NCBI GenBank assembly: GCA_030743005.1
Contig: JASLTG010000013.1
Span: 762 to 64,761, forward strand
Length of the DNA stretch: 64,000 bases
Direction: 5' to 3'
Origin: Acidimicrobiales bacterium
Lineage (GTDB): Bacteria; Actinomycetota; Acidimicrobiia; Acidimicrobiales; Poriferisodalaceae
The notes under the pieces are model-generated. The model saw only the letters and a program-made list of their open reading frames with translations, was not told the origin of the DNA and did no database searches. Below are positions 1-64,000 of the stretch, one piece after another (positions within the stretch are counted from its first letter, which is position 1; each line of letters starts with the position of its first letter). Position numbers and translations under genes: made by a program.

Positions 1-1176
1 GTCGCAGATGCTGACCGTATGCGCGAGGTGGCCAACCACGTCAAACGAACTCGAAGTCGAGGCGATGACGTCGTCTTAGTTGTCAGTGCTATGGGAAAAG
101 AAACAGATGGACTTCTTCGATTAGCCAGTGAGGTCAATGGTGATCCCCCCGGTCGCGAAATGGACATGCTCATCACTGCCGGCGAACGTAAATCCATAGC
201 TCTCATGTGTATGGCGCTGCACGCCGCTGGGGTTCCTGCTGACTCCTTTACGGGAAATCAGGCGGGATTTGAGACCGATGACAATTACGGCAATTCAAAG
301 ATTGTCTCGGTCGACCCCCATAGAGTCCGCGACTCGGTGGATAAAGGGCGAGTAGCGGTTGTAGCAGGTGCACAAGGAATGTCTGCGGACAACAACGTCA
401 CGTTTTTGGGCCGAGGTGGCTCAGATACCACAGCAGTAGCTCTTGCTCATGGACTCGGAGCTGATGCATGTGAGTTGTATACCGATGTGTCGGGTGTCTT
501 CACTACAGATCCAAGAGTCTGCCCTACAGCGAAACGCATGGAGTCAATTTCTTTCGATGAACTGTTAGAGATGACGGCTGTGGGGTGTCCGAAACCAGCG
601 ATGCGTTCGGTAGAAGTTGCCCGAGCTTTCGGAGTGCCGTTACACGTTCGATCTGCGTTTACCTGGGAACCTGGTACATGGGTGCTTGAGGAGGACCCTG
701 ATATGGAAAGAGCAATTATCAAAGGTGTAGTGCCCGACGTAAGCCAAGCCAAAGTCACCTTGAGTGGTGTTCAAGACGAGCCAGGTATAGCAGCGAAGGT
801 CTTTCGCACCCTTGCCGACGCGTCAATAAATGTTGACATGATCGTCCAAAACGTTAGTGACAGTGAACGCACTGATATTTCGTTCACCGTTCCGCTCGAA
901 GATTTAGAAGTTGCGACGACAACATGTGAGGCCCTTGCCGATCAATTGGGTTTTTCTGGGGTTATGGCCGATCCCCACCTTGGTCGCGTGTCGGTCGTGG
1001 GTGCGGGCATGGCATCTAATCCAGGCGTTGCAGCCACAATGTTTGAAACTCTGGCTCAAAACGAAGTGAATATTGAGATGATCGCCACTTCTCCGATTCG
1101 TATTAGCTGCGTAATAGCTGAACGAGATGTCGATAAAGCGACAGTTGCACTCCACACCGCTTACGGCCTGGATTGA
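1..1176 (+). CDS. lysC: aspartokinase (5' end outside window)
   Basis: The frame is open from base 1, so the ATG at 19 is internal. Kinase motifs VVSAMGKETDGLLRLA, TAGERKSIALM and LGRGGSDTTAVALA are present, with two ACT-like repeats at the C-terminus. asd follows directly, as in actinobacterial ask-asd operons. Confidence 0.9.
   Translation, partial: VADADRMREVANHVKRTRSRGDDVVLVVSAMGKETDGLLRLASEVNGDPPGREMDMLITAGERKSIALMCMALHAAGVPADSFTGNQAGFETDDNYGNSKIVSVDPHRVRDSVDKGRVAVVAGAQGMSADNNVTFLGRGGSDTTAVALAHGLGADACELYTDVSGVFTTDPRVCPTAKRMESISFDELLEMTAVGCPKPAMRSVEVARAFGVPLHVRSAFTWEPGTWVLEEDPDMERAIIKGVVPDVSQAKVTLSGVQDEPGIAAKVFRTLADASINVDMIVQNVSDSERTDISFTVPLEDLEVATTTCEALADQLGFSGVMADPHLGRVSVVGAGMASNPGVAATMFETLAQNEVNIEMIATSPIRISCVIAERDVDKATVALHTAYGLD
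703..1176 (+). CDS. lysC: candidate in-frame internal start producing the aspartokinase beta (regulatory ACT) subunit
   Basis: In-frame ATG at 703 lies 7 nt after GAGGAGGA (688..695). The product starts MERAIIKGVVPDVSQAKVTL, which resembles the Corynebacterium LysC-beta N-terminus (MEEAVLTGV...SEAKVTV) as I recall it. Confidence 0.5.
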   Translation: MERAIIKGVVPDVSQAKVTLSGVQDEPGIAAKVFRTLADASINVDMIVQNVSDSERTDISFTVPLEDLEVATTTCEALADQLGFSGVMADPHLGRVSVVGAGMASNPGVAATMFETLAQNEVNIEMIATSPIRISCVIAERDVDKATVALHTAYGLD

Positions 1177-1199
1177 AACACATCCAATAATCGCGCTGA

Positions 1200-2557
<1,358 letters not shown>

Positions 2558-2690
2558 GACATGACGTTAGGTCCCCAAATCGTTACGAAGCGACATCCCG
2601 TTGCGAGGCATGAAACAGTGGATGCGTGCCAATCAATATTTGCCCCGTAGTCTTGTACGTCTTGGACCGTTTCGATGGGTGCGACCACAG

Positions 2691-3341
2691 ATGAAAAAAA
2701 CTCTGACCGTCATACTTATAGTGATGCTCAGCGTGGCGTGCGTTGTCACAATTGTCATCGGAATATCGGGCACCACCAAGAAAACCGCAACCCCAGAGAT
2801 CGCTGAACCCCTATCCAGTCGGATTATTAAACCCGCTGAAGGTAACGGGACAACATCTGAGGCGGTTCACAACGTCGTCATCGAAGGCCCAGCACAACGG
2901 TTGAACAATATGGCTGCGGGCACCATCACCTGGCTCCCGAAGCCTGGCGATTTCATTGAGTTCGGAAGTGCCCTGTACACAGTTGACGACAAACCCGTCA
3001 TATTAATGAAGGGTTCCTTGCCTATGCATCGAGACATCGCGTACAAGGGTTCTGATGGTCCTGATGTGGCACAGCTAGAACGCAATTTGGTTGATCTCGG
3101 GTATGTGCTTGATGAGGCCGTGACCGGTCAGTCCACCGATCTCACCGTTGACCACCATGTCACACCCCTAACGGTATCCTCGATCCAAGCCTGGCAAGAA
3201 TCACTAGGTGTGATGTCCACTGGAACAGTTAGTCATAGTGATGTGGTTTTTCGGCCAGAAGTTGTGCAAGTTTCAGAACTACACGTCAGCCTCGGTGACC
3301 CCATAGAAGGCGGGAGTGTTCTCTCGGTCCTAATCAACTGA
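2691..3341 (+). CDS. membrane-anchored protein with a peptidoglycan-binding-like domain
   Basis: ATG at 2691 gives MKKTLTVILIVMLSVACVV, a signal or TM anchor. GSDGPDVAQLERNLVDLGY resembles a PG_binding_1 motif. The TTG at 2601 used by the track is less likely. Confidence 0.5.
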   Translation: MKKTLTVILIVMLSVACVVTIVIGISGTTKKTATPEIAEPLSSRIIKPAEGNGTTSEAVHNVVIEGPAQRLNNMAAGTITWLPKPGDFIEFGSALYTVDDKPVILMKGSLPMHRDIAYKGSDGPDVAQLERNLVDLGYVLDEAVTGQSTDLTVDHHVTPLTVSSIQAWQESLGVMSTGTVSHSDVVFRPEVVQVSELHVSLGDPIEGGSVLSVLIN

Positions 3342-3387
3342 CCTAGGTTATGAACAACTAATTGAGAGAAAGAGCCACTTAGCAGTC

Positions 3388-4290
3388 ATGGAGACAGGAG
3401 CACTCGAAACACGATTGAGTTCTGAACTGCGAGAATTTGAACTCGAGGCTTTCCTGCTGCAGTTAGAAGTCAATGGTCTATGTGTTGTCCCACCTGAGAA
3501 AACCGGTGTCGACTCCGAAACGATCACAGCCATAAGAGAACAACTGCTGTGCGAAGCCGAGGAACTTGTCGGGTGCGGTTTTGATTTAGGGACTGGTCCT
3601 GAGGCCGAATTGACAATGAATGCAGATGACAACGTCCTCGCGCGTACCACCGGAGACGATGGTGAACCAACCCAATTCTTGGTCCAACAGCTTTGCGCTC
3701 GTCATCGCCTGTTTCGGGATTTAGCAATTAACCCGGTAGCGCTAGCGCTGATTCGCCACCTCATCGGCCGAAATGCCACCCGCTTTAGTAGCCATAATGC
3801 TTTCGTCAAATGGCAGGGAGAGTTCGGATACGGAAGCAATCTTGGTCTGCATTGCGATCAGTTGGCTGTCCCGCGTCCGTGGGGGCGAAATGCGTTAACC
3901 GCTAACACAAACTGGTGTCTCACTGACTACACCCTGGATGGGGGAGCGCTCGCGTATGTGCCCGGCTCACATCGCAGAATGGAACCACCCCGTTTTCCCG
4001 AAGCAGTTGAACTAGCTGTCCCGGTGGAAGCCCCAGCTGGATCACTAATCGTGTTCCACGGCGCGACATGGCACGGGGCTTTCCCTCGCCACACCCGCGG
4101 GATGCGCCTGTCGATAGCGAACTATTTCCGTCACTACATGATCTTGCCGCAGGACGACATAAAGAATCTCTTCCCCAGAGATTTAGCCGACGACTGCTCG
4201 AATCCTGAAGTCTTCAAGTTCTTGGCGGGGTTTGCAGATGAATTTCCCTATTCACAACCAACCGAAAGAATTCCCCGGCTCACTTCGTGA
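3388..4290 (+). CDS. phytanoyl-CoA dioxygenase (PhyH) family Fe(II)/2OG oxygenase
   Basis: HCDQ (HxD) together with GSLIVFHGATWHGAFP, a typical PhyH facial triad and C-terminal His. Confidence 0.7.
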   Translation: METGALETRLSSELREFELEAFLLQLEVNGLCVVPPEKTGVDSETITAIREQLLCEAEELVGCGFDLGTGPEAELTMNADDNVLARTTGDDGEPTQFLVQQLCARHRLFRDLAINPVALALIRHLIGRNATRFSSHNAFVKWQGEFGYGSNLGLHCDQLAVPRPWGRNALTANTNWCLTDYTLDGGALAYVPGSHRRMEPPRFPEAVELAVPVEAPAGSLIVFHGATWHGAFPRHTRGMRLSIANYFRHYMILPQDDIKNLFPRDLADDCSNPEVFKFLAGFADEFPYSQPTERIPRLTS

Positions 4291-4300
4291 GATACCTGAC

Positions 4301-5314
4301 CTAGACCGGAGCGTCAGCGTTAATCACAATTTTGCCGAAGAACTTTCGTTCTTCTAGGGCCTGGTGAGCAGCAACACCATCTTTTAGGGAAACTTGAGAA
4401 TCAATCACAGGAGAGAAGTCGCCCCTTTGGGTTAAGTCCAGTAGTTGATCAAGATCACTACGTTTCCAACCATTTGACCCACGGATGTCCATCTCCGCCG
4501 TCCAAATAAAACGCAAATCAGTCGGCGGGTCGAATCCGGCGGTAGCTCCACAGGTCAGCACTTGTCCACCTAGTTTCACGCATTTGAGCGACCGTGCCCA
4601 CGTATCACCACCCGTGAAATTCACCACTACGTCGTATCCACCGCCACTGAAAAGGCTGCCCGTCTTTTCTCTGCAGTACTTCACAAAATCGGTAGTGCTG
4701 TAGTTGATTGTTTCGTCGGCACCCAAAGACAGCAGTTGCGCACACTTGTCGTCGGTGCCAGCAGCAGCAATTACAGAAGCACCACGCATCTTGGCTAATA
4801 ACAACGCGCTTGTGCCAACGCCACCACTCGCGCCCAAAATAAGAACAGAATCACCGGCGTTGACGTCACCTCGGGTCAACATCATCCGATGCGCGGTGCC
4901 GTAGGCGACTGGTAGGCATGAAGCGTCATCGAACGAGACATCTGCCGGAAGTGAAATGAGTTGTTCAGCAGATACCACCACATATTCCGCGTAGGCACCC
5001 CACAAGGTGTCCCCAAGCATCCACATCTTCCCGTTTTCATAGCGAACCGGATCGACAAGAACTCGATCTCCGACTGCCCAGTCGTCAATATCGTCTGCGA
5101 CTTCCGACACTATGCCAGCACAATCACAGCCAGGAATACCGGGCAATGGAACCTTTATTCCTGGCATCCCCTGACGGGTAAAGACATCGTGATAGTTCAA
5201 TGAACAGGCTCGGACAGCGACGCGAACCTGGCCTGGTTGTAGACCTGGTTCTTCGATATCTCGATATTTAAGAACATCAATTGACCCATGTTCATCAAAG
5301 ACAATTGCTTTCAT
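4301..5314 (-). CDS. zinc-type alcohol dehydrogenase / quinone oxidoreductase (MDR superfamily)
   Basis: GroES-like N-terminus (MKAIVFDEHG..VRVAVRACSLNYHD) and Rossmann motif LILGASGGVGTSALLLAK. Confidence 0.85.
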   Translation of the reverse strand: MKAIVFDEHGSIDVLKYRDIEEPGLQPGQVRVAVRACSLNYHDVFTRQGMPGIKVPLPGIPGCDCAGIVSEVADDIDDWAVGDRVLVDPVRYENGKMWMLGDTLWGAYAEYVVVSAEQLISLPADVSFDDASCLPVAYGTAHRMMLTRGDVNAGDSVLILGASGGVGTSALLLAKMRGASVIAAAGTDDKCAQLLSLGADETINYSTTDFVKYCREKTGSLFSGGGYDVVVNFTGGDTWARSLKCVKLGGQVLTCGATAGFDPPTDLRFIWTAEMDIRGSNGWKRSDLDQLLDLTQRGDFSPVIDSQVSLKDGVAAHQALEERKFFGKIVINADAPV

Positions 5315-6804
5315 TGGACATCCCTATCCGGAGTTACGAGTTCTTCCGCCTGTTTAGTGAGAGCAGCCCGATCAACTTTGGCTGTTGAAGCAAGTGGTAT
5401 CTCATCAACGAACCAGACATGTCGAGGATGAGCGTATGGGGGGCCATGTTCGAGTGCGAAACGCTTGAGTTCCTCAGCGTTCAGCTGAGCTCCGGATTCA
5501 ATGCGAACAAAGGCTGTTGGTAACTGGCCCTTTAGATCGTCAGCCACTGGCACGACTACTGCTTGATGGACGGCCTCATGCTGCTCCAACATTTGTTCTA
5601 CTGAATCTGGGTAGATGTTTTCCCCGGCGCAAACGAACATGTCATCGACCCGGCCCACGAAGAAATACCAGCCGTCGTCGTCTCGGCTCATTAGATCTCC
5701 TGTGTGGTACCAACCATCGGTGAGCCTTTCGGCGTTAGCAGCAGGAAGATCGTGGTAGCCCTTCATCACTCCCTTTGAGCGGACCCATAGTTCACCATGG
5801 TTAGATTCAGCGCCGTTTTCGGGATCGACAAGTTTGAGTTCTACTTTGGGGTGTTGGTAGCCGAGAGCAATTTTTGGCCTGGGGAGACCGTCAGGGTGAG
5901 GACCAAATTCAAGAACCGCTTCGGTCGTGCCATAACCATTAGTTACATGGGCATCCGGGAAGAGGGCCTGAACGTCGTCGAAAAGGGCTTCGGTCATTGG
6001 TGCAGAGCCGATTAAGACCCTTTGAACCGATGACAGGTCATAGGTAACAGGGGATTCGTGCAGTTCGGCCGTGATGAGGGCGTACATGGTTGGTACCCCT
6101 GAACACATGGAGACTCGGTGGTCGTTAATTGCCTCAAGGTAGCCGCGTGCCGAGAACTGGGGTAGAAGGACCACTTGACCTCCGCTGGCGAACGCCAGCT
6201 TTGAAGCCATCGAGGCGTTCTTGTGGTAGAGCGGTGCAGATACAAGCATCACCTCCCCGGGAAGCGCTGCACCGTACTCAAGAACCGTAAAAGTCACGTT
6301 TTCATGAGATAGCAGCACCCCCTTAGGCTGCCCAGTAGAACCCGATGTATAGATCTGAATCGCGACGTCGCCGGGCTCCACTTCGGCGAGGTCATCAAGG
6401 GGAACACCAGCCATAATCTCGGTCCACTCCGTTGAACCAATCACGATGGATGGGACCGACGCCAACGAAGCGGCATGTCCCGCGTCCGTAACGAGTAGTT
6501 CGATTTTGGCGTCGCTGGCGATGTATTCGAGAGTGGATGCAGGAAGACGTGTATTCAACGGTACGAACACCATTCCCGCAGCTGGAGCACCGAACATTAC
6601 GATGTAGTACTCACTCAGGTTGCTTGCCAGCATCCCAACCCGAGAACCCGGAGCCAGTCCACGATTTACGAGCGCGGCCGCAAATACCCTCACTTGATTT
6701 TGTATCTGGGTGACCGTCAACCTTTCGGCTGGCTCTTTGGATCGATCGACTAGGGCAATGCTCTCCGGGTCAGGAGTTTGATCGAGAAGCTCTGCGACGT
6801 TCAT
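5311..6804 (-). CDS. AMP-dependent acyl-CoA synthetase/ligase
   Basis: AMP-binding signature IYTSGSTGQPKGV, plus YHTGDL and GRVDDMFVCAGENIYP. Overlaps the downstream MDR gene by 4 nt. Confidence 0.85.
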   Translation of the reverse strand: MNVAELLDQTPDPESIALVDRSKEPAERLTVTQIQNQVRVFAAALVNRGLAPGSRVGMLASNLSEYYIVMFGAPAAGMVFVPLNTRLPASTLEYIASDAKIELLVTDAGHAASLASVPSIVIGSTEWTEIMAGVPLDDLAEVEPGDVAIQIYTSGSTGQPKGVLLSHENVTFTVLEYGAALPGEVMLVSAPLYHKNASMASKLAFASGGQVVLLPQFSARGYLEAINDHRVSMCSGVPTMYALITAELHESPVTYDLSSVQRVLIGSAPMTEALFDDVQALFPDAHVTNGYGTTEAVLEFGPHPDGLPRPKIALGYQHPKVELKLVDPENGAESNHGELWVRSKGVMKGYHDLPAANAERLTDGWYHTGDLMSRDDDGWYFFVGRVDDMFVCAGENIYPDSVEQMLEQHEAVHQAVVVPVADDLKGQLPTAFVRIESGAQLNAEELKRFALEHGPPYAHPRHVWFVDEIPLASTAKVDRAALTKQAEELVTPDRDVQ

Positions 6805-6812
6805 CGAATTGA

Positions 6813-7526
6813 TTATCCCAAAACTTCAGGCTCGCATGTCATCAAAATCTCGGCAACAGTTGCGGTGTTGGGAAGTTTGACGATCGTTGCAACAGTTTCG
6901 GCTAGGTCTTCAGGTTGGATCATGATGGAAGGGTCAACACCGAATGTAGAGGTCATGTCGGTTTCGACGTAACCCGGACAGATCGCGGTGACCCTTATGC
7001 CGTCATCGAATGTCGCGTGTCTTACAGCGTGATGCAAAGCGAGGAAGGCGTGTTTGGTCATTGCGTACCCGGGGGCAAATGTTCCCTTAACTCTCTTACC
7101 TGATAGAGACACCACGTTGATGATTCGCCCTTCACCTGAGGCCGCAAGTAAGGAGCGGGCTTCCTGGATGAGGCGGAGCGGACCTTTGACGTTCACGGCC
7201 CACATTTCATCCAAGATTTCCTCGGATAAGTCGGCTAACCCCTCCATGTGGCCAATCCCAGCGTTGTTCGTAAGTCCGTCTATGCGTCCTCGTAAATCGG
7301 CGGTCGCTTGCACCCAAGCGTCTCCGCTGGCCGGGTCAAGAGCGTCGTAGCTATGGCACGAAACATTTTGATCAGCCCATCCCTGGATTGATGCTTCGAG
7401 TTGGTCGACGTTTCTCGCGCCGAGACTTACGACCCAACCATCTGAATGGAATTGACGGGCCAACGCCGCACCTATACCGCGGTTGGCACCACTAACCATC
7501 ATCACTCGACCTTGTGGGTCAATCAC
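6813..7526 (-). CDS. short-chain dehydrogenase/reductase (SDR)
   Basis: Cofactor motif VSGANRGIGAALA, NNAG, and a YAMTKHA catalytic YxxxK. Confidence 0.85.
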   Translation of the reverse strand: MIDPQGRVMMVSGANRGIGAALARQFHSDGWVVSLGARNVDQLEASIQGWADQNVSCHSYDALDPASGDAWVQATADLRGRIDGLTNNAGIGHMEGLADLSEEILDEMWAVNVKGPLRLIQEARSLLAASGEGRIINVVSLSGKRVKGTFAPGYAMTKHAFLALHHAVRHATFDDGIRVTAICPGYVETDMTSTFGVDPSIMIQPEDLAETVATIVKLPNTATVAEILMTCEPEVLG

Positions 7527-7713
7527 TTCAAAATCCCCCTACCTTCTTTTGGGTGTAACCGTAATCATGTGTTGGTCAGAGTTTCGCATGAGCAGTGTCT
7601 CGGTGATCAAACGAATTGGCGACAGAAAAGAGACGTTGTCAAAGGTCATCCCCGAGAATGTGCCTCCGACGGTCTCGCGACGAATCAAAAACTCGCGAGA
7701 TGGGGCCAATTAA

Positions 7714-7790
<77 letters not shown>

Positions 7791-7856
7791 TCAGACCGTT
7801 CTGGAACCCACGACGCTACAGCAAATAGAACTTAATTCCCCGATTGACCGATACGT

Positions 7857-8342
7857 CTAACCGACTTCAGCAGGCTCGTCGTTTTGATTTTCGTCACCCT
7901 CTGCAACGAGATCTTCTGGCGTAATTGAATCGGATTTGCTTGCTGAAACATCGATAATCTCGTCCCGCATGTCCTCGCCGGCTAGAAGCTTGACTGAGGC
8001 CACCTTCAAGCGGAAGGAATCCAAGGGCTTTACTAGCCAACCTTGAGCTCCGGCTTGTTGGGCCAGATATACGTCTGCTGAGCGGTCCAAAAGCATCAGT
8101 ATTGGGACGTTGGTGATTCTCCCAGCACCAATTTCAAGTTGAAGATCCATGCATGTCGCCATGCCACCCATGTTGCCGATCTGTAGGTCAAGAATGACCA
8201 ACTCGGGACTTTGAGTAGACACTGCATACCGAACATCGGCGCCTGCGCGGACCACCATTACGTCGGTGCCTGGATCACTCAGAGCAGAGCGCACCTCTTC
8301 GATCAACCAATCTGCATCACTTGCTAAAAGGACAGTAGTCAC
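7857..8342 (-). CDS. single-domain response regulator (CheY-like receiver) with an acidic C-terminal tail
   Basis: Receiver pattern LLASDAD...[13 protein letters not shown]...KP. No output domain is present. Confidence 0.7.
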
Positions 8343-8444
8343 TGCTCACGAGGCTAGTCGCGGTGAACGTGACATAGAGGCGTCAATAGCATCGGGTCTA
8401 AGAGAATGGGAGAGTGTTCGGGTCTCTGTAGTCTTGGCGAGACA

Positions 8445-9830
8445 ATGAGTGAATGGCAACGTGGTGAAGCTTTGACCAAATTGAATCCCACGCTTCGTTT
8501 GGGTGCGGTATCCGTAGCCGTTTGCGCCATTTTGCTTGGCCTGTACTGGTCTCCAGCGGCTGCCCACACAGGTCATGAACACTCCCGCGAAATCCAAATA
8601 ATTGAAGTGAGCGGCCTCCTGGATCCCATAGAAATTGATTACATCAATTTGCAACTGGACAATGCTCAACGGAATTGGGCGCTAGCCATTGTCATCCAGA
8701 TCAACAGCCCAGGTGAAGCAGCGAACCAACAACAAATTCAGGACCTTCTGCAAAACGTTGAAGGTTCACTCGTGCCTGTCGGAGCGTGGATAGGTCAGAG
8801 CGGAGCTACCGCTAAAGGCGCCGCCGCTCATTTGGTAGATGCAGCCCACTTTTCCGGTATTGCTCCAGGAAGTCGAATGGGCAATTTAGGAGATTTCGAT
8901 GTTTCCGAAGAGTCCGGTTCGGCAGTAGGAGCAACCGAGTTACTGCGCGGCGAAGAAGCAGTCACAGCGGGCCTCGTCGATGTGATGGCCCCCACTTTGG
9001 GCGAATTTTTGTTGGCAATGGAAGACGTCGGTCTGATCGAGAAAATCTCCACAGAACTTGAACGAGCTGATGGGCTCGTTCAACGATCAGTCGCTGACGA
9101 TGTCAGAGTTACGTTTAACAAGTTGTCACTCGTTGATCAGTTGTTTCATACCGTCGCTAGCCCCGCTGTTGCATATCTTTTGTTGCTTGTTGGTATGTCA
9201 ATGTTGCTACTCGACTTCTTCACTGGCGGCATCGGTGTGGCCGGGGGAGTTGGCTGTGGCTCGCTTCTATTTGCCTGCTATGGGCTCGGAGTTCTCGACG
9301 TCCGTTTGTGGGCGCTGGTGCTTCTGGTAGTTGCGATGTTTGGATTCGCCATTGACCTTCAAACGGGCGTGCCGAGGTTTTGGACAGTCGTTGGCGTCGC
9401 GTCTTTGGCAGTTGGCTCCCTTCGCCTATTTGCTTCTCATTCAGTGAGTTGGTTGACGTTGCTGGGAGGCATAGGACTCACCCTCGCATTTGTGTTCTCA
9501 GGGATGCCGGCATTGGTTCGTACAAGGTACGGAACGAGCACTCTGGGTAGGGATTGGATGATTGGCCAAATGGCATCTGCTTCAACAGATCTAGCTCCCG
9601 AGGGCATAGTCGTATATGAACAAGCTCAGTGGCGAGCTCGAGTTAACCGACTTACACCTATCAAAGAAGGCGAACCGGCTCGGATTGTTGGAATTGAGGG
9701 GCTGGTTCTCGAGGTTGAACCTGAAGAAGGCGGCGCCGTTGATTACCGAGAGATGCGACAACGACAGCCTTCAGAAGTAGAGGCCCCCGAGCAACAAACG
9801 GGCCAGTCATCGAGTGAAAACGATCAATAA
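8445..9830 (+). CDS. NfeD-like membrane-bound ClpP-class serine protease
   Basis: ATG at 8445 followed by a signal/TM segment. There is a ClpP-like region (EVSGLLDPIEIDYINLQL..IQINSPGE), several TM helices, and a C-terminal OB-like NfeD tail (WRARVNRLTPIKEGEPARIVGIEGLVLEVE). Confidence 0.7.
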   Translation: MSEWQRGEALTKLNPTLRLGAVSVAVCAILLGLYWSPAAAHTGHEHSREIQIIEVSGLLDPIEIDYINLQLDNAQRNWALAIVIQINSPGEAANQQQIQDLLQNVEGSLVPVGAWIGQSGATAKGAAAHLVDAAHFSGIAPGSRMGNLGDFDVSEESGSAVGATELLRGEEAVTAGLVDVMAPTLGEFLLAMEDVGLIEKISTELERADGLVQRSVADDVRVTFNKLSLVDQLFHTVASPAVAYLLLLVGMSMLLLDFFTGGIGVAGGVGCGSLLFACYGLGVLDVRLWALVLLVVAMFGFAIDLQTGVPRFWTVVGVASLAVGSLRLFASHSVSWLTLLGGIGLTLAFVFSGMPALVRTRYGTSTLGRDWMIGQMASASTDLAPEGIVVYEQAQWRARVNRLTPIKEGEPARIVGIEGLVLEVEPEEGGAVDYREMRQRQPSEVEAPEQQTGQSSSENDQ

Positions 9831-9940
9831 CACCTGTAAGCAAGGGTTTTCAAAAATTGAATCGTTTTTCGATTTTTTCTTGCGATCTGCTTATTCGCGC
9901 GCCTAGATTGCCTCCGGAGGGACATTGGGGGAAGCGAATT

Positions 9941-10213
9941 ATGGCTGCACTGCCTGATGACAGTTGGGAACACAAGGCCGCGTGTAGAGGACCGCAATCG
10001 ACGGTTTTCTTTCCGCCGCCAAGGTTTGAACGTAAAGACGAAAAGCTAAATCGTGAAGCAAGAGCTCGGGCCATCTGTGCCCAATGCTCTGTGAAAGAAG
10101 ATTGTCTTTCATATGCTTTAGACATCCGTGAACCACACGGAATCTGGGGCGGTGCAAATGAGGCCGAACGGCGACAGATGTTGCTTGTCCTCGACGGCGA
10201 GATCGTCTCTTAG
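9941..10213 (+). CDS. WhiB-family Fe-S transcriptional regulator
   Basis: Four-Cys pattern (C..x..CAQCSVKEDC) and GIWGG turn. The ATG at 9941 is preferred over the track start at 9857. Confidence 0.85.
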   Translation: MAALPDDSWEHKAACRGPQSTVFFPPPRFERKDEKLNREARARAICAQCSVKEDCLSYALDIREPHGIWGGANEAERRQMLLVLDGEIVS

Positions 10214-10252
10214 ATCCAAAACCTGCCATCTGGCAAGGTCAACTTGGAATGA

Positions 10253-11971
10253 CTAAATCGTGGGTAACCGCGGTCCGGCGATCCTGAGATCTTCTCTTCG
10301 GCGCGTCACACCGGTGCTATCAAGCACAGCGCAGATAGGTAACGCGAACTTTCGCGTCGTTCCCAAAGCATCACGGATTTCAGCAACCGTGACGCCGTCA
10401 GGTTTTTCTTCTAAGAGCTGAGCCACCACGATCGCTGCGCTATCTATGGCAGAAGCAGCGAACAAAACACCATCATTTTGGATCACCGTTCCCCGTTGGA
10501 TTAAACCTCTTATCTCCTCACTTGATAACCCATCAGGTTGAGCAGGTGAAAAAGGGTTTGCTTCAAGTTCATTGACTAATGGGTGATTAACAAAGACATC
10601 TTCTTGATCCAAGGGTCGTGCTTTGCCTTCGAGCACGTCGATACCGTCGAGACTGACCACTACCAGCCGTTCTATTTCGTTTAGCAATGCAACATCTAGA
10701 CCCACTGGCCCGGCTTGATCGATTAAGGAACGAACTTCTTGTTCCGCAGCCGCAACCACCGATGGTGGCGCGACCCAGTCCCCTAAAACGGGTTGTGTGG
10801 CTACTCCAGTAAGGCGCTCCAATTCATCTACTTTGATCCACCCTCGCTCGGCTACTACTCGGTCCACTGAGAGGTCAGGCTGGGCTTCGGAAGCTTTAAC
10901 TATGGGGTCCACATCAAGTACTTGTCCTCCGCCGATAGTTTCGTCACGCCCCGACTCGCGGAGAATGAACCGGTCGCCGGGAAGTAGTGGTAATTCTTCA
11001 GGCAGGAAGACCCTCACCTGCCCCTCTGACCCTGGAGCAAGTGGGTTGGGACCCAGAACCCGGATGCTCACCGGCCATTCCCCAGAACCTATGTACAGAG
11101 AGAAGGCTCCCCGTCGGGAAACTTCGTGATCGAGGTTCGCGAGCACATTGATGTCGGCATCAAATTTTCTTGTTCGATGCCATTGGTCACTTGATATCAG
11201 GGCAACGCCCCTACCCAAGACTTGATGATCGACATTGGCTAGGTTGAGGGCGACCCTGTGACCAGGGTCAATCTTGGTGCGTGGTTCGCCTTGTGTTTGT
11301 ATTGCTCGAATCCGCGCCCGGTTTTCACCGGGTACGAGAACTAATTCGTCGTCGACTCGAAGGCGACCTCCGGTTAATGTGCCAGTGACCACGCTTCCTG
11401 CACCGGTTGCAGCAAATGAACGGTCGATCCACAAACGCGGTCGTTTAGTGTTTGTAGCCGTCGGAGCGTCTTCCGTTAGAGCATCTAAGGCTTCTCTGAG
11501 TTCATCAATGCCAGTGCCATCCAAGCTGTCAACAGCTATGACTGGGGCGCCCTGGAGGAAACTTCCTTCGGTTTTCTCTTCAATATCCATGTGGGCGAGC
11601 TGAGCGAGTTCATCGTCAACCAGACCTATTTGAGTGAGAGCTATCAGCCCGTGACTGATCCCCAATAGTTCGAGAATGCGAAGATGCTCTTCTGATTGAG
11701 GTTTCCACCCTTCGGTTGCTGCAACAACGAAAATGCAGGCATCAACGGCACCCACACCGGCGAGCATGTTCTTAATAAATCTGATGTGTCCAGGAACATC
11801 AATGAAGGACAACTTGCGGCCTGACGACAGGGTCGTGAATGCGAAACCTAAGTCGATAGTTAGACCCCGTTCCTTTTCTTCAGCAAGTCGGTCAGGGTCA
11901 GTTCCTGTGAGCGCGCGTACGAGCGTCGATTTACCGTGATCGACATGCCCTGCTGTCGCAATTACGTGCAT
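10253..11971 (-). CDS. selB: selenocysteine-specific translation elongation factor SelB
   Basis: GTPase N-terminus MHVIATAGHVDHGKSTL, DVPGH, and a long winged-helix C-terminal extension. 572 aa. It starts 3 nt after the selA stop. Confidence 0.9.
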   Translation of the reverse strand: MHVIATAGHVDHGKSTLVRALTGTDPDRLAEEKERGLTIDLGFAFTTLSSGRKLSFIDVPGHIRFIKNMLAGVGAVDACIFVVAATEGWKPQSEEHLRILELLGISHGLIALTQIGLVDDELAQLAHMDIEEKTEGSFLQGAPVIAVDSLDGTGIDELREALDALTEDAPTATNTKRPRLWIDRSFAATGAGSVVTGTLTGGRLRVDDELVLVPGENRARIRAIQTQGEPRTKIDPGHRVALNLANVDHQVLGRGVALISSDQWHRTRKFDADINVLANLDHEVSRRGAFSLYIGSGEWPVSIRVLGPNPLAPGSEGQVRVFLPEELPLLPGDRFILRESGRDETIGGGQVLDVDPIVKASEAQPDLSVDRVVAERGWIKVDELERLTGVATQPVLGDWVAPPSVVAAAEQEVRSLIDQAGPVGLDVALLNEIERLVVVSLDGIDVLEGKARPLDQEDVFVNHPLVNELEANPFSPAQPDGLSSEEIRGLIQRGTVIQNDGVLFAASAIDSAAIVVAQLLEEKPDGVTVAEIRDALGTTRKFALPICAVLDSTGVTRRREDLRIAGPRLPTI

Positions 11972-11974
11972 TGG

Positions 11975-13216
11975 TCAAATAGAGGAGGCAACGGCTTTTG
12001 CCACCAAAGCATCGTCATCGGGGTTAACTGTTCGCAGGTCTAGCACTGTTGAATGATCTCGAACTCTCGCTATCACCGGTACCTCAGCATTACGGAGAGC
12101 CTCGGACACATCTCCCTCTATTTCCACTCCTGCAGATGGGAATTCTTCTCCAGGTAGTGAACCTCCACCCGTCATAGACATTGTGTGGACAGGGCTACCA
12201 ACTCCGAGAGCCTCAGCGCGAGCTTCAAGGTCTGCCACTGGAATTTGAGCCATACGCCAGAAAGGAATTGCGTCCCCTTCGCGACGAAGATAAGCCAAAG
12301 CTGTCTGCTGCAGGGCGTTTAGTACCAACGCCCCGGGTCGGAATGCCCTCATGAGAGGGTGGCTAGCACAAGCTGCTACCAGATCCTTTCGTCCCGCGAT
12401 AACTCCCGCTTGAGGACCCCCAAATAGCTTGTCACATGAAAAAGTTACTAAGTCAGCTCCCGCTTCCAATGTCTGTTTCACAGCAGGTTCATCACGGAGC
12501 CAAGAGGGTTTCCCATCACGTAACCAGTGGCATGCCTCGTCGATAAACCCGGACCCAAGATCTGCAACAACCGGAGGACCAACATCGCTTAACGACCCGA
12601 TCGAAACTTCTTCGGTGAAACCACTGATTTTGTAATTTGATGGATGGACCTTGAGTAATAGAGCAGCGTCATGTAACCGGTGGGCTGCTTGATAGTCAGC
12701 AATACGGGTGCGGTTAGTAGTTCCCACTTCAATCAGTTGAGCGCCGGACTCGGCCATGACATCCGGCACTCGGAAGCCTCCTCCGATTTCAACAAGCTCT
12801 CCTCTGGAAACAGCAACAGCCCGGTTACGCGCGAGAGCTGCAAGTACCAACGTCACAGCGGCAGAACAATTGTTCACTACAAGAGCTGCTTCTGCTCCGC
12901 CTAATTTGCAGATCAAATTGGCTGCATGGTCATTTCGTGAGCCACGGTTGCCCGTGGCCAAATCGAATTCGAGATTTGTTGCTTGTGGTGCCTGCTGGTA
13001 CCCCAATGGCGCCCGACCGAGATTGGTGTGAAGCAATACCCCGGTCGCGTTGATAGCTGGGCCTAAAAGCGCTCGTTTCAATTTGAGCGCTTCTTCTCGA
13101 GCCGAGTCTGGATCGTTGTTGCTGATAGCAGTGCGAGCAGCTTCGACCAGCAGAGGAGATGGGAGATCTATGTCTGACAGAGATCTGGATAACGCATCAA
13201 CTGATGGTGGTCGCAC
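11975..13216 (-). CDS. selA: L-seryl-tRNA(Sec) selenium transferase SelA
   Basis: FSCDKLFGGPQAG contains the PLP-lysine motif, and the protein has the overall SelA layout. It is adjacent to selB. Confidence 0.88.
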   Translation of the reverse strand: MRPPSVDALSRSLSDIDLPSPLLVEAARTAISNNDPDSAREEALKLKRALLGPAINATGVLLHTNLGRAPLGYQQAPQATNLEFDLATGNRGSRNDHAANLICKLGGAEAALVVNNCSAAVTLVLAALARNRAVAVSRGELVEIGGGFRVPDVMAESGAQLIEVGTTNRTRIADYQAAHRLHDAALLLKVHPSNYKISGFTEEVSIGSLSDVGPPVVADLGSGFIDEACHWLRDGKPSWLRDEPAVKQTLEAGADLVTFSCDKLFGGPQAGVIAGRKDLVAACASHPLMRAFRPGALVLNALQQTALAYLRREGDAIPFWRMAQIPVADLEARAEALGVGSPVHTMSMTGGGSLPGEEFPSAGVEIEGDVSEALRNAEVPVIARVRDHSTVLDLRTVNPDDDALVAKAVASSI

Positions 13217-13278
13217 GATAAGAGGATAGGTCCGCCCGAGTTCGATTCGCCCTAGGTACCGTCACTAGGATCAAACAA

Positions 13279-13728
13279 GTGGTCCTTCTTTTCGTTCTTT
13301 TCGTTGTAGTACCGATCCTTGAACTCATGCTCATTATTCAAGTCGGTCAGGCGGTGGGGGCCTGGAATACGGTGACTTTGCTAATTGTTGACAGCCTCGT
13401 CGGGGCATGGCTTGTTAAACACCAAGGGCTTGGTTTACTCAGAAAATCTCAAGATCGTTTACGAAACGGTGAAATGCCAAGTGATGAAATTTTTTCCGGA
13501 GTGGCAGTGCTTTTCGCGGGCGCTTTGATGCTCACTCCAGGATTTCTTACCGATGTCGTCGGGTTATTTTTGTTGATTCCCCCAGTGCGGAATGGTGTGT
13601 TGAATGTCGCGAGACGAAAGTTTCGTTCGCGAATAGCAACTAACTTCACAACATCGAATCTGCCTGACTGGGATAACGAAATCCCTCCCAGCGAGGGCAG
13701 GGATGCATCTGGAGATAATGACAATTGA
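13279..13728 (+). CDS. fxsA: FxsA-family cytoplasmic membrane protein
   Basis: PILELMLIIQVGQAVGAWNTVTLLIVDSLVGAWLVKHQG and LTPGFLTDVVGLFLLIPP are characteristic of FxsA/UPF0716. Confidence 0.75.
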   Translation: MVLLFVLFVVVPILELMLIIQVGQAVGAWNTVTLLIVDSLVGAWLVKHQGLGLLRKSQDRLRNGEMPSDEIFSGVAVLFAGALMLTPGFLTDVVGLFLLIPPVRNGVLNVARRKFRSRIATNFTTSNLPDWDNEIPPSEGRDASGDNDN

Positions 13729-14558
13729 CAACACCGGTTGAAGTTCGGCTGGCAGCGACGGTCATGCTGGTTCGAGATGGGCAGCAAGGTCTTGAAACCT
13801 TCATGCTCAAACGGAACCCCAAAAGCGAATTTGTTCCAGGTCAGTTCGTGTTCCCTGGCGGGGCCGTGGATGTCAACGACCAATTAACTCACGAAGTTGA
13901 GACCGTTTCTTCCGGACTTGATGACAGCCAAGCCTCAAAACGACTTCAGATCGAAAGCGGTGGTCTGGCTTATTGGGTGGCCGCGATTCGCGAATGTTTC
14001 GAAGAGGCAGGGGCGTTACTGGCGCGAATCGATGGGGAGGACTTGTCGTTAGCTGACCCACAGGTTCATCAGCGGTTCCAAGGCCACCGAAACGCTCTTT
14101 ACGCTGGCGATCTTACGGTGATGGACTTGTGTCGATCTGAAGGTCTGTCGTTGAACTTCGATGATCTGCGTTACGTCAGTCATTGGATCACTCCCATTGG
14201 CCCGCCGAGACGATTCGATACCCGGTTTTTTGTGGCGCGGTCACCATATGGACAGCGCCCAGCACACGATGGAGGAGAAACTGTCGAGAGCTGTTGGATC
14301 GCTCCCAAGGAGGCTATGGAACTTCACCACGCCGGCAAGTTCGAAATGATTTTGCCAACAGTCGCCAATCTTGAACCGCTCTTGGAATTGGAGTCAGTCG
14401 ATGAAGTGATGCAGTGGGCAGATGAGCTAACCGACATACCGGAGTTATTGCCCGCGTTGGTTATCTCCGAAGATGGTTCTCCCTCAGTGCTGATGCCCGG
14501 AGAAGTTGGCTACGAAGAAGCGTTAGCTCAACCCCCTCCGCATGGCTCAACTCAGTGA
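13725..14558 (+). CDS. NUDIX-like hydrolase
   Basis: The GGAVD...AAIRECFEEAG region resembles a Nudix box. The TTG start overlaps the fxsA TGA (TTGA). Confidence 0.55.
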   Translation: MTTPVEVRLAATVMLVRDGQQGLETFMLKRNPKSEFVPGQFVFPGGAVDVNDQLTHEVETVSSGLDDSQASKRLQIESGGLAYWVAAIRECFEEAGALLARIDGEDLSLADPQVHQRFQGHRNALYAGDLTVMDLCRSEGLSLNFDDLRYVSHWITPIGPPRRFDTRFFVARSPYGQRPAHDGGETVESCWIAPKEAMELHHAGKFEMILPTVANLEPLLELESVDEVMQWADELTDIPELLPALVISEDGSPSVLMPGEVGYEEALAQPPPHGSTQ

Positions 14559-15739
14559 TCAAAAGTTTTTTCGCTTTTCAGCGACACGGGTATTTCAGCG
14601 ATCGCTGACGCCGAACAAGCGTTCATATCCAGGGGCGGCGCGATTTCTTCAAAAAGGCGTGTAGCAATTTCATGGAATGCCCGGCTCGCCGGCCCATCTG
14701 ACGTAACAACCGGTTGACCAGTATCCCCGCCGGTAGATACAGCAGCTTCGAGTGGGATGGAACCTAGCAATGGCACATCGATTTCATTGGCTAGGCGCTC
14801 ACCGCCGCCCTCACCGAAAAGCGGCCAACTGGTGCCGTCGGGGGTTGTAAAGGCAGACATATTTTCGATCACACCCAGCACAGGCATGTGGCTGCGTCTC
14901 GCCATGTCAGCGACACGGATCGCCACCTTTTGAGCGCTGACAGCTGGTGTAGTCACAACCAGCATCTCTGCTTGAGGCAACAACCTGGCTAAAGCCATTT
15001 GGACATCACCGGTACCCGGTGGCATATCAATCAGCAAATAATCCAGGTCACCCCAATCCACATCATGGAGAAACTGTTCAACCGCTTTAGCCAACATGAG
15101 GCCTCTCCACATGAGAGCGGTTTCTTCTGTATCGACCATCAAACCAGTCGACACGACCTTTAGAAGTCCGGGACCCTCAGGTCGTTCTTCGGGGACTATC
15201 TTCCCACGTTCTTCACCCGAATTCGCGGGGCGGGCATTTAGCCGAGAATCGACCCCCAGCATTCTTGGCACACTGAAACCCCAAATATCTGCGTCAAGAA
15301 CACCGACCGTCAGACCTCGAGCGGCTAACGCGGTAGCAATGTTGACCGTTACGGAAGATTTGCCCACCCCTCCTTTACCTGAAGCGATCGAAATAACTCG
15401 AGTGCGAGCCGGAATTTGACTTGGGGCCGCGTTGTCGCGCGCGGTAAGTCGGGCGCGTTCCATAACTCGCGTGCGTTCTTCTGGCGTCAACTCGTCCCAG
15501 TGCAACTGGACCGCATTGATGCCAGGAAGTGACTCAACCCGAGTTTCGCAGTCACGTTTTATGGTTGCGCGGAGAGGACACCCAGCTGTGGTAAGCGCAA
15601 TAGTGATGTGAGCAGTCTCTCCCTCGAGGGAAACAGACCGCACCATTCCCAAGTCGACAATATTGTCGTGTAACTCGGGATCCATCACGCCGCGCAAGAC
15701 GCCAAGAATCTCGGTTTCGTCAACAGGCTGGTGATCCAC
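14552..15739 (-). CDS. Mrp/ApbC/NBP35-family Fe-S cluster carrier ATPase
   Basis: N-terminal DUF59-like segment (DPELHDNIVDLGMV), deviant Walker A SGKGGVGKSS and a CxxC-type region. The GTG at 15739 is preferred because the track start at 15829 would overlap the divergent erpA start. Confidence 0.85.
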   Translation of the reverse strand: MDHQPVDETEILGVLRGVMDPELHDNIVDLGMVRSVSLEGETAHITIALTTAGCPLRATIKRDCETRVESLPGINAVQLHWDELTPEERTRVMERARLTARDNAAPSQIPARTRVISIASGKGGVGKSSVTVNIATALAARGLTVGVLDADIWGFSVPRMLGVDSRLNARPANSGEERGKIVPEERPEGPGLLKVVSTGLMVDTEETALMWRGLMLAKAVEQFLHDVDWGDLDYLLIDMPPGTGDVQMALARLLPQAEMLVVTTPAVSAQKVAIRVADMARRSHMPVLGVIENMSAFTTPDGTSWPLFGEGGGERLANEIDVPLLGSIPLEAAVSTGGDTGQPVVTSDGPASRAFHEIATRLFEEIAPPLDMNACSASAIAEIPVSLKSEKTFDH

Positions 15740-15827
15740 ATTTATAAGGCTAGTAACGACATTCGTTGTGATCCACTGTCGCGTATTGGCTACAATTGAA
15801 AATAGATAACATCGGAGGTCCCAAAAC

Positions 15828-16160
15828 ATGATCGCCTTGACTGATATTGCGACTGAAAAAGTTAGAGAATTAATCGAAGCCGAAGGCGAAATTGATTTGG
15901 CGCTCCGAGTAGCAGTCCGTCCCGGCGGATGTTCTGGGTACAGCTACGAAATGTTTTTTGATAGCGAAACCGAAGCAGATGACATGTCGCAATTCTTCGG
16001 AGATGGAGATGGAGATGTCCGTGTCGTTTCGGATCCAATGAGCGCCCAACTTCTCGAAGGAGCCACGTTGGATTTCAAGGATGGCCTGATGGGGTCGGGG
16101 TTTGCCATTGATAACCCAAATGCTCAACGAACATGCGGCTGCGGTAGCTCTTTCAGCTGA
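15828..16160 (+). CDS. erpA: HesB/IscA/ErpA-type Fe-S cluster insertion protein
   Basis: RVAVRPGGCSGYSY and a C-terminal CGCGSSF. Confidence 0.88.
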   Translation: MIALTDIATEKVRELIEAEGEIDLALRVAVRPGGCSGYSYEMFFDSETEADDMSQFFGDGDGDVRVVSDPMSAQLLEGATLDFKDGLMGSGFAIDNPNAQRTCGCGSSFS

Positions 16161-16171
16161 GAACCAACCTT

Positions 16172-17047
16172 TTAAATCAGCGAAAGTAATTCCCTCAGTT
16201 CGACGTTGTCCCAAATATGGTCAAGTCGTCGCAGGACTACACCTTGTTCGTCTAGAAGGAACATAAAAGGCTCGTAATTGACACCCATTTTTATGACCGC
16301 GGGTGCAATCGGGCCTAGGTCGTCTGTACTTGGATTTGAATACACCTCTGCGTGAATAACATCGAATCCTGAATAATTTGATCCGACTTGGGAGATCAAG
16401 TTCTCTAATACAGGACCGCACATCCATTTCGTTCCACAAAACGCCGGTGTGCTCACGATTAGTACAGTTGCGCGTTCCGAAGAAATTGAATCGTCCAGTG
16501 ATATGTCGTGAAATGGGCATGAAGGTTCTCGAGTGCAAATGGGGTTCACACCACTGGGGCGTGATGAGGTGGGGGTCACCAGGGCCGGGAAACGATCACC
16601 GGGCCAAATGATCGGGCTCTGTGATTTTGTTCCCGGGTTTGTGTAGCCGACGTACTTTCCTCGCTTTCCTAGATCGAAACGAAATTCGTGAATCCCTGAT
16701 CTTTGGAATGGAACGATCACTGGGTAGTAAGGCATCGCGACACCGTCAATATGGCGTTGTGCGGTGGTTGTGAGAATTGTCTGGAAGTCAGTATCAACAA
16801 TCTCCACTTCAATCGATTCCGGTGAAAGCCCGCCCAGATTGCCGTCATCATCGGAGAATGACCAGATTGTTCTTTGAGGGCCCCGATTGCTGATAACGGT
16901 TTGGTCAGAAAACCATTTCGATGCTGCTTTAAGTTCGCTTTGATTTTTTGTCCGGGTCCCGCATGCTGCCAACAAGGCTGTGGCGGCTAAGCCACCACCC
17001 GCGAGTGATAAGAAAGTTCTGCGTGAAACACGCTGAGGGTCCCACAT
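16172..17047 (-). CDS. Tat-signal lipoprotein with a C-terminal thioredoxin-fold-like region
   Basis: ATG at 17047 gives MWDPQRVSRRTFLSLAGGGLAATALLAAC, a twin-arginine motif plus lipobox. STPAFCGTKWMCGP is a Cys pair. Function is unknown. Confidence 0.55.
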   Translation of the reverse strand: MWDPQRVSRRTFLSLAGGGLAATALLAACGTRTKNQSELKAASKWFSDQTVISNRGPQRTIWSFSDDDGNLGGLSPESIEVEIVDTDFQTILTTTAQRHIDGVAMPYYPVIVPFQRSGIHEFRFDLGKRGKYVGYTNPGTKSQSPIIWPGDRFPALVTPTSSRPSGVNPICTREPSCPFHDISLDDSISSERATVLIVSTPAFCGTKWMCGPVLENLISQVGSNYSGFDVIHAEVYSNPSTDDLGPIAPAVIKMGVNYEPFMFLLDEQGVVLRRLDHIWDNVELRELLSLI

Positions 17048-17131
17048 ATTGCGATTCACTCCTTGGAACGTAGCCTGAACTCTGCTCTCATCTGAAGCGT
17101 TGAGACCTATTCCTGATATGGAGGTAATCCC

Positions 17132-18655
17132 ATCGAACGACTCATTCGATTCCAACTTGATGGACAAGAGGTTGACGTCGTAGATGACGGCGACAGCCTT
17201 TTGGGGGCGTTACGCGACCATCTCGGGAATCGGTCGGTCAAGGATGGTTGCAGTCCGCAAGGACAGTGCGGTTGCTGCACCGTGTTGATCGACAACGCCC
17301 CCCGAGTTGCCTGCGTTACGCCGCTGAGGCGCGTTGCGGGCAGAAGCATCACCACTATCGATGGCCTAACCGAACCGGAGCGGGCACGATGGGCAGACGC
17401 TTTCTTGGCCCATGGGGCTTCTCAGTGCGGCTTTTGTACTCCGGGTATCGTCTGTCGGTTCGTAGGGCATGAACGCAAAGGCGCCGACCTTGGAGATCGA
17501 GAAACAGTAGATCGGTTGTTGTCCGCTCATCTTTGTCGTTGTACCGGATGGCAAACCATCAGAGAAGCAGCAGCCGAAGTTTCAGTTGAATACCCTCAAC
17601 GAGATGTCGAATTAGCGACCCGTCAAGCAAGCCTTGAAGCTGGGATGCACCAAATTGTGGGCCCAGAAGTAGTGCTGGGCGAAGTGAGCTTTGGAGATGA
17701 CAAACCCCCAGATCAGGCGCTTGTGGCAACTCGAAATGATGAGCGGTGGGTTGTTGGGGAAACACTGCACCAAGCTCGAGAACGTGCTGGCAAAGTTCAA
17801 GGTCGGCGTACCAGCTTGGAGTCAAACCCTCCGTTGGAGTTACCCAAAGGGGACTGGTCACTCACTCTTCGAACTGGGTGGGTGGAACCGGCGTACCTGG
17901 AAACTGACGCGTCATGGTGTGACCCGCTCGGTGAGCCGTCTAACCCAATAGCGAATGGGGGAGCTTTTGGTGGGAAAACTGACAGTGATGTATCGGAAAG
18001 AGCCCAATTGCTCGCACGGGAGAACGGTCTACCTGTGCGGGTCCTTTGGTCAAGAGAAGATGTGGTCCGTTACGGAAGTAAACGCCCCCCAATCGCTGCA
18101 GGACTACGCGCCGATGGGAGTGGTGTTGTCCGCGTCGCCAAGACGCCCGGTGTAGCGGAGGTTATTCAAGCGGTATTACCCGCCTGTGAAATCGAACAGA
18201 TAGAAATCCCCGGTCCCCCAACTTCGCTTGCTTTGAGAGGCGCTGGATGGGCTGAGGCCGAGATGCTTCGAACAGGACTTCGCGGTCAAAATGATTGGGT
18301 TCATGCTCCTTCGGGGGCGCGTGCACAAGCTGAGATCGATCAAGGAATAATCCGGATTGAAGTTGATAGTGGCACGCCGCTCGACTGGGTGATGTTTCGC
18401 AGCTACTGCATAGGCGCAGCGCACATGGCCTACAGCTGGGTGACTTCAGAGAGTCTGAGCGTGGACCCATCAGGAGAAGTACAAGATCTCACAGTTCGAT
18501 CCTTTGGGGTGCTTCGCTCTTCGGACAGCCCTCACATAGAGGTAGTTTCGGTAGGCGAAGGCGAAGTTCTCGCAGCGGGAGACGCAGTATTTGCCGCAGT
18601 AGCCGCCGCCGCATGGTTGAATCGGGGTTGTCCACCTGATTTGCCAACCGGATAA
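17132..18655 (+). CDS. fusion of a [2Fe-2S] CoxS/XdhA-like module with a short xanthine-dehydrogenase-family-like C-terminal region
   Basis: GCSPQGQCGCCTV and CGFCTPG..HLCRCTG are the two 2Fe-2S motifs. The conserved N-terminus IRFQLDGQEVDVV..LLGALRDHLG lies upstream of the first canonical start (TTG 17201). The proposed start is ATC 17132, 6 nt after GGAGGT. Confidence 0.6.
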   Translation: MERLIRFQLDGQEVDVVDDGDSLLGALRDHLGNRSVKDGCSPQGQCGCCTVLIDNAPRVACVTPLRRVAGRSITTIDGLTEPERARWADAFLAHGASQCGFCTPGIVCRFVGHERKGADLGDRETVDRLLSAHLCRCTGWQTIREAAAEVSVEYPQRDVELATRQASLEAGMHQIVGPEVVLGEVSFGDDKPPDQALVATRNDERWVVGETLHQARERAGKVQGRRTSLESNPPLELPKGDWSLTLRTGWVEPAYLETDASWCDPLGEPSNPIANGGAFGGKTDSDVSERAQLLARENGLPVRVLWSREDVVRYGSKRPPIAAGLRADGSGVVRVAKTPGVAEVIQAVLPACEIEQIEIPGPPTSLALRGAGWAEAEMLRTGLRGQNDWVHAPSGARAQAEIDQGIIRIEVDSGTPLDWVMFRSYCIGAAHMAYSWVTSESLSVDPSGEVQDLTVRSFGVLRSSDSPHIEVVSVGEGEVLAAGDAVFAAVAAAAWLNRGCPPDLPTG

Positions 18656-18697
18656 ATCAGACCCAAACCCTTTACTTCGTGTACGTGGAGGTACCAA

Positions 18698-19045
18698 GTG
18701 TCTAAACCCGTAGCTCATTACTCAGCGTCATACCGGGCAGGCGATCTTCTGTTCGTGTCTGGCCAATTGGGTCTCGCCGACGGTTCGTTAGTCGAAGGAG
18801 TTGAAGCACAGACATCCCAAGCTCTCGCCAATGCTCAGAGCGTTCTCCAACAACACGGCCTGAGTCTCGAAAATGTCGTGAAGTGCACAGTATTTATGAC
18901 CGACATTGAAAACTTTTCAACCATAAACGAGATCTATGCCCAAACTTTTGGAGATCATCGACCGTCCCGTTCAGCTATTGCCGTCAAGGCGTTACCACTT
19001 GGTGGTCTGGTCGAAATTGAAGCGATAGCTCACATCTCAGATTGA
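18698..19045 (+). CDS. ridA: RidA/YjgF/L-PSP family reactive-intermediate deaminase
   Basis: 115 aa. GDLLFVSGQLGL and VEIEAIA are typical family motifs. Confidence 0.85.
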   Translation: MSKPVAHYSASYRAGDLLFVSGQLGLADGSLVEGVEAQTSQALANAQSVLQQHGLSLENVVKCTVFMTDIENFSTINEIYAQTFGDHRPSRSAIAVKALPLGGLVEIEAIAHISD

Positions 19046-19126
19046 TCATCCGATGGTGACAGCATTAGGTGTTTTATTGCTTACCTAAGTCGTAACTAAC
19101 GTCGTTAACTGGCTACCATCGAGAAC

Positions 19127-19282
19127 ATGGTCGGAGGAATAGCTATAGCTGTAATTCTGTTGCTGAGCCCATTCATGATCACCCTTAGCCTCGCTGCTGT
19201 AGCTGCTTTGTTAGGGAACTCCCTGAAAGGCGACGCTGAATCACGGCATGAAGGCAGCAGCCTCATCGAAACTAATTACTAG
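19127..19282 (+). CDS. possible 51-aa small membrane protein
   Basis: The ATG ORF MVGGIAIAVILLLSPFMITLSLAAVAALLGNSLKGD... fills an otherwise empty gap. It is below the track size cut-off and I recognise no homology. Confidence 0.25.
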   Translation: MVGGIAIAVILLLSPFMITLSLAAVAALLGNSLKGDAESRHEGSSLIETNY

Positions 19283-19308
19283 ATTCTGACCTTGCGAATG
19301 TTCGGCGC

Positions 19309-19989
19309 TTATCGGCGACGACTTTCACCTAAGCGGTAGCCAACGCTTCGCACGGTTTGGATTAGGGCAGCGTATTCTTCGCCAAGTTTCGCCCGCAGCC
19401 GTCGGACATGAACATCTACTGTCCTTGCGCCACCGTAATACTCATAACCCCAGACTCTGCTGAGAAGGACCTCTCTTGTAAACACCCTTCCGGGGGTCGC
19501 TGCCAAGAACCTGAGCAACTCGTACTCCATGAACGTCAAATCCAGAGGTCGATTGTTGACCGAAGCTTCATAAGTTTCCAGGTCTAAAATCAATGGGCCG
19601 TATTCGATCCGTTCTCCACTGAGATCACCTCCCGAAGAGGCAAGCATGTGTCTAACTCGAGCTTCGAGTTCTCGAGGATGAAACGGGTCCAGGCAAAAAT
19701 CGTCAAAAAGATCGTCACGTAGATCGAGTTCGTTCAATTCGTTGCCCCTGACCATCAACAACAGTGGAGCCACTGGAACGTCACGCCTACGTAAGGCTCG
19801 AAGCATCCCCCAACCAAGATCGCTGTTCTCGCCCAGTTGGACTATCGCCCCACCCCACCCCTCGTCGGGTTCGAAGAGGTCTACATCAGATGGCTGGGCC
19901 ACGCCCTTCCACACGAAACCGCTCAGATCTAAAAGCTGAGCTAGCTCAGGGGCTGGGTCCGCGGGGTAAATAGCTAGAACGGTCATCAC
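19309..19989 (-). CDS. OmpR/GlnR-type winged-helix response regulator with an atypical receiver
   Basis: The C-terminus LTFMEYELLRFLA...TVDVHVRRLRAKL...SVGYRL is an OmpR-family trans_reg_C domain. The receiver lacks the usual acidic pocket and the conserved Asp context. The start overlaps the glnA stop. Confidence 0.75.
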   Translation of the reverse strand: MMTVLAIYPADPAPELAQLLDLSGFVWKGVAQPSDVDLFEPDEGWGGAIVQLGENSDLGWGMLRALRRRDVPVAPLLLMVRGNELNELDLRDDLFDDFCLDPFHPRELEARVRHMLASSGGDLSGERIEYGPLILDLETYEASVNNRPLDLTFMEYELLRFLAATPGRVFTREVLLSRVWGYEYYGGARTVDVHVRRLRAKLGEEYAALIQTVRSVGYRLGESRRR

Positions 19990-21317
19990 AAACTTGAGTA
20001 ATACCGGTCAAGTTCAAATGGGGTTACTTGGGCTTTATAGTCGTTCCACTCACGCCGCTTGTTTCGAAGAAACCAACTGAACAAGTGATCGCCCAAAGTG
20101 TCAGCTACAAGGTCGCTTTTCTCCATTTCGTCGAGCGCCTCATCTAATGACTGGGGAAGTTGAGCCTGATCGATTAAGCCGCCGTGTTCAGTGAATCCGG
20201 TCATCGAAGGTGGCGCTTCAAGTGGTAATTCGTAGCCCTGTTCGATTCCCTTCATTCCTGCGGCGAGCATTACCGCAAAAGCTAGGTAAGGGTTACATGC
20301 AGGATCAGGCGCTCGATACTCGATCCGAGTCGTGTCATCAACACCGCCCTCGCGGCTTGTGGGAACTCGTATAAGAGCGGCGCGGTTGGCCCGGGCCCAC
20401 GAAACATTTACCGGTGCCTCATAACCGGTTACCAGTCTTTTGTAACTGTTCACAAGTTGATTGGTAATAGCGGTGATTTCTCGCGCGTGATGTAGGAGGC
20501 CAGCAATAAAACCGCGGGCAACATCAGACAGGCCATCTGGACTTTCCGGGTCGTGGAAAGCGTTGACCCCATCTCTAAATAACGACAGATGAGTATGCAT
20601 CCCTGAACCCTGAACACCCGTTAACGGCTTAGGCATGAATGTCGCGTGCACTCCGTGTTCGAGAGCTATTTCCCGAACGATTAAACGAAATGTCATGACA
20701 TTGTCCGCCATGGTCAAGGCATCGGTATAACGCAAATCAATTTCGTGCTGGCTCGGGGCGTCTTCGTGGAATGAATATTCCACAGGGATCCCCATTGCCT
20801 CCAAAGTTGTCAGTGTTTGACGACGAATATTGCTCGCTACATCAGCGGTGGTCAGATCAAAATAACTGCCGTTATCTAGTGGAACGGGATCACCGTTTCT
20901 GTCTGCTTCGAACAAGAAATACTCAAGTTCGGGAGCCGTGAAAAACGTGAAACCTTGGGCAAGGGCTCGTTCCATTGAGCGTCGCAACACTTGCCTGGAG
21001 TCACCCGGGAATGCGCTCCCATCGGCTCGTTCAATGTCGCAAAACATTCGAGCCGCATTTTCGTCGTTACCACCCCAGCGCATTAATTCGAAAGTCGCCG
21101 GATCAGGGCGAGCGACCATGTCCTCTTCTCGGACCCTACTGAAACCGTCGATCGAAGAACCATCGAACACCATGCCGCTCTCGAATGCAGTTTCGAGTTC
21201 AGCAGGAGAAATCGCAAACGACTTCAGCTGACCCTGAACATCGGTAAACCACAGACGAACTAAACGAACCCCGCGTTCCTCAACACGTCTTTGCACATAG
21301 TCCTGTGGTCGTTCCAT
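19986..21317 (-). CDS. glnA: glutamine synthetase, type I
   Basis: FTDVQGQLKSF, MVFDGSSI, and the GSGMHTHLSL ATP-binding signature. 443 aa. Confidence 0.9.
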   Translation of the reverse strand: MERPQDYVQRRVEERGVRLVRLWFTDVQGQLKSFAISPAELETAFESGMVFDGSSIDGFSRVREEDMVARPDPATFELMRWGGNDENAARMFCDIERADGSAFPGDSRQVLRRSMERALAQGFTFFTAPELEYFLFEADRNGDPVPLDNGSYFDLTTADVASNIRRQTLTTLEAMGIPVEYSFHEDAPSQHEIDLRYTDALTMADNVMTFRLIVREIALEHGVHATFMPKPLTGVQGSGMHTHLSLFRDGVNAFHDPESPDGLSDVARGFIAGLLHHAREITAITNQLVNSYKRLVTGYEAPVNVSWARANRAALIRVPTSREGGVDDTTRIEYRAPDPACNPYLAFAVMLAAGMKGIEQGYELPLEAPPSMTGFTEHGGLIDQAQLPQSLDEALDEMEKSDLVADTLGDHLFSWFLRNKRREWNDYKAQVTPFELDRYYSSL

Positions 21318-21569
21318 CTGAGTTCACTTTCTCATGTGGCGCCGTGCGCTTACAACACTGAACCTATTCTTGGCGGTTCTCGCTGTAAATCAAACCTTGA
21401 AGCGTTCCGTTTACATGACTTTCACAATTGCATGACGAGGCTAAAACTAGGGGTCTGTGGGCTTATTAGTAAGGCCCGACCGTTCGGTTAGTCGAAAAAT
21501 GGTGCGCTGAGGTCATTCTAATTGTTAGCTTGCCTTTCGATCCCGCCCCCTCTAACAGGAGTAAACACA

Positions 21570-22583
21570 GTGGCGTATAGGGCTGAATACATATGGATTG
21601 ACGGAACAGAACCAACCGCAGAGATCAGGTCTAAGACCAAAGTCCTTGCAGATGGTGATGACCCCGGAATATGGGGTTTTGACGGATCAAGCACGAATCA
21701 GGCAACTGGCGACAATTCCGACGTCGTACTACAGCCCGTATTTCAGTGCCCTGATCCAATTCGCGGAGGCAACGACATCCTCGTTCTATGCGAAACCTTG
21801 TTGACATCGGACATGTCGCCGCACCCAACCAACACTCGCGCTGCAGCACGAGCCGCTTTGGACCAATATGGCGACCAAGAACCCTGGTTCGGGTTGGAGC
21901 AGGAATACACCATGCTAGATCCAGCCACAGGTTGGCCTGCTGGCTTTCCTGCCGGTGGGTTCCCCGCCCCGCAAGGGCCGTATTACTGCGGAGTCGGCGC
22001 TGTGAAGATTCGCGGCCGTGACCTCGTAGAGCAACACACAACGTGGTGCATCGAAGCCGGATTGGCGATATCTGGCACAAACGCTGAAGTTATGCCCGGC
22101 CAGTGGGAATTCCAGATAGGTCCCGTGGACACAGTCGCTGTTGGCGATCACCTCTGGATGGCCCGTTACCTGCTCTACCGTGCAGGCGAAGAGCACGGCT
22201 TGGAAATCAGCATCGAAGCGAAACCCATGAAGGGTGACTGGAACGGAGCTGGTATGCACACCAACTTCTCAACCAACGCCATGCGTGAAAACTATGACGC
22301 CGTTGAAAAGGCTGCTGAATCTATGGGTGCACCTGGCAAACCACAAGAACACCTTGCTGGCTATGGCATAGGAATCGAAGATCGTTTGACCGGTGAACAT
22401 GAAACTCAAAGGTTTGACCAGTTCAGCTATGGAGTTTCGGATCGAGGAGCATCGATACGGATTCCATGGCAGGTCGCCCAAGACGGTAAGGGATATATAG
22501 AAGACCGCAGGCCTAATGCAAATGCTGACCCGTATGTTGTGGCAACACTGTTGACCAACACATGCTGCGCTGCTTTGGCATAA
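21570..22583 (+). CDS. glnII: glutamine synthetase, type II (eukaryote-like)
   Basis: VAYRAEYIWIDG..GFDGSSTNQA..GAGMHTNFS. The GTG at 21570 lies 9 nt after AGGAG and gives 337 aa, the usual GSII size. Confidence 0.85.
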   Translation: MAYRAEYIWIDGTEPTAEIRSKTKVLADGDDPGIWGFDGSSTNQATGDNSDVVLQPVFQCPDPIRGGNDILVLCETLLTSDMSPHPTNTRAAARAALDQYGDQEPWFGLEQEYTMLDPATGWPAGFPAGGFPAPQGPYYCGVGAVKIRGRDLVEQHTTWCIEAGLAISGTNAEVMPGQWEFQIGPVDTVAVGDHLWMARYLLYRAGEEHGLEISIEAKPMKGDWNGAGMHTNFSTNAMRENYDAVEKAAESMGAPGKPQEHLAGYGIGIEDRLTGEHETQRFDQFSYGVSDRGASIRIPWQVAQDGKGYIEDRRPNANADPYVVATLLTNTCCAALA

Positions 22584-22603
22584 CGCAATATCTCGGTTAA
22601 CGA

Positions 22604-22640
22604 TTTGGGCGGGGCCAACGGCCCCGCCCAAATACTTTTC
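22604..22640 (+). terminator. rho-independent terminator after glnII
   Basis: Perfect 13-bp stem TTTGGGCGGGGCC / GGCCCCGCCCAAA followed by TACTTTT. Confidence 0.7.
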
Positions 22641-22675
22641 GCAGTTGACCTCTGTCTGCTTCTAGCCTCATACCC

Positions 22676-24352
22676 ATGGCTTCGATCAGAGTTGCCCTAG
22701 CGCAACTCAACTTTCGTTTAGGTGACTTCGACTCGAATGTCGCCTCAATTACCGAAGCTTATGATCAGTCTCTTGAACGCGAAGCCGACGTTGTCGTCTT
22801 TAGCGAACTAGCAGTATGCGGTTACCCACCAGAGGATTTACTTCTAAAACAACGTTTTCTTGAGGACGCACGTGCGGCGCTGGAAGACATTGCAGCTCGC
22901 ACCTCCGACGCTGTCGCTGTCGTGGGATTCCCTGAGCAGGAAGGCCAACACATATACAACTCGGCTGCTGTTTGCCATCAGGGTGCAGTCAAAGGTATTT
23001 ATCGAAAGCAGTTGCTTCCTAACTACTCGGTTTTTGACGAGAAGCGCTATTTCTCACCTGGCACTTCAGCAGGTCCGATCGTCCAAATCGCCGGTGTGAT
23101 GGTCGGTATTTCTATTTGCGAAGACCAGTGGTTCGACGAAGGTCCCCTGAATGACCAGATCACTTCAGGCGTGGGCTTAGCGATCTCCTTGAACGCGTCT
23201 CCGTATCAACGAGGCAAAGATGCGGACCGAGCGTCGACGATTATAGAACGGGTTACCAGTCACAAGATCCCGGTTGTGTATGTAAATCAGGTAGGGGGCC
23301 AAGACGAATTAATTTTCGACGGCTCTTCTTTTGTCGCAAATTCTCAGGGCGAACTCGTTGCTCGCCTTCCCCAGTTTGAAGAAGCCGTTCAACTTGTTGA
23401 CCTTGATGTAGACGAATGCAGCTCTGACGGGTTACCGGTAATCGTCACTTCAACAAAACAGAAGACGAAGAGTGCGATAGCAGAACCTGTGGTCGTAGAA
23501 GGTGACGAAACGATCGCTGAAGTCTGGAACGCACTGGTGCTGGCCACCCGCGATTACGTCAACAAAAACGGATTCAGCGAAGTTGTTATTGGTTTATCGG
23601 GGGGAGTGGACTCAAGTCTGGTGGCAGCGATCGCCGTTGACGCTCTTGGCCCTGAACGGGTCCATGGAGTATCGATGCCGTCCCGGTACTCAAGCCGAGG
23701 ATCAGAAGATGACGCTGCTGAGTTGGCAGGGAACTTTGGTATCGATTTTCAAACGATTCCAATCGAGGCCGGGTACGCAGCATTGACCAGCATGCTTGAG
23801 CCTGTTTTTCGTGGCCATAGCCCAGACCTCACAGAGGAGAATCTTCAAAGTCGCCTGCGCGGGATATTGCTGATGGCGATGTCAAATAAGAAGGGCTGGT
23901 TGGTTCTGACAACGGGGAATAAGAGCGAAACCTCAGTCGGCTATTCAACGCTTTATGGCGATACAGCGGGAGGCTTCGCGGTGCTAAAAGACTGCCCAAA
24001 GCTGCTCGTCTACGAACTGTGTCGTTGGCGGAATAGTCAAACGACTTCCTCGTGGATTCCAGAAGCATCGATCAGTAAGCCTCCGTCTGCAGAACTGAGA
24101 CCAGATCAAACCGACGATCAATCACTACCGCCTTACGAACTTTTGGATCCGTTGCTTGAGGCATATGTGGAACAAGATCGGTCTGCTGCAGAACTTGTTG
24201 CAGAAGGCTATGACCCAGAAATAGTTGAGCAGATAACCCGACTCGTAGATTTAGCGGAGTACAAGAGACGTCAGTCACCCCCAGGTCCTCGAATCTCTGC
24301 CAAAGCCTTCGGAAAGGATCGCCGGTTACCCATAACTAACCGGTACCGCTAG
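22676..24352 (+). CDS. nadE: glutamine-dependent NAD+ synthetase
   Basis: N-terminal nitrilase/CN-hydrolase domain (IRVALAQLN..FSELAVCGYPPEDL) plus a synthetase domain with the GLSGGVDSS PP-loop. Confidence 0.9.
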   Translation: MASIRVALAQLNFRLGDFDSNVASITEAYDQSLEREADVVVFSELAVCGYPPEDLLLKQRFLEDARAALEDIAARTSDAVAVVGFPEQEGQHIYNSAAVCHQGAVKGIYRKQLLPNYSVFDEKRYFSPGTSAGPIVQIAGVMVGISICEDQWFDEGPLNDQITSGVGLAISLNASPYQRGKDADRASTIIERVTSHKIPVVYVNQVGGQDELIFDGSSFVANSQGELVARLPQFEEAVQLVDLDVDECSSDGLPVIVTSTKQKTKSAIAEPVVVEGDETIAEVWNALVLATRDYVNKNGFSEVVIGLSGGVDSSLVAAIAVDALGPERVHGVSMPSRYSSRGSEDDAAELAGNFGIDFQTIPIEAGYAALTSMLEPVFRGHSPDLTEENLQSRLRGILLMAMSNKKGWLVLTTGNKSETSVGYSTLYGDTAGGFAVLKDCPKLLVYELCRWRNSQTTSSWIPEASISKPPSAELRPDQTDDQSLPPYELLDPLLEAYVEQDRSAAELVAEGYDPEIVEQITRLVDLAEYKRRQSPPGPRISAKAFGKDRRLPITNRYR

Positions 24353-24478
24353 GGCTGTTAACCAACAAGATCTGCAGACTTTTTATTCTGGCTTAACGGA
24401 CTGTAAGCTCAGCGGCACTCTCAAGACACGAGTGAACCAACCAAGCAGTTAGCTGCTTCTCTACGCGAAAGAACGTCG

Positions 24479-25135
24479 ATGACAGAAACCAAGAGGCCCC
24501 GAGAGCCGTTCGCGCCATGGGATCGACGTGCCCTCCCAGGGTTATTTGATGTTGATGAGACCGCAAAGCGTGTAGGTCATTACAAATGGGTCGAACTGAA
24601 ATTGTTCGAAGCTCTCGGTGGGTGGGTGGCCACGGTTCCAGAGCTTGACGTCAAAATGCGTCTCGGGACTCACTGTTACCACCATGCATGGCACGCAGAT
24701 TTGTTCGATAAACGCCTCCCCGAATTGCGAGAAATGAAGACCGACCGGCTGACTCTTCCAGCTAATGACCATATGGTGGCCTTCATCGACGCAATGACTG
24801 AACCCGAAGAGGCTGCTATGACGATTGAGAAGCTGGTCGGGGTCTACCGGGTTCTCATTCCTCACAAGATCGCTGCCTACACATACCACCGCAACGCGAC
24901 TTCAGAAATAACGGACATGCCTACCGTTAGAATTTTGGACTTCATTCTTCAAGATGAATTCAACGACTGGCGTGAAGGTGAAATGCTTATTCAATCGATG
25001 ATTGAAACCGAAGAAGAACTTGATCGTGCGATGATTCATCAAACCAAGCTCGAAAAGCTTATGCTGGCTGCAGGTGGTATCGCCGGTCCAGGTTCGATCG
25101 GAGACCCCTACGTGGAAATACCAGAGGAGAACTGA
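24479..25135 (+). CDS. hypothetical protein, first gene of a coupled three-gene operon
   Basis: 218 aa with a His-rich helix GTHCYHHAWHADLF. I recognise no family. Confidence 0.6.
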   Translation: MTETKRPREPFAPWDRRALPGLFDVDETAKRVGHYKWVELKLFEALGGWVATVPELDVKMRLGTHCYHHAWHADLFDKRLPELREMKTDRLTLPANDHMVAFIDAMTEPEEAAMTIEKLVGVYRVLIPHKIAAYTYHRNATSEITDMPTVRILDFILQDEFNDWREGEMLIQSMIETEEELDRAMIHQTKLEKLMLAAGGIAGPGSIGDPYVEIPEEN

Positions 25136-25935
25136 TGCGAAAGATCTTTCCTGCTGAAGAATTGGCCCGTGATGGCCGATTCATTCGCCAAACGAATGAA
25201 CAACGGATGGGTGACCCGCGTGGTGCACGGATAGCGGGTGGAAATAGTGGCGACCGGCTAGCGAAACTGACTCCCGAGCTAGCTAATGGGCCAGATCGAG
25301 CTCGCGCCCTAATGCACGGCATTTTCGTGGGCGAAATCCAAGCCCTTGAAGGTGCAGGTCGCACTTGCTGGGACTTCGAAGTCGGAGAAGACGTTCCACT
25401 TGAGTTGAAGCTCGACATGGCTCGCCAATGCTGGGATGAGGCGCGTCATTGCGAAATCTCGGTAGCGCTAGCTGAACATATGGGAACAGAGCTTGGCGAG
25501 TACGCCGAAAATGCTCTTCTCTACGAAGCGGCATGCAACCCTGACCCAGTCCTACGTCTCACTGGGGTCAATCGGGCCTTAGAAGGCCTTGCTATAGATG
25601 TTTTCAACACCATGAAAGAGTTCGGAAACATGGCCGGCGACCCGGTTTTGGAATTCTGTGAGGATTGGATGTTGGCCGATGAAGTCACCCACGTGAAGAT
25701 GGGTTCAGACTGGTTGCGCCGACTCACAGAAAATGACAAAGAACGTCTCGACAAGGCCCTGGAATTTCAGAAAGTTGTTGACAGGCTCTTCTCCTTTAAC
25801 GGATTCCGAGGCGAAGAAGATGACAGTCCTATCCAGCTCACCCGTCGCTTCCGTGAACTAGCAGGCTTCAGTGATGATGAGATCGACGAGATCGCTGACA
25901 TGTCGAGAGAAGCCAGAGTTGAGGCATCTAGCTGA
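25135..25935 (+). CDS. ferritin-like diiron-carboxylate protein (DUF455-like)
   Basis: Two ExxH motifs (DEARH, DEVTH) and two single-Glu helices (EIQALEG, ALEGLA). The start overlaps the upstream stop (TGATG). Confidence 0.6.
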   Translation: MRKIFPAEELARDGRFIRQTNEQRMGDPRGARIAGGNSGDRLAKLTPELANGPDRARALMHGIFVGEIQALEGAGRTCWDFEVGEDVPLELKLDMARQCWDEARHCEISVALAEHMGTELGEYAENALLYEAACNPDPVLRLTGVNRALEGLAIDVFNTMKEFGNMAGDPVLEFCEDWMLADEVTHVKMGSDWLRRLTENDKERLDKALEFQKVVDRLFSFNGFRGEEDDSPIQLTRRFRELAGFSDDEIDEIADMSREARVEASS

Positions 25936-26477
25936 TGACCCAGGTGTCAGTGACACCCGAGTCTTTCGAGATGGTCTTCTACGACGCTGCGGTGATTGGC
26001 GAAGTTGTCGCAGAGGTAGCTGAACGACTTGGTTTCGAAGAAACCATCACACTCGAAATCGACGAGCGGTCCCCGCTCGGCCGAAGCAAAATAACGAGCT
26101 ACGACCCTATTGAACTCTGGGTTGATGGCGGAGCTTTGGAAAATACGAAACGACCACGCCAATTTGGTACCGCTCGAGCTCGAGACACTATTGGAAGGCT
26201 CCTCCTCCGGATCTTGGATCGTCGATCGGGACGGTTCAACGAAACACCAGATGATGACGAGTTGGACCTAATGCAATTCGCTGCATGGGATGTGCACTGT
26301 GTCGGCCGACTGGAACGACTTGGAATCGGAGGACAACGCCAACGGCGTCTGTACCAATTCCGGAACCGGCACGGGTTTAGCGATGTTGCTGATGCCGCGT
26401 TTGAACAGCTGTGGGACTCAAGTGAACTGAGCTGGACAGAGATTGAACGCATATCAGGGGACTGCCGGACCGCCTAG
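25935..26477 (+). CDS. hypothetical protein, third gene of the coupled operon
   Basis: 180 aa with a TGATG overlap to the upstream gene. I recognise no family. Confidence 0.55.
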   Translation: MTQVSVTPESFEMVFYDAAVIGEVVAEVAERLGFEETITLEIDERSPLGRSKITSYDPIELWVDGGALENTKRPRQFGTARARDTIGRLLLRILDRRSGRFNETPDDDELDLMQFAAWDVHCVGRLERLGIGGQRQRRLYQFRNRHGFSDVADAAFEQLWDSSELSWTEIERISGDCRTA

Positions 26478-26496
26478 CGGTCAAGTCGTCGATTCG

Positions 26497-27441
26497 CTAG
26501 TTCGACGCGACCTGATTAGCAATCCACGGATAGGTATTAGCGAGCCCCTGAACTAGATCGAATTTAGGGTCGAAGCCAAGTGATTCGATCCGGTCATTAG
26601 AGAAGTTGCGATTTTGCACCCCAACTGGGCCGGGTACCCACAACGGAGTGATCAGCTTTTCTGCTGATGAAGCGACTAGTTCAACAAGTTCTTGCACTGA
26701 CACGTACTCGCGCGTACCGATATTTGTTGGCTCACTCACTTCGCTATCCACCAGCCGTCGAACACCTTCAACGAGATCATCGACATAGATGAAGCTGCGC
26801 ACCGCTGAGCCGTCTCCCCATACTTCGATAGTTCCATCGGTTGATTCAGCGACTTTGCGACACAACGCTGCAGGCGCCTTTTCGCGGCCACCAGTCCACG
26901 TTCCTTCGGGCCCATAACAGTTCTGGAATCGGGCAATACGTGCTTGAAAGCGGCCCTCACGGGCGTAGGAGGCCACTGCTCGCTCCGCGTATAGTTTCTC
27001 CCATCCGTATTCGTTGTCAGGTAACGCCGGATACGCATCATCTTCAGTTAACTCAGCCTCACCTAACTCCATGTCGCGATACACGCACACCGAACTAGCT
27101 AAGAAATAGCGGTCGATTCCAGCGTGCGCTGCTGCTTCAACAACGTTGACGTTAACCAACATGCTGTTATGCATGATCTGAGTCTCCGCTGAATGAATAA
27201 ATCCCATTCCGCCCATGTCTGCAGCTAGTTGGTACACCTCATCAAACCCGCCGATGAGTGCCGCTGCCGCAGAGTCCGGGTTACGAAGATCGGCGACCAC
27301 AAATTCGTCCGCGTGGCTAGAACTCCACTCCGGTTGTTTTATATCAACGCCTCGTACCCAGTAGCCGTCGGCGACTAGACGCCTAACCAGATGGCTCCCA
27401 ATGAAACCACCTGCACCGCAAACCAAAGCTCGCTTCGTCAC
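26497..27441 (-). CDS. NAD-dependent nucleotide-sugar epimerase/dehydratase
   Basis: VCGAGGFIGSHLVRRL Rossmann motif and YGWEKLYAE (YxxxK). Confidence 0.8.
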   Translation of the reverse strand: MTKRALVCGAGGFIGSHLVRRLVADGYWVRGVDIKQPEWSSSHADEFVVADLRNPDSAAAALIGGFDEVYQLAADMGGMGFIHSAETQIMHNSMLVNVNVVEAAAHAGIDRYFLASSVCVYRDMELGEAELTEDDAYPALPDNEYGWEKLYAERAVASYAREGRFQARIARFQNCYGPEGTWTGGREKAPAALCRKVAESTDGTIEVWGDGSAVRSFIYVDDLVEGVRRLVDSEVSEPTNIGTREYVSVQELVELVASSAEKLITPLWVPGPVGVQNRNFSNDRIESLGFDPKFDLVQGLANTYPWIANQVASN

Positions 27442-27450
27442 GTTGGCCTT

Positions 27451-27786
27451 TCAGTTCAGATCGTGGGCGCTGAGACCCTGTAGCAGGTCAATATCTGGGC
27501 GTTCAGCAAGTATCCCTGAACATGATTCCGCCATTTCGACCATAACAGGAGAGTCGAAATGCGCTCGAGCAGCATCGTCTGATTCCCATTTCTCTATGAT
27601 CACGAACCGGTTCGGGTCGGTGAATGACACACAGAGATCTGCATTGCGGCATTCGGTCTCTTTGCGAGTCATCACCACATATTTGGATAACACCGGCAGC
27701 AATAGATCGGGCTCATTTGCCTCGAAAGTTAGTTTCAGAAGAGCGATTTCAAGGCCATCATCAGGGATCGATATCGGTTCAGTCAT
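27451..27786 (-). CDS. antibiotic-biosynthesis-monooxygenase (ABM) domain protein
   Basis: 111 aa. NRFVIIEKWESDDAARAHFDSP is typical of the ABM ferredoxin-like fold. Confidence 0.65.
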   Translation of the reverse strand: MTEPISIPDDGLEIALLKLTFEANEPDLLLPVLSKYVVMTRKETECRNADLCVSFTDPNRFVIIEKWESDDAARAHFDSPVMVEMAESCSGILAERPDIDLLQGLSAHDLN

Positions 27787-27961
27787 CTTCTACTCACAGT
27801 CCGTGTCGGAAATCGCGATTCCAGCCGGTAGTTTCCAGGCAAGCGATTAGGCTCGTTAGTCAGAGCCTGGGAATTAGATCGTGTCGTTGACGTGACGAGC
27901 GTACCGGCGGAAGGCACTACTTTGTAGTCGTCTTCACTGGTCGGGGGAAAGAGGTCGGAAG

Positions 27962-28912
27962 GTGGCCAAGAATCGGGTCGAAAGAGATGAAGAAGACCTA
28001 GTTCGTCTTTACCTCACCGATATCGGACAGTATCCACTTCTAACGAAGGACGACGAAGTTCGGCTAGCGCAAGAAATCGAAGCTGGCACCGAAGCCCGAA
28101 CAGCGCTAGAGGCCGATCAACTAGTAGACGGCTCAGCCATAACTCCCACAAAAAAACGTGAACTACGGCGAGCTGACCGTAAAGGCGAGAGAGCCGAACG
28201 AACCTTCGTTCAATCCAACTTGCGTCTCGTTGTATCAATAGCCAAGAAATATCAGGCATCAGGACTTCCACTTCTCGACCTCATTCAAGAAGGCAACCTT
28301 GGGTTAATGCACGCTGTCGAAAAATTCGACTGGCGCAAAGGTTTCAAATTCTCCACTTACGCAACATGGTGGATTCGCCAAGCCATAACTCGAGGCATCG
28401 CGAACACCGGTCGCACAATCAGGCTTCCGGTTCATGCCGGAGACACCCTTGCCCGACTTCAGAAAGCTCGTTCCCGGTTGGAACTCAAATTTGGACGTCC
28501 AGCGACTCTCGCCGAACTTTCAGTAGAAGTTGACATGCCTGAGGACAAAGTGTCAGAAGCGCTCCGGTTCGCGGCAGAACCACTTTCACTGTCTGAACCT
28601 CTCCGCGAAGATGGCGACGCCGAATTAGGTGACGTGGTCGAAGATCGAAATGCCGAAGACCCTGAAGAAGCAGCAGCTGTTGCACGCCTTCCCGATGAGA
28701 TCACAAAACTGCTCGGTCCTCTTGATGAAAGAGAAAGAGAAATACTGAAACTCAGATTCGGTCTCGATCGCGGAGAACCACGCACCCTCGAAGAGGTGGG
28801 TGAGCACTTCAACCTGACCCGAGAACGCATCCGGCAAATCGAAGCGCGGGCAATGTCCAAGTTGCGACATCCGAGCAGCGACACCGGGGCGCGAGATTTA
28901 CTGGGAGTCTGA
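27962..28912 (+). CDS. RpoD-family (group 1/2, SigA/SigB-like) RNA polymerase sigma factor
   Basis: YLTDIGQYPLLTKDDE (region 1.2), LIQEGNLGLMHAVEKFD and ATWWIRQAITR (region 2), and EVGEHFNLTRERIRQIEARAMSKLR (region 4.2). Confidence 0.9.
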   Translation: MAKNRVERDEEDLVRLYLTDIGQYPLLTKDDEVRLAQEIEAGTEARTALEADQLVDGSAITPTKKRELRRADRKGERAERTFVQSNLRLVVSIAKKYQASGLPLLDLIQEGNLGLMHAVEKFDWRKGFKFSTYATWWIRQAITRGIANTGRTIRLPVHAGDTLARLQKARSRLELKFGRPATLAELSVEVDMPEDKVSEALRFAAEPLSLSEPLREDGDAELGDVVEDRNAEDPEEAAAVARLPDEITKLLGPLDEREREILKLRFGLDRGEPRTLEEVGEHFNLTRERIRQIEARAMSKLRHPSSDTGARDLLGV

Positions 28913-28917
28913 GTTAC

Positions 28918-28949
28918 CTAAACCGGTCACACAGACGTTTAGTTTTTTT
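28918..28949 (+). terminator. rho-independent terminator after the sigma factor gene
   Basis: Interrupted stem CTAAAC-CG-GTC / GAC-GTTTAG with loop ACACA, followed by T7. Confidence 0.6.
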
Positions 28950-29081
28950 GGGCACTAGTTCTCAGAGAGCTTTCGAGCGGCAATTGCCACCAAGGCTCCG
29001 ACGACGATTGCCAGCAGAAGCTTTTTCACGTTGGTTCCTTTCGGTCAGATTTTTGGATCTCGGGGAGTAGTTGGACAGACT

Positions 29082-29177
29082 TGGCGGAGGTGGACGGGAA
29101 TCGAACCCGCCGGACGGGGATCGCCCGTCCCGCCCGCTTTGAAGGCGGGGGAGCCCACCAGGCGCTCGGACACCTCC
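29082..29177 (-). tRNA. selC: tRNA-Sec (anticodon UCA)
   Basis: The reverse complement is GGAGGTGTCCGAGCGCCTGGTGGGCTCCCCCGCCTTCAAAGCGGGCGGGACGGGCGATCCCCGTCCGGCGGGTTCGATTCCCGTCCACCTCCGCCA. It has anticodon loop CTTCAAA, a 7-bp variable-arm stem (GGACGGG/CCCGTCC) and an extended acceptor stem. It is 96 nt long. Confidence 0.85.
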
Positions 29178-29394
29178 AAGATCAGTCTGCCTCGCGCGCG
29201 GCCCTATTGGAAAGAAAAATTTGAATAAAAGACCGTGATCCGCTCACTAACGTCAATTTCAACTTTGATGGGGCCAAAAAGACTGAAGAAACTGCCGATT
29301 TTTCTTGATTATTGAACTAAACGGGTGTTCAATGACACGCGTGTAATTACGACTACGTCATCTTGACGAGTCGAACCAACCAGGGCGGACACAA

Positions 29395-29682
29395 ATGGCT
29401 TTTGTCGATGATGGCGGTGCTCAAACCGAAGAAAGCAGCTGGTGGGATTACGCCAACTGTTTAGGTGTTGACCCTGATTTGTTTTTCCCAGAGCGTGGAG
29501 CAAGCACCAAAGAAGCTAAAGAAGTATGTAGGGGTTGCGTCGTCCGCGAAGACTGTTTGGAGTACGCATTAAGTCACGGTGAGAAATTTGGAATCTGGGG
29601 CGGCATGAGTGAGCGAGAACGCCGCCGCCTGCGCCGCCAACGCGCACTTGCGCGGCGAGCCGCTGCGGAACGAGCAAGCTAA
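29395..29682 (+). CDS. WhiB-family regulator (WhiB2/WhmD-like)
   Basis: C..CRGCVVREDC cysteines, GEKFGIWGGMSERERRRL, and a basic tail. Confidence 0.85.
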   Translation: MAFVDDGGAQTEESSWWDYANCLGVDPDLFFPERGASTKEAKEVCRGCVVREDCLEYALSHGEKFGIWGGMSERERRRLRRQRALARRAAAERAS

Positions 29683-29739
29683 TACGTCGAGACACTGAGC
29701 TTTCGATTCGAACTTCAGAGCGCTGGTAGTCTGAGGGCT

Positions 29740-29910
29740 GTGAATCTTGGCGGCTCAGAACTCATCATTATCCTGGTCATCGTTTTAGTGCTCTTTGGCG
29801 GAGCAAAGCTCCCCAAACTGGCGCGTTCGCTCGGGCAGGCCCAAAAAGAATTCAAAGACGGTATGGACGACGGCAGTTCAGCCCCAACAGAAGATTCTTC
29901 TGACAGTTAG
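29740..29910 (+). CDS. tatA: twin-arginine translocase subunit TatA/E
   Basis: The 56-aa GTG ORF VNLGGSELIIILVIVLVLFGGAKLPKLARSLGQAQKEFKDG... is a canonical TatA. It is not in the track because it is under 60 aa. Confidence 0.8.
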   Translation: MNLGGSELIIILVIVLVLFGGAKLPKLARSLGQAQKEFKDGMDDGSSAPTEDSSDS

Positions 29911-29925
29911 CCGACCCTTCAGAGA

Positions 29926-30198
29926 TCAAGAAATCTGGACAGAGGTTTCCTGTAACAGAGTTTGCCGGCGAGCTTTCAGGATTCGGCGACGTTGACGCTC
30001 AGACGCTCCGCCCCACACGCCATGTTCCACGCGGTTGACCAAGGCGTATTCCAAGCACGGGGTTTGCGAAACGCAGCCCTCACACAGTTTCTTGGCTCGC
30101 TCAACCCCGACACCGTCACTGGGAAAAAAAATTGATGGATGTTGGTCTGCGCAGTTACCGATATTCATCCAACTTGTGTCGGCGGAAATGTGGCTCAT
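29926..30198 (-). CDS. WhiB-family regulator
   Basis: NCADQHPSIFFP..CEGCVSQTPCLEYAL..GVWGG. 90 aa. Confidence 0.85.
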   Translation of the reverse strand: MSHISADTSWMNIGNCADQHPSIFFPSDGVGVERAKKLCEGCVSQTPCLEYALVNRVEHGVWGGASERQRRRILKARRQTLLQETSVQIS

Positions 30199-30408
30199 GT
30201 CAGCGCTCCGTAGGTTGTGCGAGTGTCATATCTCGCTGTTCGTTACGACTATGACGCCCAACTAGACCAAAAGGTTCCAAATATTTTCGGTTCTCATGAA
30301 ACTTTTATTGTTTGATAACCGGAATAGTGAATCTGAAGGTTCACCGTCACCAATGGTTCCGACTGTTCTCGCCGGTACAGTAATGAACTCGCTGGCGAAG
30401 GAGCATCG

Positions 30409-30687
30409 GTGACGAACTTCGAAACTGAAGAAGAATTACCACCCCCCGAGACCGGTATACGAGTCGTGTACCTCGGGCCTGTATCTCCGCACTGGGATAT
30501 ACAAGGCCTCTTTGGGGAACAAGCTGTGGTCGATGAATTCCGACGCCGAACAATTGCACGTCTGCAACTCCTTCCGCCCCACGACCCTCAGTTTCGACGT
30601 AATCGTGAACGTGTGAACCGCGATGCAGAACGAGAAAACCTGCACCTTGAATGGGACTTAGGTGTTCCTGAAGACGACGACGAATAA
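30409..30687 (+). CDS. hypothetical protein with an acidic N- and C-terminus
   Basis: GTG start 5 nt after AAGGAG, 92 aa. I recognise no family. Confidence 0.5.
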   Translation: MTNFETEEELPPPETGIRVVYLGPVSPHWDIQGLFGEQAVVDEFRRRTIARLQLLPPHDPQFRRNRERVNRDAERENLHLEWDLGVPEDDDE

Positions 30688-30695
30688 GCCCATTT

Positions 30696-31463
30696 ATGAG
30701 GGTGTTGATAACCAATGATGACGGCGTCGCGTCAGATGGTCTTTGGGCTTTAGCTAAACGAGTCCTCGAAGCGGGGTATGAAGCCGTAGTTGCTGCGCCG
30801 ACCTCTGACATGACTGGTATGGGCGCAGCGATCGGTGGAGATCTGCAAGGTGGCGACCTTCGCGTTGAGCGTATCCATCGCGAAGATCTTGGTGACACAC
30901 CATGCTGGGCCGTCGACGGACCGCCCGCTCTGTGCGTAATCATGGCCCAACTAGGAGCTTTCGGAGATCCGGTTCCCATGGTGGTGTCAGGCGTGAACCC
31001 CGGCTTGAATTGTGGCCGCTCAGCCCTGCACAGCGGAACTGTCGGAGCGGCGCTCACAGCGGCGAATAACGGCGCTCATGGGATCGCAGTCAGCCTCGAC
31101 GTAACAGATGCACCGATGCAGTGGGAGACAGCAACTCACCTCGTACCTGAGTTGATCCAGCGCCTGAGGGGGATCGAGAAAGGACGCAGAGTTATTAATG
31201 TAAATGCTCCAAACATTTCGCTGGCCGAAGTCGCTGGTGCCCAAATCACCGGACTCGCGAAATGGGGAGACGCTGCAGGAAACTTACGCCCCACCGGAGA
31301 CGGGTCCTGGTCGTTTGAACGGCAGCCTGGCGACCCTAAGCGAAGAATCGTAGGTACTGATAACGCAGTAGTAAGAGAAGGCAGTATTTCGGTATCTGAA
31401 CTGGTTGGGATCAGGACACAGAAGTCAGACCTGTATCTCGGTGACCTCTCGCTCACTTTTTAA
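30696..31463 (+). CDS. surE: 5'/3'-nucleotidase SurE
   Basis: MRVLITNDDGVASDGL N-terminus and GVNPGLNCG. Confidence 0.9.
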   Translation: MRVLITNDDGVASDGLWALAKRVLEAGYEAVVAAPTSDMTGMGAAIGGDLQGGDLRVERIHREDLGDTPCWAVDGPPALCVIMAQLGAFGDPVPMVVSGVNPGLNCGRSALHSGTVGAALTAANNGAHGIAVSLDVTDAPMQWETATHLVPELIQRLRGIEKGRRVINVNAPNISLAEVAGAQITGLAKWGDAAGNLRPTGDGSWSFERQPGDPKRRIVGTDNAVVREGSISVSELVGIRTQKSDLYLGDLSLTF

Positions 31464-31559
31464 GAAAAAGAAGATTCCGTCTGTAAATCCGCCCAACGGA
31501 ATTTGTTTTCTACTACGTTGCCGGTCGTGGCCCGTGCCCCCGGTTCCGGTAGTCGTCAA

Positions 31560-32663
31560 ATGCCGACAGGTGCGCGCGCTGCCCTTGTCGTCGGTTTGAT
31601 CTATCTGTTCCTGGTCGGTGTTTCGTCTCTTGAGGCTGGCATCAAAATCATGGGTGCCGATACCCAGGAACGTCTCTTTTCCGCAGTGAGTAACCCCATA
31701 GCCGGGTTATGCGTCGGCATCCTTGGAACCGTGCTTGTGCAGTCATCGTCAGCAAGCACGTCTGTGATTGTTGGATTGGTTGCTTCTGGGGCATTGGGTG
31801 TTGAGCAGGCGGTTCCGATGATCATGGGAGCCAACATAGGAACCACTGTTACTAACACGCTTGTGTCACTAGGTCACGTTCGCCAATCAGCAGAGTTCAA
31901 GCGAGCTTTTGCTGCGGCGACCGTCCATGACTTCTTCAATGTGTTAGCCGTTTCAATTCTTCTTCCGATCGAATTGATTTTTAAACCAATTTCAGGAATA
32001 GCGAAATGGGTGAGTGAACTTCTCGTCGGTTCAGGAGGGACGGAATGGAAAAGCCCAGTTAAGAAATGGGTGAAAGAGCCGGTTGGCTGGCTTAAAGATC
32101 TGTGGGATCAGTTCGGAGCGTCAGGCAACGTTAAGGGCGCCCTCATGGTTGCAACTGGTCTCGTCATTGTCTTGGTGGCTCTTGCTTTGGTCACCAAAAA
32201 CATGAAGGCTCTCGTAGCAGCGCGAATTGAACGGTCCCTCAACGCGATCCTCGGCAAAGCTGGCGGACTGGTAGCTCTTGTGGTCGGGATGATCGTGACC
32301 ATCGCCGTGCAGTCTTCAAGTATCACGACTTCAATACTGATACCGCTTTCAGCAGCTGGAGTGTTGACCCTAAGAAATGCTTATCCGGTCACACTGGGCG
32401 CAAATGTAGGTACGACCATCACGGCGTTACTTGCTGCTCTTGCCGCTTCAAGTCCCGACTCGTTGACCGTAGCGTTAACCCACACGACCTTTAACGTGAT
32501 CGGCATTCTGGCTTTGTATGTGCTGCCGTTCGCTAGAGAGGTTCCGGTGGTGGCAGCAACGGCCATGGCTGATATTGCTGTGCGGAGGCGAGTTTTAGCA
32601 GTCTGTTACGTCGTTGGAATGTTCATCGTTGCACCTTTGATCGGTGTAGCTATCCTTCGGTAG
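31560..32663 (+). CDS. Na+/phosphate symporter (Na_Pi_cotrans family)
   Basis: Duplicated QSSSASTSV / QSSSITTSI motifs and GANIGTT / GANVGTT. The start is uncertain: ATG 31560 or TTG 31503. Confidence 0.8.
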   Translation: MPTGARAALVVGLIYLFLVGVSSLEAGIKIMGADTQERLFSAVSNPIAGLCVGILGTVLVQSSSASTSVIVGLVASGALGVEQAVPMIMGANIGTTVTNTLVSLGHVRQSAEFKRAFAAATVHDFFNVLAVSILLPIELIFKPISGIAKWVSELLVGSGGTEWKSPVKKWVKEPVGWLKDLWDQFGASGNVKGALMVATGLVIVLVALALVTKNMKALVAARIERSLNAILGKAGGLVALVVGMIVTIAVQSSSITTSILIPLSAAGVLTLRNAYPVTLGANVGTTITALLAALAASSPDSLTVALTHTTFNVIGILALYVLPFAREVPVVAATAMADIAVRRRVLAVCYVVGMFIVAPLIGVAILR

Positions 32664-32676
32664 GGGGGAGTTTCGT

Positions 32677-33321
32677 ATGGTGCTTTCATTTTTTAGAGCA
32701 GGAGACAGCGGATTAGACCATGTGGTGACTCGGTCGGTTGCCATGGTGAATGATGCTCGCCACTCGTTTGACCTCGCATGCACGGCTCTTATGAGTGGAG
32801 CCGACCCTCGATCCGTAGCTGACGATGTACGAGAAACTGACCTGCGTATCAATGCCAACGAACAACAACTTCGCGGTGAACTTGCTGTACATATAAGTGT
32901 CCACGGACCCAACGATATTGGCGAAGTCATTGGTCTGATTTTGCTGTTGAAGAAAATTGAACGCGTCGGCGACCACGCAAAGAACATCCTTGATCTTGCA
33001 GAAAGTGGAGTTTCGTTCTCAGAGGAACCTGACATCGACGAGCTAATTGAAGAACGCCGAATCGTTTCAGGTTTCTTCGCTGAGGCCAGCGAAATTCTGG
33101 CAGAGCATGATGGCATACCTGAAGGATTCCGTGATCGGCTAGCGGGGATGACTTCTCAAATTCAGTCCCGCATCGATGGCTACATGACATCGGATCAACC
33201 TGGTCACCAGGTCGTCCCCCGAGCTGTGTATCACCGGTACCTCAAAAGAATTGTCGCCAACTTGAATAGTGCTGTCCTGGCAGCTACCGAACCTGTGCGA
33301 GTCATCGACCCAACTGATTGA
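32677..33321 (+). CDS. PhoU-domain protein
   Basis: The ERVGDHAKNI motif is typical of PhoU helices. It lies directly downstream of the Na/Pi symporter, a common pairing. Confidence 0.7.
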   Translation: MVLSFFRAGDSGLDHVVTRSVAMVNDARHSFDLACTALMSGADPRSVADDVRETDLRINANEQQLRGELAVHISVHGPNDIGEVIGLILLLKKIERVGDHAKNILDLAESGVSFSEEPDIDELIEERRIVSGFFAEASEILAEHDGIPEGFRDRLAGMTSQIQSRIDGYMTSDQPGHQVVPRAVYHRYLKRIVANLNSAVLAATEPVRVIDPTD

Positions 33322-33380
33322 CCACAACAGATTTTATCTAGCTGTGAGTAGCCGGTCGGAGTCGGCCCTAGGGTGAAATT

Positions 33381-34757
33381 GTGGAAGAGGGACAACACTC
33401 CTCAAATGCGGCCTCCGGACTCAGCGAAGGTGTAGCTAGTGACAATGAACCACCATCGAGACGCGCCCCCCTCGGCCCTTTTGCTCGTTTAGCGAGAGTC
33501 CAACTTGTTTCTGCTGCCGGAGATGCGCTGTTTACGATCGCGCTTGCCGGATCATTGTTTTTCAATCTCGACCCCGATGCAGCGCGACCAAAAGTGGCGT
33601 TGTATCTCATATTGACTATTGCTCCGTTTGCGATCGTTGGTCCGCTCATCGGCCCACTGATTGACCGCCTTCGCGGTGGTCGACGAGCGATGGTGATCGT
33701 TAGTGGTATGGGCCGAGCGGTACTGGCGTTTTTGATGATCCGTCACCTGGACTCATTACTGCTGTTCCCTGAAGCATTCGGAGCACTTGTTCTCGGCAAG
33801 ACATATCACGTAGCCAAAAGCGCGATAGTCCCAGGATTAGTGCGTGGCCACGAAGATCTCGTAGAAGCCAACTCCAAGTTGGTTCTCTTAAGCGGGGTCG
33901 GTGGGGCACTGGCAGCTGGACCAGGACTGCTTCTAGGTCTCATCGGCTCGAAATGGGTGCTCGGGGCAGCGATGATTGCTTTTTGCACCGTGGTTCCATT
34001 CGCCGCTCGCCTTCCGAAAACTTCGATAGCGCGAGACCCAATACCTGAAGATGAGCGCAGTGACCTGCGTAGCGCCGGGATTGTCTTGGCAGCATCTGCA
34101 ATGGCGATCTTGCGGGGTATGACTGGTTTCACTCTTTTCTTGGTTGCGTTTTGGCTACGACGCGAAGATGCAGCCACTATCTGGTTCGGGTTGATGGTTG
34201 CCTCAAGTGCGCTCGGAGCCTTTATTGGCGCGATAGCCGCACCGTTGTTACGTCGGCTTGTTAAAGAGGAATATTTGCTCGGTGGGGTGCTGACCATCTC
34301 GGCTGCCGTCGGATTTTTCGCCACCTTTCCCGGTGACCGGATGGCCGTACTGGCTTTTGTCATGTCAGTCGGCTTCGCCGCAGGATTAGGAAAACTTTCT
34401 TTTGACGCCATTGTTCAACGCGACGCACCGACGGTGAACCAAGGACGATCGTTCGCTCGTTTCGAAACAAGGTTCCAACTTTTTTGGGTCCTCGGGGCAC
34501 TGATCCCGGTGATCGCGCCCAATGGTGTGCTGCCCCTGCGAGCCGGCCTTATTATCCTCGCGCTGTCAAGCGGGTCAGCAGCGTTCCTATATTTGGGCGG
34601 CCTTGTTGCGTTGGGGCGCGGTAAACGAACTCCTTCGCGGGTAATCGCAGATCAAGTCTGGACCGAAAAGAGATACCAACGACTCAGCAGCCGACTACCT
34701 CGGTGGGTGGCTCGCATCATTCCAGACCCATCGCGACGCGAAAAACCTCAATCCTGA
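33381..34757 (+). CDS. MFS transporter
   Basis: About 12 predicted TM helices, with a GPLIDRLRGGRR loop resembling the MFS motif A. Confidence 0.7.
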   Translation: MEEGQHSSNAASGLSEGVASDNEPPSRRAPLGPFARLARVQLVSAAGDALFTIALAGSLFFNLDPDAARPKVALYLILTIAPFAIVGPLIGPLIDRLRGGRRAMVIVSGMGRAVLAFLMIRHLDSLLLFPEAFGALVLGKTYHVAKSAIVPGLVRGHEDLVEANSKLVLLSGVGGALAAGPGLLLGLIGSKWVLGAAMIAFCTVVPFAARLPKTSIARDPIPEDERSDLRSAGIVLAASAMAILRGMTGFTLFLVAFWLRREDAATIWFGLMVASSALGAFIGAIAAPLLRRLVKEEYLLGGVLTISAAVGFFATFPGDRMAVLAFVMSVGFAAGLGKLSFDAIVQRDAPTVNQGRSFARFETRFQLFWVLGALIPVIAPNGVLPLRAGLIILALSSGSAAFLYLGGLVALGRGKRTPSRVIADQVWTEKRYQRLSSRLPRWVARIIPDPSRREKPQS

Positions 34758-35974
34758 TCTAGTTCTGGCAAATCAATCCGAGCGAGCCATAGACCAGGGG
34801 CGTCAACTTCATTTGGGGTGGGGAGAGCCGTTGGGTCGCTCCACAGACGTGCCAACGTTGCCTCGTCAGCTCGGTCTAGTACTCCCGAGACAAATGTTGA
34901 GCCGCGGTCAACCAACTCGGAGGTGATCTCAACACCAAAGAGCTTCTCAACGAATTGATCACCGGCACTTGTGGTGAACCGGCGACGTCGGACAACTTCT
35001 GAAAGCGAGTCATAAGAACTCAATAAGCCCTGAGTAACCTTTTCAACTACATAATCGACGTAGCCCACCACCACGGCCAGAAGTGCCTCAAGGTCGGGAA
35101 TGACAGCGCTTTGAGCATCAGACCGCAATGCTCCCAACAAATTTTCTGGGTCGCTTAAAGCACGTTGTAGTTGTTGCTGTAACTCTGCAGGGTCGCCGTC
35201 GCCGATATCTAAATCCATAAATCGGTCCTCGAAACCCCGCGGATCAGTCTGAAAGCCATCAACGTAGCGTTGCAATAATTTTTCAAAAGACGCCCTGACG
35301 TGGCTCACGGATAAGACTGAGTGGGTGGCTATCTCACTGACACACACCCACAGCTGGACATCCTCCGAAGGAAGTGACCATTCCTTGGCGAAGACCTCAA
35401 CATTGTTGATCAAAATAAGAATCTGATTGTCAGGACGAGGAATAGGGAGCACATAGTTTCCGAACGCTTTGGTCGCGAGGTGTCCTGCTATTGAACCAGC
35501 GCTCATAGCCATCATCATCGGGTTAAGAGCTCTAAGCAGACCGTCCAGAATTTGAGCATCGGCACCATCAACTTCAGAAGGCAGCGTTCCTTGCGTCAAC
35601 CGTTCCGCGAGACGATCCAGCAATGGTCGATACGCTTCTAATGTTGCCGCCGCCCACTCGGACCGAGTTGCTGCTTCCAACGACACAGGTTGGTCCGGAG
35701 ACCCTGTTTCCAGGGATGTGATATTCGCGACGTGTAACTCAGCGACCCTAACCAACTCAGCCAATTTGACCCTTTGAAGTGGGTCTACGTTGGGTTCGGA
35801 TTTGCCTTCCGTAGCAATTTGATAAGCGAACTGGCGGGCAACATCCCACGCTATTGGCCCTTGGACGTTGAAGAGCTTTCCGAGATCACCCAAGAATGGG
35901 AGACCCCCGAAGGGGTTATCTTCATCAAAAGGATCGTCACTAGCCACGTTCGCATGGTAGGCCGGTGCGTGCAC
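34748..35974 (-). CDS. DUF2342 / zinc-metalloprotease-like hypothetical hydrolase
   Basis: N-terminus GLPFLGDLGKLF..GPIAWDVARQFA. Its size and its neighbourhood with UPF0182 and the PDZ protease match what I recall for the actinobacterial DUF2342 family. Confidence 0.5.
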   Translation of the reverse strand: MHAPAYHANVASDDPFDEDNPFGGLPFLGDLGKLFNVQGPIAWDVARQFAYQIATEGKSEPNVDPLQRVKLAELVRVAELHVANITSLETGSPDQPVSLEAATRSEWAAATLEAYRPLLDRLAERLTQGTLPSEVDGADAQILDGLLRALNPMMMAMSAGSIAGHLATKAFGNYVLPIPRPDNQILILINNVEVFAKEWSLPSEDVQLWVCVSEIATHSVLSVSHVRASFEKLLQRYVDGFQTDPRGFEDRFMDLDIGDGDPAELQQQLQRALSDPENLLGALRSDAQSAVIPDLEALLAVVVGYVDYVVEKVTQGLLSSYDSLSEVVRRRRFTTSAGDQFVEKLFGVEITSELVDRGSTFVSGVLDRADEATLARLWSDPTALPTPNEVDAPGLWLARIDLPELDQD

Positions 35975-36025
35975 AGCTTCACCCCAGTTGGCTGATTAGC
36001 CGCAATCCGAAGTGGGAAATGATCG

Positions 36026-36976
36026 ATGACAACAGTGGCAATCTCTGGAGCGGAAGGGGCGTTGAGGTCCAGAATTTCTGAAGCGCTCACGCAACTCTTC
36101 GACCAAGTCATCAGCTTCACATTTGGATTGGATGAAGTTTCTTTGACTGAGGTTGAATCAGTTATTCATTTAGCGTTCTCCGAAGACTCAGATCAAAGAA
36201 ATCTCATTGGTCTTTTAGAGCTCGCCTCTGAAGCTGAAATCTCTCGACTAGTAGTCGTCTCCAGCGCGATGGTGTATGGGGCATGGCCCAATAACTCGGT
36301 ACCCCTATCAGAAGATGCCGCGGTTCGCCCTAACCCCGAATCAACGTTCGCAGTCCACCAAGCCGATGCAGAACGAACAGCGCTGGAATGGGCCGACTTG
36401 AATCCCGACCGGCAAGTGACGATCTTGCGACCCACAGCGGTTGCTTCCCCAAACGCATCGGGATTGATTGGTGAAGCATTGCTAGCTGCGGCCCCCATAA
36501 GGACCCGCCGAGATGATCCGCCACAACAGTTCGTTCACTTAGATGATCTAGCGACAGCCGTCGCCACAGTGGTCCAACTTGAGGACTCGGGCGTATTCAA
36601 TGTCGCGCCTGACGGGTGGCTTACAGCGCGAGAAGTGAGGGACTTAGTAGGCGCGCGACCAACTATCCGACTGCCGGTCCCTTTACCGGGCCGTCTCGAC
36701 CGGTATGTAGCGCGTCGAGTAGGGCACCAAGCACCCACTGGCCTACTGCCCTATACCCGATATCCGTGGGTGGTAGCTAACGACCGGTTACGAAGTACAG
36801 GGTGGGTTCCCCGATATGGAAACGACCAAGTGTTCGTTGCCGCAGACGCCGGGATGCCGTGGGATTCGATGAACGCCAAACAGCGACAAAACGTGTCGCT
36901 GGGGCTAGGAGCAACAGCGGTTATTGGCCTGCTGTACGCGCTTGGCTCTTGGCTGAAACGAACGATGTCGCGATAA
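36026..36976 (+). CDS. atypical NAD-dependent epimerase/dehydratase-like protein with a C-terminal TM helix
   Basis: Degenerate Rossmann motif (VAISGAEGAL), VVVSSAMVYG, and a hydrophobic C-terminus (LGLGATAVIGLLYALGSWL). Confidence 0.55.
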   Translation: MTTVAISGAEGALRSRISEALTQLFDQVISFTFGLDEVSLTEVESVIHLAFSEDSDQRNLIGLLELASEAEISRLVVVSSAMVYGAWPNNSVPLSEDAAVRPNPESTFAVHQADAERTALEWADLNPDRQVTILRPTAVASPNASGLIGEALLAAAPIRTRRDDPPQQFVHLDDLATAVATVVQLEDSGVFNVAPDGWLTAREVRDLVGARPTIRLPVPLPGRLDRYVARRVGHQAPTGLLPYTRYPWVVANDRLRSTGWVPRYGNDQVFVAADAGMPWDSMNAKQRQNVSLGLGATAVIGLLYALGSWLKRTMSR

Positions 36977-36981
36977 AAGAA

Positions 36982-38325
36982 CTAGTCAAGTTCTCCAACC
37001 TCAATGTTGAGTACCAATAACTGCTCGTTGCGCCAAATTCTTAATGACGCCATATCACCCGGTTGCAACATTCGAGCGTCGACGACCAAAGCGCCCATAT
37101 CGGGAACAATTTGACCGTCAAGTTCCACGACGACATCACCCACCTCGACACCCCCGCGAGCAGCTGGACCATCGAAATCAATGGACTGGACCAGAACCCC
37201 AGCGTTATGTGTCGGCGGTAAAAGCTGAGGCGCCGCGTCTAGACCTCGAATGCCGAGGCGCCCATGACGGGGGCGGCCCCACTGAATAATGTCCCTTGCT
37301 ACATCATGGGCGATTTCGATGGGAGTAGCGAAGCCGAGTCCTTCAGCGCCAACATCAGTAACAGCTATGACAGTGGTGATACCAACTACTGCTCCACGTG
37401 CGTCAACCAACGCGCCACCTGACGAGCCGGGAGAGATCGGGGCATCAGTTTGCACCAACTCATACAACCAGTCTCCCTGAGGCGACTGTAGACGTCGGTT
37501 AGTGGCGCTGATTACGCCGACGGTAACGGTCGGACCCCCCCGCAAACTCAAAGGTGAACCGATAGCGATCGCTGTTTCTCCAGCACGAAGAGCCGTCGCT
37601 AGGCCCAACGTCGCCGGAGCGAACTTAGTTTTTGAACCCTCCGTCGGTCTCAGCACTGCGACATCTGTGCGCCGGTCCGATCCAACTAAATCAGCTTCAA
37701 AGACGGTTCCATCGGCGAGAACTATCCGGTAGCTGTCAGCATTCTCCACTACATGAGTATTTGTTATGAGATGCCCGTCGTCGCGAAAAATGACCCCGGA
37801 ACCCGAACCTATAACGCGACCATATTGAACTACTTCGACACGCACCACACTTGGAGTTACCTCCGCTGCAATATCAGCGACAGTAAGTGATCCAGTAGCT
37901 CTTGTCCCTGAGGCAGAAACGTTCGCGGTGGTGATTTCGCGTTCAACGATTCGTTCGACCACCTGTGGTGATGCTTGAAAGACAACTCCCATGACTAGGG
38001 CGGCCATGACAGCGCCGATGACCGCGCCGATAAGACCAGCGCTGATAACTCCGCGCCTGCTTGATGATGGCCCCGTTTGACCTGAACCGGGAGCTACGTA
38101 TTGCAGTTCACTGGGGTGTCGCCAAATGCGATCATCTGGGTGTAACGCATACTTACTTGTTGGGGTTTCCTCGGCACTGACATTGGGGTCATCAGGGATT
38201 TGAGACCAATCGATCGAACTGCCTAGCGCCCACTCATCTGAAGCAAAGTCATCTGAGGAACTGCCCGAACCTTCACTGTCCGCGGGTTCGTCTGGATCTT
38301 GTCCAGGGTCGTTAGTTCGATCCAC
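36982..38325 (-). CDS. HtrA/DegP-family trypsin-like serine protease with a PDZ domain
   Basis: GSGVIFRDDGHLITNTHV (His), DVAVL (Asp), GSSGGALV (Ser), and a C-terminal PDZ. The N-terminus is acidic and is followed by a TM anchor. Confidence 0.85.
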   Translation of the reverse strand: MDRTNDPGQDPDEPADSEGSGSSSDDFASDEWALGSSIDWSQIPDDPNVSAEETPTSKYALHPDDRIWRHPSELQYVAPGSGQTGPSSSRRGVISAGLIGAVIGAVMAALVMGVVFQASPQVVERIVEREITTANVSASGTRATGSLTVADIAAEVTPSVVRVEVVQYGRVIGSGSGVIFRDDGHLITNTHVVENADSYRIVLADGTVFEADLVGSDRRTDVAVLRPTEGSKTKFAPATLGLATALRAGETAIAIGSPLSLRGGPTVTVGVISATNRRLQSPQGDWLYELVQTDAPISPGSSGGALVDARGAVVGITTVIAVTDVGAEGLGFATPIEIAHDVARDIIQWGRPRHGRLGIRGLDAAPQLLPPTHNAGVLVQSIDFDGPAARGGVEVGDVVVELDGQIVPDMGALVVDARMLQPGDMASLRIWRNEQLLVLNIEVGELD

Positions 38326-38386
38326 ACCCCAAAACGTACCTACCCAATTCGAGTTATTATCCGCGGCCTAGGTATCCGATAGGGAG

Positions 38387-38908
38387 GTGCGCCTTCCTCG
38401 GCGTACCATAAACAATGTGTCCGCTCCGCAAAACGATGATTCCCGGGTTCTGCTTACTGCCGACGAATTACAGGTCGGCGAGATCTATGACTGGTGTGTT
38501 CACCCATCAAGTGGCGCCGTAGTCCTTTTTTCGGGGACCGCTCGTGATCATGCTGAAGGCCGCGACGACGTGTCTCTGCTCGAATACGAAGCTTATGAAG
38601 AGCACGTAGAGCCCCGTTTGGAAGCAATCATTAGCGAGATGCGCCAGCAATGGCCCGATATTCGCCGCGTCGTGATGGCTCACCGGACAGGTCCTCTCAA
38701 AATTGGTGAAAGCTCAGTAGTGGTAGCTGTCTCATCGCCACACCGCCCAGAGGCCTTTGAAGCAGCACGATTTGGTATAGATACGCTCAAAGCAACCGTT
38801 CCGATATGGAAACGAGAAGTGTGGAAAGACGGTGAAGATTGGGCGCTCGCTGCCCAAGACATCACAGATGTCCCATCAACCCAAAAATCCCACATGAGGT
38901 CGTCGTGA
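38387..38908 (+). CDS. moaE: molybdopterin synthase catalytic subunit MoaE
   Basis: SGAVVLFSGTARD, HRTGPLKIGESSVVVAVSSPHR and PIWKRE. Confidence 0.85.
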   Translation: MRLPRRTINNVSAPQNDDSRVLLTADELQVGEIYDWCVHPSSGAVVLFSGTARDHAEGRDDVSLLEYEAYEEHVEPRLEAIISEMRQQWPDIRRVVMAHRTGPLKIGESSVVVAVSSPHRPEAFEAARFGIDTLKATVPIWKREVWKDGEDWALAAQDITDVPSTQKSHMRSS

Positions 38909-39120
38909 ACCCGCTCGCTTTCCTAGGCCTAGCTGTAGCAATCACACTTGTTGGTTCACTATTTCTGGTGATTGGTAGCCGAAAGCGGACCCCCTGGGAT
39001 TCGAGCATCAATGCCTTCCAAAAGCGTTTAGATGCCCTAGCACCAGAGCAAGACCAAGTCATCGAACTATTAGACGACGAGCCGTTCCCCGGCGGCGGGA
39101 GGCATTCCGCTGGCACGTGA
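38905..39120 (+). CDS. possible 71-aa single-TM protein
   Basis: The GTG start overlaps the moaE TGA (GTGA). The product begins VNPLAFLGLAVAITLVGSLFLVIGSRKR. Confidence 0.35.
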   Translation: MNPLAFLGLAVAITLVGSLFLVIGSRKRTPWDSSINAFQKRLDALAPEQDQVIELLDDEPFPGGGRHSAGT

Positions 39121-40120
39121 CCTAGCGATCGATCTCGGCACCGCCAACACGTTGGTGTACGAGCGTGGCCGCGGCATCGTACTCAACGAGCCGTCGGTAA
39201 TAGCTATGAATGAACGCACCGGCGATGTTCTCGCAGTCGGACGTGAGGCATGGCAGATGATCGGAAGAACTCCTTCATACATCGTCGCTGTGCGACCGCT
39301 GCGAAAGGGTGCCATTACCGATTTTGATACGACGCAGCGGATGATCAGGTTGATCCTTCAACAGGTGGGCGTCGGCCGATTCGGGAAAACCCGTGTAGTC
39401 GTGTGTGTGCCTTCGGTCATTACTCCCGTCGAACGTCGCGCTGTCACAGATGCTGCTCGACGGGCAGGAGCTAGCGATGTGCGTCTTATAGATCAACCAA
39501 TGGCCGCAGCAATTGGATCTGGTTTACCCATCCATGAGCCAATAGGAAATATGGTGATCGACGTTGGCGGCGGAACAGCTGAAACTGCAATGGTCTCCAT
39601 GGGAGGGATTGTTTCTCTCAAAGCCATAAGAGTTGGTTCGTTTGATTTCGACGTAGCTTTGCAGAACTATGCCAGGCGTGTGCATGGCGTAGCTATTGGT
39701 GAACGAACAGCTGAAGAAATCAAAGTTCAAATCGGATCTGCATGGGCGGTCGAAGATGAGTTCGATGCTGAAGTAAAGGGACGAGATCTCACTACCGGCC
39801 TGCCTCGGACGTTTATATTGACGCCAGATCAAGTGCGATCAGCATTGGATGAACCAGTCCAAGCAGTAATCGACTCCGTGGTCGATTGCCTTAGCCAGGC
39901 ACCGCCTGAACTATCCCAGGATCTCCTGGTACACGGCGTTCATCTGGTCGGTGGCGGTGCCCTGTTGAAAGGACTTGCTCAACGCATAGAAAATGATGCA
40001 CGTGTACCAGTACGAATTGTTCGGACCCCAATGGAAGCTGTGGTTCTAGGGGCAGGACGAGCTTTAGACAACTTTGACGCACTTTCGTCAACGTTTAATA
40101 CGTATGGCAACCGCTGGTAA
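39110..40120 (+). CDS. mreB: rod-shape protein MreB (actin-like ATPase)
   Basis: DLAIDLGTANTLVY (phosphate-1), MVIDVGGGTAE, and VHLVGGGALLKGL. The conserved phosphate-1 motif is upstream of the first canonical start (39152). A CTG at 39110 lies 7 nt after GGGAGG. Confidence 0.85.
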   Translation: MARDLAIDLGTANTLVYERGRGIVLNEPSVIAMNERTGDVLAVGREAWQMIGRTPSYIVAVRPLRKGAITDFDTTQRMIRLILQQVGVGRFGKTRVVVCVPSVITPVERRAVTDAARRAGASDVRLIDQPMAAAIGSGLPIHEPIGNMVIDVGGGTAETAMVSMGGIVSLKAIRVGSFDFDVALQNYARRVHGVAIGERTAEEIKVQIGSAWAVEDEFDAEVKGRDLTTGLPRTFILTPDQVRSALDEPVQAVIDSVVDCLSQAPPELSQDLLVHGVHLVGGGALLKGLAQRIENDARVPVRIVRTPMEAVVLGAGRALDNFDALSSTFNTYGNRW

Positions 40121-41351
40121 ATCTCACGTGCGCATTGACGGCTTCACCAAGTATCGGATCGCCCTCATCGCCACAGCAGTGTTGTTTGCTGGTGCCTGCT
40201 CTGGACAAGGGGCAAACGTCTCCGATGTTGATAATGAACAAGCACTGTCAGTTGAGAGATCGGTTGGCTTCGATGGAGACATCATCCGGCTTGGAGTTGT
40301 TGCCAATTTGAGTGGCCTCGGATCAGCATTAGATCGAACGCGCTTAACCGGAGTCAGCGCCTACTGGTCAGACATCAACGCCTTGGGAGGGGTAGGTGGA
40401 CGATACGCAGTAGAACTAGAAATTCTGGACCACGGTGGCAATCCGGACGTCGCCGAAGAACTTGTGTCCGAGCTACTTGATGAGGTTGTTGCTCTGACGT
40501 TTATAGATGAGACAGCAATGGGAGCGGTGCATCCGTTTCTTGTCGAAGGCCAAGTTTTGGGGGTAGCTCCTACATCAACACTGGATTGGGAATCTGACCC
40601 TCGCTTCTTAACCCACAGCCCTCCAGTTGAAGCAACTGTCCTCGCTCTTTTTGAAAGCACACCTTCCTCTAAGTGGTGTGTAATAACTGACGGTTCACCG
40701 CTGGGGGTAGGAGTCAGAAACTCTGCACCTCGCGCGGCGCGAATTGCTGGAGCACAAAGCGTGACCTTGATTGAAGTAGAGGAAGACTTGAACGCTGCGG
40801 TATTGGCAGCAGCATGCGAACACGTCTTTGCTGAAGTATCAGAGAAGTTTCAAGAGAAACTACTTACATCGCTCCCAGCCGGCCGAACCGTCCTCCGTCA
40901 AGCAGGACTAACCGATCCGACAGTTGGTCGTACCGACATCCAGTTTGCGTATATCGACTCAGGCCCAGCCTGGCACGTCGATGCTGCAATTGGTATGCGA
41001 CCATTTTTGGCGTCGTTGCTGCGTCATGCCCCAGACGCCGAACCTGACACGAGGATACGTGACGGGTATGTGTCCCAGATTCGATTACATGAACTGTTGG
41101 AACAAGCCGTCCAAGGCGGAGATTTGAGACGCTCGACCATATTCGAAGCCGCTCAGACCCATACACGGATCGAAATGTCCGGTCTCGCCGAAGAGGTAGA
41201 TATGTCCATTGAACAGCCGTCGCTGCCTCGAGAGATGAGCATCCGAATCAACGCCGCTGAAGAAGATGAATTAGATGCCCGCGATTGGAAGCTTGAACGA
41301 AGGCTGCGGGCACAAAACTTCGCGTCGCTAGCTAACGAAATACTTGACTAG
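40104..41351 (+). CDS. lipoprotein, ABC-type substrate-binding protein (Leu/Ile/Val-binding-like, Peripla_BP_6)
   Basis: Lipobox LFAGACSG, and IRLGVVANLSGLGS..INALGGVGGRYAVELEILD. No permease gene lies next to it. Confidence 0.55.
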   Translation: MATAGKSHVRIDGFTKYRIALIATAVLFAGACSGQGANVSDVDNEQALSVERSVGFDGDIIRLGVVANLSGLGSALDRTRLTGVSAYWSDINALGGVGGRYAVELEILDHGGNPDVAEELVSELLDEVVALTFIDETAMGAVHPFLVEGQVLGVAPTSTLDWESDPRFLTHSPPVEATVLALFESTPSSKWCVITDGSPLGVGVRNSAPRAARIAGAQSVTLIEVEEDLNAAVLAAACEHVFAEVSEKFQEKLLTSLPAGRTVLRQAGLTDPTVGRTDIQFAYIDSGPAWHVDAAIGMRPFLASLLRHAPDAEPDTRIRDGYVSQIRLHELLEQAVQGGDLRRSTIFEAAQTHTRIEMSGLAEEVDMSIEQPSLPREMSIRINAAEEDELDARDWKLERRLRAQNFASLANEILD

Positions 41352-41969
41352 CTAATCAGTCATAACCCCGAGAAGATCACCCGCGATGGCACGAACCTGA
41401 CGGTCCTTGTCAGCGAGAGCGCCCTGTATGGCTTCCTCTGCCTCGGCTTCATCGAACTGGAAAAGACCCAAAACAGCGCGTCGACGAATCTGAGGGCGAT
41501 CGTTCATCACCGCAAGAAGACACATCAAGATCGCAGCCCGGTCAACCTCGCCCGCCGTCGCCAAGGCACCCAAAGCAGCGACCGCACTCTCCCGACACAA
41601 GGCATCTTCGTGGTTGTTAGCCATCGCAATAAGTGATGGCACTGCCGTAGTTTCCGTGCGTTCACCGACCGCAAAAGCCGCGGCTTCAGCAACACCGGGA
41701 TCCGAGTCGTCAAGACATGCATCGATTTCAACGTCAGATCTTTTTGCTGCAATCTCCAAAGCCCGCCTTCTCACGGAGCCGTCGACGTCTTTGAGTGCTG
41801 ATTGGAGATCTGAAGTAGTGAGCGAACCGATTCGATCCAAAGCTCCTAAAGCCACGCACCGAGTACCCGCATTAACATCAGTCAAATAACTTCGTGCCTC
41901 TGACTCGTCGCCTTGATGTCCAGCTAGCGCTGCGCGGATGCGCGCCGCACGCGGACTACTTCGTGTCAA
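41352..41969 (-). CDS. HEAT-repeat protein
   Basis: Repeated xxVRxxAxxALGxIG-type helices (RCVALGALDRIG, VRRRALEIAAK, CRESAVAALGALA, IRRRAVLGL). The proposed TTG start overlaps the upstream TGA (TTGA). The N-terminal 41 aa of the track ORF look like out-of-frame noise. Confidence 0.6.
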   Translation of the reverse strand: MTRSSPRAARIRAALAGHQGDESEARSYLTDVNAGTRCVALGALDRIGSLTTSDLQSALKDVDGSVRRRALEIAAKRSDVEIDACLDDSDPGVAEAAAFAVGERTETTAVPSLIAMANNHEDALCRESAVAALGALATAGEVDRAAILMCLLAVMNDRPQIRRRAVLGLFQFDEAEAEEAIQGALADKDRQVRAIAGDLLGVMTD

Positions 41970-42277
41970 CTGATCGCTGCCTGCAAGATTAGGGCTGCCA
42001 CAATCGCCAATAGCCCGATGACAAGAGTGATGACCAAACCACCTAAAACAGAAAAAGCGCTGAGACCGAGAACGGCAACCAACTTTCTCCACAACGAAGA
42101 CCTCTTGTGGGGCCGCGTCGGCAGAATTCGACGCGGATCATTCAAATTAAGTTGACGTCGCGACTCTAAGTCAGAGCTGAGGTCATCGGACTGGGTAGGC
42201 AGTGATTCAGGGGGCGATATCGCTTCGAGAGGTGCAGTGAGTTTCGGATCAGATTCTCTATCGTTCATTAAATTCAT
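41966..42277 (-). CDS. hypothetical protein with a C-terminal TM anchor
   Basis: 103 aa with a disordered acidic N-terminus, then LWRKLVAVLGLSAFSVLGGLVITLVIGLLAIVAALIL. Confidence 0.45.
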   Translation of the reverse strand: MNLMNDRESDPKLTAPLEAISPPESLPTQSDDLSSDLESRRQLNLNDPRRILPTRPHKRSSLWRKLVAVLGLSAFSVLGGLVITLVIGLLAIVAALILQAAIS

Positions 42278-42325
42278 CCAAGCCGCGTGCCGTCACAGGG
42301 GTACAGCGTGGCACGCTTATAACTG

Positions 42326-43420
42326 ATGTCCGAGCCGACCATGAACGAGAATACTTCGCTCCCCGCCACTGAAGTATCGACCACCCGTCGAGTTCCAGGC
42401 TGGGCAGCAATCATTGCCGCCGTGTTTGCAGCAGGTTTTTTGATAGTTGTTGCCCTTGACCGAATCACTATTACCTCAAAGGTTTTGACTAGCCCAGGCG
42501 CGACCCGGGATATAGGGCCAATGCTTCAGGTAGATCCTACAAAGACCTATAACGCTGAGGGTCAAATCGAAATGGTGACCGTCCAATCCAACCTGCAACC
42601 CTCGATTCTGGAACTGGTAGGCGGCTGGCTTGATGATTCCATAAAAATCTCGCCCCGTTACGAAATATTGGGTGATCGGACCATTGAACAAAACCGCACC
42701 CTTGGACAAGAACAAATGGCAAGAAGCCTTGATGTCGCTGCCCGAGTGGCACTTGAACGAATTGGCTACGACGTGATCTCAGAAGCTGGAGCTTTAGTCC
42801 TTCAGATTGTTCCCGATACTCCAGCATCCCGAACCTTGGATCGTGGTGATGTAATCGTTCGAGCAGAAAACAGTGAGGTCAAAACATCACGTGATCTTGG
42901 CGAACTAGTACGCGCCAAGTCGCCAGGGGACAGCTTCTCGTTCGCTGTGTTGCAGATAGATGGGACTATTCGGAATGAAACAGTGACACTCACTGAAAGA
43001 GACGGGACCGCATTTCTCGGAGTGTCGATCAGCACCTACGTCGAGATGGATGAATTGCCTTTCCAAATCGACTTTCAGGTCGAACGAGTCGGAGGTCCTT
43101 CAGCTGGGCTCAGCCTTACCTTGGCACTGTTAGAACGAATGCTCCCCGGAGAACTCCTGAACGGCTTGAAGGTTGTAGCCACGGGAACTGTTGACCCATT
43201 AGGAAACGTCGGTGCAGTTGGCGGCGTCGAACAGAAAAGCCACACGGTGATGCGCAACGGGGCCGATCTTTTCTTGGTCCCCGCAGGACAGGCCGACCAA
43301 GCGAAAGCGGTACTGGGGGACATGATTGAAGTTGTTGGGGTGGAGACCCTAGATGACGCGTTATCCAGACTTCGTTCGCTGGGAGGCGACGTCTCTGGGA
43401 TTCAATTAGTGAGCCATTAA
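42326..43420 (+). CDS. membrane-anchored PDZ + Lon-type (S16) protease-domain protein
   Basis: TM anchor, PDZ region (RGDVIVRAENSEV), and VGGPSAGLSLTLALLE, the S16 Ser motif. It is an ortholog-like neighbour of UPF0182, as in mycobacteria. Confidence 0.8.
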   Translation: MSEPTMNENTSLPATEVSTTRRVPGWAAIIAAVFAAGFLIVVALDRITITSKVLTSPGATRDIGPMLQVDPTKTYNAEGQIEMVTVQSNLQPSILELVGGWLDDSIKISPRYEILGDRTIEQNRTLGQEQMARSLDVAARVALERIGYDVISEAGALVLQIVPDTPASRTLDRGDVIVRAENSEVKTSRDLGELVRAKSPGDSFSFAVLQIDGTIRNETVTLTERDGTAFLGVSISTYVEMDELPFQIDFQVERVGGPSAGLSLTLALLERMLPGELLNGLKVVATGTVDPLGNVGAVGGVEQKSHTVMRNGADLFLVPAGQADQAKAVLGDMIEVVGVETLDDALSRLRSLGGDVSGIQLVSH

Positions 43421-43482
43421 AGTCTGTTTTTACCGCCGGACCATCCGCGCTCAGCTAGCAACGATCGGTACCCTCGATCATC

Positions 43483-44676
43483 ATGGTTCAGCACGCCGAA
43501 GGGGCGTTCGAAATTGATCCAGAAGCGGTCGTGAATGCTGAATTTGCTCACGTGTTCCGCGGGTACTCGATCGACGAAGTTCGATCGTTCCTAGAAGACG
43601 TAGGTCGTGAACTGCACCGTTTGAAAAACGAACTCGCAGCAGCGCGTTCAGTGCAGCAAGTTGTGGCTGCCACAGCAGAAACACCACTTGGTCTGAGTGA
43701 TGAAACGCAAAATCGTTCGACAACCTCCGTTGGTCCTGGAACGGTCATTGACCTGCAATCTCACCGACTTACTCTCGAACGCGACGACAATTTCAGTGAC
43801 CTAGATTCCGAAATTTCTGATGCCCGACTGACCGAAGCCCAAGAGAGATCGGAAGAAGATTCAGAACAACGGCAAGTGGTTCCGTTCCCTAGCGCGGCTC
43901 CACCTCAACGGCGGGCAGTAATTGATGAGCTTTTCGCACGGCTGGGAGAACCACAGCTCGACGACGTTGAATGGGCTAAGGAAGTTCTCATTCGTACTGG
44001 AGAGATCCCGGCCATCCCAGAATCCCCATACGCTTCGATTCACGGAGAGGCAGAAACAATCAGCGACCACCATGACCGTTTGCGAAGCACGGTCGCGGAG
44101 CTCTCTCGCGCCTCGGTAGGACAACTCAAGAGAAACATCGCCACACGACTCGAGAGCCTTCTACCGGAACTAAAACACCTTTCGTCAAACAAGTTTGAAA
44201 TGTCGCAATTAGTGCCGAAGGCAATGGATGACGAGTTCATCGAAGGCTTAACGCCGTTCGTGGCTGCCGCAGCAAAATTTGGGGCAGGGGGAACAAAAGT
44301 CAACGTTGATGGCATACCGAACAAAGTCGCAAGAATCACAGGAGATTGGCTACGCGACCGCCTCCAAGCGCACCTAGATGATGATGTCGCTATCGAAGTC
44401 CGACTTCGAGCTGTCTACCGGGAATGGAAAAAATCTGCGGTAGACCTGATCGCCACAGACGCAATAGCCGAAGCGTTTGCCCTGGGCCTCTACGCCACGA
44501 TCCCATCGGACCAACAAATCAAGTGGGAAACTCCATCAGATGGGTGCTGCAGCACCACCTGCCATGACAACGCATCAGCCTTAACACGCAGAAAAGGTGA
44601 AGAATTTCCCTCAGGTCACCTGCTTCCCCCAATTGGTCCAGGATGTCGCAGTCTGGTCGTGCCCACAGGCCAGTAG
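43483..44676 (+). CDS. DivIVA-domain protein with a Cys-containing C-terminal module
   Basis: FAHVFRGYSIDEVRSFLEDVGRELHRLKNEL is a DivIVA N-terminal motif. The C-terminus is W..CCSTTCHDN...FPSGHLLPPIGPGCRSLVVP. Confidence 0.65.
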   Translation: MVQHAEGAFEIDPEAVVNAEFAHVFRGYSIDEVRSFLEDVGRELHRLKNELAAARSVQQVVAATAETPLGLSDETQNRSTTSVGPGTVIDLQSHRLTLERDDNFSDLDSEISDARLTEAQERSEEDSEQRQVVPFPSAAPPQRRAVIDELFARLGEPQLDDVEWAKEVLIRTGEIPAIPESPYASIHGEAETISDHHDRLRSTVAELSRASVGQLKRNIATRLESLLPELKHLSSNKFEMSQLVPKAMDDEFIEGLTPFVAAAAKFGAGGTKVNVDGIPNKVARITGDWLRDRLQAHLDDDVAIEVRLRAVYREWKKSAVDLIATDAIAEAFALGLYATIPSDQQIKWETPSDGCCSTTCHDNASALTRRKGEEFPSGHLLPPIGPGCRSLVVPTGQ

Positions 44677-44688
44677 CATTCCAGGTAT

Positions 44689-47640
44689 ATGCGACCACCT
44701 GAGCAAATGAAGTCACGTCGGCGGCGAACCAATCGGCTACGGGTACTGCTCGGTATCGGTGGGTTAGCCATCTTTTTGTTCTTTACGTCGATCCGAGGCC
44801 TCGCTGGGTTCTGGACTGACTATCTCTGGTTCGACAGTCTCTCACTGTCGTCGGTGTGGACATCTGTGCTTTGGGCCAAGATCGGCCTCGGTTTGTTATT
44901 CACCGCAGTATTTTTCGTGTCTCTGTGGGTGAATCTGTTTATCGCTGATCGTTTCGCCCCGAAGGTTCGGCCACCAGGACCAGAAGATGAACTTTCGCGA
45001 AGGTGGCAACAATTCACCTCCTCTCGAACAGTTCTCATCAGAAGCATTGTTTCGCTTTTGTTTGCGCTTTTAGTTGGAGCTGGAGTCTCTTCGCAATGGC
45101 AAAGCTGGCTGTTCTTCACCAACCGAGTTGATTTCGGGATCGTTGACCAGCAGTTCGGTATCGATGTCGGTTTTTATGTCTTCCAGCTTCCATTTCTGAC
45201 ATTCATCGTTAGTTGGGCTTTTGCCGCGATACTGGTCATCTTTGTCGTCACAACCATCCAGCATTACCTCAACGGCGGTATACGCCTCCAAGGGCAAGCC
45301 GGATCCCGAGTTGCTCCACAAGTTAAGGCCCACTTGTCGCTTCTTCTGGGCTTGTTGGCATTGGTAAAAGGCGTCGGTTATTACCTCGATAGATACGAAC
45401 TGACATTGTCCGAACGTGGGTTTGTCACTGGGGCCACCTACACCGACGTCAAAGCACAATTGCCAGCGTTACAGCTCCTCATGATCGTCAGTGTGTTCTG
45501 CTTTGGCTTGCTGATCTTCAATATATGGCGGCGAGGATTTACATATCCGATCATTGCAGTTGGGCTGTGGGCATTGGTTGCCAGCTTGGCTGGAACGATT
45601 TACCCAGCTTTGGTCCAACGCTTTCAAGTAGAGCCGTCGGAGTCGACCAAAGAAGCGCCGTACATCGAACGCAACATCGAGATGACGCGAGTCGCCATGG
45701 GCCTCGACCAGGTAATGCCCCGCGACTTCGATTACGAACCCACTCTCACAGCAACCGAAATCGAAGAAAATCTTGCGACGGTTCGCAACGTACGGCTCTT
45801 AGACCCAGCCGTCATGCGCGATACGTTCCAACAGACTCAAGGCATAAAAAGTTTCTATGACTTTCGCGACATTGATGTCGATCGATATGAAATTGATGGA
45901 CGGACCACTCAAGTTGTACTTGCCGCTAGAGAACTAAAACAAACCGACCTTCCAAATAGCTCGTGGGAGTCCCAACATATTGCGTTCACCCACGGATATG
46001 GGATTGCTGCCGCGCCCGCCAACGCCATTGACGCCAATGGCCGTCCGGACTACGCCCTAGCCGACATACCCGTAACAGCAGGTCCGGGGGCTGAGTCTTT
46101 GGATATAGATATGCCAGGTCTGTACATAGGTGAAGGTTTGAAGGGCTACGCGATTGTTGGCGCAGCACGAGACGAAGTTGACTTCCAAGATAATGATGAT
46201 CAGACCGAAGTGACCCGCTACGACGGAGCTGACGGAGTGGCTATCAGTTCGCTCCCGAGAAAACTTGCGTTTGCTTTGCGTTTCGCAGAACCGAACCTTG
46301 TCGTTTCTGGCGAACTCGGTTCAGACAGCCGCATTTTGTACAAGCGCGATGTAGTCGATCGAGCAAAAACTCTTGCACCGTTCCTGAAATTTGACCGGGA
46401 CCCGTATCCAGCGGTTATCGACGGCAAAGTGATGTGGATCCTCGACGCATATACCTCTACAGATATGTTCCCCTACGCGCAACGAGTGAATCCGCGTGCG
46501 GTCAGATCAGGCGACCTTCGTACAGAAGCAAATTATGTGCGGAACTCGATCAAAGTCGTTGTCGATGCTTACGACGGAACTCCCACCTTTTACATAGTTG
46601 ATGACGAAGACCCCATAGCGAAGTCCTACCGTAAACAGTTCCCTGATTTGTTCAGTGAGACTGGACCTCCAGCAGAAGTCGCAGAGCACTTCCGCTACCC
46701 CGAAGATCTGTTCCGAATGCAAACAGACATGTGGGGTCGATATCGCATCACCGAAGCGTCGGAGTTCTATGACGCAGCAGGAGCTTGGAGCGTTGCCCAA
46801 GACCCAGGAAATTCGATCGGTCAGACAGCAGTCGAATCAGTCATTGATGCTTCAGGCAACATCATTAGTAGTTCTGAGGTACGTATTGCGCCCCAGTATC
46901 TATTGATGCGCCTGCCGGGAGATGACGATGAATCATTCGTCATTTTCAGACCGTTCGTCCCGTTCTCCGATGATGATTCACGTAAGAACCTTGAAGGTTT
47001 CATGGTCGTTCACAACGACCCTGAACGATACGGCCAAATTGAAGTTTATGAGATTCGCGCTTCCACTCCAGTTGATGGGCCAGCTCTGTTCAACTCCAAT
47101 ATTCAGACCGAAGAGGAAATCTCTGAACGAGTGACACTCCTGAATCAGAATGGGTCAACTGTTGTGCCGGGAAATCTGCTGCTCATTCCGGTCGAGAACT
47201 CGTTGCTGTACGTTCGTCCGCTCTACATAGAAGCCACTGGAACGACAGCAGTTCCCGAACTGCAGTTGGTCATCGTTGGTGTTGGCCCAGAAGTCGTAAT
47301 CGCCGACAGCTTTGAAGCAGCGTTAGCCCGCGCAATTCCGGGACTCAATATCGATTTACAATCTGACACTGTCGCACCAGACCTCGATGTCGCTGAACCC
47401 GACGACGACGACGAGCTTTCCCAGTCGCCTGAACCCGAAGAAGATGAAGAATCTGGTGATCTGTCCGTTGAAGAGTTATTGGCTCTATCTCGGGAAGCAT
47501 TCGACCGCGCTAATGCAGCGTTGCGAACAGGTGACCTAGCTGGGTATCAACGGTGGGTTGAAACAGCCGCTGGCTATATATCGAAGGCCCAAAAGATGCT
47601 TAGTCAGTCTCCTGTTCGAGACGACGCTGACGCTGCCTAA
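44689..47640 (+). CDS. UPF0182-family large polytopic membrane protein
   Basis: 983 aa with about 7 N-terminal TM helices, a large extracytoplasmic domain and an acidic C-terminal tail. Size and context match the Rv3193c-type family. Confidence 0.8.
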   Translation: MRPPEQMKSRRRRTNRLRVLLGIGGLAIFLFFTSIRGLAGFWTDYLWFDSLSLSSVWTSVLWAKIGLGLLFTAVFFVSLWVNLFIADRFAPKVRPPGPEDELSRRWQQFTSSRTVLIRSIVSLLFALLVGAGVSSQWQSWLFFTNRVDFGIVDQQFGIDVGFYVFQLPFLTFIVSWAFAAILVIFVVTTIQHYLNGGIRLQGQAGSRVAPQVKAHLSLLLGLLALVKGVGYYLDRYELTLSERGFVTGATYTDVKAQLPALQLLMIVSVFCFGLLIFNIWRRGFTYPIIAVGLWALVASLAGTIYPALVQRFQVEPSESTKEAPYIERNIEMTRVAMGLDQVMPRDFDYEPTLTATEIEENLATVRNVRLLDPAVMRDTFQQTQGIKSFYDFRDIDVDRYEIDGRTTQVVLAARELKQTDLPNSSWESQHIAFTHGYGIAAAPANAIDANGRPDYALADIPVTAGPGAESLDIDMPGLYIGEGLKGYAIVGAARDEVDFQDNDDQTEVTRYDGADGVAISSLPRKLAFALRFAEPNLVVSGELGSDSRILYKRDVVDRAKTLAPFLKFDRDPYPAVIDGKVMWILDAYTSTDMFPYAQRVNPRAVRSGDLRTEANYVRNSIKVVVDAYDGTPTFYIVDDEDPIAKSYRKQFPDLFSETGPPAEVAEHFRYPEDLFRMQTDMWGRYRITEASEFYDAAGAWSVAQDPGNSIGQTAVESVIDASGNIISSSEVRIAPQYLLMRLPGDDDESFVIFRPFVPFSDDDSRKNLEGFMVVHNDPERYGQIEVYEIRASTPVDGPALFNSNIQTEEEISERVTLLNQNGSTVVPGNLLLIPVENSLLYVRPLYIEATGTTAVPELQLVIVGVGPEVVIADSFEAALARAIPGLNIDLQSDTVAPDLDVAEPDDDDELSQSPEPEEDEESGDLSVEELLALSREAFDRANAALRTGDLAGYQRWVETAAGYISKAQKMLSQSPVRDDADAA

Positions 47641-47644
47641 CACT

Positions 47645-48394
47645 GTGCCGGGCACAATCCCTACTGCTACAGGTCATGTAACGGCACCAGGACGAGTCTT
47701 GGTTGTCGTCGCTCATCCCGACGACGTTGATTTTGGCACCGCTGGCACTATGGCAGCGTTAGTTAGCGCCGGCTCCCAAGTCTCTTACTGTCTGGTAACT
47801 AGTGGCGACGCGGGTGATGACGATCTAACACGAGATACCGCAGATCTCGCAGCTCTGCGACAGGAAGAACAAACAGCTGCCGCGTTAGCGGTGGGAGTGG
47901 AAGATTTACATTGGCTGGATTACCCCGATGGTCGAGTCGAAAACAGCCTCGAGCTTCGGCGTGATATCTCGCGGGTTATCCGGATAGTTCGACCTGATGT
48001 TGTTGTGACGCAGCCAACAACCGCTAATTGGGACCGAATTTACGGGTCTCACCCGGATCATTTAGCAACGGCTTGGGCGACGATGGCCGCTGTCTACCCT
48101 GACGCTCGGAACCCGCGATCGCACCCCGAACTATTAGCCGAAGGTTATGAACCGCACACCGTGACCGAAGTTTGGATGATGTGGATGGCTGCTCCTGAAG
48201 GAACGATGATGCACGTAGATATCACCGCCACCTTCGAAGAGAAAGTTAAGGCCCTGCATTGCCATTCAAGTCAAACCGATCGCATTGAAGGCTTGGATGA
48301 GTTGCTGCGAGAGTGGGCCTCAGGTGTCGCATCAACAGCGAACATGGAACCGGGCCGCCTTGCGGAAGGCTTTCGAGTTATCAACACCGAGTAA
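47645..48394 (+). CDS. PIG-L/LmbE-family N-acetylglucosaminyl deacetylase
   Basis: VVVAHPDDVDFGTAG and SHPDH motifs. The GTG at 47645 avoids the 83-nt overlap with UPF0182 implied by the track start. Confidence 0.8.
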   Translation: MPGTIPTATGHVTAPGRVLVVVAHPDDVDFGTAGTMAALVSAGSQVSYCLVTSGDAGDDDLTRDTADLAALRQEEQTAAALAVGVEDLHWLDYPDGRVENSLELRRDISRVIRIVRPDVVVTQPTTANWDRIYGSHPDHLATAWATMAAVYPDARNPRSHPELLAEGYEPHTVTEVWMMWMAAPEGTMMHVDITATFEEKVKALHCHSSQTDRIEGLDELLREWASGVASTANMEPGRLAEGFRVINTE

Positions 48395-48421
48395 AGTGAC
48401 GAAATTGGTGAAGTAGGGGCT

Positions 48422-49717
48422 ATGAGCGAAAGACAGCTAATTGACTCGCCGCGCGGTTGGCTCACCGTCATCGCCACCTTTTTCTCTTCCGCGGTGGCGC
48501 TGGGCGCGGTGTACAGCTTCGGTGCGTTCTTCGAATCGATGGCTGACGATTTCGGAACAGGGAAAGGCTCCACTGCCATCATCTTTGGGCTAACGACCTT
48601 CTCGTTTTTCTGGTTGAGTTTGATTACAAGCCGGCTTTCAGACCGGTATGGGCCGCGGCCCGTGCTCGCGGCGGGAGCGGTTGCGTTGTTCGTCGGACTT
48701 TGGGCCACTAGTTATGTCAATTCGATTGGGGCGGGCTACATAACCTTCGGAGTTGGGGCCGGGATTGCTGCGGCCTGTGCTTATATTCCGATGGTCGGCC
48801 ATGTCGGCGGCTGGTTCGAAAAGTCACGCGCCACCGCAGTCGGCATTTCAGTCGCTGGTATTGGTGTCGGCACGCTGGTCATGAACCCATTAGCAGCCAG
48901 ACTCATTGACTTGTACGGGTGGAGAAGCACCTACCGAATATTCGGAGTCGTAGGGTCACTGGTCCTGTTAGTCGGCACTTTGATGATGGCCCGAGCCCCT
49001 GGAGAAGCTGGCGCAGCTCCGTCAAGGATTCGAGAAGCATTTTTCTCTCCGACGTTTCGGAAGCTCTGGTTAGCTGCTCTCTGTTATGCCACTGCCCTGT
49101 TTATTCCCTTCGTTTTTGTGGTTCCCTATGCCAAAGAGCGAGGAATTTCTGCTGTCGCCGCAGCCACCCTGGTCGGGTTACTTGGCGGATCTAGTGTCTT
49201 GTCTCGGATTGGTTTCAGTTGGCTCACTAACCAGTTCGGTATTTTCCGTATCTTTCGATTTGGTTTTGCGCTGTGCCCAATAGCTTTCGGCACCTGGTTG
49301 TTCGCCGGGTCATCTTTTACTGCTCTCGTAATTTTTATGCTCATTATGGGTATTGGATACGGTTCGTTTGTGGCGGTTAGTCCGCTGGTACTTGCCGACT
49401 TATTTGGGGTAGTGGGTCTCGGCTCGCTGATGGGGCTTTTGTACACAGCGTGTGGTTTAGGTGCGTTGCTTGGCCCTCCAATGGCAGGTCGAATGATTGA
49501 TGTCTCTGGCGGCTACACCATGCCGCTGTTGGTTGGCTTGGGACTTGGCCTCATTGCGTTTTTGTCGCTGACATTGTTTTCAACCACGCCATCAGGAAAC
49601 ATTGCTGTCGCCGGTGCAGGTTCACCTGAAGTTCCGACAGTTGAGAGTGGTGTCGCAACGGTGATGGGTGCTTTCGATGAAACCTTGCTAGAGCTTGAAG
49701 ATTGGCTCGACCCTTGA
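48422..49717 (+). CDS. MFS transporter (oxalate/formate-antiporter-like)
   Basis: 12 TM helices and an SRLSDRYGPRP motif-A-like loop. Confidence 0.8.
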   Translation: MSERQLIDSPRGWLTVIATFFSSAVALGAVYSFGAFFESMADDFGTGKGSTAIIFGLTTFSFFWLSLITSRLSDRYGPRPVLAAGAVALFVGLWATSYVNSIGAGYITFGVGAGIAAACAYIPMVGHVGGWFEKSRATAVGISVAGIGVGTLVMNPLAARLIDLYGWRSTYRIFGVVGSLVLLVGTLMMARAPGEAGAAPSRIREAFFSPTFRKLWLAALCYATALFIPFVFVVPYAKERGISAVAAATLVGLLGGSSVLSRIGFSWLTNQFGIFRIFRFGFALCPIAFGTWLFAGSSFTALVIFMLIMGIGYGSFVAVSPLVLADLFGVVGLGSLMGLLYTACGLGALLGPPMAGRMIDVSGGYTMPLLVGLGLGLIAFLSLTLFSTTPSGNIAVAGAGSPEVPTVESGVATVMGAFDETLLELEDWLDP

Positions 49718-49859
49718 GCCATTTAGCGCTGTCATTTGCTCGGCTCTATTGCTCCTGCAAATAGCGAATCCGACATATCAGTTTGATCCCCCGCATCAAT
49801 TAATTATTGATGTACACCTACAAATATGAGAAGTCGGCGAGAAGAAGCCAATAGCTGAC

Positions 49860-51014
49860 ATGGCTATTGCATCAATTACCCACGACACAGGTATTGCATC
49901 AATTACCCACGACACAGGTATTGCATCAATTACTCACGACACAGAATGGCTTCAAGTCACATTTTCTTCCGGAGAGACCAGCAAGTTCTATGTCCAATGG
50001 TTAAGGGACAACATCCCTTCTGGGCGTCATCAAGATCGAGGCCAACGAACCTTTGACATAAACTCACTTCCCCAACACTCACTGAGTGAAGTTACTCACA
50101 CCGGCGATCAAGTCGCTGTCACCTTTGATCTTGACCAGTGCACCCATGTGTTCACTGCAAGTTGGCTTCACTCTCATAGAAACCCGATCACTCTTCGAAC
50201 CAATCCAACCCCAGTTCTTTGGAATGCCGAGGGACAAAACGAACTTTCCTTTGCTGACTATTCGACTCTGAAAAGTTCAAGAAAATCTTTACACTCCTGG
50301 CTTCGCCATATAAGAGATTACGGATATGGGCTACTAGAAAATGTTCCAACTGAACCAGAGACAGTTCTTGAAGTCGTTGAGATGTTTGGTTATGTACGAG
50401 ACACGAATTACGGAAAACTTTTTGAAGTCCGGGCGGAACCAAACCCCTCAAACCTTGCATTCACGAAACTTGGAATCGGGATGCATACCGATAACCCTTA
50501 TCGAGACCCGGTACCAGGATTGCAACTACTGCACTGTCTGGTCAACGAATCAGATGGAGGGGAGACCCAGCTTGTTGATGGCTTCGCAGTAGCAGAAAAG
50601 ATCCGCCAAAAATATCCTGAAGCGTTTTGGTTGCTCTCTACCCTGCCAGTGCGATTTCGATATTTAGACGAAGGATCAGCAGACCTTGAAGCAACGAGCT
50701 CGCTTATTGAAACTAACTCTCACGGAGAAGTAATTGCTTTGCGCTATAACAGTCGCTCGGCACAAGCTTTCACTTTCCCTAGCGAAGTAATGGCAGATTA
50801 TTATGCTGCTTACCGGTTACTTGGGGAACTTTTACACGAACCAGAAGCACGTATCGAATTTCGGTTAACCCCTGGACAGTTAATGATTTTTGATAATCAA
50901 CGTGTGCTTCACGGCCGTTCTTCCTATGAGGAAGGGTCTCGTCATCTTCAAGGCTGTTATGCAGACAAAGATTCTTTGCGATCGTTCATTCGCGTACTTG
51001 AGGAAAAGAAATGA
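49860..51014 (+). CDS. gamma-butyrobetaine-hydroxylase/TmpA/PhnY*-like Fe(II)/2-oxoglutarate dioxygenase
   Basis: N-terminal DUF971-like region (FYVQWLRDN) lacking the BBOX zinc cysteines. The TauD-fold core has GMHTDNPY (HxD) and QRVLHGRS (distal His + Arg). Confidence 0.75.
   Translation: MAIASITHDTGIASITHDTGIASITHDTEWLQVTFSSGETSKFYVQWLRDNIPSGRHQDRGQRTFDINSLPQHSLSEVTHTGDQVAVTFDLDQCTHVFTASWLHSHRNPITLRTNPTPVLWNAEGQNELSFADYSTLKSSRKSLHSWLRHIRDYGYGLLENVPTEPETVLEVVEMFGYVRDTNYGKLFEVRAEPNPSNLAFTKLGIGMHTDNPYRDPVPGLQLLHCLVNESDGGETQLVDGFAVAEKIRQKYPEAFWLLSTLPVRFRYLDEGSADLEATSSLIETNSHGEVIALRYNSRSAQAFTFPSEVMADYYAAYRLLGELLHEPEARIEFRLTPGQLMIFDNQRVLHGRSSYEEGSRHLQGCYADKDSLRSFIRVLEEKK
49866..49943 (+). repeat. 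27-bp direct tandem repeat, 2 full copies plus a 24-nt third copy with one C>T change
   Basis: ATTGCATCAATTACCCACGACACAGGT occurs at 49866 and 49893, and ATTGCATCAATTACTCACGACACA at 49920. The repeat encodes (IASITHDTG)n at the N-terminus of the dioxygenase. Confidence 0.95.
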
Positions 51015-51550
51015 CAGTCATTGAAGAACTGACAGCACTTATGGAAGGGCGAGGGAAACGAAGCTACGGAGAGAACGTGACTATTGCTGAACACGTGTTG
51101 TTGACTGCATCGGTAGCTGAAGAGACTAAAGCTTCAGAGTCTCTGATTGCCGCCTGTCTTTTACATGACGTGGGTCATTGGTTAGATGAACCAGATGACG
51201 ACTTTGGCATACATAGTCATGCTGATACCGGGGGAGTTTGGGTTGCTGAACGGTTTGGGTCAGATGTTTCCGAACCCGTACGCCTTCACGTAGACGCAAA
51301 ACGTTACTTATGCGCGGTTGATCCGGGATATCACAGCTGCTTGTCGTATGCGTCTCAATACACATTGACACAACAGAACGGTCCAATGACGCAAGACGAA
51401 ATCGTTATCTTCCTCTCTAACCCTCATCATGAAGATGCTCTGGCTTTACGTAAGTTTGAAGACATGCATGGGAAAAGAACCAGTGTTCCTATCCCTGAGT
51501 TTGAATATTTCCATCCGCTCTTAGAGAAACTAATTAAGCCATTCAAATAG
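51011..51550 (+). CDS. HD-domain protein of the PhnZ/TmpB type (candidate mixed-valent diiron oxygenase)
   Basis: H28, H52-D53, H68/H70, H93 and D151 form an H..HD..H..H..D pattern. LHVDAKRYL is a motif I associate with phosphonate-operon HD proteins. The ATGA overlap with the dioxygenase stop implies coupling. Confidence 0.72.
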   Translation: MTVIEELTALMEGRGKRSYGENVTIAEHVLLTASVAEETKASESLIAACLLHDVGHWLDEPDDDFGIHSHADTGGVWVAERFGSDVSEPVRLHVDAKRYLCAVDPGYHSCLSYASQYTLTQQNGPMTQDEIVIFLSNPHHEDALALRKFEDMHGKRTSVPIPEFEYFHPLLEKLIKPFK

Positions 51551-51594
51551 CAAACTAATGAGGGTGTTGCTGCTCCTGCCGTTATCCTCTGGGT

Positions 51595-51671
51595 CGCGGG
51601 GTGGAGCAGTTTGGTAGCTCGTCGGGCTCATAACCCGAAGGCCGTTGGTTCAAATCCAACCCCCGCCACCA
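51595..51671 (+). tRNA. metZ: initiator tRNA-Met (anticodon CAU)
   Basis: CGCGGGGTGGAGCAG start, an unpaired 1:72 position (C/C), three G-C pairs closing the anticodon stem (GGG/CCC), loop CTCATAA and an encoded CCA. Confidence 0.9.
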
Positions 51672-51675
51672 AGTA

Positions 51676-51705
51676 AAAGGTCCGGTCTTTATGGCCGGGC
51701 CTTTT
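51676..51705. terminator. bidirectional hairpin terminator between the tRNA-Met and the convergent DUF2182 gene
   Basis: 12-bp stem AAAGGTCCGGTC / GGCCGGGCCTTT (two G-U pairs), flanked by A-run and T-run so that either strand reads stem + U-tract. Confidence 0.6.
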
Positions 51706-51719
51706 GCTGTTCTCAGTAG

Positions 51720-52559
51720 TTAGCCCCCGTCGCCGTTCATGTCCATGTCGTCGTTCATGTCCATGTCGCCGTTCACATCCATATTCATGACGGCATCAGG
51801 ATCGAGACCGGGGGCGACACTCGGGTCGATAACGATTGCGACTGCCCACACCACAGCGACTATGCCGACCAGTCGAGCGAACTTTTCGCCGTGCCGCCAG
51901 TGCTTTTCAACTGCTATTACCAGTGCCAGACCAACCATTGCGGCCATGTTCATCACGCCAAAAGCGACCATCACCAGCATTAAAGCCCAGCAACAACCCA
52001 GACAAAAGAGGCCGTGATGGATACCGGCACGAATATCGCGTAACGACCCACGAAAGCCGATGAATTGCATTAGGTGACCGAGCGGACTGCGGCAATGGTC
52101 GAGGCAGCGCACCTTCAATGGTGTCAGTTGGTACAGACCGGCGGCGGCGAAACAGACCACAGCGACCCATTGAGCGAGAGTTGCTCGCTCGGCGGCTATG
52201 TCGCCAAATACGTCGGCTATCGCGAACGCCACAACCCCTGTTGCTCCCCACGCCAGCAGGTACCCGCTCGCAAGAGCGGTGAGTCGCGGCCCTCTATGGG
52301 TAGTGACTGTTCGCTCGTAAAGAGTCGCTAGCGGTGCTATCGATGACAACATCATCGCGGCCATCATGAGTGTCCACATGATGAGGAACGACACGAACGA
52401 CATGCCCATGGTGCCTGGCATACCCCACAATCCCATGTCCATGCGGACAGCCCACACGATGGTTACAACCCAGCAACCAGCGCTGATGGCGTGAATAACT
52501 GTCGTGGATAGTCTTGAATTGTGTGCCGGCTGAGCCGGTGGTTGGGTTAGGCCGCCCAA
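51720..52559 (-). CDS. DUF2182-like predicted metal-binding integral membrane protein
   Basis: IMWTLMMAAMM helix, CLDHCRSP and HGLFCLGCCW Cys/His clusters, and a C-terminal NMDVNGDMDMNDDMDMNGDGG tail. Confidence 0.65.
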   Translation of the reverse strand: MGGLTQPPAQPAHNSRLSTTVIHAISAGCWVVTIVWAVRMDMGLWGMPGTMGMSFVSFLIMWTLMMAAMMLSSIAPLATLYERTVTTHRGPRLTALASGYLLAWGATGVVAFAIADVFGDIAAERATLAQWVAVVCFAAAGLYQLTPLKVRCLDHCRSPLGHLMQFIGFRGSLRDIRAGIHHGLFCLGCCWALMLVMVAFGVMNMAAMVGLALVIAVEKHWRHGEKFARLVGIVAVVWAVAIVIDPSVAPGLDPDAVMNMDVNGDMDMNDDMDMNGDGG

Positions 52560-53173
52560 TTGAACGGATTAGCGAAGCCGCTTAGGCCCTCGCCTCCGAA
52601 CGAGATGCCCATGGCTGAGATCGACGACGTCGACACTGGGGCCATGCCTAAGACTGGACCGGCTGGATGGGTGTCGACACCCGTCAACTCAACTACGTCA
52701 CCCGAACCATTGACGTGGGGACGTCCTGTGTATGACGAATCACCGAAGGTCACGGTGTGTTCACCGTTTTCGGATGTAACCGACACGGGCATTTGTTCTA
52801 TGCCCAAGAAGTTGCCGAGAAGTGGGCCTAATGCCGCTGGTGGGCCACCCAACGAACCGCTCACCACCGCTCCGATAGCTTCAACTTGCTCTTGTGAGGC
52901 TCCGTCGTCGACGATCACTCCGACATTCCAGCCGCCCTCTGACATGAGTGGAGGCGAATCGACCATCAGCACGAATGTGTGTCCCGAGACGTCAACTCCG
53001 TCAATGTCGCCATCTTCGATAGTGAAAGCCAGGGTGGCATTGCAGCGTTCTGTGGTCGCGGGGAATTGCATATTCGACCAAGTACACGGGCATGTTGCTG
53101 TACATGAGCAGTTCTCGTAGTACATGCCGTTGAGATGCCAAGCCATTTGTGATCTCCTCTGTTGTTCCACCAC
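52547..53173 (-). CDS. DUF1326-like protein
   Basis: N-terminus WHLNGMYYENCSCTATCPCTW (C-x-C-x3-C-x-C). The gene overlaps and precedes the DUF2182 gene, which is the usual pairing. Confidence 0.65.
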   Translation of the reverse strand: MVEQQRRSQMAWHLNGMYYENCSCTATCPCTWSNMQFPATTERCNATLAFTIEDGDIDGVDVSGHTFVLMVDSPPLMSEGGWNVGVIVDDGASQEQVEAIGAVVSGSLGGPPAALGPLLGNFLGIEQMPVSVTSENGEHTVTFGDSSYTGRPHVNGSGDVVELTGVDTHPAGPVLGMAPVSTSSISAMGISFGGEGLSGFANPFNWAA

Positions 53174-53306
53174 CCCAACTGTGGGGAGTTCGAATTAAGG
53201 CTTCCATGGTCGCGCAGAGACGTCAAGCGGCTCAGCGGGCTGGCACGATCGAATGATCTCGTGACTGCTTGGCGTTGAGTCGTAATCACCGACCTACAAT
53301 CCCCAT

Positions 53307-54590
53307 ATGGTTCGGTTAAGTGATCTTCACCCCGTTGAGGCGGAGCACCTTGCAGCGCGAGCGCTAGCCATGCCGGCTATAGGTCCGGGTGAATGGGTCA
53401 CTCCGCTGCCACTTGATCAAGCAACGGTCGCGATTGTCTCTACCGCAGGTCTTCACCGGCGCATAGACCCCCCATTCACTGTCGGGTCGCTGGATTATCG
53501 GATCATTCCCGGAGATACCCAATTCGACGACCTCGTGCTCTCCCATATCAGCGCCAATTTTGATCGCAGCGCATTCGGCCAAGACCCCAACATTGTTTTC
53601 CCAATCGACCGCCTCCGCGAATTTGCTTCCTCTGGAGAAATCGGGGGAGTAGCACGTTGGCATTACTCCTTCATGGGAGCGATGCCCGACCCGTCCCAGT
53701 TCGAGAAAGCAGGAGAAGAGATCGGTCGATTGATGGCTCAAGATGGCGTCGATATTGCTTTTTTGGTTCCCATATGACCCGTCTGCACGGGCGCGGTCGG
53801 TGCCTTAGCCAATTACATAGAGCGCGCCGGAGTAGCTACTACTTCCATAAGCCTGATCCGAGAAATGTCCGAAGCAGTTATACCTCCACGAGCGCTATGG
53901 GTGCCCTTTCCTCTCGGCCGACCGCTCGGTGCTGTCGATGATTCAGAATTCCAAAAGAACGTGATGAGAACAGCATTCCGACTTTTGGACACTGCGGTCG
54001 AACCAACCATTGAGGACTATGAACTACAAGCGCCAGGTGAAGGCTCCAACGAAAATTGGTCCTGTCCACTGAATCTAACGCCTGAATCGTCAGGCTCCTT
54101 AACCGAACGATTGTTGGCAGAAGTTGCCCTACTTCGCCCGTGGGCTATCGAAACTCGACGTCAGCGAGGACGAACTCTATTCGGCGCAAGCGGAGCTCGA
54201 GAAGATCAAGTTGACGAGCTGGCTCGAGCCTTCGCCTCGGTGGCCGAAACGGGCGACGTTACCTCTGAACTTGTTGTTGACGACGTTGCTTGGGCGTTTG
54301 AAACGCCGTTGCTTCTGCGTCACATAGCCGATGACCTTCGCACCTTCTATCACGAAGCAATAGCAGCACAACCCGGCGACACTGTGCCTGACCACGACGC
54401 GCTGAACCAATGGATATTTGGTGAAACAGTCCTTGGGGAAGCGCTCTTATCGGTAGCCGATGGATTAACGAAGGCTTCCGATTCGCCCATGGCTCAACTA
54501 GTCAGAGGACTCTTAATTCCCGAAGGTCACTACAGAGGCGGAAGCGCTTTCCCCCAACAGACCAATTTCCCGATAAACCAGGAAACCTAG
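53307..54590 (+). CDS. GrdB/PrdB-family (glycine/sarcosine/betaine/D-proline reductase B-like) selenoprotein, Sec encoded by TGA 53775..53777 (codon 157)
   Basis: Track ORFs 53307..53777 and 53865..54590 share a frame and are separated only by one TGA. The 29 codons in between are open. The U-P-V-C motif is followed by GVATTSISLIRE...PPRALWVPFPLGRPLG. selA, selB and tRNA-Sec are in the same window. Confidence 0.75.
53778..53828 (+). promoter_or_regulatory. candidate bacterial SECIS element
   Basis: Hairpin options lie directly 3' of the UGA. One is CCCGU-CUGC-ACGGG (53778..53791). Another is GGGCGC-GGUC-G(G)UGCCU (53789..53805), whose apical GGUC sits about 20 nt after the UGA. An outer GGCGCG/CGCGCC pairing (53790..53795 with 53823..53828) is also possible. 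Confidence 0.45.
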
Positions 54591-54626
54591 CCACATCAAC
54601 ATTCGACTGAATGAGAGAGCTCTCTG

Positions 54627-55208
54627 GTGAAGCCAAGACACATAGCTAAAGTTTTTGGAGCGATGCTCCTCGCGCCTTTGCGAATTCGCCGATATCCACC
54701 TGAAGCTCCGGATGACTCCGTCCACTACGTGATTCCGACGTTGGCAGCAACTAAAGACCTAGCGGCAACCCAAGCAAACGATCTCCCAGTCGCAAGAACA
54801 TCGCAAGGCCGGTGGACAAAATGGCCGCCTCTGGTGTTGGCCGGGTGCGACGAGCCTCTAGTTGAAGGAGCACCAGACCTGCGAGGTGTCTGGCAGGTGC
54901 ACAAAGGGCCTCTGAAGGGACACATAGAACGTATAGAGCAGGCAGGAGCACGAGTCGTGATCACCGCTGGAGGCATCATCCACGACCTCACGACCGGCGG
55001 CATACCGATGACCGACGAAGGAGTAGGGGGAGCAGAAATAAACGTGGCTGCCCATTACGAGAGTGGACGGTTGAATCTGTACCTCAACAACAAACGACTT
55101 GTGGTTACCCGGTACCGAGACGGAAGCGATCTGGTTTGGCGCTGGGGTCCGTACCGCAATCATCTTCGACGACTAAACGACCCGCATAAGAACAACCCAT
55201 CGCTCTAA
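54627..55208 (+). CDS. hypothetical protein
   Basis: GTG ORF of 193 aa, 37 nt downstream of the selenoprotein gene. I recognise no family. Confidence 0.5.
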   Translation: MKPRHIAKVFGAMLLAPLRIRRYPPEAPDDSVHYVIPTLAATKDLAATQANDLPVARTSQGRWTKWPPLVLAGCDEPLVEGAPDLRGVWQVHKGPLKGHIERIEQAGARVVITAGGIIHDLTTGGIPMTDEGVGGAEINVAAHYESGRLNLYLNNKRLVVTRYRDGSDLVWRWGPYRNHLRRLNDPHKNNPSL

Positions 55209-55226
55209 ATGGGGTTGTCGACAGCT

Positions 55227-56702
55227 TTACCTGTAAATCAAAGCGTCGTCGTCTAGATCAACTACAGGGAGTTCGTCTTTGTCTCTCCAATAATCTTGGG
55301 TGTGGCGCCACGGATCTACGGTGCCTTGTTTGGGCATCAAATGTATTGAGCGCATCAAATACCCGGGGTTAAAGTTTTCTGGATCAACCCAAGGAAGCAA
55401 TTCCATGTCTTCGTCCTCGGGTCGCAAAGCAGGAACAACGGTTTTTGCGTCCACATTGTCCATATGGTGCAGTAGTCGACACACATACTCAGCTATGAGA
55501 TCAGCGCGCAACGTCCAACTTGCTCTGAAGTAACCGAACACCCAAATCATGTTCGGTAAGCCAGTAAACATCATGCCCCGATACCCAACAGTGTTGGAGA
55601 AATCGAGGGGTTCTTCGTCAATGGTGAACGAAATATCGCCGAGAATGCTGAGGTCGAAACCGGTAGCTGTGACAATGATGTCTGCTTCGAGTACCTGACC
55701 GCTGGCTGTTTCGATGCCTGTTTCGGTGAAAGTTGCGATCTCATCGGTAACAACCGAGGCATCGCCTGCGGCTATGGAGTGGAAAAGATCACCGTCTGGA
55801 ATGAGCGCAATCCGTTGTTGCCAAGGCCGGTACGCGGGTTCAAAGTGTTCGGAGACGTCGTAGTCATCGCCCAAGATGTCTCTTACCCCGTTGTATAGCT
55901 CGTCTCGAACTAGGTCGGGATATTTGAACGACATCTCCACGATTTGTTCTTGATCAAAAAGGATTTTCTTTCGAACAATTTCGTGAGTCCACTCGTCTGG
56001 GATGTCTAGTTGCCGAAGAGTGTCCGCGAGTTCGTTGCTATTAGGTCGAGCTACGAAAAAGGTTGGTGACCTTTGTAACATCGTCACGTGCTCGGTTTTG
56101 TCCGCCATCGCAGGGATGAGAGTTGCTGCTGTGGCACCTGAGCCGATTACGACAACTTTTTTGTTGGTGTAGTCAAGGTCGTCGGGCCATGTTTGAGGGT
56201 GTACGACGGGTCCTTGAAAGCGGTCCATTCCTGGCCATTCAGGGGTGTAGGGGTCTGTATGTCTGTAATAGCCCTGACACATCCATAGGAATCCGCACGT
56301 GAAAGTAACTTGCTCCTTAGCGCCTTGTCGCTGGACTTTCAAAGTCCAATATTTGTCGTCGCTGGACCATTCAGCGGTTTCGATGGTGTGTTCGTACCTG
56401 ATGTGGGATGAGATGTCGTTTTCTTCGATGACCTCCCCCATGTAGTCCAAAATTTCTTCAGCGGTGGCGATTGGTGGGCCCGTCCAAGGTTTGAAGCCGT
56501 ATCCGAATGTGTACAGGTCGCTATCTGATCGAATTCCTGGATAGGTATGGGTCTTCCAAGTGCCACCGAAGCCGTCCATGGTCTCTAGAATCACGAAGCT
56601 TTTGTCTGGGCATTCTTTTTGTAGGTGGTAGGCGCCACCTATTCCAGAAATGCCTGCACCGACGATAAGGACGTCGAAGTGCTCGGTGGTTGTTTGATTC
56701 AT
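55227..56702 (-). CDS. type I Baeyer-Villiger / flavin-containing monooxygenase
   Basis: VLIVGAGISGIG (FAD), BVMO fingerprint FQGPVVHPQTWP, and VIGSGATA (NADPH). The ATG at 56702 is preferred over 56738. Confidence 0.85.
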   Translation of the reverse strand: MNQTTTEHFDVLIVGAGISGIGGAYHLQKECPDKSFVILETMDGFGGTWKTHTYPGIRSDSDLYTFGYGFKPWTGPPIATAEEILDYMGEVIEENDISSHIRYEHTIETAEWSSDDKYWTLKVQRQGAKEQVTFTCGFLWMCQGYYRHTDPYTPEWPGMDRFQGPVVHPQTWPDDLDYTNKKVVVIGSGATAATLIPAMADKTEHVTMLQRSPTFFVARPNSNELADTLRQLDIPDEWTHEIVRKKILFDQEQIVEMSFKYPDLVRDELYNGVRDILGDDYDVSEHFEPAYRPWQQRIALIPDGDLFHSIAAGDASVVTDEIATFTETGIETASGQVLEADIIVTATGFDLSILGDISFTIDEEPLDFSNTVGYRGMMFTGLPNMIWVFGYFRASWTLRADLIAEYVCRLLHHMDNVDAKTVVPALRPEDEDMELLPWVDPENFNPGYLMRSIHLMPKQGTVDPWRHTQDYWRDKDELPVVDLDDDALIYR

Positions 56703-56826
56703 ATCTCTAGGGTCGCCGATAGCGGGTGGTGGGAACAAATCGAATCTGGTATTGGTTTGAATTCAATGTGCATTAATTCCTAATAGCCACGACTCAGAAT
56801 AGATGAGTCCAGCGACTTTCAACGAG

Positions 56827-58203
56827 TCAGTCTTGCACGACGTGCTGAGCGAATTCGCTTAGTGAATCTTGCCACGCTTTCTGATTTATAAGCCCTGATG
56901 CATCGAGAGCCGCTGCCCCACGAGATCCCATGGCCAAGACGTGATGAAGATTGTCCGGCACTCCCAGGCCTTGACGACCAAGACTGACAACTCGTCCGGG
57001 CTCATGCAGCCAATTATCGATTACCTCCCGGGCGTCGACCGTGGAGTGTTCGTACACGGGATATACCGAAGGAAGTCGCCGGACCTCGACGTGGACATGG
57101 CCGGTCGACGGTAAACCTGCTCGCTGTAAATCCTCTTCGACTAATTGGCCGATGTCTTCTGAAGGCAGGTTCCAGATTTCATCATCGACCCAACAGGCCA
57201 ACTCAGCACACAGGACTGTTAAATCGTCGGGATCATCTCCGTCTCTGTAGTTCTTAGCTTCGGAAAGTCGCGCAGTTGTGATGTCCAATCCTGGGAAATA
57301 ATGGGCATCAAATGGTGTGTACTGACTCCGAGGAACCACTAAATGGGCGATGAGCATTCCACGTGTTCTTTGGCGGTCAATCGCCGTAACTAGTTCGGCA
57401 GGTGGGGGAGGGTCGAGTGTTTGGATAAGAGCATTAAGGGGAATAGATGAGAACACTGTGTTGACATCAATAGATGTGTTACCGCATGTGACTTCGACTC
57501 TGTCTTGTTTGGTTGTGACTTGTCGTGCTGGTGATCTCAATTCGAGTTTGACGCCTCGATCTATTGCTGTTTCTGCGAGCGATTCAGCTATCTGTCCGTA
57601 GCCCCGACGTGGATAATAAAAGATGCGGCCTTCTGGGCGTGATGCCCGGACAGCGTTCTTGATGATGTGCAGAGGCCCAGCTGCAGAAACGCGACGGTTG
57701 GATAGTTCCGTCGTGAGATGGCTTGGGTCTACCCCGTAAAGCTTCGTTGTGTAGGGACCATAAAATTCTCGGGCCACAGTTGGGCCCAGTCGCCGTTGGA
57801 TTTCAGATTCGAAATCAGATGTCCTGCTTGATCTAAGAGGCTTGGTTATCGTGTCGAATGCGACAGCACCGCTGAAACGAATTGGTAAATGTTTGATCAT
57901 GTCTAAGGTGCGAAGAGGAAACCCGATCCATTGGTTCTTAAGGCGAATCCGTCCGTGACGTTCGCGAGTTTGCAAATCATCCCCCAAGAGGGACTTGATG
58001 AGAGACATGATTTCGGGGTCGGTAGCGGGATGGAGTCGATGACTTCCGAAGTCGACTCGTTGCCCGGCGACCTCGAAACTCGCGGCCATACCGCCTACAC
58101 GGTCGGAAGCCTCAAAAATTGTGACTTCGTGGCCTTGTTCGCGGGCCTTCAACGCGGTCATGAGTCCGGCGGGTCCGGCTCCTAGTACTGCTATGTCACT
58201 CAT
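56827..58203 (-). CDS. FAD-dependent oxidoreductase (amine-oxidase / phytoene-desaturase-like fold)
   Basis: IAVLGAGPAGLMTA..VTIFEASDRVGGMA dinucleotide-binding motif. Confidence 0.75.
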   Translation of the reverse strand: MSDIAVLGAGPAGLMTALKAREQGHEVTIFEASDRVGGMAASFEVAGQRVDFGSHRLHPATDPEIMSLIKSLLGDDLQTRERHGRIRLKNQWIGFPLRTLDMIKHLPIRFSGAVAFDTITKPLRSSRTSDFESEIQRRLGPTVAREFYGPYTTKLYGVDPSHLTTELSNRRVSAAGPLHIIKNAVRASRPEGRIFYYPRRGYGQIAESLAETAIDRGVKLELRSPARQVTTKQDRVEVTCGNTSIDVNTVFSSIPLNALIQTLDPPPPAELVTAIDRQRTRGMLIAHLVVPRSQYTPFDAHYFPGLDITTARLSEAKNYRDGDDPDDLTVLCAELACWVDDEIWNLPSEDIGQLVEEDLQRAGLPSTGHVHVEVRRLPSVYPVYEHSTVDAREVIDNWLHEPGRVVSLGRQGLGVPDNLHHVLAMGSRGAAALDASGLINQKAWQDSLSEFAQHVVQD

Positions 58204-58293
58204 GTATCCGCTCCTTAGCTGACAATAGAAGCATGTTTCTGCGATATTGGGATTGACGGCAGGCCACAGTAACGACGTAAGGTAGTCCTTACT

Positions 58294-59331
58294 ATGACCG
58301 TACAGACTCCCAATATGTTTGAGCCAAGTGGAATTTCAACATTTCGCCGAGAGTTTGGATCACCGGCGGTTGCGGTGACGGGTGCCGCAGGGTTTATTGG
58401 TTCTCATCTTGTTGAGCGGTTACTCCACTTGGGTTGTTCGGTTATTGGTATCGATGACTTTGATCCGTGGTATGACCCGACCCAGAAGAGACGGAATCTC
58501 CTGGACGTGGTGGGAAATCCTAATTTCGAACTTGTCGATAGCGCCTTGGATCATGCGACGGCGCGCGAAGCGTTCAGTCAGTCGTCAATCGTGTTTCATT
58601 TGGCAGGCCGTCCAGGCGTGCAAGATTCATGGGGTGAGGGGTTTGTCGAAAGCTCCAGGCGAAATGTTGAACTCACTCAACGGGTCTTTGAAACCTCGCT
58701 TGAGTGTGAGGTCTCACGAGTTGTGTACGCCTCCAGTTCATCTATCTATGGATCTGGAGCAACGAGTCTTGAGGTCTCACCTGAACCTCGACCGATTAGT
58801 CCTTACGGTGTGAGCAAGCTGGTAGGTGAACAACTAGCTCACGTGTACCGAAATCAAGGACTGCAAGTAACAAATTTGCGGTATTTCACGGTCTATGGTC
58901 CTCGGCAGCGACCTGACATGGCGATGCATCGAATGTTTGAATCAACAAAGCCCGATGGGCCGGTATTCGTGCGTCGTGGTGATGGGCGCCAACGTCGCGA
59001 GTTCACCTATGTCAGCGATGTGGTTGGTGCCACGGTTGCAGCTGGGTTCGTTACTGCAGCCGCTAATGAGACGTTCGATGTTGGGGGAGGATCCTCAGTG
59101 TCGCTTCAGGACGTAATGGCCATAGTGGAGCAATTATCGGGTACCGCAATGCGAACAGAAAATGTTGCTACACCTGCTGGTGACCCAGCTACGACTGTTG
59201 CGCGCACGAACAAGACCAGCGAAGTGCTGGGTTGGTTACCCGAGGTTGAACTCGTTGAAGGACTTCGACGGCAGTGGGAGTGGCATCGTCAAAGGGTGTT
59301 GTCGGAAGCGCCGCTCTTGGTAGCGGATTGA
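58294..59331 (+). CDS. NAD-dependent nucleotide-sugar epimerase/dehydratase
   Basis: VTGAAGFIGSHLVERL, SSSSIYG, and YGVSKLVGE (YxxxK). Confidence 0.85.
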   Translation: MTVQTPNMFEPSGISTFRREFGSPAVAVTGAAGFIGSHLVERLLHLGCSVIGIDDFDPWYDPTQKRRNLLDVVGNPNFELVDSALDHATAREAFSQSSIVFHLAGRPGVQDSWGEGFVESSRRNVELTQRVFETSLECEVSRVVYASSSSIYGSGATSLEVSPEPRPISPYGVSKLVGEQLAHVYRNQGLQVTNLRYFTVYGPRQRPDMAMHRMFESTKPDGPVFVRRGDGRQRREFTYVSDVVGATVAAGFVTAAANETFDVGGGSSVSLQDVMAIVEQLSGTAMRTENVATPAGDPATTVARTNKTSEVLGWLPEVELVEGLRRQWEWHRQRVLSEAPLLVAD

Positions 59332-60707
59332 GATTCAGATTTTGGACTGACTCGGTTCCAAACCCACCAGCACCCCACGATCAGTGCCGCGCTCCAAATA
59401 GCTGTTAAGAAGTGATCTGCCGCGGACATTACTTGGTGATCAGGTAACAACACGCTCCAAAGTCGGTACCACGGGTTAGTTGTGCGCTCGAAGTCAACTA
59501 TGAGTGTGTGTCTGCCAGTTGAGGTTTCAAAAACGAGCCATAGCCAAGAAATGGTTCCAAGCAGAGAAGTCAGGATCACTGCTTGAAAAGCACGCCGGTT
59601 ATTGTCAACCGCAGCCGCGAGCAAAATGACAACCAAGGGAAGGATCGGAACTATCTGCCGACCAGACCACCACCACCCATGCATAGTCAAGGCAACCCAG
59701 GTAGCGATGCCCCAGCAAACCGCGCACAGACTCATGACGAGTTGCCAATGTTCATCTCTGCGACGGACGGTTCGGGTGATCACTAAAGGAAGCATCAGAT
59801 AGGTAGGAGTCCAAGCAGCGATACCAAATCTGCGATCAACAATTAGACCCAGAAGACGCCTTGTGCGGCCTGCGTAGTTGGGTGAGTTACCAACAACGAC
59901 CCACTCGCTGTTAACGAAATGATCTCCAGTCGCATACACCGTCCAACTCCCGTAGATCCGATGATGAACTACCAGATAGATCACAGCGGACAACACAAGA
60001 GCGAACAACTGAAGGTTCAGCGTCGGATCACGTAACGATTTTTTGTTCCAAATCAAAAAAATAGCGAGCACTGCGGCCAAAGGAACGTATTTGATCCCTA
60101 GCCATGGCAAACAAACCATCATCGCGACTGCGATCCATGACCAAGGTTTGGACGACGTTGAAGTGATCCCTGCGACCCCTAGGACAACGCAAAGCGCAGC
60201 GGGCATCGCTGGATACACCTGAGACCCATAACTTGTGAGGGGAGATGCACAGAAAAGGGCAGTGACAACGCACGCCGCAGTTGAGGTCCCTACGTTGAAT
60301 CGGCGCACTGCTAACCACAAAGTTGCGGCTGCTGTGATACCAGCAATTAGGGAGAGGGCGGCTTTTGCTAATTCCCACCCGCCGAGTTTCATTGGTATCG
60401 CTAGCAGTAACGGCAGGAGGGGGTCGTGAGGGCTGATCTTCAAACCTGCGTCATCGAGTGCGATTGTTTGCGGGTTTAGGTTCACTTCATGAAAATCACG
60501 GAACTGTCCAGCTTCAAGTTCGTCTGAAATGTCTAAGTCGAAATCTTCCCCGAGACTGAGGGCAGTAATGAGGTACTGAGGTTCATCTGCTGTTACCTGA
60601 GCGTTGTAGGTGGCCCGAGCCTGAATGCTGAGTGCAGCAACAAGCGTTACGGACAGCGTCACCACGAACATGAGCCCAGTGAGACGTCCGCTCCTAGGGT
60701 TCATCAT
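59289..60707 (-). CDS. polytopic membrane protein, candidate GT-C-fold glycosyltransferase
   Basis: About 12 TM helices, with an ADEPQYLITALSL..D.DLD motif in the first extracytoplasmic loop resembling the DE/DxD loop of ArnT/PMT-type enzymes. Confidence 0.5.
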   Translation of the reverse strand: MMNPRSGRLTGLMFVVTLSVTLVAALSIQARATYNAQVTADEPQYLITALSLGEDFDLDISDELEAGQFRDFHEVNLNPQTIALDDAGLKISPHDPLLPLLLAIPMKLGGWELAKAALSLIAGITAAATLWLAVRRFNVGTSTAACVVTALFCASPLTSYGSQVYPAMPAALCVVLGVAGITSTSSKPWSWIAVAMMVCLPWLGIKYVPLAAVLAIFLIWNKKSLRDPTLNLQLFALVLSAVIYLVVHHRIYGSWTVYATGDHFVNSEWVVVGNSPNYAGRTRRLLGLIVDRRFGIAAWTPTYLMLPLVITRTVRRRDEHWQLVMSLCAVCWGIATWVALTMHGWWWSGRQIVPILPLVVILLAAAVDNNRRAFQAVILTSLLGTISWLWLVFETSTGRHTLIVDFERTTNPWYRLWSVLLPDHQVMSAADHFLTAIWSAALIVGCWWVWNRVSPKSESQSATKSGASDNTL

Positions 60708-60711
60708 GTCC

Positions 60712-62304
60712 TTAGAGGTGGTCAGCGCGTCGGAGCACTAGGAACCACGATAGAAGCGCGGACAAGCAAACGAGCACCACTGCCATGATTCCTGCTTCTG
60801 CTACGAAGGCATCTTCAAAGGAGCCAAAAATACGGGTCGTCAATGTCGGGAAACCGATAGGTGCGACTATCAGACTTATCGGCAATTCTTTCATCGTGGA
60901 CAAGATGACCAAACCACCAGCAGCTAGCAGGCCAGGTCGCATGACAGGCAGATCGACGCTACGGAAGCGCCGCCACCTATCAGCACCGAGTGTTGAAGCC
61001 GCGTCATGAAGACCATCAGGCACCGTCTTGACGGCGACCAAAGCAGTTCCCATGGCCAGCGAAGCGAAGCGAACTACATAGGCGAAGATGAGCAGTGCCA
61101 TTGAGTCGTACAACAGGTCCCCGAAGAAACCTGACCGGATTGTCCAAAATCGAAGCGAAAGAGCGATCAAAATACCGGGTACCGCGAAGGTCGCGATCAC
61201 TACTGAATGTGTCATGCGTCCGATTCGGTCGCGATAGCGACCCACTAGGAAAGCGATTGGTGTCACGGCCATGATCGCCACGAAACCAGTAACGACACTT
61301 GAGGACAGCGTATTTGTCGCTGCCTCTATCACTTTTGAGGGGTCAATTGTCAAAGGGCGACCCCCTCGCTGCGTTCGCAGTAGGCCGTCAGCTGCCCAGT
61401 CAACCAGTGCCGCGGTTGGTGCCAACACGGCAAACACCAATGTTGCACCGACCAAAGCTGTGGCAGCGGCTTTCCATCGACCCAACATATATGTCATCGG
61501 TTGTGACGCCCGGCGACTCTTTACCTCCGGCAAACGACGACTCACTGACCTTTCGGCCAAAACGACTAGGCCAGCAAAAATCAACAAGATCAGACTTAAG
61601 GCGAACGCCATGGGAGGACGAGCCAGATAATTGGACTCAATTGCCCTGGTCAGCGTGTCGTATCGCATTAGTTGCACAGCACCGAAGTCACTGATTGTGT
61701 ACAAGAACACCAAGAGCGTTCCAGCAGTCAACGATCCCGATATTTGACGCAACACGATTCGACGAAAAGCCTGGGGAGCGGAGTCACCCAAAATGAGTGC
61801 GCTTTGCTCAAACGAACCGGGCAGTTGACGTAGACGAGCAGCCACCGGCAGATACACGTACGGATAGCAGAACAGCGTCAACACAAACCAGGCACCGAAG
61901 AGGCCGCGAAGTTCAGGAGTCTCGTTTATACCAATTGACCCGAACATGTCATTTGCTAGCCCACCTGGATTCAGAGTTCTAATGAATGCTGCTGCTCCTA
62001 TGAAAGTTGGAAACACCAACGGTATTGGGAGGAGTACGCGCCACAGTCGCCGGAAAGGAAGATCAGTTCTGGTTGTGCACCAAGCCAGCGCGGTGCCTAA
62101 GCCTGCTGCTGATAACGACACCAGAACTGCGAGCCGAACTGTCCGCCAAAACGGCTCCAATGTTTCATTAGCGAGGAGTAAACCCAAAGGGTCAGCTCCA
62201 GACGTAAAGTTTCTCCAAATTAGGTACAACCCTGGAAAAGCGAACGCTAGGGAGCAAATCAGGCCAAAAACCCGGAGTTCCCTTGGCGCTCGCGTTTGGG
62301 TCAT
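60712..62304 (-). CDS. ABC transporter permease, duplicated (FbpB/iron(III)-type)
   Basis: 530 aa with two MalFG-type permease halves, each with an EAA-like loop (SALILGDSAPQAFRRI, AASTLGADRWRRFRSV). Confidence 0.85.
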   Translation of the reverse strand: MTQTRAPRELRVFGLICSLAFAFPGLYLIWRNFTSGADPLGLLLANETLEPFWRTVRLAVLVSLSAAGLGTALAWCTTRTDLPFRRLWRVLLPIPLVFPTFIGAAAFIRTLNPGGLANDMFGSIGINETPELRGLFGAWFVLTLFCYPYVYLPVAARLRQLPGSFEQSALILGDSAPQAFRRIVLRQISGSLTAGTLLVFLYTISDFGAVQLMRYDTLTRAIESNYLARPPMAFALSLILLIFAGLVVLAERSVSRRLPEVKSRRASQPMTYMLGRWKAAATALVGATLVFAVLAPTAALVDWAADGLLRTQRGGRPLTIDPSKVIEAATNTLSSSVVTGFVAIMAVTPIAFLVGRYRDRIGRMTHSVVIATFAVPGILIALSLRFWTIRSGFFGDLLYDSMALLIFAYVVRFASLAMGTALVAVKTVPDGLHDAASTLGADRWRRFRSVDLPVMRPGLLAAGGLVILSTMKELPISLIVAPIGFPTLTTRIFGSFEDAFVAEAGIMAVVLVCLSALLSWFLVLRRADHL

Positions 62305-63368
62305 TGATTCTGTATACCGCTCGCTTCGATGATTTTGGCGGTTTCTTCAAAGCCGCCACCCAAAGCATCGAAATCGACCGAACCGATTTCCAACGCTGAG
62401 AGTTTCGGCAGCGCCGCGTTGGGTTGGACGCCCGCTGCGAGTGGATATTCGAAGGTTCTGTTAGTGAAGTAGCTCTGCACTGGTCCTGTCAGGAGGTATG
62501 CAAGTAGTTCGTTTGCCGCCTCGGAATTCTCCGCCGAATCCAAGACAGTGGCAGCAGTAATGATGAGGAGAGAACCAATGTCGTTGTCATCAAGGTCGTG
62601 GTTTCGCGCCCGGTGCTCATCTCCAGCGGCTGCCACTTCTTGATAGTTGTAGTAGTGGTTCACAAGGCCCATCTCTATTTCGCCACGACCCGCTGCTTCG
62701 ACAATTGAGCGGTTGTTTGGGTAGTAACGGGCGTCGTTGTCCACCATATCGTTCAACCACTGAGCGGCTACGTCAGTTCCATATTGGTCACGAAAGACAG
62801 TGAACCAATCAACGAAAGAACCGTTGGTCCCTGGGATTGCTACTTTGCCTCGCCACTTCTCTTCGGTCAGGTCAAACACAGAAGATGGGAGTTCTGCATC
62901 TGGTACAAGATCAATGTTGTGGACAAGAACTCGCTTTCGGCCAGAGAATCCGATCCAGGAACCTTCGGCCGACCTGTTTTCTTCACCAACGAGGTTGAGG
63001 ACTGAGTCGTCAATGGTGCCAAGAAGACCCTTTGATTCAAGAAAACCGACTGGCCCCGGTGAACGACTTAGAAAAACGTCAGCGGGACTGCGTTTCCCTT
63101 CTTCGTCAATCAGAAGAGCGAGCTGTGTCGAACTGCCCCAGCGGACCTGAACGCTGATGCCCGTCGCGCATGCGAAAGCCTCGAGGACAGGCTCGATGAG
63201 GTTTTCAGTACGACCTGAGTAAATAGTGACCTCTTTACCCGAACCGTCTACACATTCTTCGGGGTTAATTTCTGCGGCTAACCCGTCGATTTGTAGTTGG
63301 TCGGAGCCGCCGCACGCGGCGGCGACCAAGGTGAATGTTATGAGGAGGGGGAGTAAGCGGTTCAGCAT
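62301..63368 (-). CDS. ABC transporter substrate-binding lipoprotein (FbpA/iron(III)-like, SBP family 1)
   Basis: Lipobox LVAAACGG, TIYSGRTENLIEPVLEAF, and HYYNY. It overlaps the permease start by 4 nt. Confidence 0.8.
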   Translation of the reverse strand: MLNRLLPLLITFTLVAAACGGSDQLQIDGLAAEINPEECVDGSGKEVTIYSGRTENLIEPVLEAFACATGISVQVRWGSSTQLALLIDEEGKRSPADVFLSRSPGPVGFLESKGLLGTIDDSVLNLVGEENRSAEGSWIGFSGRKRVLVHNIDLVPDAELPSSVFDLTEEKWRGKVAIPGTNGSFVDWFTVFRDQYGTDVAAQWLNDMVDNDARYYPNNRSIVEAAGRGEIEMGLVNHYYNYQEVAAAGDEHRARNHDLDDNDIGSLLIITAATVLDSAENSEAANELLAYLLTGPVQSYFTNRTFEYPLAAGVQPNAALPKLSALEIGSVDFDALGGGFEETAKIIEASGIQNQ

Positions 63369-63434
63369 AATCTGTAAACCTATCCACTCTTGAGGAAAGA
63401 TGTAAAGCCTGCTTTACGTCGTAGAGTGTGTGAC

Positions 63435-64000
63435 ATGAACTTCATGTCGATGTTGCGAGGGCGTTTATCGACAAAAGCCATCGTTTTTGTTGGTGTCGTC
63501 GTTGGTCTAGCAGCGGCGCTTGTCGTTGTGCCCAACGTTGATGGATCAGCTTTTCGACAAGCAGCCCAGCAGGCTGCGGACCAACCAGCCGGAGTTATCG
63601 GTGCTCTCGCTGCGTTCGGAATAGCCTTTGTTCTGAGAGCTATTGCCTGGCAACGCGTCTTGCCTGGACTGCCATTTAGCCAAGCCCTGGCAGCTATCCA
63701 TTTGTCGCTGGGGGCGAACCATGTGTTGCCCTTCCGATTAGGGGAACCACTGCGCGTGATAAGTGTGGTTCGCCGTCACCGCGTCGGAATCGAAGCCGCG
63801 ACCGTCTCCACAATCACGCTTCGTTCAGCAGACATGCTCGCAGTTGTTGGTTTGGGTGCGCTCGTTGCCCCGAGCGCTTTTTTCGGTTTAGTTGGTTTGG
63901 CTGGATGGCTCCTGCTTGCCGTGGTCGTCGGAGTGGCATTAGTTGGATGGCGATGGCTATCCAAGGTCGCTCAACGGCGGCCAGATGTTGTGCGACCCGG
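63435..64000 (+). CDS. flippase-like / LPG-synthase-TM (UPF0104) membrane protein, 3' end outside window
   Basis: The ATG ORF is open to the window edge and absent from the track. RAIAWQRVL...GANHVLPFRLGEPLRV matches the family motif as I recall it. Confidence 0.6.
   Translation, partial: MNFMSMLRGRLSTKAIVFVGVVVGLAAALVVVPNVDGSAFRQAAQQAADQPAGVIGALAAFGIAFVLRAIAWQRVLPGLPFSQALAAIHLSLGANHVLPFRLGEPLRVISVVRRHRVGIEAATVSTITLRSADMLAVVGLGALVAPSAFFGLVGLAGWLLLAVVVGVALVGWRWLSKVAQRRPDVVRP

What the first reader, a model, noticed from the sequence alone, without database searches (positions are those of the whole stretch)
48422..51550. MFS + BBOX/TmpA/PhnY*-like dioxygenase + PhnZ/TmpB-like HD protein: candidate oxidative C-P bond cleavage cassette
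The 384-aa protein has the Fe(II)/2OG triad (HTD ... H, then R in HGRS) and a DUF971-type N-domain. The WLRDN motif is kept, but the three zinc cysteines of true gamma-butyrobetaine hydroxylase are replaced (WLRDNIPSGRH). The gene overlaps (ATGA) a 179-aa HD-domain protein with an H..HD..H..H..D ligand pattern and the LHVDAKRYL motif. The only well-characterised pairing of exactly these two families is the two-step oxidative phosphonate pathway. There a 2OG dioxygenase hydroxylates C1 (PhnY* on 2-aminoethylphosphonate, TmpA on trimethyl-AEP), and an HD mixed-valent diiron oxygenase (PhnZ/TmpB) then cleaves the C-P bond to release phosphate. The substrate here is undetermined and could be AEP, TMAEP or another aminophosphonate. 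No phosphonate ABC transporter (phnCDE) is present. An MFS transporter lies 143 bp upstream and may substitute for it.
Basis: partly seen in the sequence, partly recalled or inferred. Interest (0 to 1): 0.7.

Follow-up and report, generated by a model that had tools for sequence, protein, structure and literature searches.

The report
TmpA/TmpB-like phosphonate-cleaving gene pair
A marine Acidimicrobiales genome carries a two-gene insert, most like the known TmpA/TmpB enzymes, that probably releases phosphate from trimethyl-aminoethylphosphonate; the neighbouring transporter gene does not belong to it.

Summary
The three ORFs exist as described. The 384-aa protein is a GBBH-like_N + TauD Fe/2OG dioxygenase. 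Its best match is Leisingera TmpA (297 bits, against 156 for human BBOX), and it just clears NCBIfam's TmpA equivalog cut-off (405 vs 400). It keeps the iron ligands, the aromatic-cage positions and the Arg found in all 46 HD-paired homologues but replaced by Ala in BBOX.

The 179-aa HD protein keeps the diiron ligand pattern. Its only significant structural matches are TmpB and PhnZ (TM 0.84-0.90). It scores far below the TmpB equivalog cut-off (143 vs 300).

On neighbour-joining trees both proteins fall in a clade sister to the characterised TmpA/TmpB clade. The oxidative C-P cleavage reading is therefore well supported. Trimethyl-AEP is the likeliest substrate, but this is unproven.

The MFS link is not supported. 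MFS homologues keep the order PIG-L, MFS, tRNA-Met in relatives that lack the enzymes. In the window the pair is a low-GC 1,865-bp insertion (49722-51586) between the MFS gene and tRNA-Met. Another lineage shares only the block from the upstream region to the tRNA.

Verdict: a new, divergent member of a known pathway. Interest is modest.

The parts
49722..51586 (.). Inserted block of 1,865 bp holding the upstream region, the dioxygenase gene and the HD gene. It is absent from the otherwise syntenic relative L085, which has 67 bp here.
   Evidence: blastn: window-L085 homology runs 43467-49721 and resumes at 51587. GC is 0.444-0.459 inside the block, against 0.542-0.574 in the flanking genes.
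49782..49859 (+). Conserved 78-bp upstream region that travels with the gene pair; a presumed promoter and ribosome-binding region. It holds the palindrome CATCAAT-N5-ATTGATG at 49793-49811.
   Evidence: About 80% nucleotide identity to L005/L006 starts exactly at 49782, although the upstream genes differ. No Rfam family matched, and the only sigma-70-like match is on the opposite strand, no more than expected by chance.
49860..51014 (+). TmpA-like Fe(II)/2-oxoglutarate dioxygenase (384 aa). Predicted to hydroxylate C1 of a 2-(trimethylammonio)ethylphosphonate-type substrate.
   Evidence: NF049936 TmpA 405.2 bits (cut-off 400), BBOX model 334.5 (cut-off 414.75). PDB: TmpA 6npb 297 bits vs BBOX 156. 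Residues Y184, F188, F201, Y367, N198, S298, R299, H209, D211, H351, R361.
49865..49944 (+). 27-bp in-frame tandem repeat, three copies, coding IASITHDTG at the N-terminus of the dioxygenase. Copy number varies between genomes.
   Evidence: TRF: period 27, 3.0 copies, 98% matches. Two copies in L002/L004, one in L005/L006. Cluster members are 375, 384, 387 and 393 aa.
51011..51550 (+). TmpB/PhnZ-family HD-domain diiron oxygenase (179 aa). Predicted to cleave the C-P bond of the 1-hydroxylated intermediate and release phosphate. Its start overlaps the dioxygenase stop (ATGA).
   Evidence: PDB: TmpB 6npa 110 bits, PhnZ 70 bits. AF2 model pLDDT 96.5; Foldseek finds only TmpB and PhnZ significant, TM 0.84-0.90. 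Invariant columns H28, H52, D53, H70, H93, K97, R98, S112, S115, Q122, R147. Below all equivalog cut-offs.
51595..51671 (+). tRNA-Met (CAT). It is the right-hand anchor of the insertion and follows the pair in both genomic contexts where the pair is found.
   Evidence: ARAGORN and Rfam tRNA at 64.9 bits. The same tRNA follows the pair in L005/L006, and follows the MFS gene directly in L085, L087, L089 and L090.
48422..49717 (+). MFS transporter (431 aa). This is a flanking core gene and not part of the cassette.
   Evidence: The order DivIVA-UPF0182-PIG-L-MFS-tRNA-Met is conserved without the enzymes at 86, 80, 69 and 65% MFS identity. Best NCBIfam hits are lactate, monocarboxylate and oxalate/formate transporters, all far below cut-off.

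Best explanation
The feature is a two-gene catabolic insert, not three genes. It encodes a TmpA-like Fe(II)/2-oxoglutarate dioxygenase and a translationally coupled TmpB-like HD-domain diiron oxygenase.

Proposed steps:
1. The dioxygenase binds an aminoethylphosphonate bearing a methylated, most likely quaternary, ammonium group. Y184/F188/F201/Y367 would form an aromatic cage for the ammonium, and N198/S298/R299 would hold the phosphonate. It hydroxylates C1.
2. The HD enzyme binds the 1-hydroxyphosphonate on a diiron centre (H28, H52, D53, H70, H93, E150/D151). It cleaves the C-P bond oxidatively, giving inorganic phosphate plus glycine betaine if the substrate is trimethyl-AEP.

Shown here: family placement, conservation of the active-site columns, fold, gene pairing, and the insertion structure.

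Inferred: the chemistry, the roles assigned to individual residues, the substrate, the product, and phosphorus scavenging as the physiological purpose.

The pair sits as a 1.87-kb low-GC block between a core MFS gene and tRNA-Met in a marine Acidimicrobiales genome. It was probably gained laterally from a lower-GC relative. How the substrate enters the cell is unknown.
For: - Dioxygenase: TmpA equivalog 405.2 bits vs cut-off 400, while the BBOX model fails. PDB TmpA 297 bits vs BBOX 156. 44.7% identity to TmpA vs 28.9% to human BBOX.
- All 46 HD-paired dioxygenases carry Arg at TmpA position 288 and Phe at 177, where human BBOX has Ala and Trp. N187, N287 and R288 are the published phosphonate binders of TmpA (PMC9296572).
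- HD protein: best PDB hit TmpB at E 7e-31. Ligand and other active-site columns are invariant. The model has pLDDT 96.5, with TmpB and PhnZ the only significant structural matches.
- 49 of 80 related loci have the same dioxygenase directly upstream of the HD gene, and 15 of them are fused into one ORF.
- The HD and dioxygenase NJ trees agree and place the window clade as sister to the clade holding characterised TmpA/TmpB; PhnZ was set as the outgroup of the HD tree.
- Insertion structure.
- TmpAB is the only described trimethyl-AEP degradation route (PMC10590968).
Against: - The HD protein fails every curated cut-off: TmpB 143 vs 300, Phn-HD 169 vs 214.6. Its whole clade does the same, while the canonical clade passes.
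- It has Y-G-E instead of the YxxE substrate loop, a 13-residue rather than 17-residue loop after the HD motif, and E-D instead of D-E at the last ligand position.
- The dioxygenase has Ser at TmpA N287, and its clade straddles the TmpA cut-off (399-418 bits).
- No dedicated transporter, regulator or glycine betaine catabolic gene is linked to the pair.
- The trees are neighbour-joining without bootstrap support.
- There is no biochemical or expression data.
Confidence: 0.75

Rival explanations
1. Same two-step oxidative chemistry, but the sister clade has a different preferred substrate from trimethyl-AEP. Candidates are mono- or dimethyl-AEP, AEP itself, or another cationic phosphonate.
For: The HD clade scores far below the TmpB equivalog, and the dioxygenase clade sits on the TmpA threshold. 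The substrate loop is one residue shorter (YGE), the loop after the HD motif is 4 residues shorter, and there is an E-D swap. The dioxygenase carries N287S. The HD model superposes slightly better on substrate-bound PhnZ (rmsd 1.4-1.6 A) than on TmpB (3.4-3.7 A).
Against: All aromatic-cage positions inferred for a quaternary ammonium are kept, along with R299. YGE and YxGE are both common across the family, and Ser at position 287 recurs in 12 of 46 paired dioxygenases, so these are ordinary family variation. Sequence identity is higher to TmpB (35%) than to PhnZ (30%).
Confidence: 0.2
2. One reading: a three-gene cassette in which the upstream MFS protein imports the phosphonate in place of PhnCDE.
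For: Same strand, with only 142 nt between the genes. An MFS phosphonate permease, AepP, exists (PMC8316502). Unrelated MFS genes sit directly upstream of HD genes in L025, L041 and L054.
Against: The MFS-tRNA-Met adjacency is conserved in four relatives that lack the enzymes. The pair is an insertion between the two. No window-type MFS lies next to the pair in any of the 80 loci; the only weak homologue, in L065 (26% identity), lies about 5.6 kb downstream of the pair. The MFS GC is 0.542 against 0.456 for the enzymes. The block shared with L005/L006 starts downstream of the MFS gene. The MFS resembles oxalate/formate and monocarboxylate carriers, not the GlpT family of AepP.
Confidence: 0.08
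3. A carnitine-pathway gamma-butyrobetaine hydroxylase next to an unrelated HD phosphohydrolase, as JGI's automatic names suggest.
For: JGI labels both proteins 'gamma-butyrobetaine dioxygenase'. The BBOX model scores 334.5 bits.
Against: The BBOX score is below its cut-off of 414.75 and below the TmpA score. The zinc cysteines are absent, and Arg299 replaces the Ala of BBOX. The HD protein matches only C-P-cleaving oxygenases in the PDB. The two genes co-occur, overlap and are even fused across phyla.
Confidence: 0.02

Closest known systems
TmpA/TmpB of Leisingera caerulea (2-trimethylaminoethylphosphonate dioxygenase and (R)-1-hydroxy-2-trimethylaminoethylphosphonate oxygenase; PDB 6NPB-6NPD, 6NPA)
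   Same: Same domain architectures and the same adjacent gene order; the ATGA start/stop overlap seen in the window recurs in many related loci. Best sequence and structure matches for both proteins. Iron ligands, aromatic-cage positions, N187 and R288 equivalents are kept. The window clade is sister to this clade in both trees.
   Different: Only 44.7% (TmpA) and about 35% (TmpB) identity. The HD protein is far below the TmpB equivalog cut-off. It has YGE instead of YLGE, a 13-residue rather than 17-residue loop after HDxGH, and E-D instead of D-E at the last ligand. The dioxygenase has Ser at N287. The host is a marine actinobacterium and the pair is an insertion next to tRNA-Met.
PhnY*/PhnZ (2-AEP oxidative pathway, uncultured marine bacterium HF130_AEPn_1; PDB 4MLM, 4MLN, 4N6W, 4N71)
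   Same: Same two-step logic. The HD fold is nearly superposable (TM 0.84-0.90). The same ligand and active-site columns are conserved.
   Different: The HD protein is only 29-31% identical to PhnZ. The partner dioxygenase here is of the BBOX/TmpA type (GBBH-like_N + TauD) with aromatic-cage positions kept. I had no PhnY* sequence, so no direct comparison was made.
Gamma-butyrobetaine hydroxylase (BBOX; PDB 3MS5, 3O2G)
   Same: Same two-domain architecture, HxD...H triad, WLRDN motif and aromatic positions.
   Different: 28.9% identity. No zinc cysteines. Arg instead of Ala after the NN motif, and Phe instead of Trp in the cage. Below the BBOX equivalog cut-off. Always paired with an HD oxygenase in this clade.
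AepP, the MFS 2-AEP permease of Pseudomonas putida BIRD-1
   Same: Shows that an MFS protein can import an aminophosphonate (PMC8316502).
   Different: AepP is a GlpT-type organophosphate:phosphate antiporter relative that is co-localised with catabolic genes. The window MFS is closest to oxalate/formate and monocarboxylate carriers and is conserved independently of the enzymes.

Membership tests
TmpA (NCBIfam NF049936, 2-trimethylaminoethylphosphonate dioxygenase) | Whole-protein score at or above the curated equivalog cut-off (400 bits) | tested here: met
   405.2 bits. This is marginal: the 82%-identical L006 protein scores 399.3, clade members score 414-418, and the canonical clade scores 566-586.
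TmpA (NCBIfam NF049936, 2-trimethylaminoethylphosphonate dioxygenase) | GBBH-like_N + TauD architecture with the HxD...H iron triad | tested here: met
   PF06155 and PF02668; H209, D211, H351.
TmpA (NCBIfam NF049936, 2-trimethylaminoethylphosphonate dioxygenase) | Phosphonate-binding residues N187, N287, R288 (PMC9296572) | tested here: inconclusive
   N198 and R299 are kept; position 287 is Ser298. Ser occurs in 12 of 46 HD-paired homologues, and Arg is present in all 46.
TmpA (NCBIfam NF049936, 2-trimethylaminoethylphosphonate dioxygenase) | Aromatic cage for the trimethylammonium group | tested here: met
   Y184, F188, F201 and Y367 align with TmpA Y173, F177, Y190 and Y358. The assignment of cage positions rests on my recollection of the human BBOX cage, plus PMC9296572's statement that the proteins share aromatic residues.
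TmpA (NCBIfam NF049936, 2-trimethylaminoethylphosphonate dioxygenase) | Specific hydroxylation of trimethyl-AEP, with no activity on gamma-butyrobetaine | not testable with these tools
   Needs enzyme assays.
TmpB (NCBIfam NF049941, (R)-1-hydroxy-2-trimethylaminoethylphosphonate oxygenase) | Whole-protein score at or above the curated equivalog cut-off (300 bits) | tested here: not met
   143.4 bits. Clade members score 143-174, and the canonical clade scores 332.
TmpB (NCBIfam NF049941, (R)-1-hydroxy-2-trimethylaminoethylphosphonate oxygenase) | H...HD...H...H...D diiron ligand set | tested here: met
   H28, H52, D53, H70 and H93 are invariant. The last position reads E150-D151 where TmpB and PhnZ read D-E, so a carboxylate is kept, but which residue binds iron is unresolved.
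TmpB (NCBIfam NF049941, (R)-1-hydroxy-2-trimethylaminoethylphosphonate oxygenase) | YxxE substrate-gating loop (Y30/E33 in TmpB, Y24/E27 in PhnZ; PMC8177086) | tested here: not met
   The window has Y19-G20-E21, one residue shorter. All 120 nearest homologues share this, and it occurs in 43 of about 97 scorable family representatives.
TmpB (NCBIfam NF049941, (R)-1-hydroxy-2-trimethylaminoethylphosphonate oxygenase) | PhnZ/TmpB fold | tested here: met
   AF2 pLDDT 96.5. Foldseek: TmpB E 2e-12 (TM 0.86-0.87) and PhnZ TM 0.84-0.90. No other chain has E below 0.1.
Phn-HD (TIGR03276, phosphonate degradation HD-domain oxygenase) | Score at or above the curated cut-off (214.6 bits) | tested here: not met
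   169.0 bits. It is the best-scoring model but is below cut-off.
Gamma-butyrobetaine dioxygenase (TIGR02409) | Score at or above the cut-off (414.75 bits) and the Cys3 zinc site in the N-domain | tested here: not met
   334.5 bits. The window has WLRDNIPSGRH with no cysteines.
Known phosphonate importers (PhnCDE; AepP of the GlpT family) | A PhnD-type binding protein, or a GlpT-type MFS, linked to the catabolic genes | tested here: not met
   The MFS's 15 listed NCBIfam hits are led by lactate, monocarboxylate and oxalate/formate carriers, include no GlpT-type model, and are all far below cut-off. No phnCDE was found among the scanned ORFs. The MFS is conserved without the enzymes.

The most novel reading that the evidence does not exclude
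The Acidimicrobiales clade (YGE loop, short loop after the HD motif, E-D at the last ligand position, Ser at TmpA-287) could be a functionally distinct third or fourth branch of the oxidative C-P pathway. Its substrate might differ from trimethyl-AEP. It might spread among marine Acidimicrobiales as a small unit made of a promoter region, two genes and tRNA-Met, recombining at the tRNA gene.
Probability: 0.15. Interest if true: 0.45.

Novelty: new member of a known kind. Interest (0 to 1): 0.27.

Why it matters
Phosphonates are a sizeable phosphorus pool in the ocean. Published estimates of how many marine bacteria carry phnZ-type genes differ by orders of magnitude, partly because subtypes with different substrates are lumped together (PMC10574752; PMC8316502).

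This locus shows that a divergent TmpAB-like pair occurs in pelagic Acidimicrobiales as a strain-variable insert. Public databases label it only 'TauD/TfdA family', 'HD domain-containing' or, wrongly, 'gamma-butyrobetaine dioxygenase'.

The finding is useful for annotation and for surveys of marine phosphonate use. It does not change what is known about the chemistry.

Tried and rejected
- The primary TmpAB paper (PMC6503667) and both PhnZ structure papers (PMC3986159, PMC3839769) are not held. The residues of TmpB that contact the trimethylammonium group could therefore not be checked, and I relied on secondary papers.
- MFS as part of the cassette: rejected on comparative grounds.
- MFS genes next to HD genes in other lineages (L025, L041, L054) are unrelated to the window MFS (E above 1e-4).
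- Loop length (YGE vs YxGE) as a specificity marker: rejected, because both forms are common across the family.
- N287S as a marker of a new function: rejected as a sole argument, because it recurs in several clades.
- RNA element in the conserved upstream region: no Rfam hit.
- Promoter and terminator scans: the numbers found are at or below chance.
- The palindrome at 49793-49811 is degenerate in L005/L006, so no operator is claimed.
- The ABC importer at 60.7-63.4 kb as the missing transporter: the similarity to 2-AEP transporter subunits is far below cut-off and the genes are 9 kb away on the other strand, so this is left as a lead only.
- The Foldseek result could not separate TmpB-type from PhnZ-type.
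Full report
**1. The observation**

The HD start overlaps the dioxygenase stop as ATGA.

Pfam assigns MFS_1; TauD plus GBBH-like_N (the former DUF971); and HD.

- H209-T-D211 and H351 in the dioxygenase.
- WLRDN followed by IPSGRH, where human BBOX has CPCSDCY.
- H28, H52-D53, H70, H93 and LHVDAKRYL in the HD protein.

There are small corrections. The gap is 142 nt. The likelier 2OG-anchoring Arg is R361 rather than the Arg of HGRS (this rests on my recollection of BBOX and TauD spacing). The last ligand position reads E150-D151 where TmpB and PhnZ read D-E.

**2. What the two enzymes are**

*Dioxygenase.*
- It scores 405.2 bits on NCBIfam's TmpA equivalog (cut-off 400) and 334.5 on the BBOX equivalog (cut-off 414.75).
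- Against solved structures, its best hit is Leisingera TmpA (297 bits), ahead of human BBOX (156 bits).
- Identity is 44.7% to TmpA and 28.9% to BBOX.

*HD protein.*
- It hits TmpB (6NPA, E 7e-31), then PhnZ (E 1e-18), and nothing else.
- An AlphaFold2 model built on 42 homologues has mean pLDDT 96.5.
- In a Foldseek search of the PDB, only TmpB and PhnZ chains are significant (TM 0.84-0.90). The next hit has E above 0.1.

*Active-site residues.*
- Published TmpA phosphonate binders are N187, N287 and R288 (PMC9296572).
- I aligned 46 dioxygenases that sit directly upstream of an HD gene. The Arg is present in all 46 where BBOX has Ala. Phe replaces the BBOX Trp at cage position 177 in all 46. 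N187 is kept in 45.
- Position 287 is Asn in 33 and Ser in 12, including the window.
- Some paired members keep the CxCxxC zinc motif, so its loss does not define the family.

**3. A sister clade, not the canonical one**

The HD protein is below every curated cut-off: Phn-HD 169 vs 214.6, TmpB 143 vs 300, PhnZ1 123 vs 300.

I scored relatives with the same models.

| Clade | TmpA model (cut-off 400) | TmpB model (cut-off 300) |
|---|---|---|
| Canonical (Labrys L084, Paraburkholderia L074) | 566-586 bits | 332 bits |
| Window's clade (diox L006, L007, L056, L008; HD L006, L007) | 399-418 bits | 143-174 bits |

Neighbour-joining trees of the HD proteins and of the dioxygenases agree with each other. 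Both place the window with L005, L006 and L007, in a clade sister to the one holding TmpA/TmpB. In the HD tree PhnZ was set as the outgroup and joins on a long branch. These trees carry no bootstrap support.

The window's HD clade differs from TmpB and PhnZ in three ways:
- It has Y-G-E where they have the YxxE gating loop (PMC8177086).
- It has a 13-residue rather than 17-residue loop after HDxGH.
- It has E-D instead of D-E at the last ligand position.

Among 150 representatives of the whole family, both loop lengths are common (43 vs 54). The family has 1,471 clusters at 50% identity with E of 1e-10 or better. The E-D swap is rare, at one representative.

The loop length is therefore ordinary family variation, and the swap is a clade trait of unknown consequence.

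**4. The pair is a unit; the MFS is not part of it**

In a sample of 80 loci from named genomes, 49 have the TmpA-type dioxygenase directly upstream of the HD gene. Fifteen of these, in Kitasatospora and Streptomyces, are single fused ORFs. None has a window-type MFS next to the pair; the only weak homologue, in L065 (26% identity), lies about 5.6 kb downstream.

The nearest named relatives are a marine Acidimicrobiales MAG and the single-cell genome AG-439-B19, at about 80% identity. Upstream of the pair they have two short-chain dehydrogenases and a luciferase-like monooxygenase instead.

Approaching from the other side, MFS homologues at 86, 80, 69 and 65% identity all lie in the order DivIVA, UPF0182, PIG-L, MFS, tRNA-Met. 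None of them has the enzymes.
- In L085 the MFS stop and the tRNA are 67 bp apart.
- In L087 a sulfatase-family gene follows the tRNA.

blastn shows that window-L085 homology ends at 49721 and resumes at 51587. Window-L005/L006 homology covers only 49782-51678: 78 bp of upstream region, both genes and the tRNA-Met.

The pair has GC 0.456-0.459, against 0.542-0.574 for its neighbours and 0.528 for the window. The L005/L006 loci are about 0.45 overall.

The simplest reading is a 1.87-kb insert next to tRNA-Met, gained from a lower-GC relative. Deletion in the relatives cannot be formally excluded. No integrase or repeat boundary was seen.

**5. Mechanism**

By homology with TmpA/TmpB, the dioxygenase hydroxylates C1 of the phosphonate. 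The HD diiron oxygenase then cleaves the C-P bond of the 1-hydroxy intermediate to give phosphate. If the substrate is trimethyl-AEP, the other product is glycine betaine (PMC8177086, PMC10574752).

The retained aromatic positions and the Arg argue for a cationic, methylated aminoethylphosphonate. Substrate identity, product and regulation are inferred, not shown.

I put 0.75 on oxidative C-P cleavage of an AEP-type phosphonate, and roughly 0.55 on trimethyl-AEP specifically.

The uptake route is unknown. The known MFS phosphonate permease AepP is a GlpT relative (PMC8316502), unlike this MFS. An ABC importer weakly resembling PhnS/PhnU lies at 60712-63368, but it is far below cut-off.

**6. 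Novelty**

TmpAB was described in 2019 (PMC8177086 reference list). From my memory of that paper's abstract, the gene pair was reported in more than 350 bacterial species. A tmpB-type phnZ clade has been counted in TARA Oceans data (PMC8316502).

The exact proteins are in public MAGs under generic or wrong names.

This is a new, divergent member of a known pathway, in a lineage and genomic setting not previously described as far as the searched literature shows.

**7. Side observations**

- The PrdB-like ORF at 53307-54590 has an in-frame TGA followed by PVC. It is a member of the known marine UxxC PrdB selenoprotein family (PMC2398784).
- SelA, SelB and tRNA-SeC are in the same window.
- Other items are listed separately under noticed in passing.

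Noticed in passing
window 53307-54590 (+): A PrdB/GrdB-like gene (PF07355) has an in-frame TGA at 53775-53777 followed by P-V-C, giving a UxxC motif, and then 270 more open codons. Gene callers split it into a 156-aa and a 241-aa gene. All 120 nearest homologues in the protein database are C-terminal fragments only. L087 keeps the TGA and a downstream hairpin with one compensatory C:G to A:T change. It matches the known abundant marine PrdB selenoprotein family (PMC2398784)..
   Followed up: yes
window 10253-13216 (-) and 29082-29177 (-): The selenocysteine machinery is in the same window: SelB (572 aa), SelA (413 aa) and tRNA-SeC (anticodon TCA)..
   Followed up: partly
window 49865-49944 (+): A 27-bp in-frame tandem repeat at the very start of the dioxygenase gene varies between genomes: 3 copies here, 2 in L002/L004, 1 in L005/L006, and cluster members of 393 aa suggest 4. 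The 10-mer GCATCAATTA in each unit also forms the left half of the palindrome at 49793-49811..
   Followed up: partly
window 60712-63368 (-): ABC importer with a fused double permease (530 aa) and an SBP_bac_6 binding protein (355 aa). The best NCBIfam hits are 2-AEP transporter subunits (PhnU2 at 122 bits, PhnS-type at 50 bits), but all are far below cut-off. It is a possible, unproven uptake route for phosphonates..
   Followed up: partly
L085 6297-6500; L087 6297-8140: The slot around tRNA-Met after the MFS gene varies between related genomes. It is empty in L085, holds a sulfatase-family gene (PF00884, 532 aa) after the tRNA in L087, and holds the dioxygenase-HD pair before the tRNA in the window..
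   Followed up: partly
L013 6885-8531, L021, L029, L032, L039, L040 and 9 more loci: In Kitasatospora and Streptomyces the TmpA-type dioxygenase and the HD oxygenase are fused into a single ORF of about 550 aa. Representatives of 536-598 aa with a C-terminal HD domain also appear in the exhaustive search. This is a bacterial parallel to the fused fungal PhoF mentioned in PMC10574752..
   Followed up: partly
L025 6687-7991, L041 6658-7974, L054 6654-7970: HD oxygenase genes without a TmpA-type partner are directly preceded by an MFS gene. These MFS proteins are 51-56% identical to one another and unrelated to the window MFS. This recurrent MFS plus PhnZ-like pair has an unknown substrate..
   Followed up: partly
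window 51595-51671 (+): The tRNA-Met next to the insert has a C1-C72 mismatch and three G-C pairs in the anticodon stem, read directly from the sequence. From general knowledge these are hallmarks of an initiator tRNA..
   Followed up: no
window 51729-51775 (-, inside the PpoB2 gene 51720-52559): An 18-bp tandem repeat (2.6 copies) codes a D/N-M-D-M-N-G-D run at the C-terminus of the PpoB2-family protein, which is paired with a DUF1326 gene..
   Followed up: no
window 31503-33321 (+): A Na+/Pi cotransporter gene is followed by a PhoU-domain gene, with a SurE gene upstream and a second MFS gene downstream. These phosphate-related genes lie about 17 kb from the cassette, and no link was shown..
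   Followed up: no
window 55227-58203 (-): An FMO-like, Baeyer-Villiger-type monooxygenase (503 aa; weak 48-bit hit to trimethylamine monooxygenase) sits next to a flavin amine oxidase (458 aa). No link to the cassette was shown..
   Followed up: no

What the first reader, a model, noticed from the sequence alone, without database searches (positions are those of the whole stretch)
53307..54590. Unannotated selenoprotein: one in-frame UGA joins two track ORFs into a 427-aa GrdB/PrdB-family protein
ORFs 53307..53777 and 53865..54590 are in the same frame, and the only stop between them is TGA 53775..53777. The 29 codons after it are open and read PVCTGAVGALANYIERAGVATTSISLIRE, continuing into MSEAVIPPRALWVPFPLGRPLG. 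The resulting U-P-V-C motif sits after a hydrophobic strand (VDIAFLVPI) and is a UxxC redox motif. The N-terminal half (LSDLHPVEAEHL..VAIVSTAGLH..DYRIIPGD..SHISANFDRS..NIVFPIDRL) and the PPRALWVPFPLGRP segment match what I recall of the PF07355 GRDB family. Standalone members of that family outside Clostridia have unknown substrates. No grdA/grdC/grdE or prdA partner is visible nearby, so this is not a classical glycine or proline reductase complex. The neighbours are a divergent DUF1326/DUF2182 pair, a 193-aa hypothetical 37 nt downstream, and a convergent (minus-strand) BVMO gene. The biochemical role of this orphan selenoprotein is open.
Basis: partly seen in the sequence, partly recalled or inferred. 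Interest (0 to 1): 0.85.

Follow-up and report, generated by a model that had tools for sequence, protein, structure and literature searches.

The report
Marine PrdB-like selenoprotein split by UGA
The two adjacent ORFs are one gene for a 427-residue selenocysteine-containing enzyme of the GrdB/PrdB superfamily; it belongs to a marine family catalogued as "PrdB" since 2005, routinely split in two by gene callers, and of unknown function.

Summary
Window 53307..54590 (+) is one reading frame with a single in-frame TGA (53775-53777), giving ...VPI-U-PVC-TG.... It encodes selenocysteine.

- The same codon is TGA in 82/82 related genomic loci and in 55 of 87 loci of a sister clade; 31 others there have TGT/TGC and one locus is truncated. 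TAA/TAG never occur.
- Full-length Cys homologs (C-P-x-C) align across both halves.
- A hairpin 12 nt after the UGA is kept by pairing-compatible synonymous choices. It is present in Sec forms (95% and 75%) but not in Cys forms (4%).
- The window also carries selA, selB and tRNA-Sec.

The protein passes Pfam GRDB but is not a true PrdB or GrdB. It scores far below the NCBIfam cut-offs, has a family-specific (window clade and sister clade) C-terminal helical domain of about 190 residues with no Pfam or PDB relative, and has no PrdA/GrdE/GrdA partner in any of about 170 loci.

It is not a new selenoprotein family. Marine pfam07355 UxxC "PrdB" selenoproteins were listed in the Sargasso Sea (2005) and GOS (2008) surveys.

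Most likely it is a stand-alone Sec157/Cys160 reductase. Its substrate is unknown. One new lead: sister-clade genes are adjacent or fused to TauD-family dioxygenases.

The parts
53307..54590 (+). Complete selenoprotein gene: 427 codons (M1...T427) plus TAG stop, with Sec at codon 157
   Evidence: frame. (full-length Cys homologs align colinearly with both halves). (the N-terminal half is exactly 156 aa in 74/82 homologs and starts MVRLSDL).
53775..53777 (+). UGA = selenocysteine codon 157
   Evidence: TGA in 82/82 window-clade loci and 55/87 sister-clade loci. TGT/TGC in 31 others; one further locus is truncated at this site; never TAA/TAG. Cys stands at this column in P0288, P0327, P0387 and P0346.
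53784..53786 (+). Cys160 codon (TGC), the partner of Sec157 in the U-P-V-C motif
   Evidence: Conserved in all 82 window-clade loci and in every sister-clade locus, in both Sec and Cys forms.
53789..53805 (+). SECIS-like hairpin. The stem pairs columns 15-20 with 26-31, counted from the U of UGA. The loop GGUCG is at 53795-53799 and holds the invariant G22-U23.
   Evidence: RNAalifold consensus. 90% of cells paired against 42-73% when partners are slid. Wobble bases are pairing-compatible in 73/82, 82/82, 80/81 and 79/82 genes, against 30, 55, 56 and 42 expected from same-gene codon usage. All five core pairs (columns 16-20 with 26-30) form in 95% and 75% of Sec forms against 4% of Cys forms. 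Isolated dG is -9.5 kcal/mol.
53400..53990 (+). PrdB/GrdB-like alpha/beta domain (residues 32-228), interrupted by the UGA
   Evidence: TIGR04483 aligns over residues 32-228 against profile 21-219/238, E = 2e-30. PF07355 aligns over residues 36-153. In the AF2 model of Cys homolog P0327, the CxxC lies between strand 149-153 and helix 159-172.
54009..54587 (+). Family-specific C-terminal domain (about residues 235-427), predicted to be all-helical, with no known family
   Evidence: No Pfam hit at E <= 10. No PDB hit by sequence, profile or fold. Many invariant residues. Helices 264-389 in the AF2 model, overall pTM 0.90. PrdB and GrdB profiles end at about residue 232.
54063..54065 (+). Cys253 codon (TGT) in the conserved W-x-C-P motif; a possible third redox Cys
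   Evidence: W94, C96 and P97 (post-UGA numbering) are invariant in 28 Sec forms. C252-P253 is invariant in 17 Cys forms. It lies in a loop of lower confidence (pLDDT 66-70) between the two domains.
29082..29177 (-). tRNA-Sec (selC), anticodon UCA
   Evidence: ARAGORN. Rfam RF01852, 64.3 bits against a gathering score of 47.
11975..13216 (-). selA (selenocysteine synthase)
   Evidence: PF03841 SelA, E = 1e-97.
10253..11971 (-). selB (Sec-specific elongation factor)
   Evidence: GTP_EFTU plus SelB-wing_3 plus Beta-barrel_SelB.

Best explanation
Window 53307..54590 is a single gene for a 427-residue selenoprotein. During translation, SelB with Sec-tRNA(Sec) (selA, selB and selC are all in this window) reads UGA 53775-53777 as selenocysteine. 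A short hairpin that starts 12 nt downstream, with a G-U-containing apical loop (53789..53805), directs this. The protein has two parts. The first is a GrdB/PrdB-type alpha/beta domain in which Sec157 and Cys160 (U-P-V-C) sit at a strand-to-helix junction. The second is a family-specific helical C-terminal domain. Inferred mechanism: the protein is a stand-alone reductase. The Sec157 selenolate attacks an electrophilic centre of a small-molecule substrate. Cys160 then resolves the adduct into a selenenylsulfide, as proposed for PrdB in D-proline reductase. A cellular dithiol such as thioredoxin, possibly via conserved Cys253, re-reduces the enzyme. It is not a D-proline, glycine, sarcosine or betaine reductase subunit. 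It lacks the pyruvoyl-proenzyme and GrdA partners, and the C-terminal domain probably supplies the substrate pocket instead. It is a member of the abundant marine 'PrdB' UxxC selenoprotein family already catalogued from ocean metagenomes. Shown here: the recoding, family placement, architecture and absence of partners. Inferred: the catalytic cycle, the reductant and the substrate class.
For: Recoding. TGA at the identical codon in 82/82 loci from Acidimicrobiia, Gammaproteobacteria and Dehalococcoidia, while the terminal stops of the same genes are mixed. In the sister clade the codon is TGA in 55 loci and TGT/TGC in 31. Full-length Cys homologs read CPxC. Gene callers split the gene everywhere into a 156-aa piece and a piece of about 250 aa. 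The 29 conserved codons after the UGA contain no start codon.

SECIS. A consensus hairpin is found. Synonymous sites are constrained to pair. The hairpin is present in Sec forms and absent in Cys forms, and pair 16-30 is G-C in one clade and C-G or U-A in the other.

Machinery. tRNA-Sec, selA and selB.

Family and architecture. PF07355 passes its cut-off, and the PrdB profile spans the UGA. The AF2 model of a Cys homolog has pLDDT 88.5 and pTM 0.90, with the CxxC at a strand-to-helix junction and a helical C-terminal domain.

No partner. No neighbour is conserved in the 83 window-clade loci. No GrdE/PrdA-type gene appears in any annotated context.

Known family. Sargasso Sea and GOS tables list 'Proline reductase PrdB, pfam07355, UxxC', with 42 and 235 selenoproteins and 110 Cys homologs.
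Against: There is no experimental evidence for Sec insertion or for any activity. On the window's single sequence the hairpin is not thermodynamically distinguishable from GC-rich shuffles (z = -0.26 over 66 nt and -1.6 for the isolated hairpin), and Rfam has no matching bacterial SECIS model. selD was not found in the parts of the window I examined. A PrdA-like partner encoded elsewhere in the genome cannot be excluded with these tools. The catalytic cycle is inferred by analogy with PrdB. The structure model is of a 33-40% identical Cys homolog, not of the window protein itself.
Confidence: 0.8

Rival explanations
1. It is the genuine PrdB subunit of a D-proline reductase (or a GrdB/F/H subunit of a glycine, sarcosine or betaine reductase), and its partner genes lie elsewhere in the genome.
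For: The best NCBIfam match is TIGR04483 PrdB (E = 2e-30), with the same UxxC motif. Public pipelines and the selenoproteome surveys call such proteins PrdB.
Against: 106 bits against the 300-bit equivalog cut-off. GrdB, GrdF and GrdH models give 46-65 bits against cut-offs of 602-800. The subfamily model TIGR01918 gives 56 bits against 65.45. The protein is 427 aa, with a C-terminal domain of about 190 aa that is absent from those profiles. No conserved neighbour of any kind in 83 loci, and none resembling PrdA, GrdE, GrdA or GrdC in about 170 loci (and the annotated contexts). The hosts are oxic-ocean Acidimicrobiia, Pseudomonadales and SAR202-type Dehalococcoidia, not Stickland fermenters.
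Confidence: 0.05
2. The TGA is a real stop. The locus encodes two separate polypeptides (156 aa and about 241-270 aa), or it is a pseudogene or a sequencing error.
For: Every gene caller annotates it this way. The 241-aa ORF has its own ATG at 53865.
Against: The stop would have to be TGA in 138 independent sequences and never TAA or TAG. The 29 codons between the TGA and the first start codon are highly conserved protein sequence, including the invariant Cys160. Cys-codon forms are uninterrupted single proteins. The hairpin co-varies with the presence of TGA.
Confidence: 0.02
3. The protein is a general thiol/selenol antioxidant or disulfide oxidoreductase (thioredoxin- or peroxiredoxin-like in function), not a substrate-specific reductase.
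For: It has a UxxC/CxxC motif at a helix N-terminus, as in thiol oxidoreductases. It has no dedicated partner. It is abundant in sunlit surface waters. GST, GFA, DsbA, MAPEG and DJ-1 genes occur in some sister-clade contexts.
Against: The fold is GrdB/PrdB-type, not thioredoxin-type. The large, highly conserved C-terminal domain with many invariant charged and aromatic residues suggests a specific binding site. Tight operon linkage and fusion with TauD-family dioxygenases in the sister clade point to small-molecule catabolism.
Confidence: 0.13

Closest known systems
Marine 'proline reductase PrdB' UxxC selenoprotein family of the Sargasso Sea and GOS selenoproteomes (Zhang, Fomenko & Gladyshev 2005, PMC1088965; Zhang & Gladyshev 2008, PMC2398784)
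   Same: The pfam07355 domain, the UxxC Sec motif, the marine surface-water origin, Sec forms outnumbering Cys forms, and very high abundance (42 and 235 selenoprotein genes). This matches the thousands of split homologs found here.
   Different: Those surveys filed the sequences under PrdB and gave no architecture, partner analysis or function. I could not compare sequences directly, so identity with that family is inferred from domain, motif and habitat.
PrdB, the 26-kDa selenoprotein subunit of clostridial D-proline reductase (TIGR04483; Kabisch et al. 1999, as cited in PMC13188914)
   Same: A homologous alpha/beta domain aligned over about 200 residues, including the Sec position, and a U-x-x-C motif.
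   Different: Only 106 bits against a 300-bit cut-off. An extra C-terminal domain of about 190 aa. No PrdA pyruvoyl proprotein and no PrdC or other prd genes nearby. Aerobic marine hosts.
GrdB/GrdF/GrdH, the substrate-specific selenoprotein B of glycine, sarcosine and betaine reductases (PF07355, TIGR01917/TIGR01918)
   Same: The same Pfam family, with Sec at the equivalent position in the C-terminal part of the GRDB profile.
   Different: GrdB-type proteins carry their extra sequence N-terminal to the PrdB-like core, whereas here the extra domain is C-terminal. The UxxCxxC motif is replaced by U-P-V-C-T-G-A, with no second Cys at +6. No grdA, grdC or grdE genes. Scores are 46-65 bits against cut-offs of 602-800.
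E. coli fdhF-type bacterial SECIS element
   Same: A hairpin immediately downstream of the UGA within the coding sequence, with a small apical loop containing G (here G22-U23), the shared bacterial SECIS feature described in PMC1088965. From my memory of fdhF, the spacing and the GGUC-like loop are similar.
   Different: The stem is short (5-7 bp) and built entirely from Gly-Ala-Val-Gly-Ala codons. No Rfam model matches it. SelB binding is untested.

Membership tests
Bacterial selenoprotein gene (UGA = Sec) | In-frame UGA conserved at one codon among orthologs, with coding conservation continuing downstream | tested here: met
   TGA in 82/82 plus 55 further loci. The downstream P-x-C-[TS]-... 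sequence is conserved. Terminal stops of the same genes are mixed.
Bacterial selenoprotein gene (UGA = Sec) | Homologs with Cys aligned to the UGA | tested here: met
   CPSC, CPNC, CPHC and CPLC in full-length homologs. 31 TGT/TGC loci.
Bacterial selenoprotein gene (UGA = Sec) | SECIS stem-loop just downstream of the UGA, with G in a small apical loop | tested here: met
   Comparative evidence. Single-sequence thermodynamics is not significant on its own.
Bacterial selenoprotein gene (UGA = Sec) | Sec-decoding machinery in the genome (selA, selB, selC, selD) | tested here: met
   selC and selA and selB are in the window. selD was not seen in the parts of the window I scanned; the rest of the genome is not available.
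Bacterial selenoprotein gene (UGA = Sec) | Selenium demonstrably incorporated into the full-length product | not testable with these tools
   Needs 75Se labelling or mass spectrometry.
Pfam PF07355 GRDB (superfamily level) | Score at or above the gathering threshold | tested here: met
   38 bits against 22, over residues 36-153. Homolog halves carry a precomputed PF07355 assignment.
TIGR04483 D-proline reductase PrdB (equivalog) | Score at or above the 300-bit equivalog cut-off | tested here: not met
   106 bits.
TIGR04483 D-proline reductase PrdB (equivalog) | Partnered with a PrdA pyruvoyl proprotein (prd operon) | tested here: not met
   No conserved neighbour in 83 loci. No such gene in the annotated contexts or among the sister-clade neighbour clusters. 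Genome-wide absence could not be tested.
TIGR04483 D-proline reductase PrdB (equivalog) | Single-domain protein of about 240 aa | tested here: not met
   427 aa. The profile ends at residue 228, followed by a conserved extra domain.
TIGR01918 glycine/betaine/sarcosine/D-proline reductase selenoprotein B subfamily | Score at or above 65.45 bits | tested here: not met
   56.1 bits.
GrdB glycine reductase selenoprotein B (TIGR01917) | Equivalog score, the UxxCxxC motif, and grdA/grdC/grdE neighbours | tested here: not met
   46 bits against 602. The motif is U-P-V-C-T-G-A. No such neighbours.
Marine 'PrdB' UxxC selenoprotein family (Sargasso Sea / GOS) | pfam07355 domain, UxxC Sec motif, marine metagenome origin, and Cys homologs present | tested here: met
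   Searches compared with the tables quoted. Direct sequence comparison with the published entries was not possible.

The most novel reading that the evidence does not exclude
The abundant marine 'PrdB' selenoproteins would be a distinct enzyme class. They would be partner-less Sec/Cys reductases of the GrdB/PrdB fold whose own C-terminal domain replaces the pyruvoyl subunit. They would work together with TauD/TfdA-type Fe(II)/2-oxoglutarate dioxygenases, and in some lineages with BVMO/FMO monooxygenases and GSTs, in the aerobic catabolism of X-CH2-R compounds such as onium or sulfonate osmolytes or thioether conjugates. Their role would be reductive C-heteroatom cleavage in oxic seawater. The basis is the same-strand adjacency or fusion of sister-clade genes with TauD (39/87 loci), plus the TauD/GBBH-like and BVMO genes flanking the window gene.
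Probability: 0.2. Interest if true: 0.7.

Novelty: new member of a known kind. Interest (0 to 1): 0.4.

Why it matters
The practical value is in annotation. This gene and thousands of its relatives are recorded in public databases as a truncated 156-aa 'PrdB' or 'selenoprotein B family protein' plus a separate 'hypothetical protein' of about 250 aa. That hides one of the most abundant selenoproteins of the surface ocean and mislabels it as an anaerobic Stickland enzyme.

The analysis shows the family is architecturally distinct: it has a conserved extra C-terminal domain and no partner subunits. It defines the SECIS element of the family, with a natural Sec-versus-Cys control. It also gives the first concrete functional lead, operon linkage and fusion with TauD-family dioxygenases in a sister clade. 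That makes a question open since 2005, what 'PrdB' does in aerobic marine bacteria, experimentally approachable.

Finding a selenoprotein of this family in a marine actinobacterium is not surprising to specialists.

Tried and rejected
- Single-sequence folding of 53775-53840 gave an MFE no better than shuffles (z = -0.26), dominated by a window-specific long-range GGCGCG/CGCGCC pairing that is not conserved in homologs. I rejected it in favour of the conserved local hairpin.
- Rfam at gathering thresholds found only the three tRNAs and no SECIS family.
I therefore modelled a Cys homolog with the window halves as alignment rows.
- PDB searches by sequence, by profile and by Foldseek found nothing significant (best Foldseek E = 7e-3, TM <= 0.26). 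The weak B12-binding and pyruvate-carboxylase hits were treated as noise.
- Pfam on the C-terminal domain alone at E <= 10 found nothing.
- I looked for a conserved partner in the window clade and found none. DUF1326, PpoB2, the 193-aa ORF and the BVMO are conserved only among the window's closest Acidimicrobiia relatives. Sulfatases occur in about 10/83 loci at variable positions, and TauD in at most 4/83 depending on the query set.
- A second same-frame ORF pair split by one TGA (10253..13216, minus strand) looked like another selenoprotein but is simply adjacent selA and selB.
- The region beside tRNA-Sec with no long ORF holds small WhiB-like and TatA-like genes and nothing unusual.
- Literature searches for a described 'PrdB-like' or 'GrdB-like' marine subfamily, or for GRDB/TauD/BVMO/GST clusters, found nothing relevant.
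Full report
**1. Observation**

The sequence is as described. ORFs 53307..53777 and 53865..54590 are in one frame. The only stop between them is TGA at 53775-53777. Reading through gives 156 + 1 + 270 = 427 residues, with ...DGVDIAFLVPI-U-PVCTGAVGALANYIERAGVATTSISLIRE-MSEAVIPPRALWVPFPLGRPLG.... No ATG, GTG or TTG lies between the TGA and 53865, so the 29 intervening codons cannot be translated by a separate initiation.

**2. It is one gene**

A homology search with the read-through protein returned 458 proteins. All of the best 120 are 237-291 aa and cover only the C-terminal 55-63% of the query. Many begin 'M/L-CTGAVGAL', the codon just after the UGA-Pro. A search with the N-terminal 156 aa returned 4049 proteins. 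Nearly all of the best 120 are exactly 156 aa, and some are publicly named 'selenoprotein B family protein' or 'PrdB'. An exhaustive HMMER search of 1.84 billion representatives with the post-UGA segment showed the same truncation pattern, plus a few full-length proteins.

I pulled 80 loci from species-representative genomes, out of 344 species with a relative. They come from Acidimicrobiia, several Gammaproteobacteria clades and Dehalococcoidia. Two further loci came from encoding-contig look-ups. In 82/82 loci the codon before P-[VIL]-C-[TS]-G is TGA, and the homologous N-terminal half continues upstream in frame; it is exactly 156 codons in 74/82. The real terminal stops of the same genes are TAG 34, TGA 31 and TAA 15, so exclusive TGA use is not a matter of stop-codon preference.

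**3. Sec/Cys pair**

Full-length homologs of 405-430 aa place Cys at the UGA column: VPV-C-PSC-T, VPV-C-PNC-S, VPT-C-PHC-T and VPV-C-PLC-T. They align colinearly with both window halves, and their Cys fills the one-column gap between the halves. In a second, more divergent clade sampled from metagenomes and encoding contigs (87 loci), the codon is TGA in 55 loci, TGT in 16 and TGC in 15; the remaining locus is truncated at this site. Neighbouring sequences are otherwise nearly identical, for example VFLTPV-U-PNCTRAV against VFITPV-C-PNCTRAT.

**4. SECIS**

The consensus fold of 79 distinct downstream segments is a 6-bp hairpin. It pairs columns 15-20 with 26-31, counted from the U of UGA, which is window 53789..53805. 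The 5-nt loop contains the invariant G22-U23. 90% of cells are paired, against 42-73% when the partners are slid.

The arms lie in Gly-Ala-Val-Gly-Ala codons, so I tested the wobble positions against each gene's own codon usage. Pairing-compatible bases occur in 73/82, 82/82, 80/81 and 79/82 genes. The expected numbers are 30, 55, 56 and 42. The effect also holds in the 36 genes with GC below 58%.

There is a natural control. All five core pairs (columns 16-20 with 26-30) form in 95% of window-clade Sec forms, 75% of sister-clade Sec forms and 4% of sister-clade Cys forms. The median MFE of nt 8-45 is -12.6 kcal/mol for Sec forms and -5.5 for Cys forms. Pair 16-30 is G-C in one clade and C-G or U-A in the other, and there is a CGCUC/GAGCG compensatory variant.

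On the window sequence alone the hairpin has a dG of -9.5 kcal/mol, which is not significant against shuffles. Rfam has no matching model. The SECIS claim therefore rests on comparative evidence.

**5. Machinery**

The window itself carries three Sec-decoding genes. They are tRNA-Sec (29082..29177, minus strand), selA (11975..13216, minus strand; PF03841, E = 1e-97) and selB (10253..11971, minus strand). TGA also acts as an ordinary stop in this organism, for example at the end of selA, so genome-wide reassignment of the codon is excluded.

**6. What the protein is**

- Pfam GRDB passes: 38 bits against a cut-off of 22, over residues 36-153.
- The PrdB equivalog TIGR04483 aligns over residues 32-228, across the UGA, but scores only 106 bits against 300.
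- TIGR01918 scores 56 against 65.45, and the GrdB, GrdF and GrdH models score 46-65 against 602-800.
- Residues from about 235 to 427 have no Pfam family even at E <= 10. They are nevertheless strongly conserved (W-x-C-P, R-x-R-G-R-T-x-x-G, DDL-x-x-F/W-Y-x-E-A; PEG in the window clade only).
- An AlphaFold2 model of Cys homolog P0327, built on an alignment that includes both window halves, is confident (pLDDT 88.5, pTM 0.90). It has an alpha/beta domain with the CxxC between strand 149-153 and helix 159-172, followed by a helical domain.
- There is no relative in the PDB by sequence, profile or fold.

**7. Context**

In the window clade (83 loci, about 900 kb) nothing is conserved next to the gene. 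The best real neighbour cluster occurs in 18 loci at variable positions. DUF1326, PpoB2, the 193-aa ORF and the BVMO are restricted to the window's closest relatives. FMO/BVMO-like genes occur within 6 kb in 15/83 loci, representing about five lineages. No annotated context contains a PrdA-, GrdE-, GrdA- or GrdC-type gene.

The sister clade is different. A TauD/TfdA-family dioxygenase (PF02668, E = 3e-58) lies directly downstream on the same strand, with gaps of 3-28 nt or overlapping, or just upstream. The main TauD cluster is present in 25 of the 58 loci that have at least 900 nt downstream; about 15 of those have it directly downstream. A TauD-family gene occurs in 39/87 loci overall. Three protein clusters are GRDB-TauD fusions of 708-724 aa. 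Two loci show the order TetR > FMO-like > GST > GRDB-like > TauD.

The window has a distant TauD/GBBH-like gene 2.3 kb upstream (49860..51014) and a convergent BVMO downstream. Across the window clade, however, TauD is rare (at most 4/83 loci). The link is therefore a lead, not a finding, for this protein.

**8. Mechanism**

Shown: UGA recoding by a hairpin-dependent Sec system, a U-P-x-C redox pair at a strand-to-helix junction, and a stand-alone two-domain architecture.

Inferred from the chemistry proposed for PrdB in D-proline reductase (established knowledge; Kabisch et al. 1999, cited): the Sec157 selenolate attacks an electrophilic atom of the substrate. Cys160 resolves the adduct into a selenenylsulfide. 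A dithiol re-reduces the enzyme. The invariant Cys253, in a flexible inter-domain loop, may relay electrons. Because no pyruvoyl partner exists, the substrate must be intrinsically activated, and the C-terminal domain probably forms the binding site.

**9. Novelty**

Marine 'Proline reductase PrdB' selenoproteins (pfam07355, UxxC) were already listed as the third most abundant family in the Sargasso Sea (42 genes) and among the top families in GOS (235 Sec forms and 110 Cys forms). Reviews from 2022 and 2026 still describe only the clostridial function. No paper in the library treats the marine form separately.

The window gene is thus a new member of a known selenoprotein family. The added value here is:

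- the demonstration that the family is not PrdB in the strict sense;
- the definition of its SECIS element, with a Sec-versus-Cys control;
- the family-specific C-terminal domain (shared by the window clade and the sister clade);
- the TauD link.

Interest is moderate.

Noticed in passing
window 10253..13216 (-): selB (10253..11971) and selA (11975..13216) are adjacent and in the same frame, separated by selA's TGA stop. At first they looked like a second UGA-interrupted gene. Together with selC they place three of the four Sec-decoding genes in this window.
   Followed up: yes
window 29082..30300: tRNA-Sec (29082..29177, minus strand) is followed by a stretch with no long ORF. It holds two WhiB-like small ORFs (29395..29682 +, 29926..30198 -) and a TatA-like ORF (29740..29910 +).
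   Followed up: partly
window 48422..51550 (+): An MFS transporter (48422..49717), a TauD-family dioxygenase with a gamma-butyrobetaine-hydroxylase-like N-terminal domain (49860..51014) and an HD-domain protein (51011..51550) lie 2-5 kb upstream of the selenoprotein gene. TauD-family genes are operon partners or fusion partners of the sister clade of this selenoprotein.
   Followed up: partly
P0486, P0488, P0495; loci L083 and L084, 7001..9127: Natural fusion proteins of 708-724 aa in alphaproteobacterial MAGs, with an N-terminal GRDB-like Cys form (including the C-terminal helical domain) and a C-terminal TauD/TfdA dioxygenase. A sulfatase gene lies divergently upstream and GST genes are nearby.
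   Followed up: partly
L086 3434..8136; L089 3325..8143; L060 and L067 at about +1.7 kb: A gene order TetR > FMO/BVMO-like (about 600 aa) > GST > GRDB-like > TauD recurs in Cys-form loci. A 57%-identical ortholog of that monooxygenase sits directly downstream of Sec-form genes in two Acidimicrobiales loci.
   Followed up: partly
window 54063..54065 (Cys253), motif W-S-C-P: A third cysteine is invariant in 28 window-clade Sec forms and in the 17 aligned Cys forms; one separately retrieved Cys form (P0387) lacks it. It lies in a loop of lower model confidence between the two domains and may act as a relay or resolving thiol.
   Followed up: no
window 54627..55208 (+) and 59289..60707 (-): A 193-aa ORF starting 36 nt after the selenoprotein gene's stop codon (conserved only in 9 close relatives) and a 472-aa ORF. 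Neither has any Pfam match.
   Followed up: partly
window 51595..51671 (+): A tRNA-Met gene sits between the HD-domain gene and the PpoB2/DUF1326 pair. It marks a break between the TauD cluster and the selenoprotein gene, so the two are unlikely to be co-transcribed.
   Followed up: no
Public protein databases: Sec forms of this family are systematically stored as two proteins, a 156-aa 'PrdB' or 'selenoprotein B family protein' and a 'hypothetical protein' of about 240-290 aa. No full-length Sec-form entry appeared among the best hits.
   Followed up: yes
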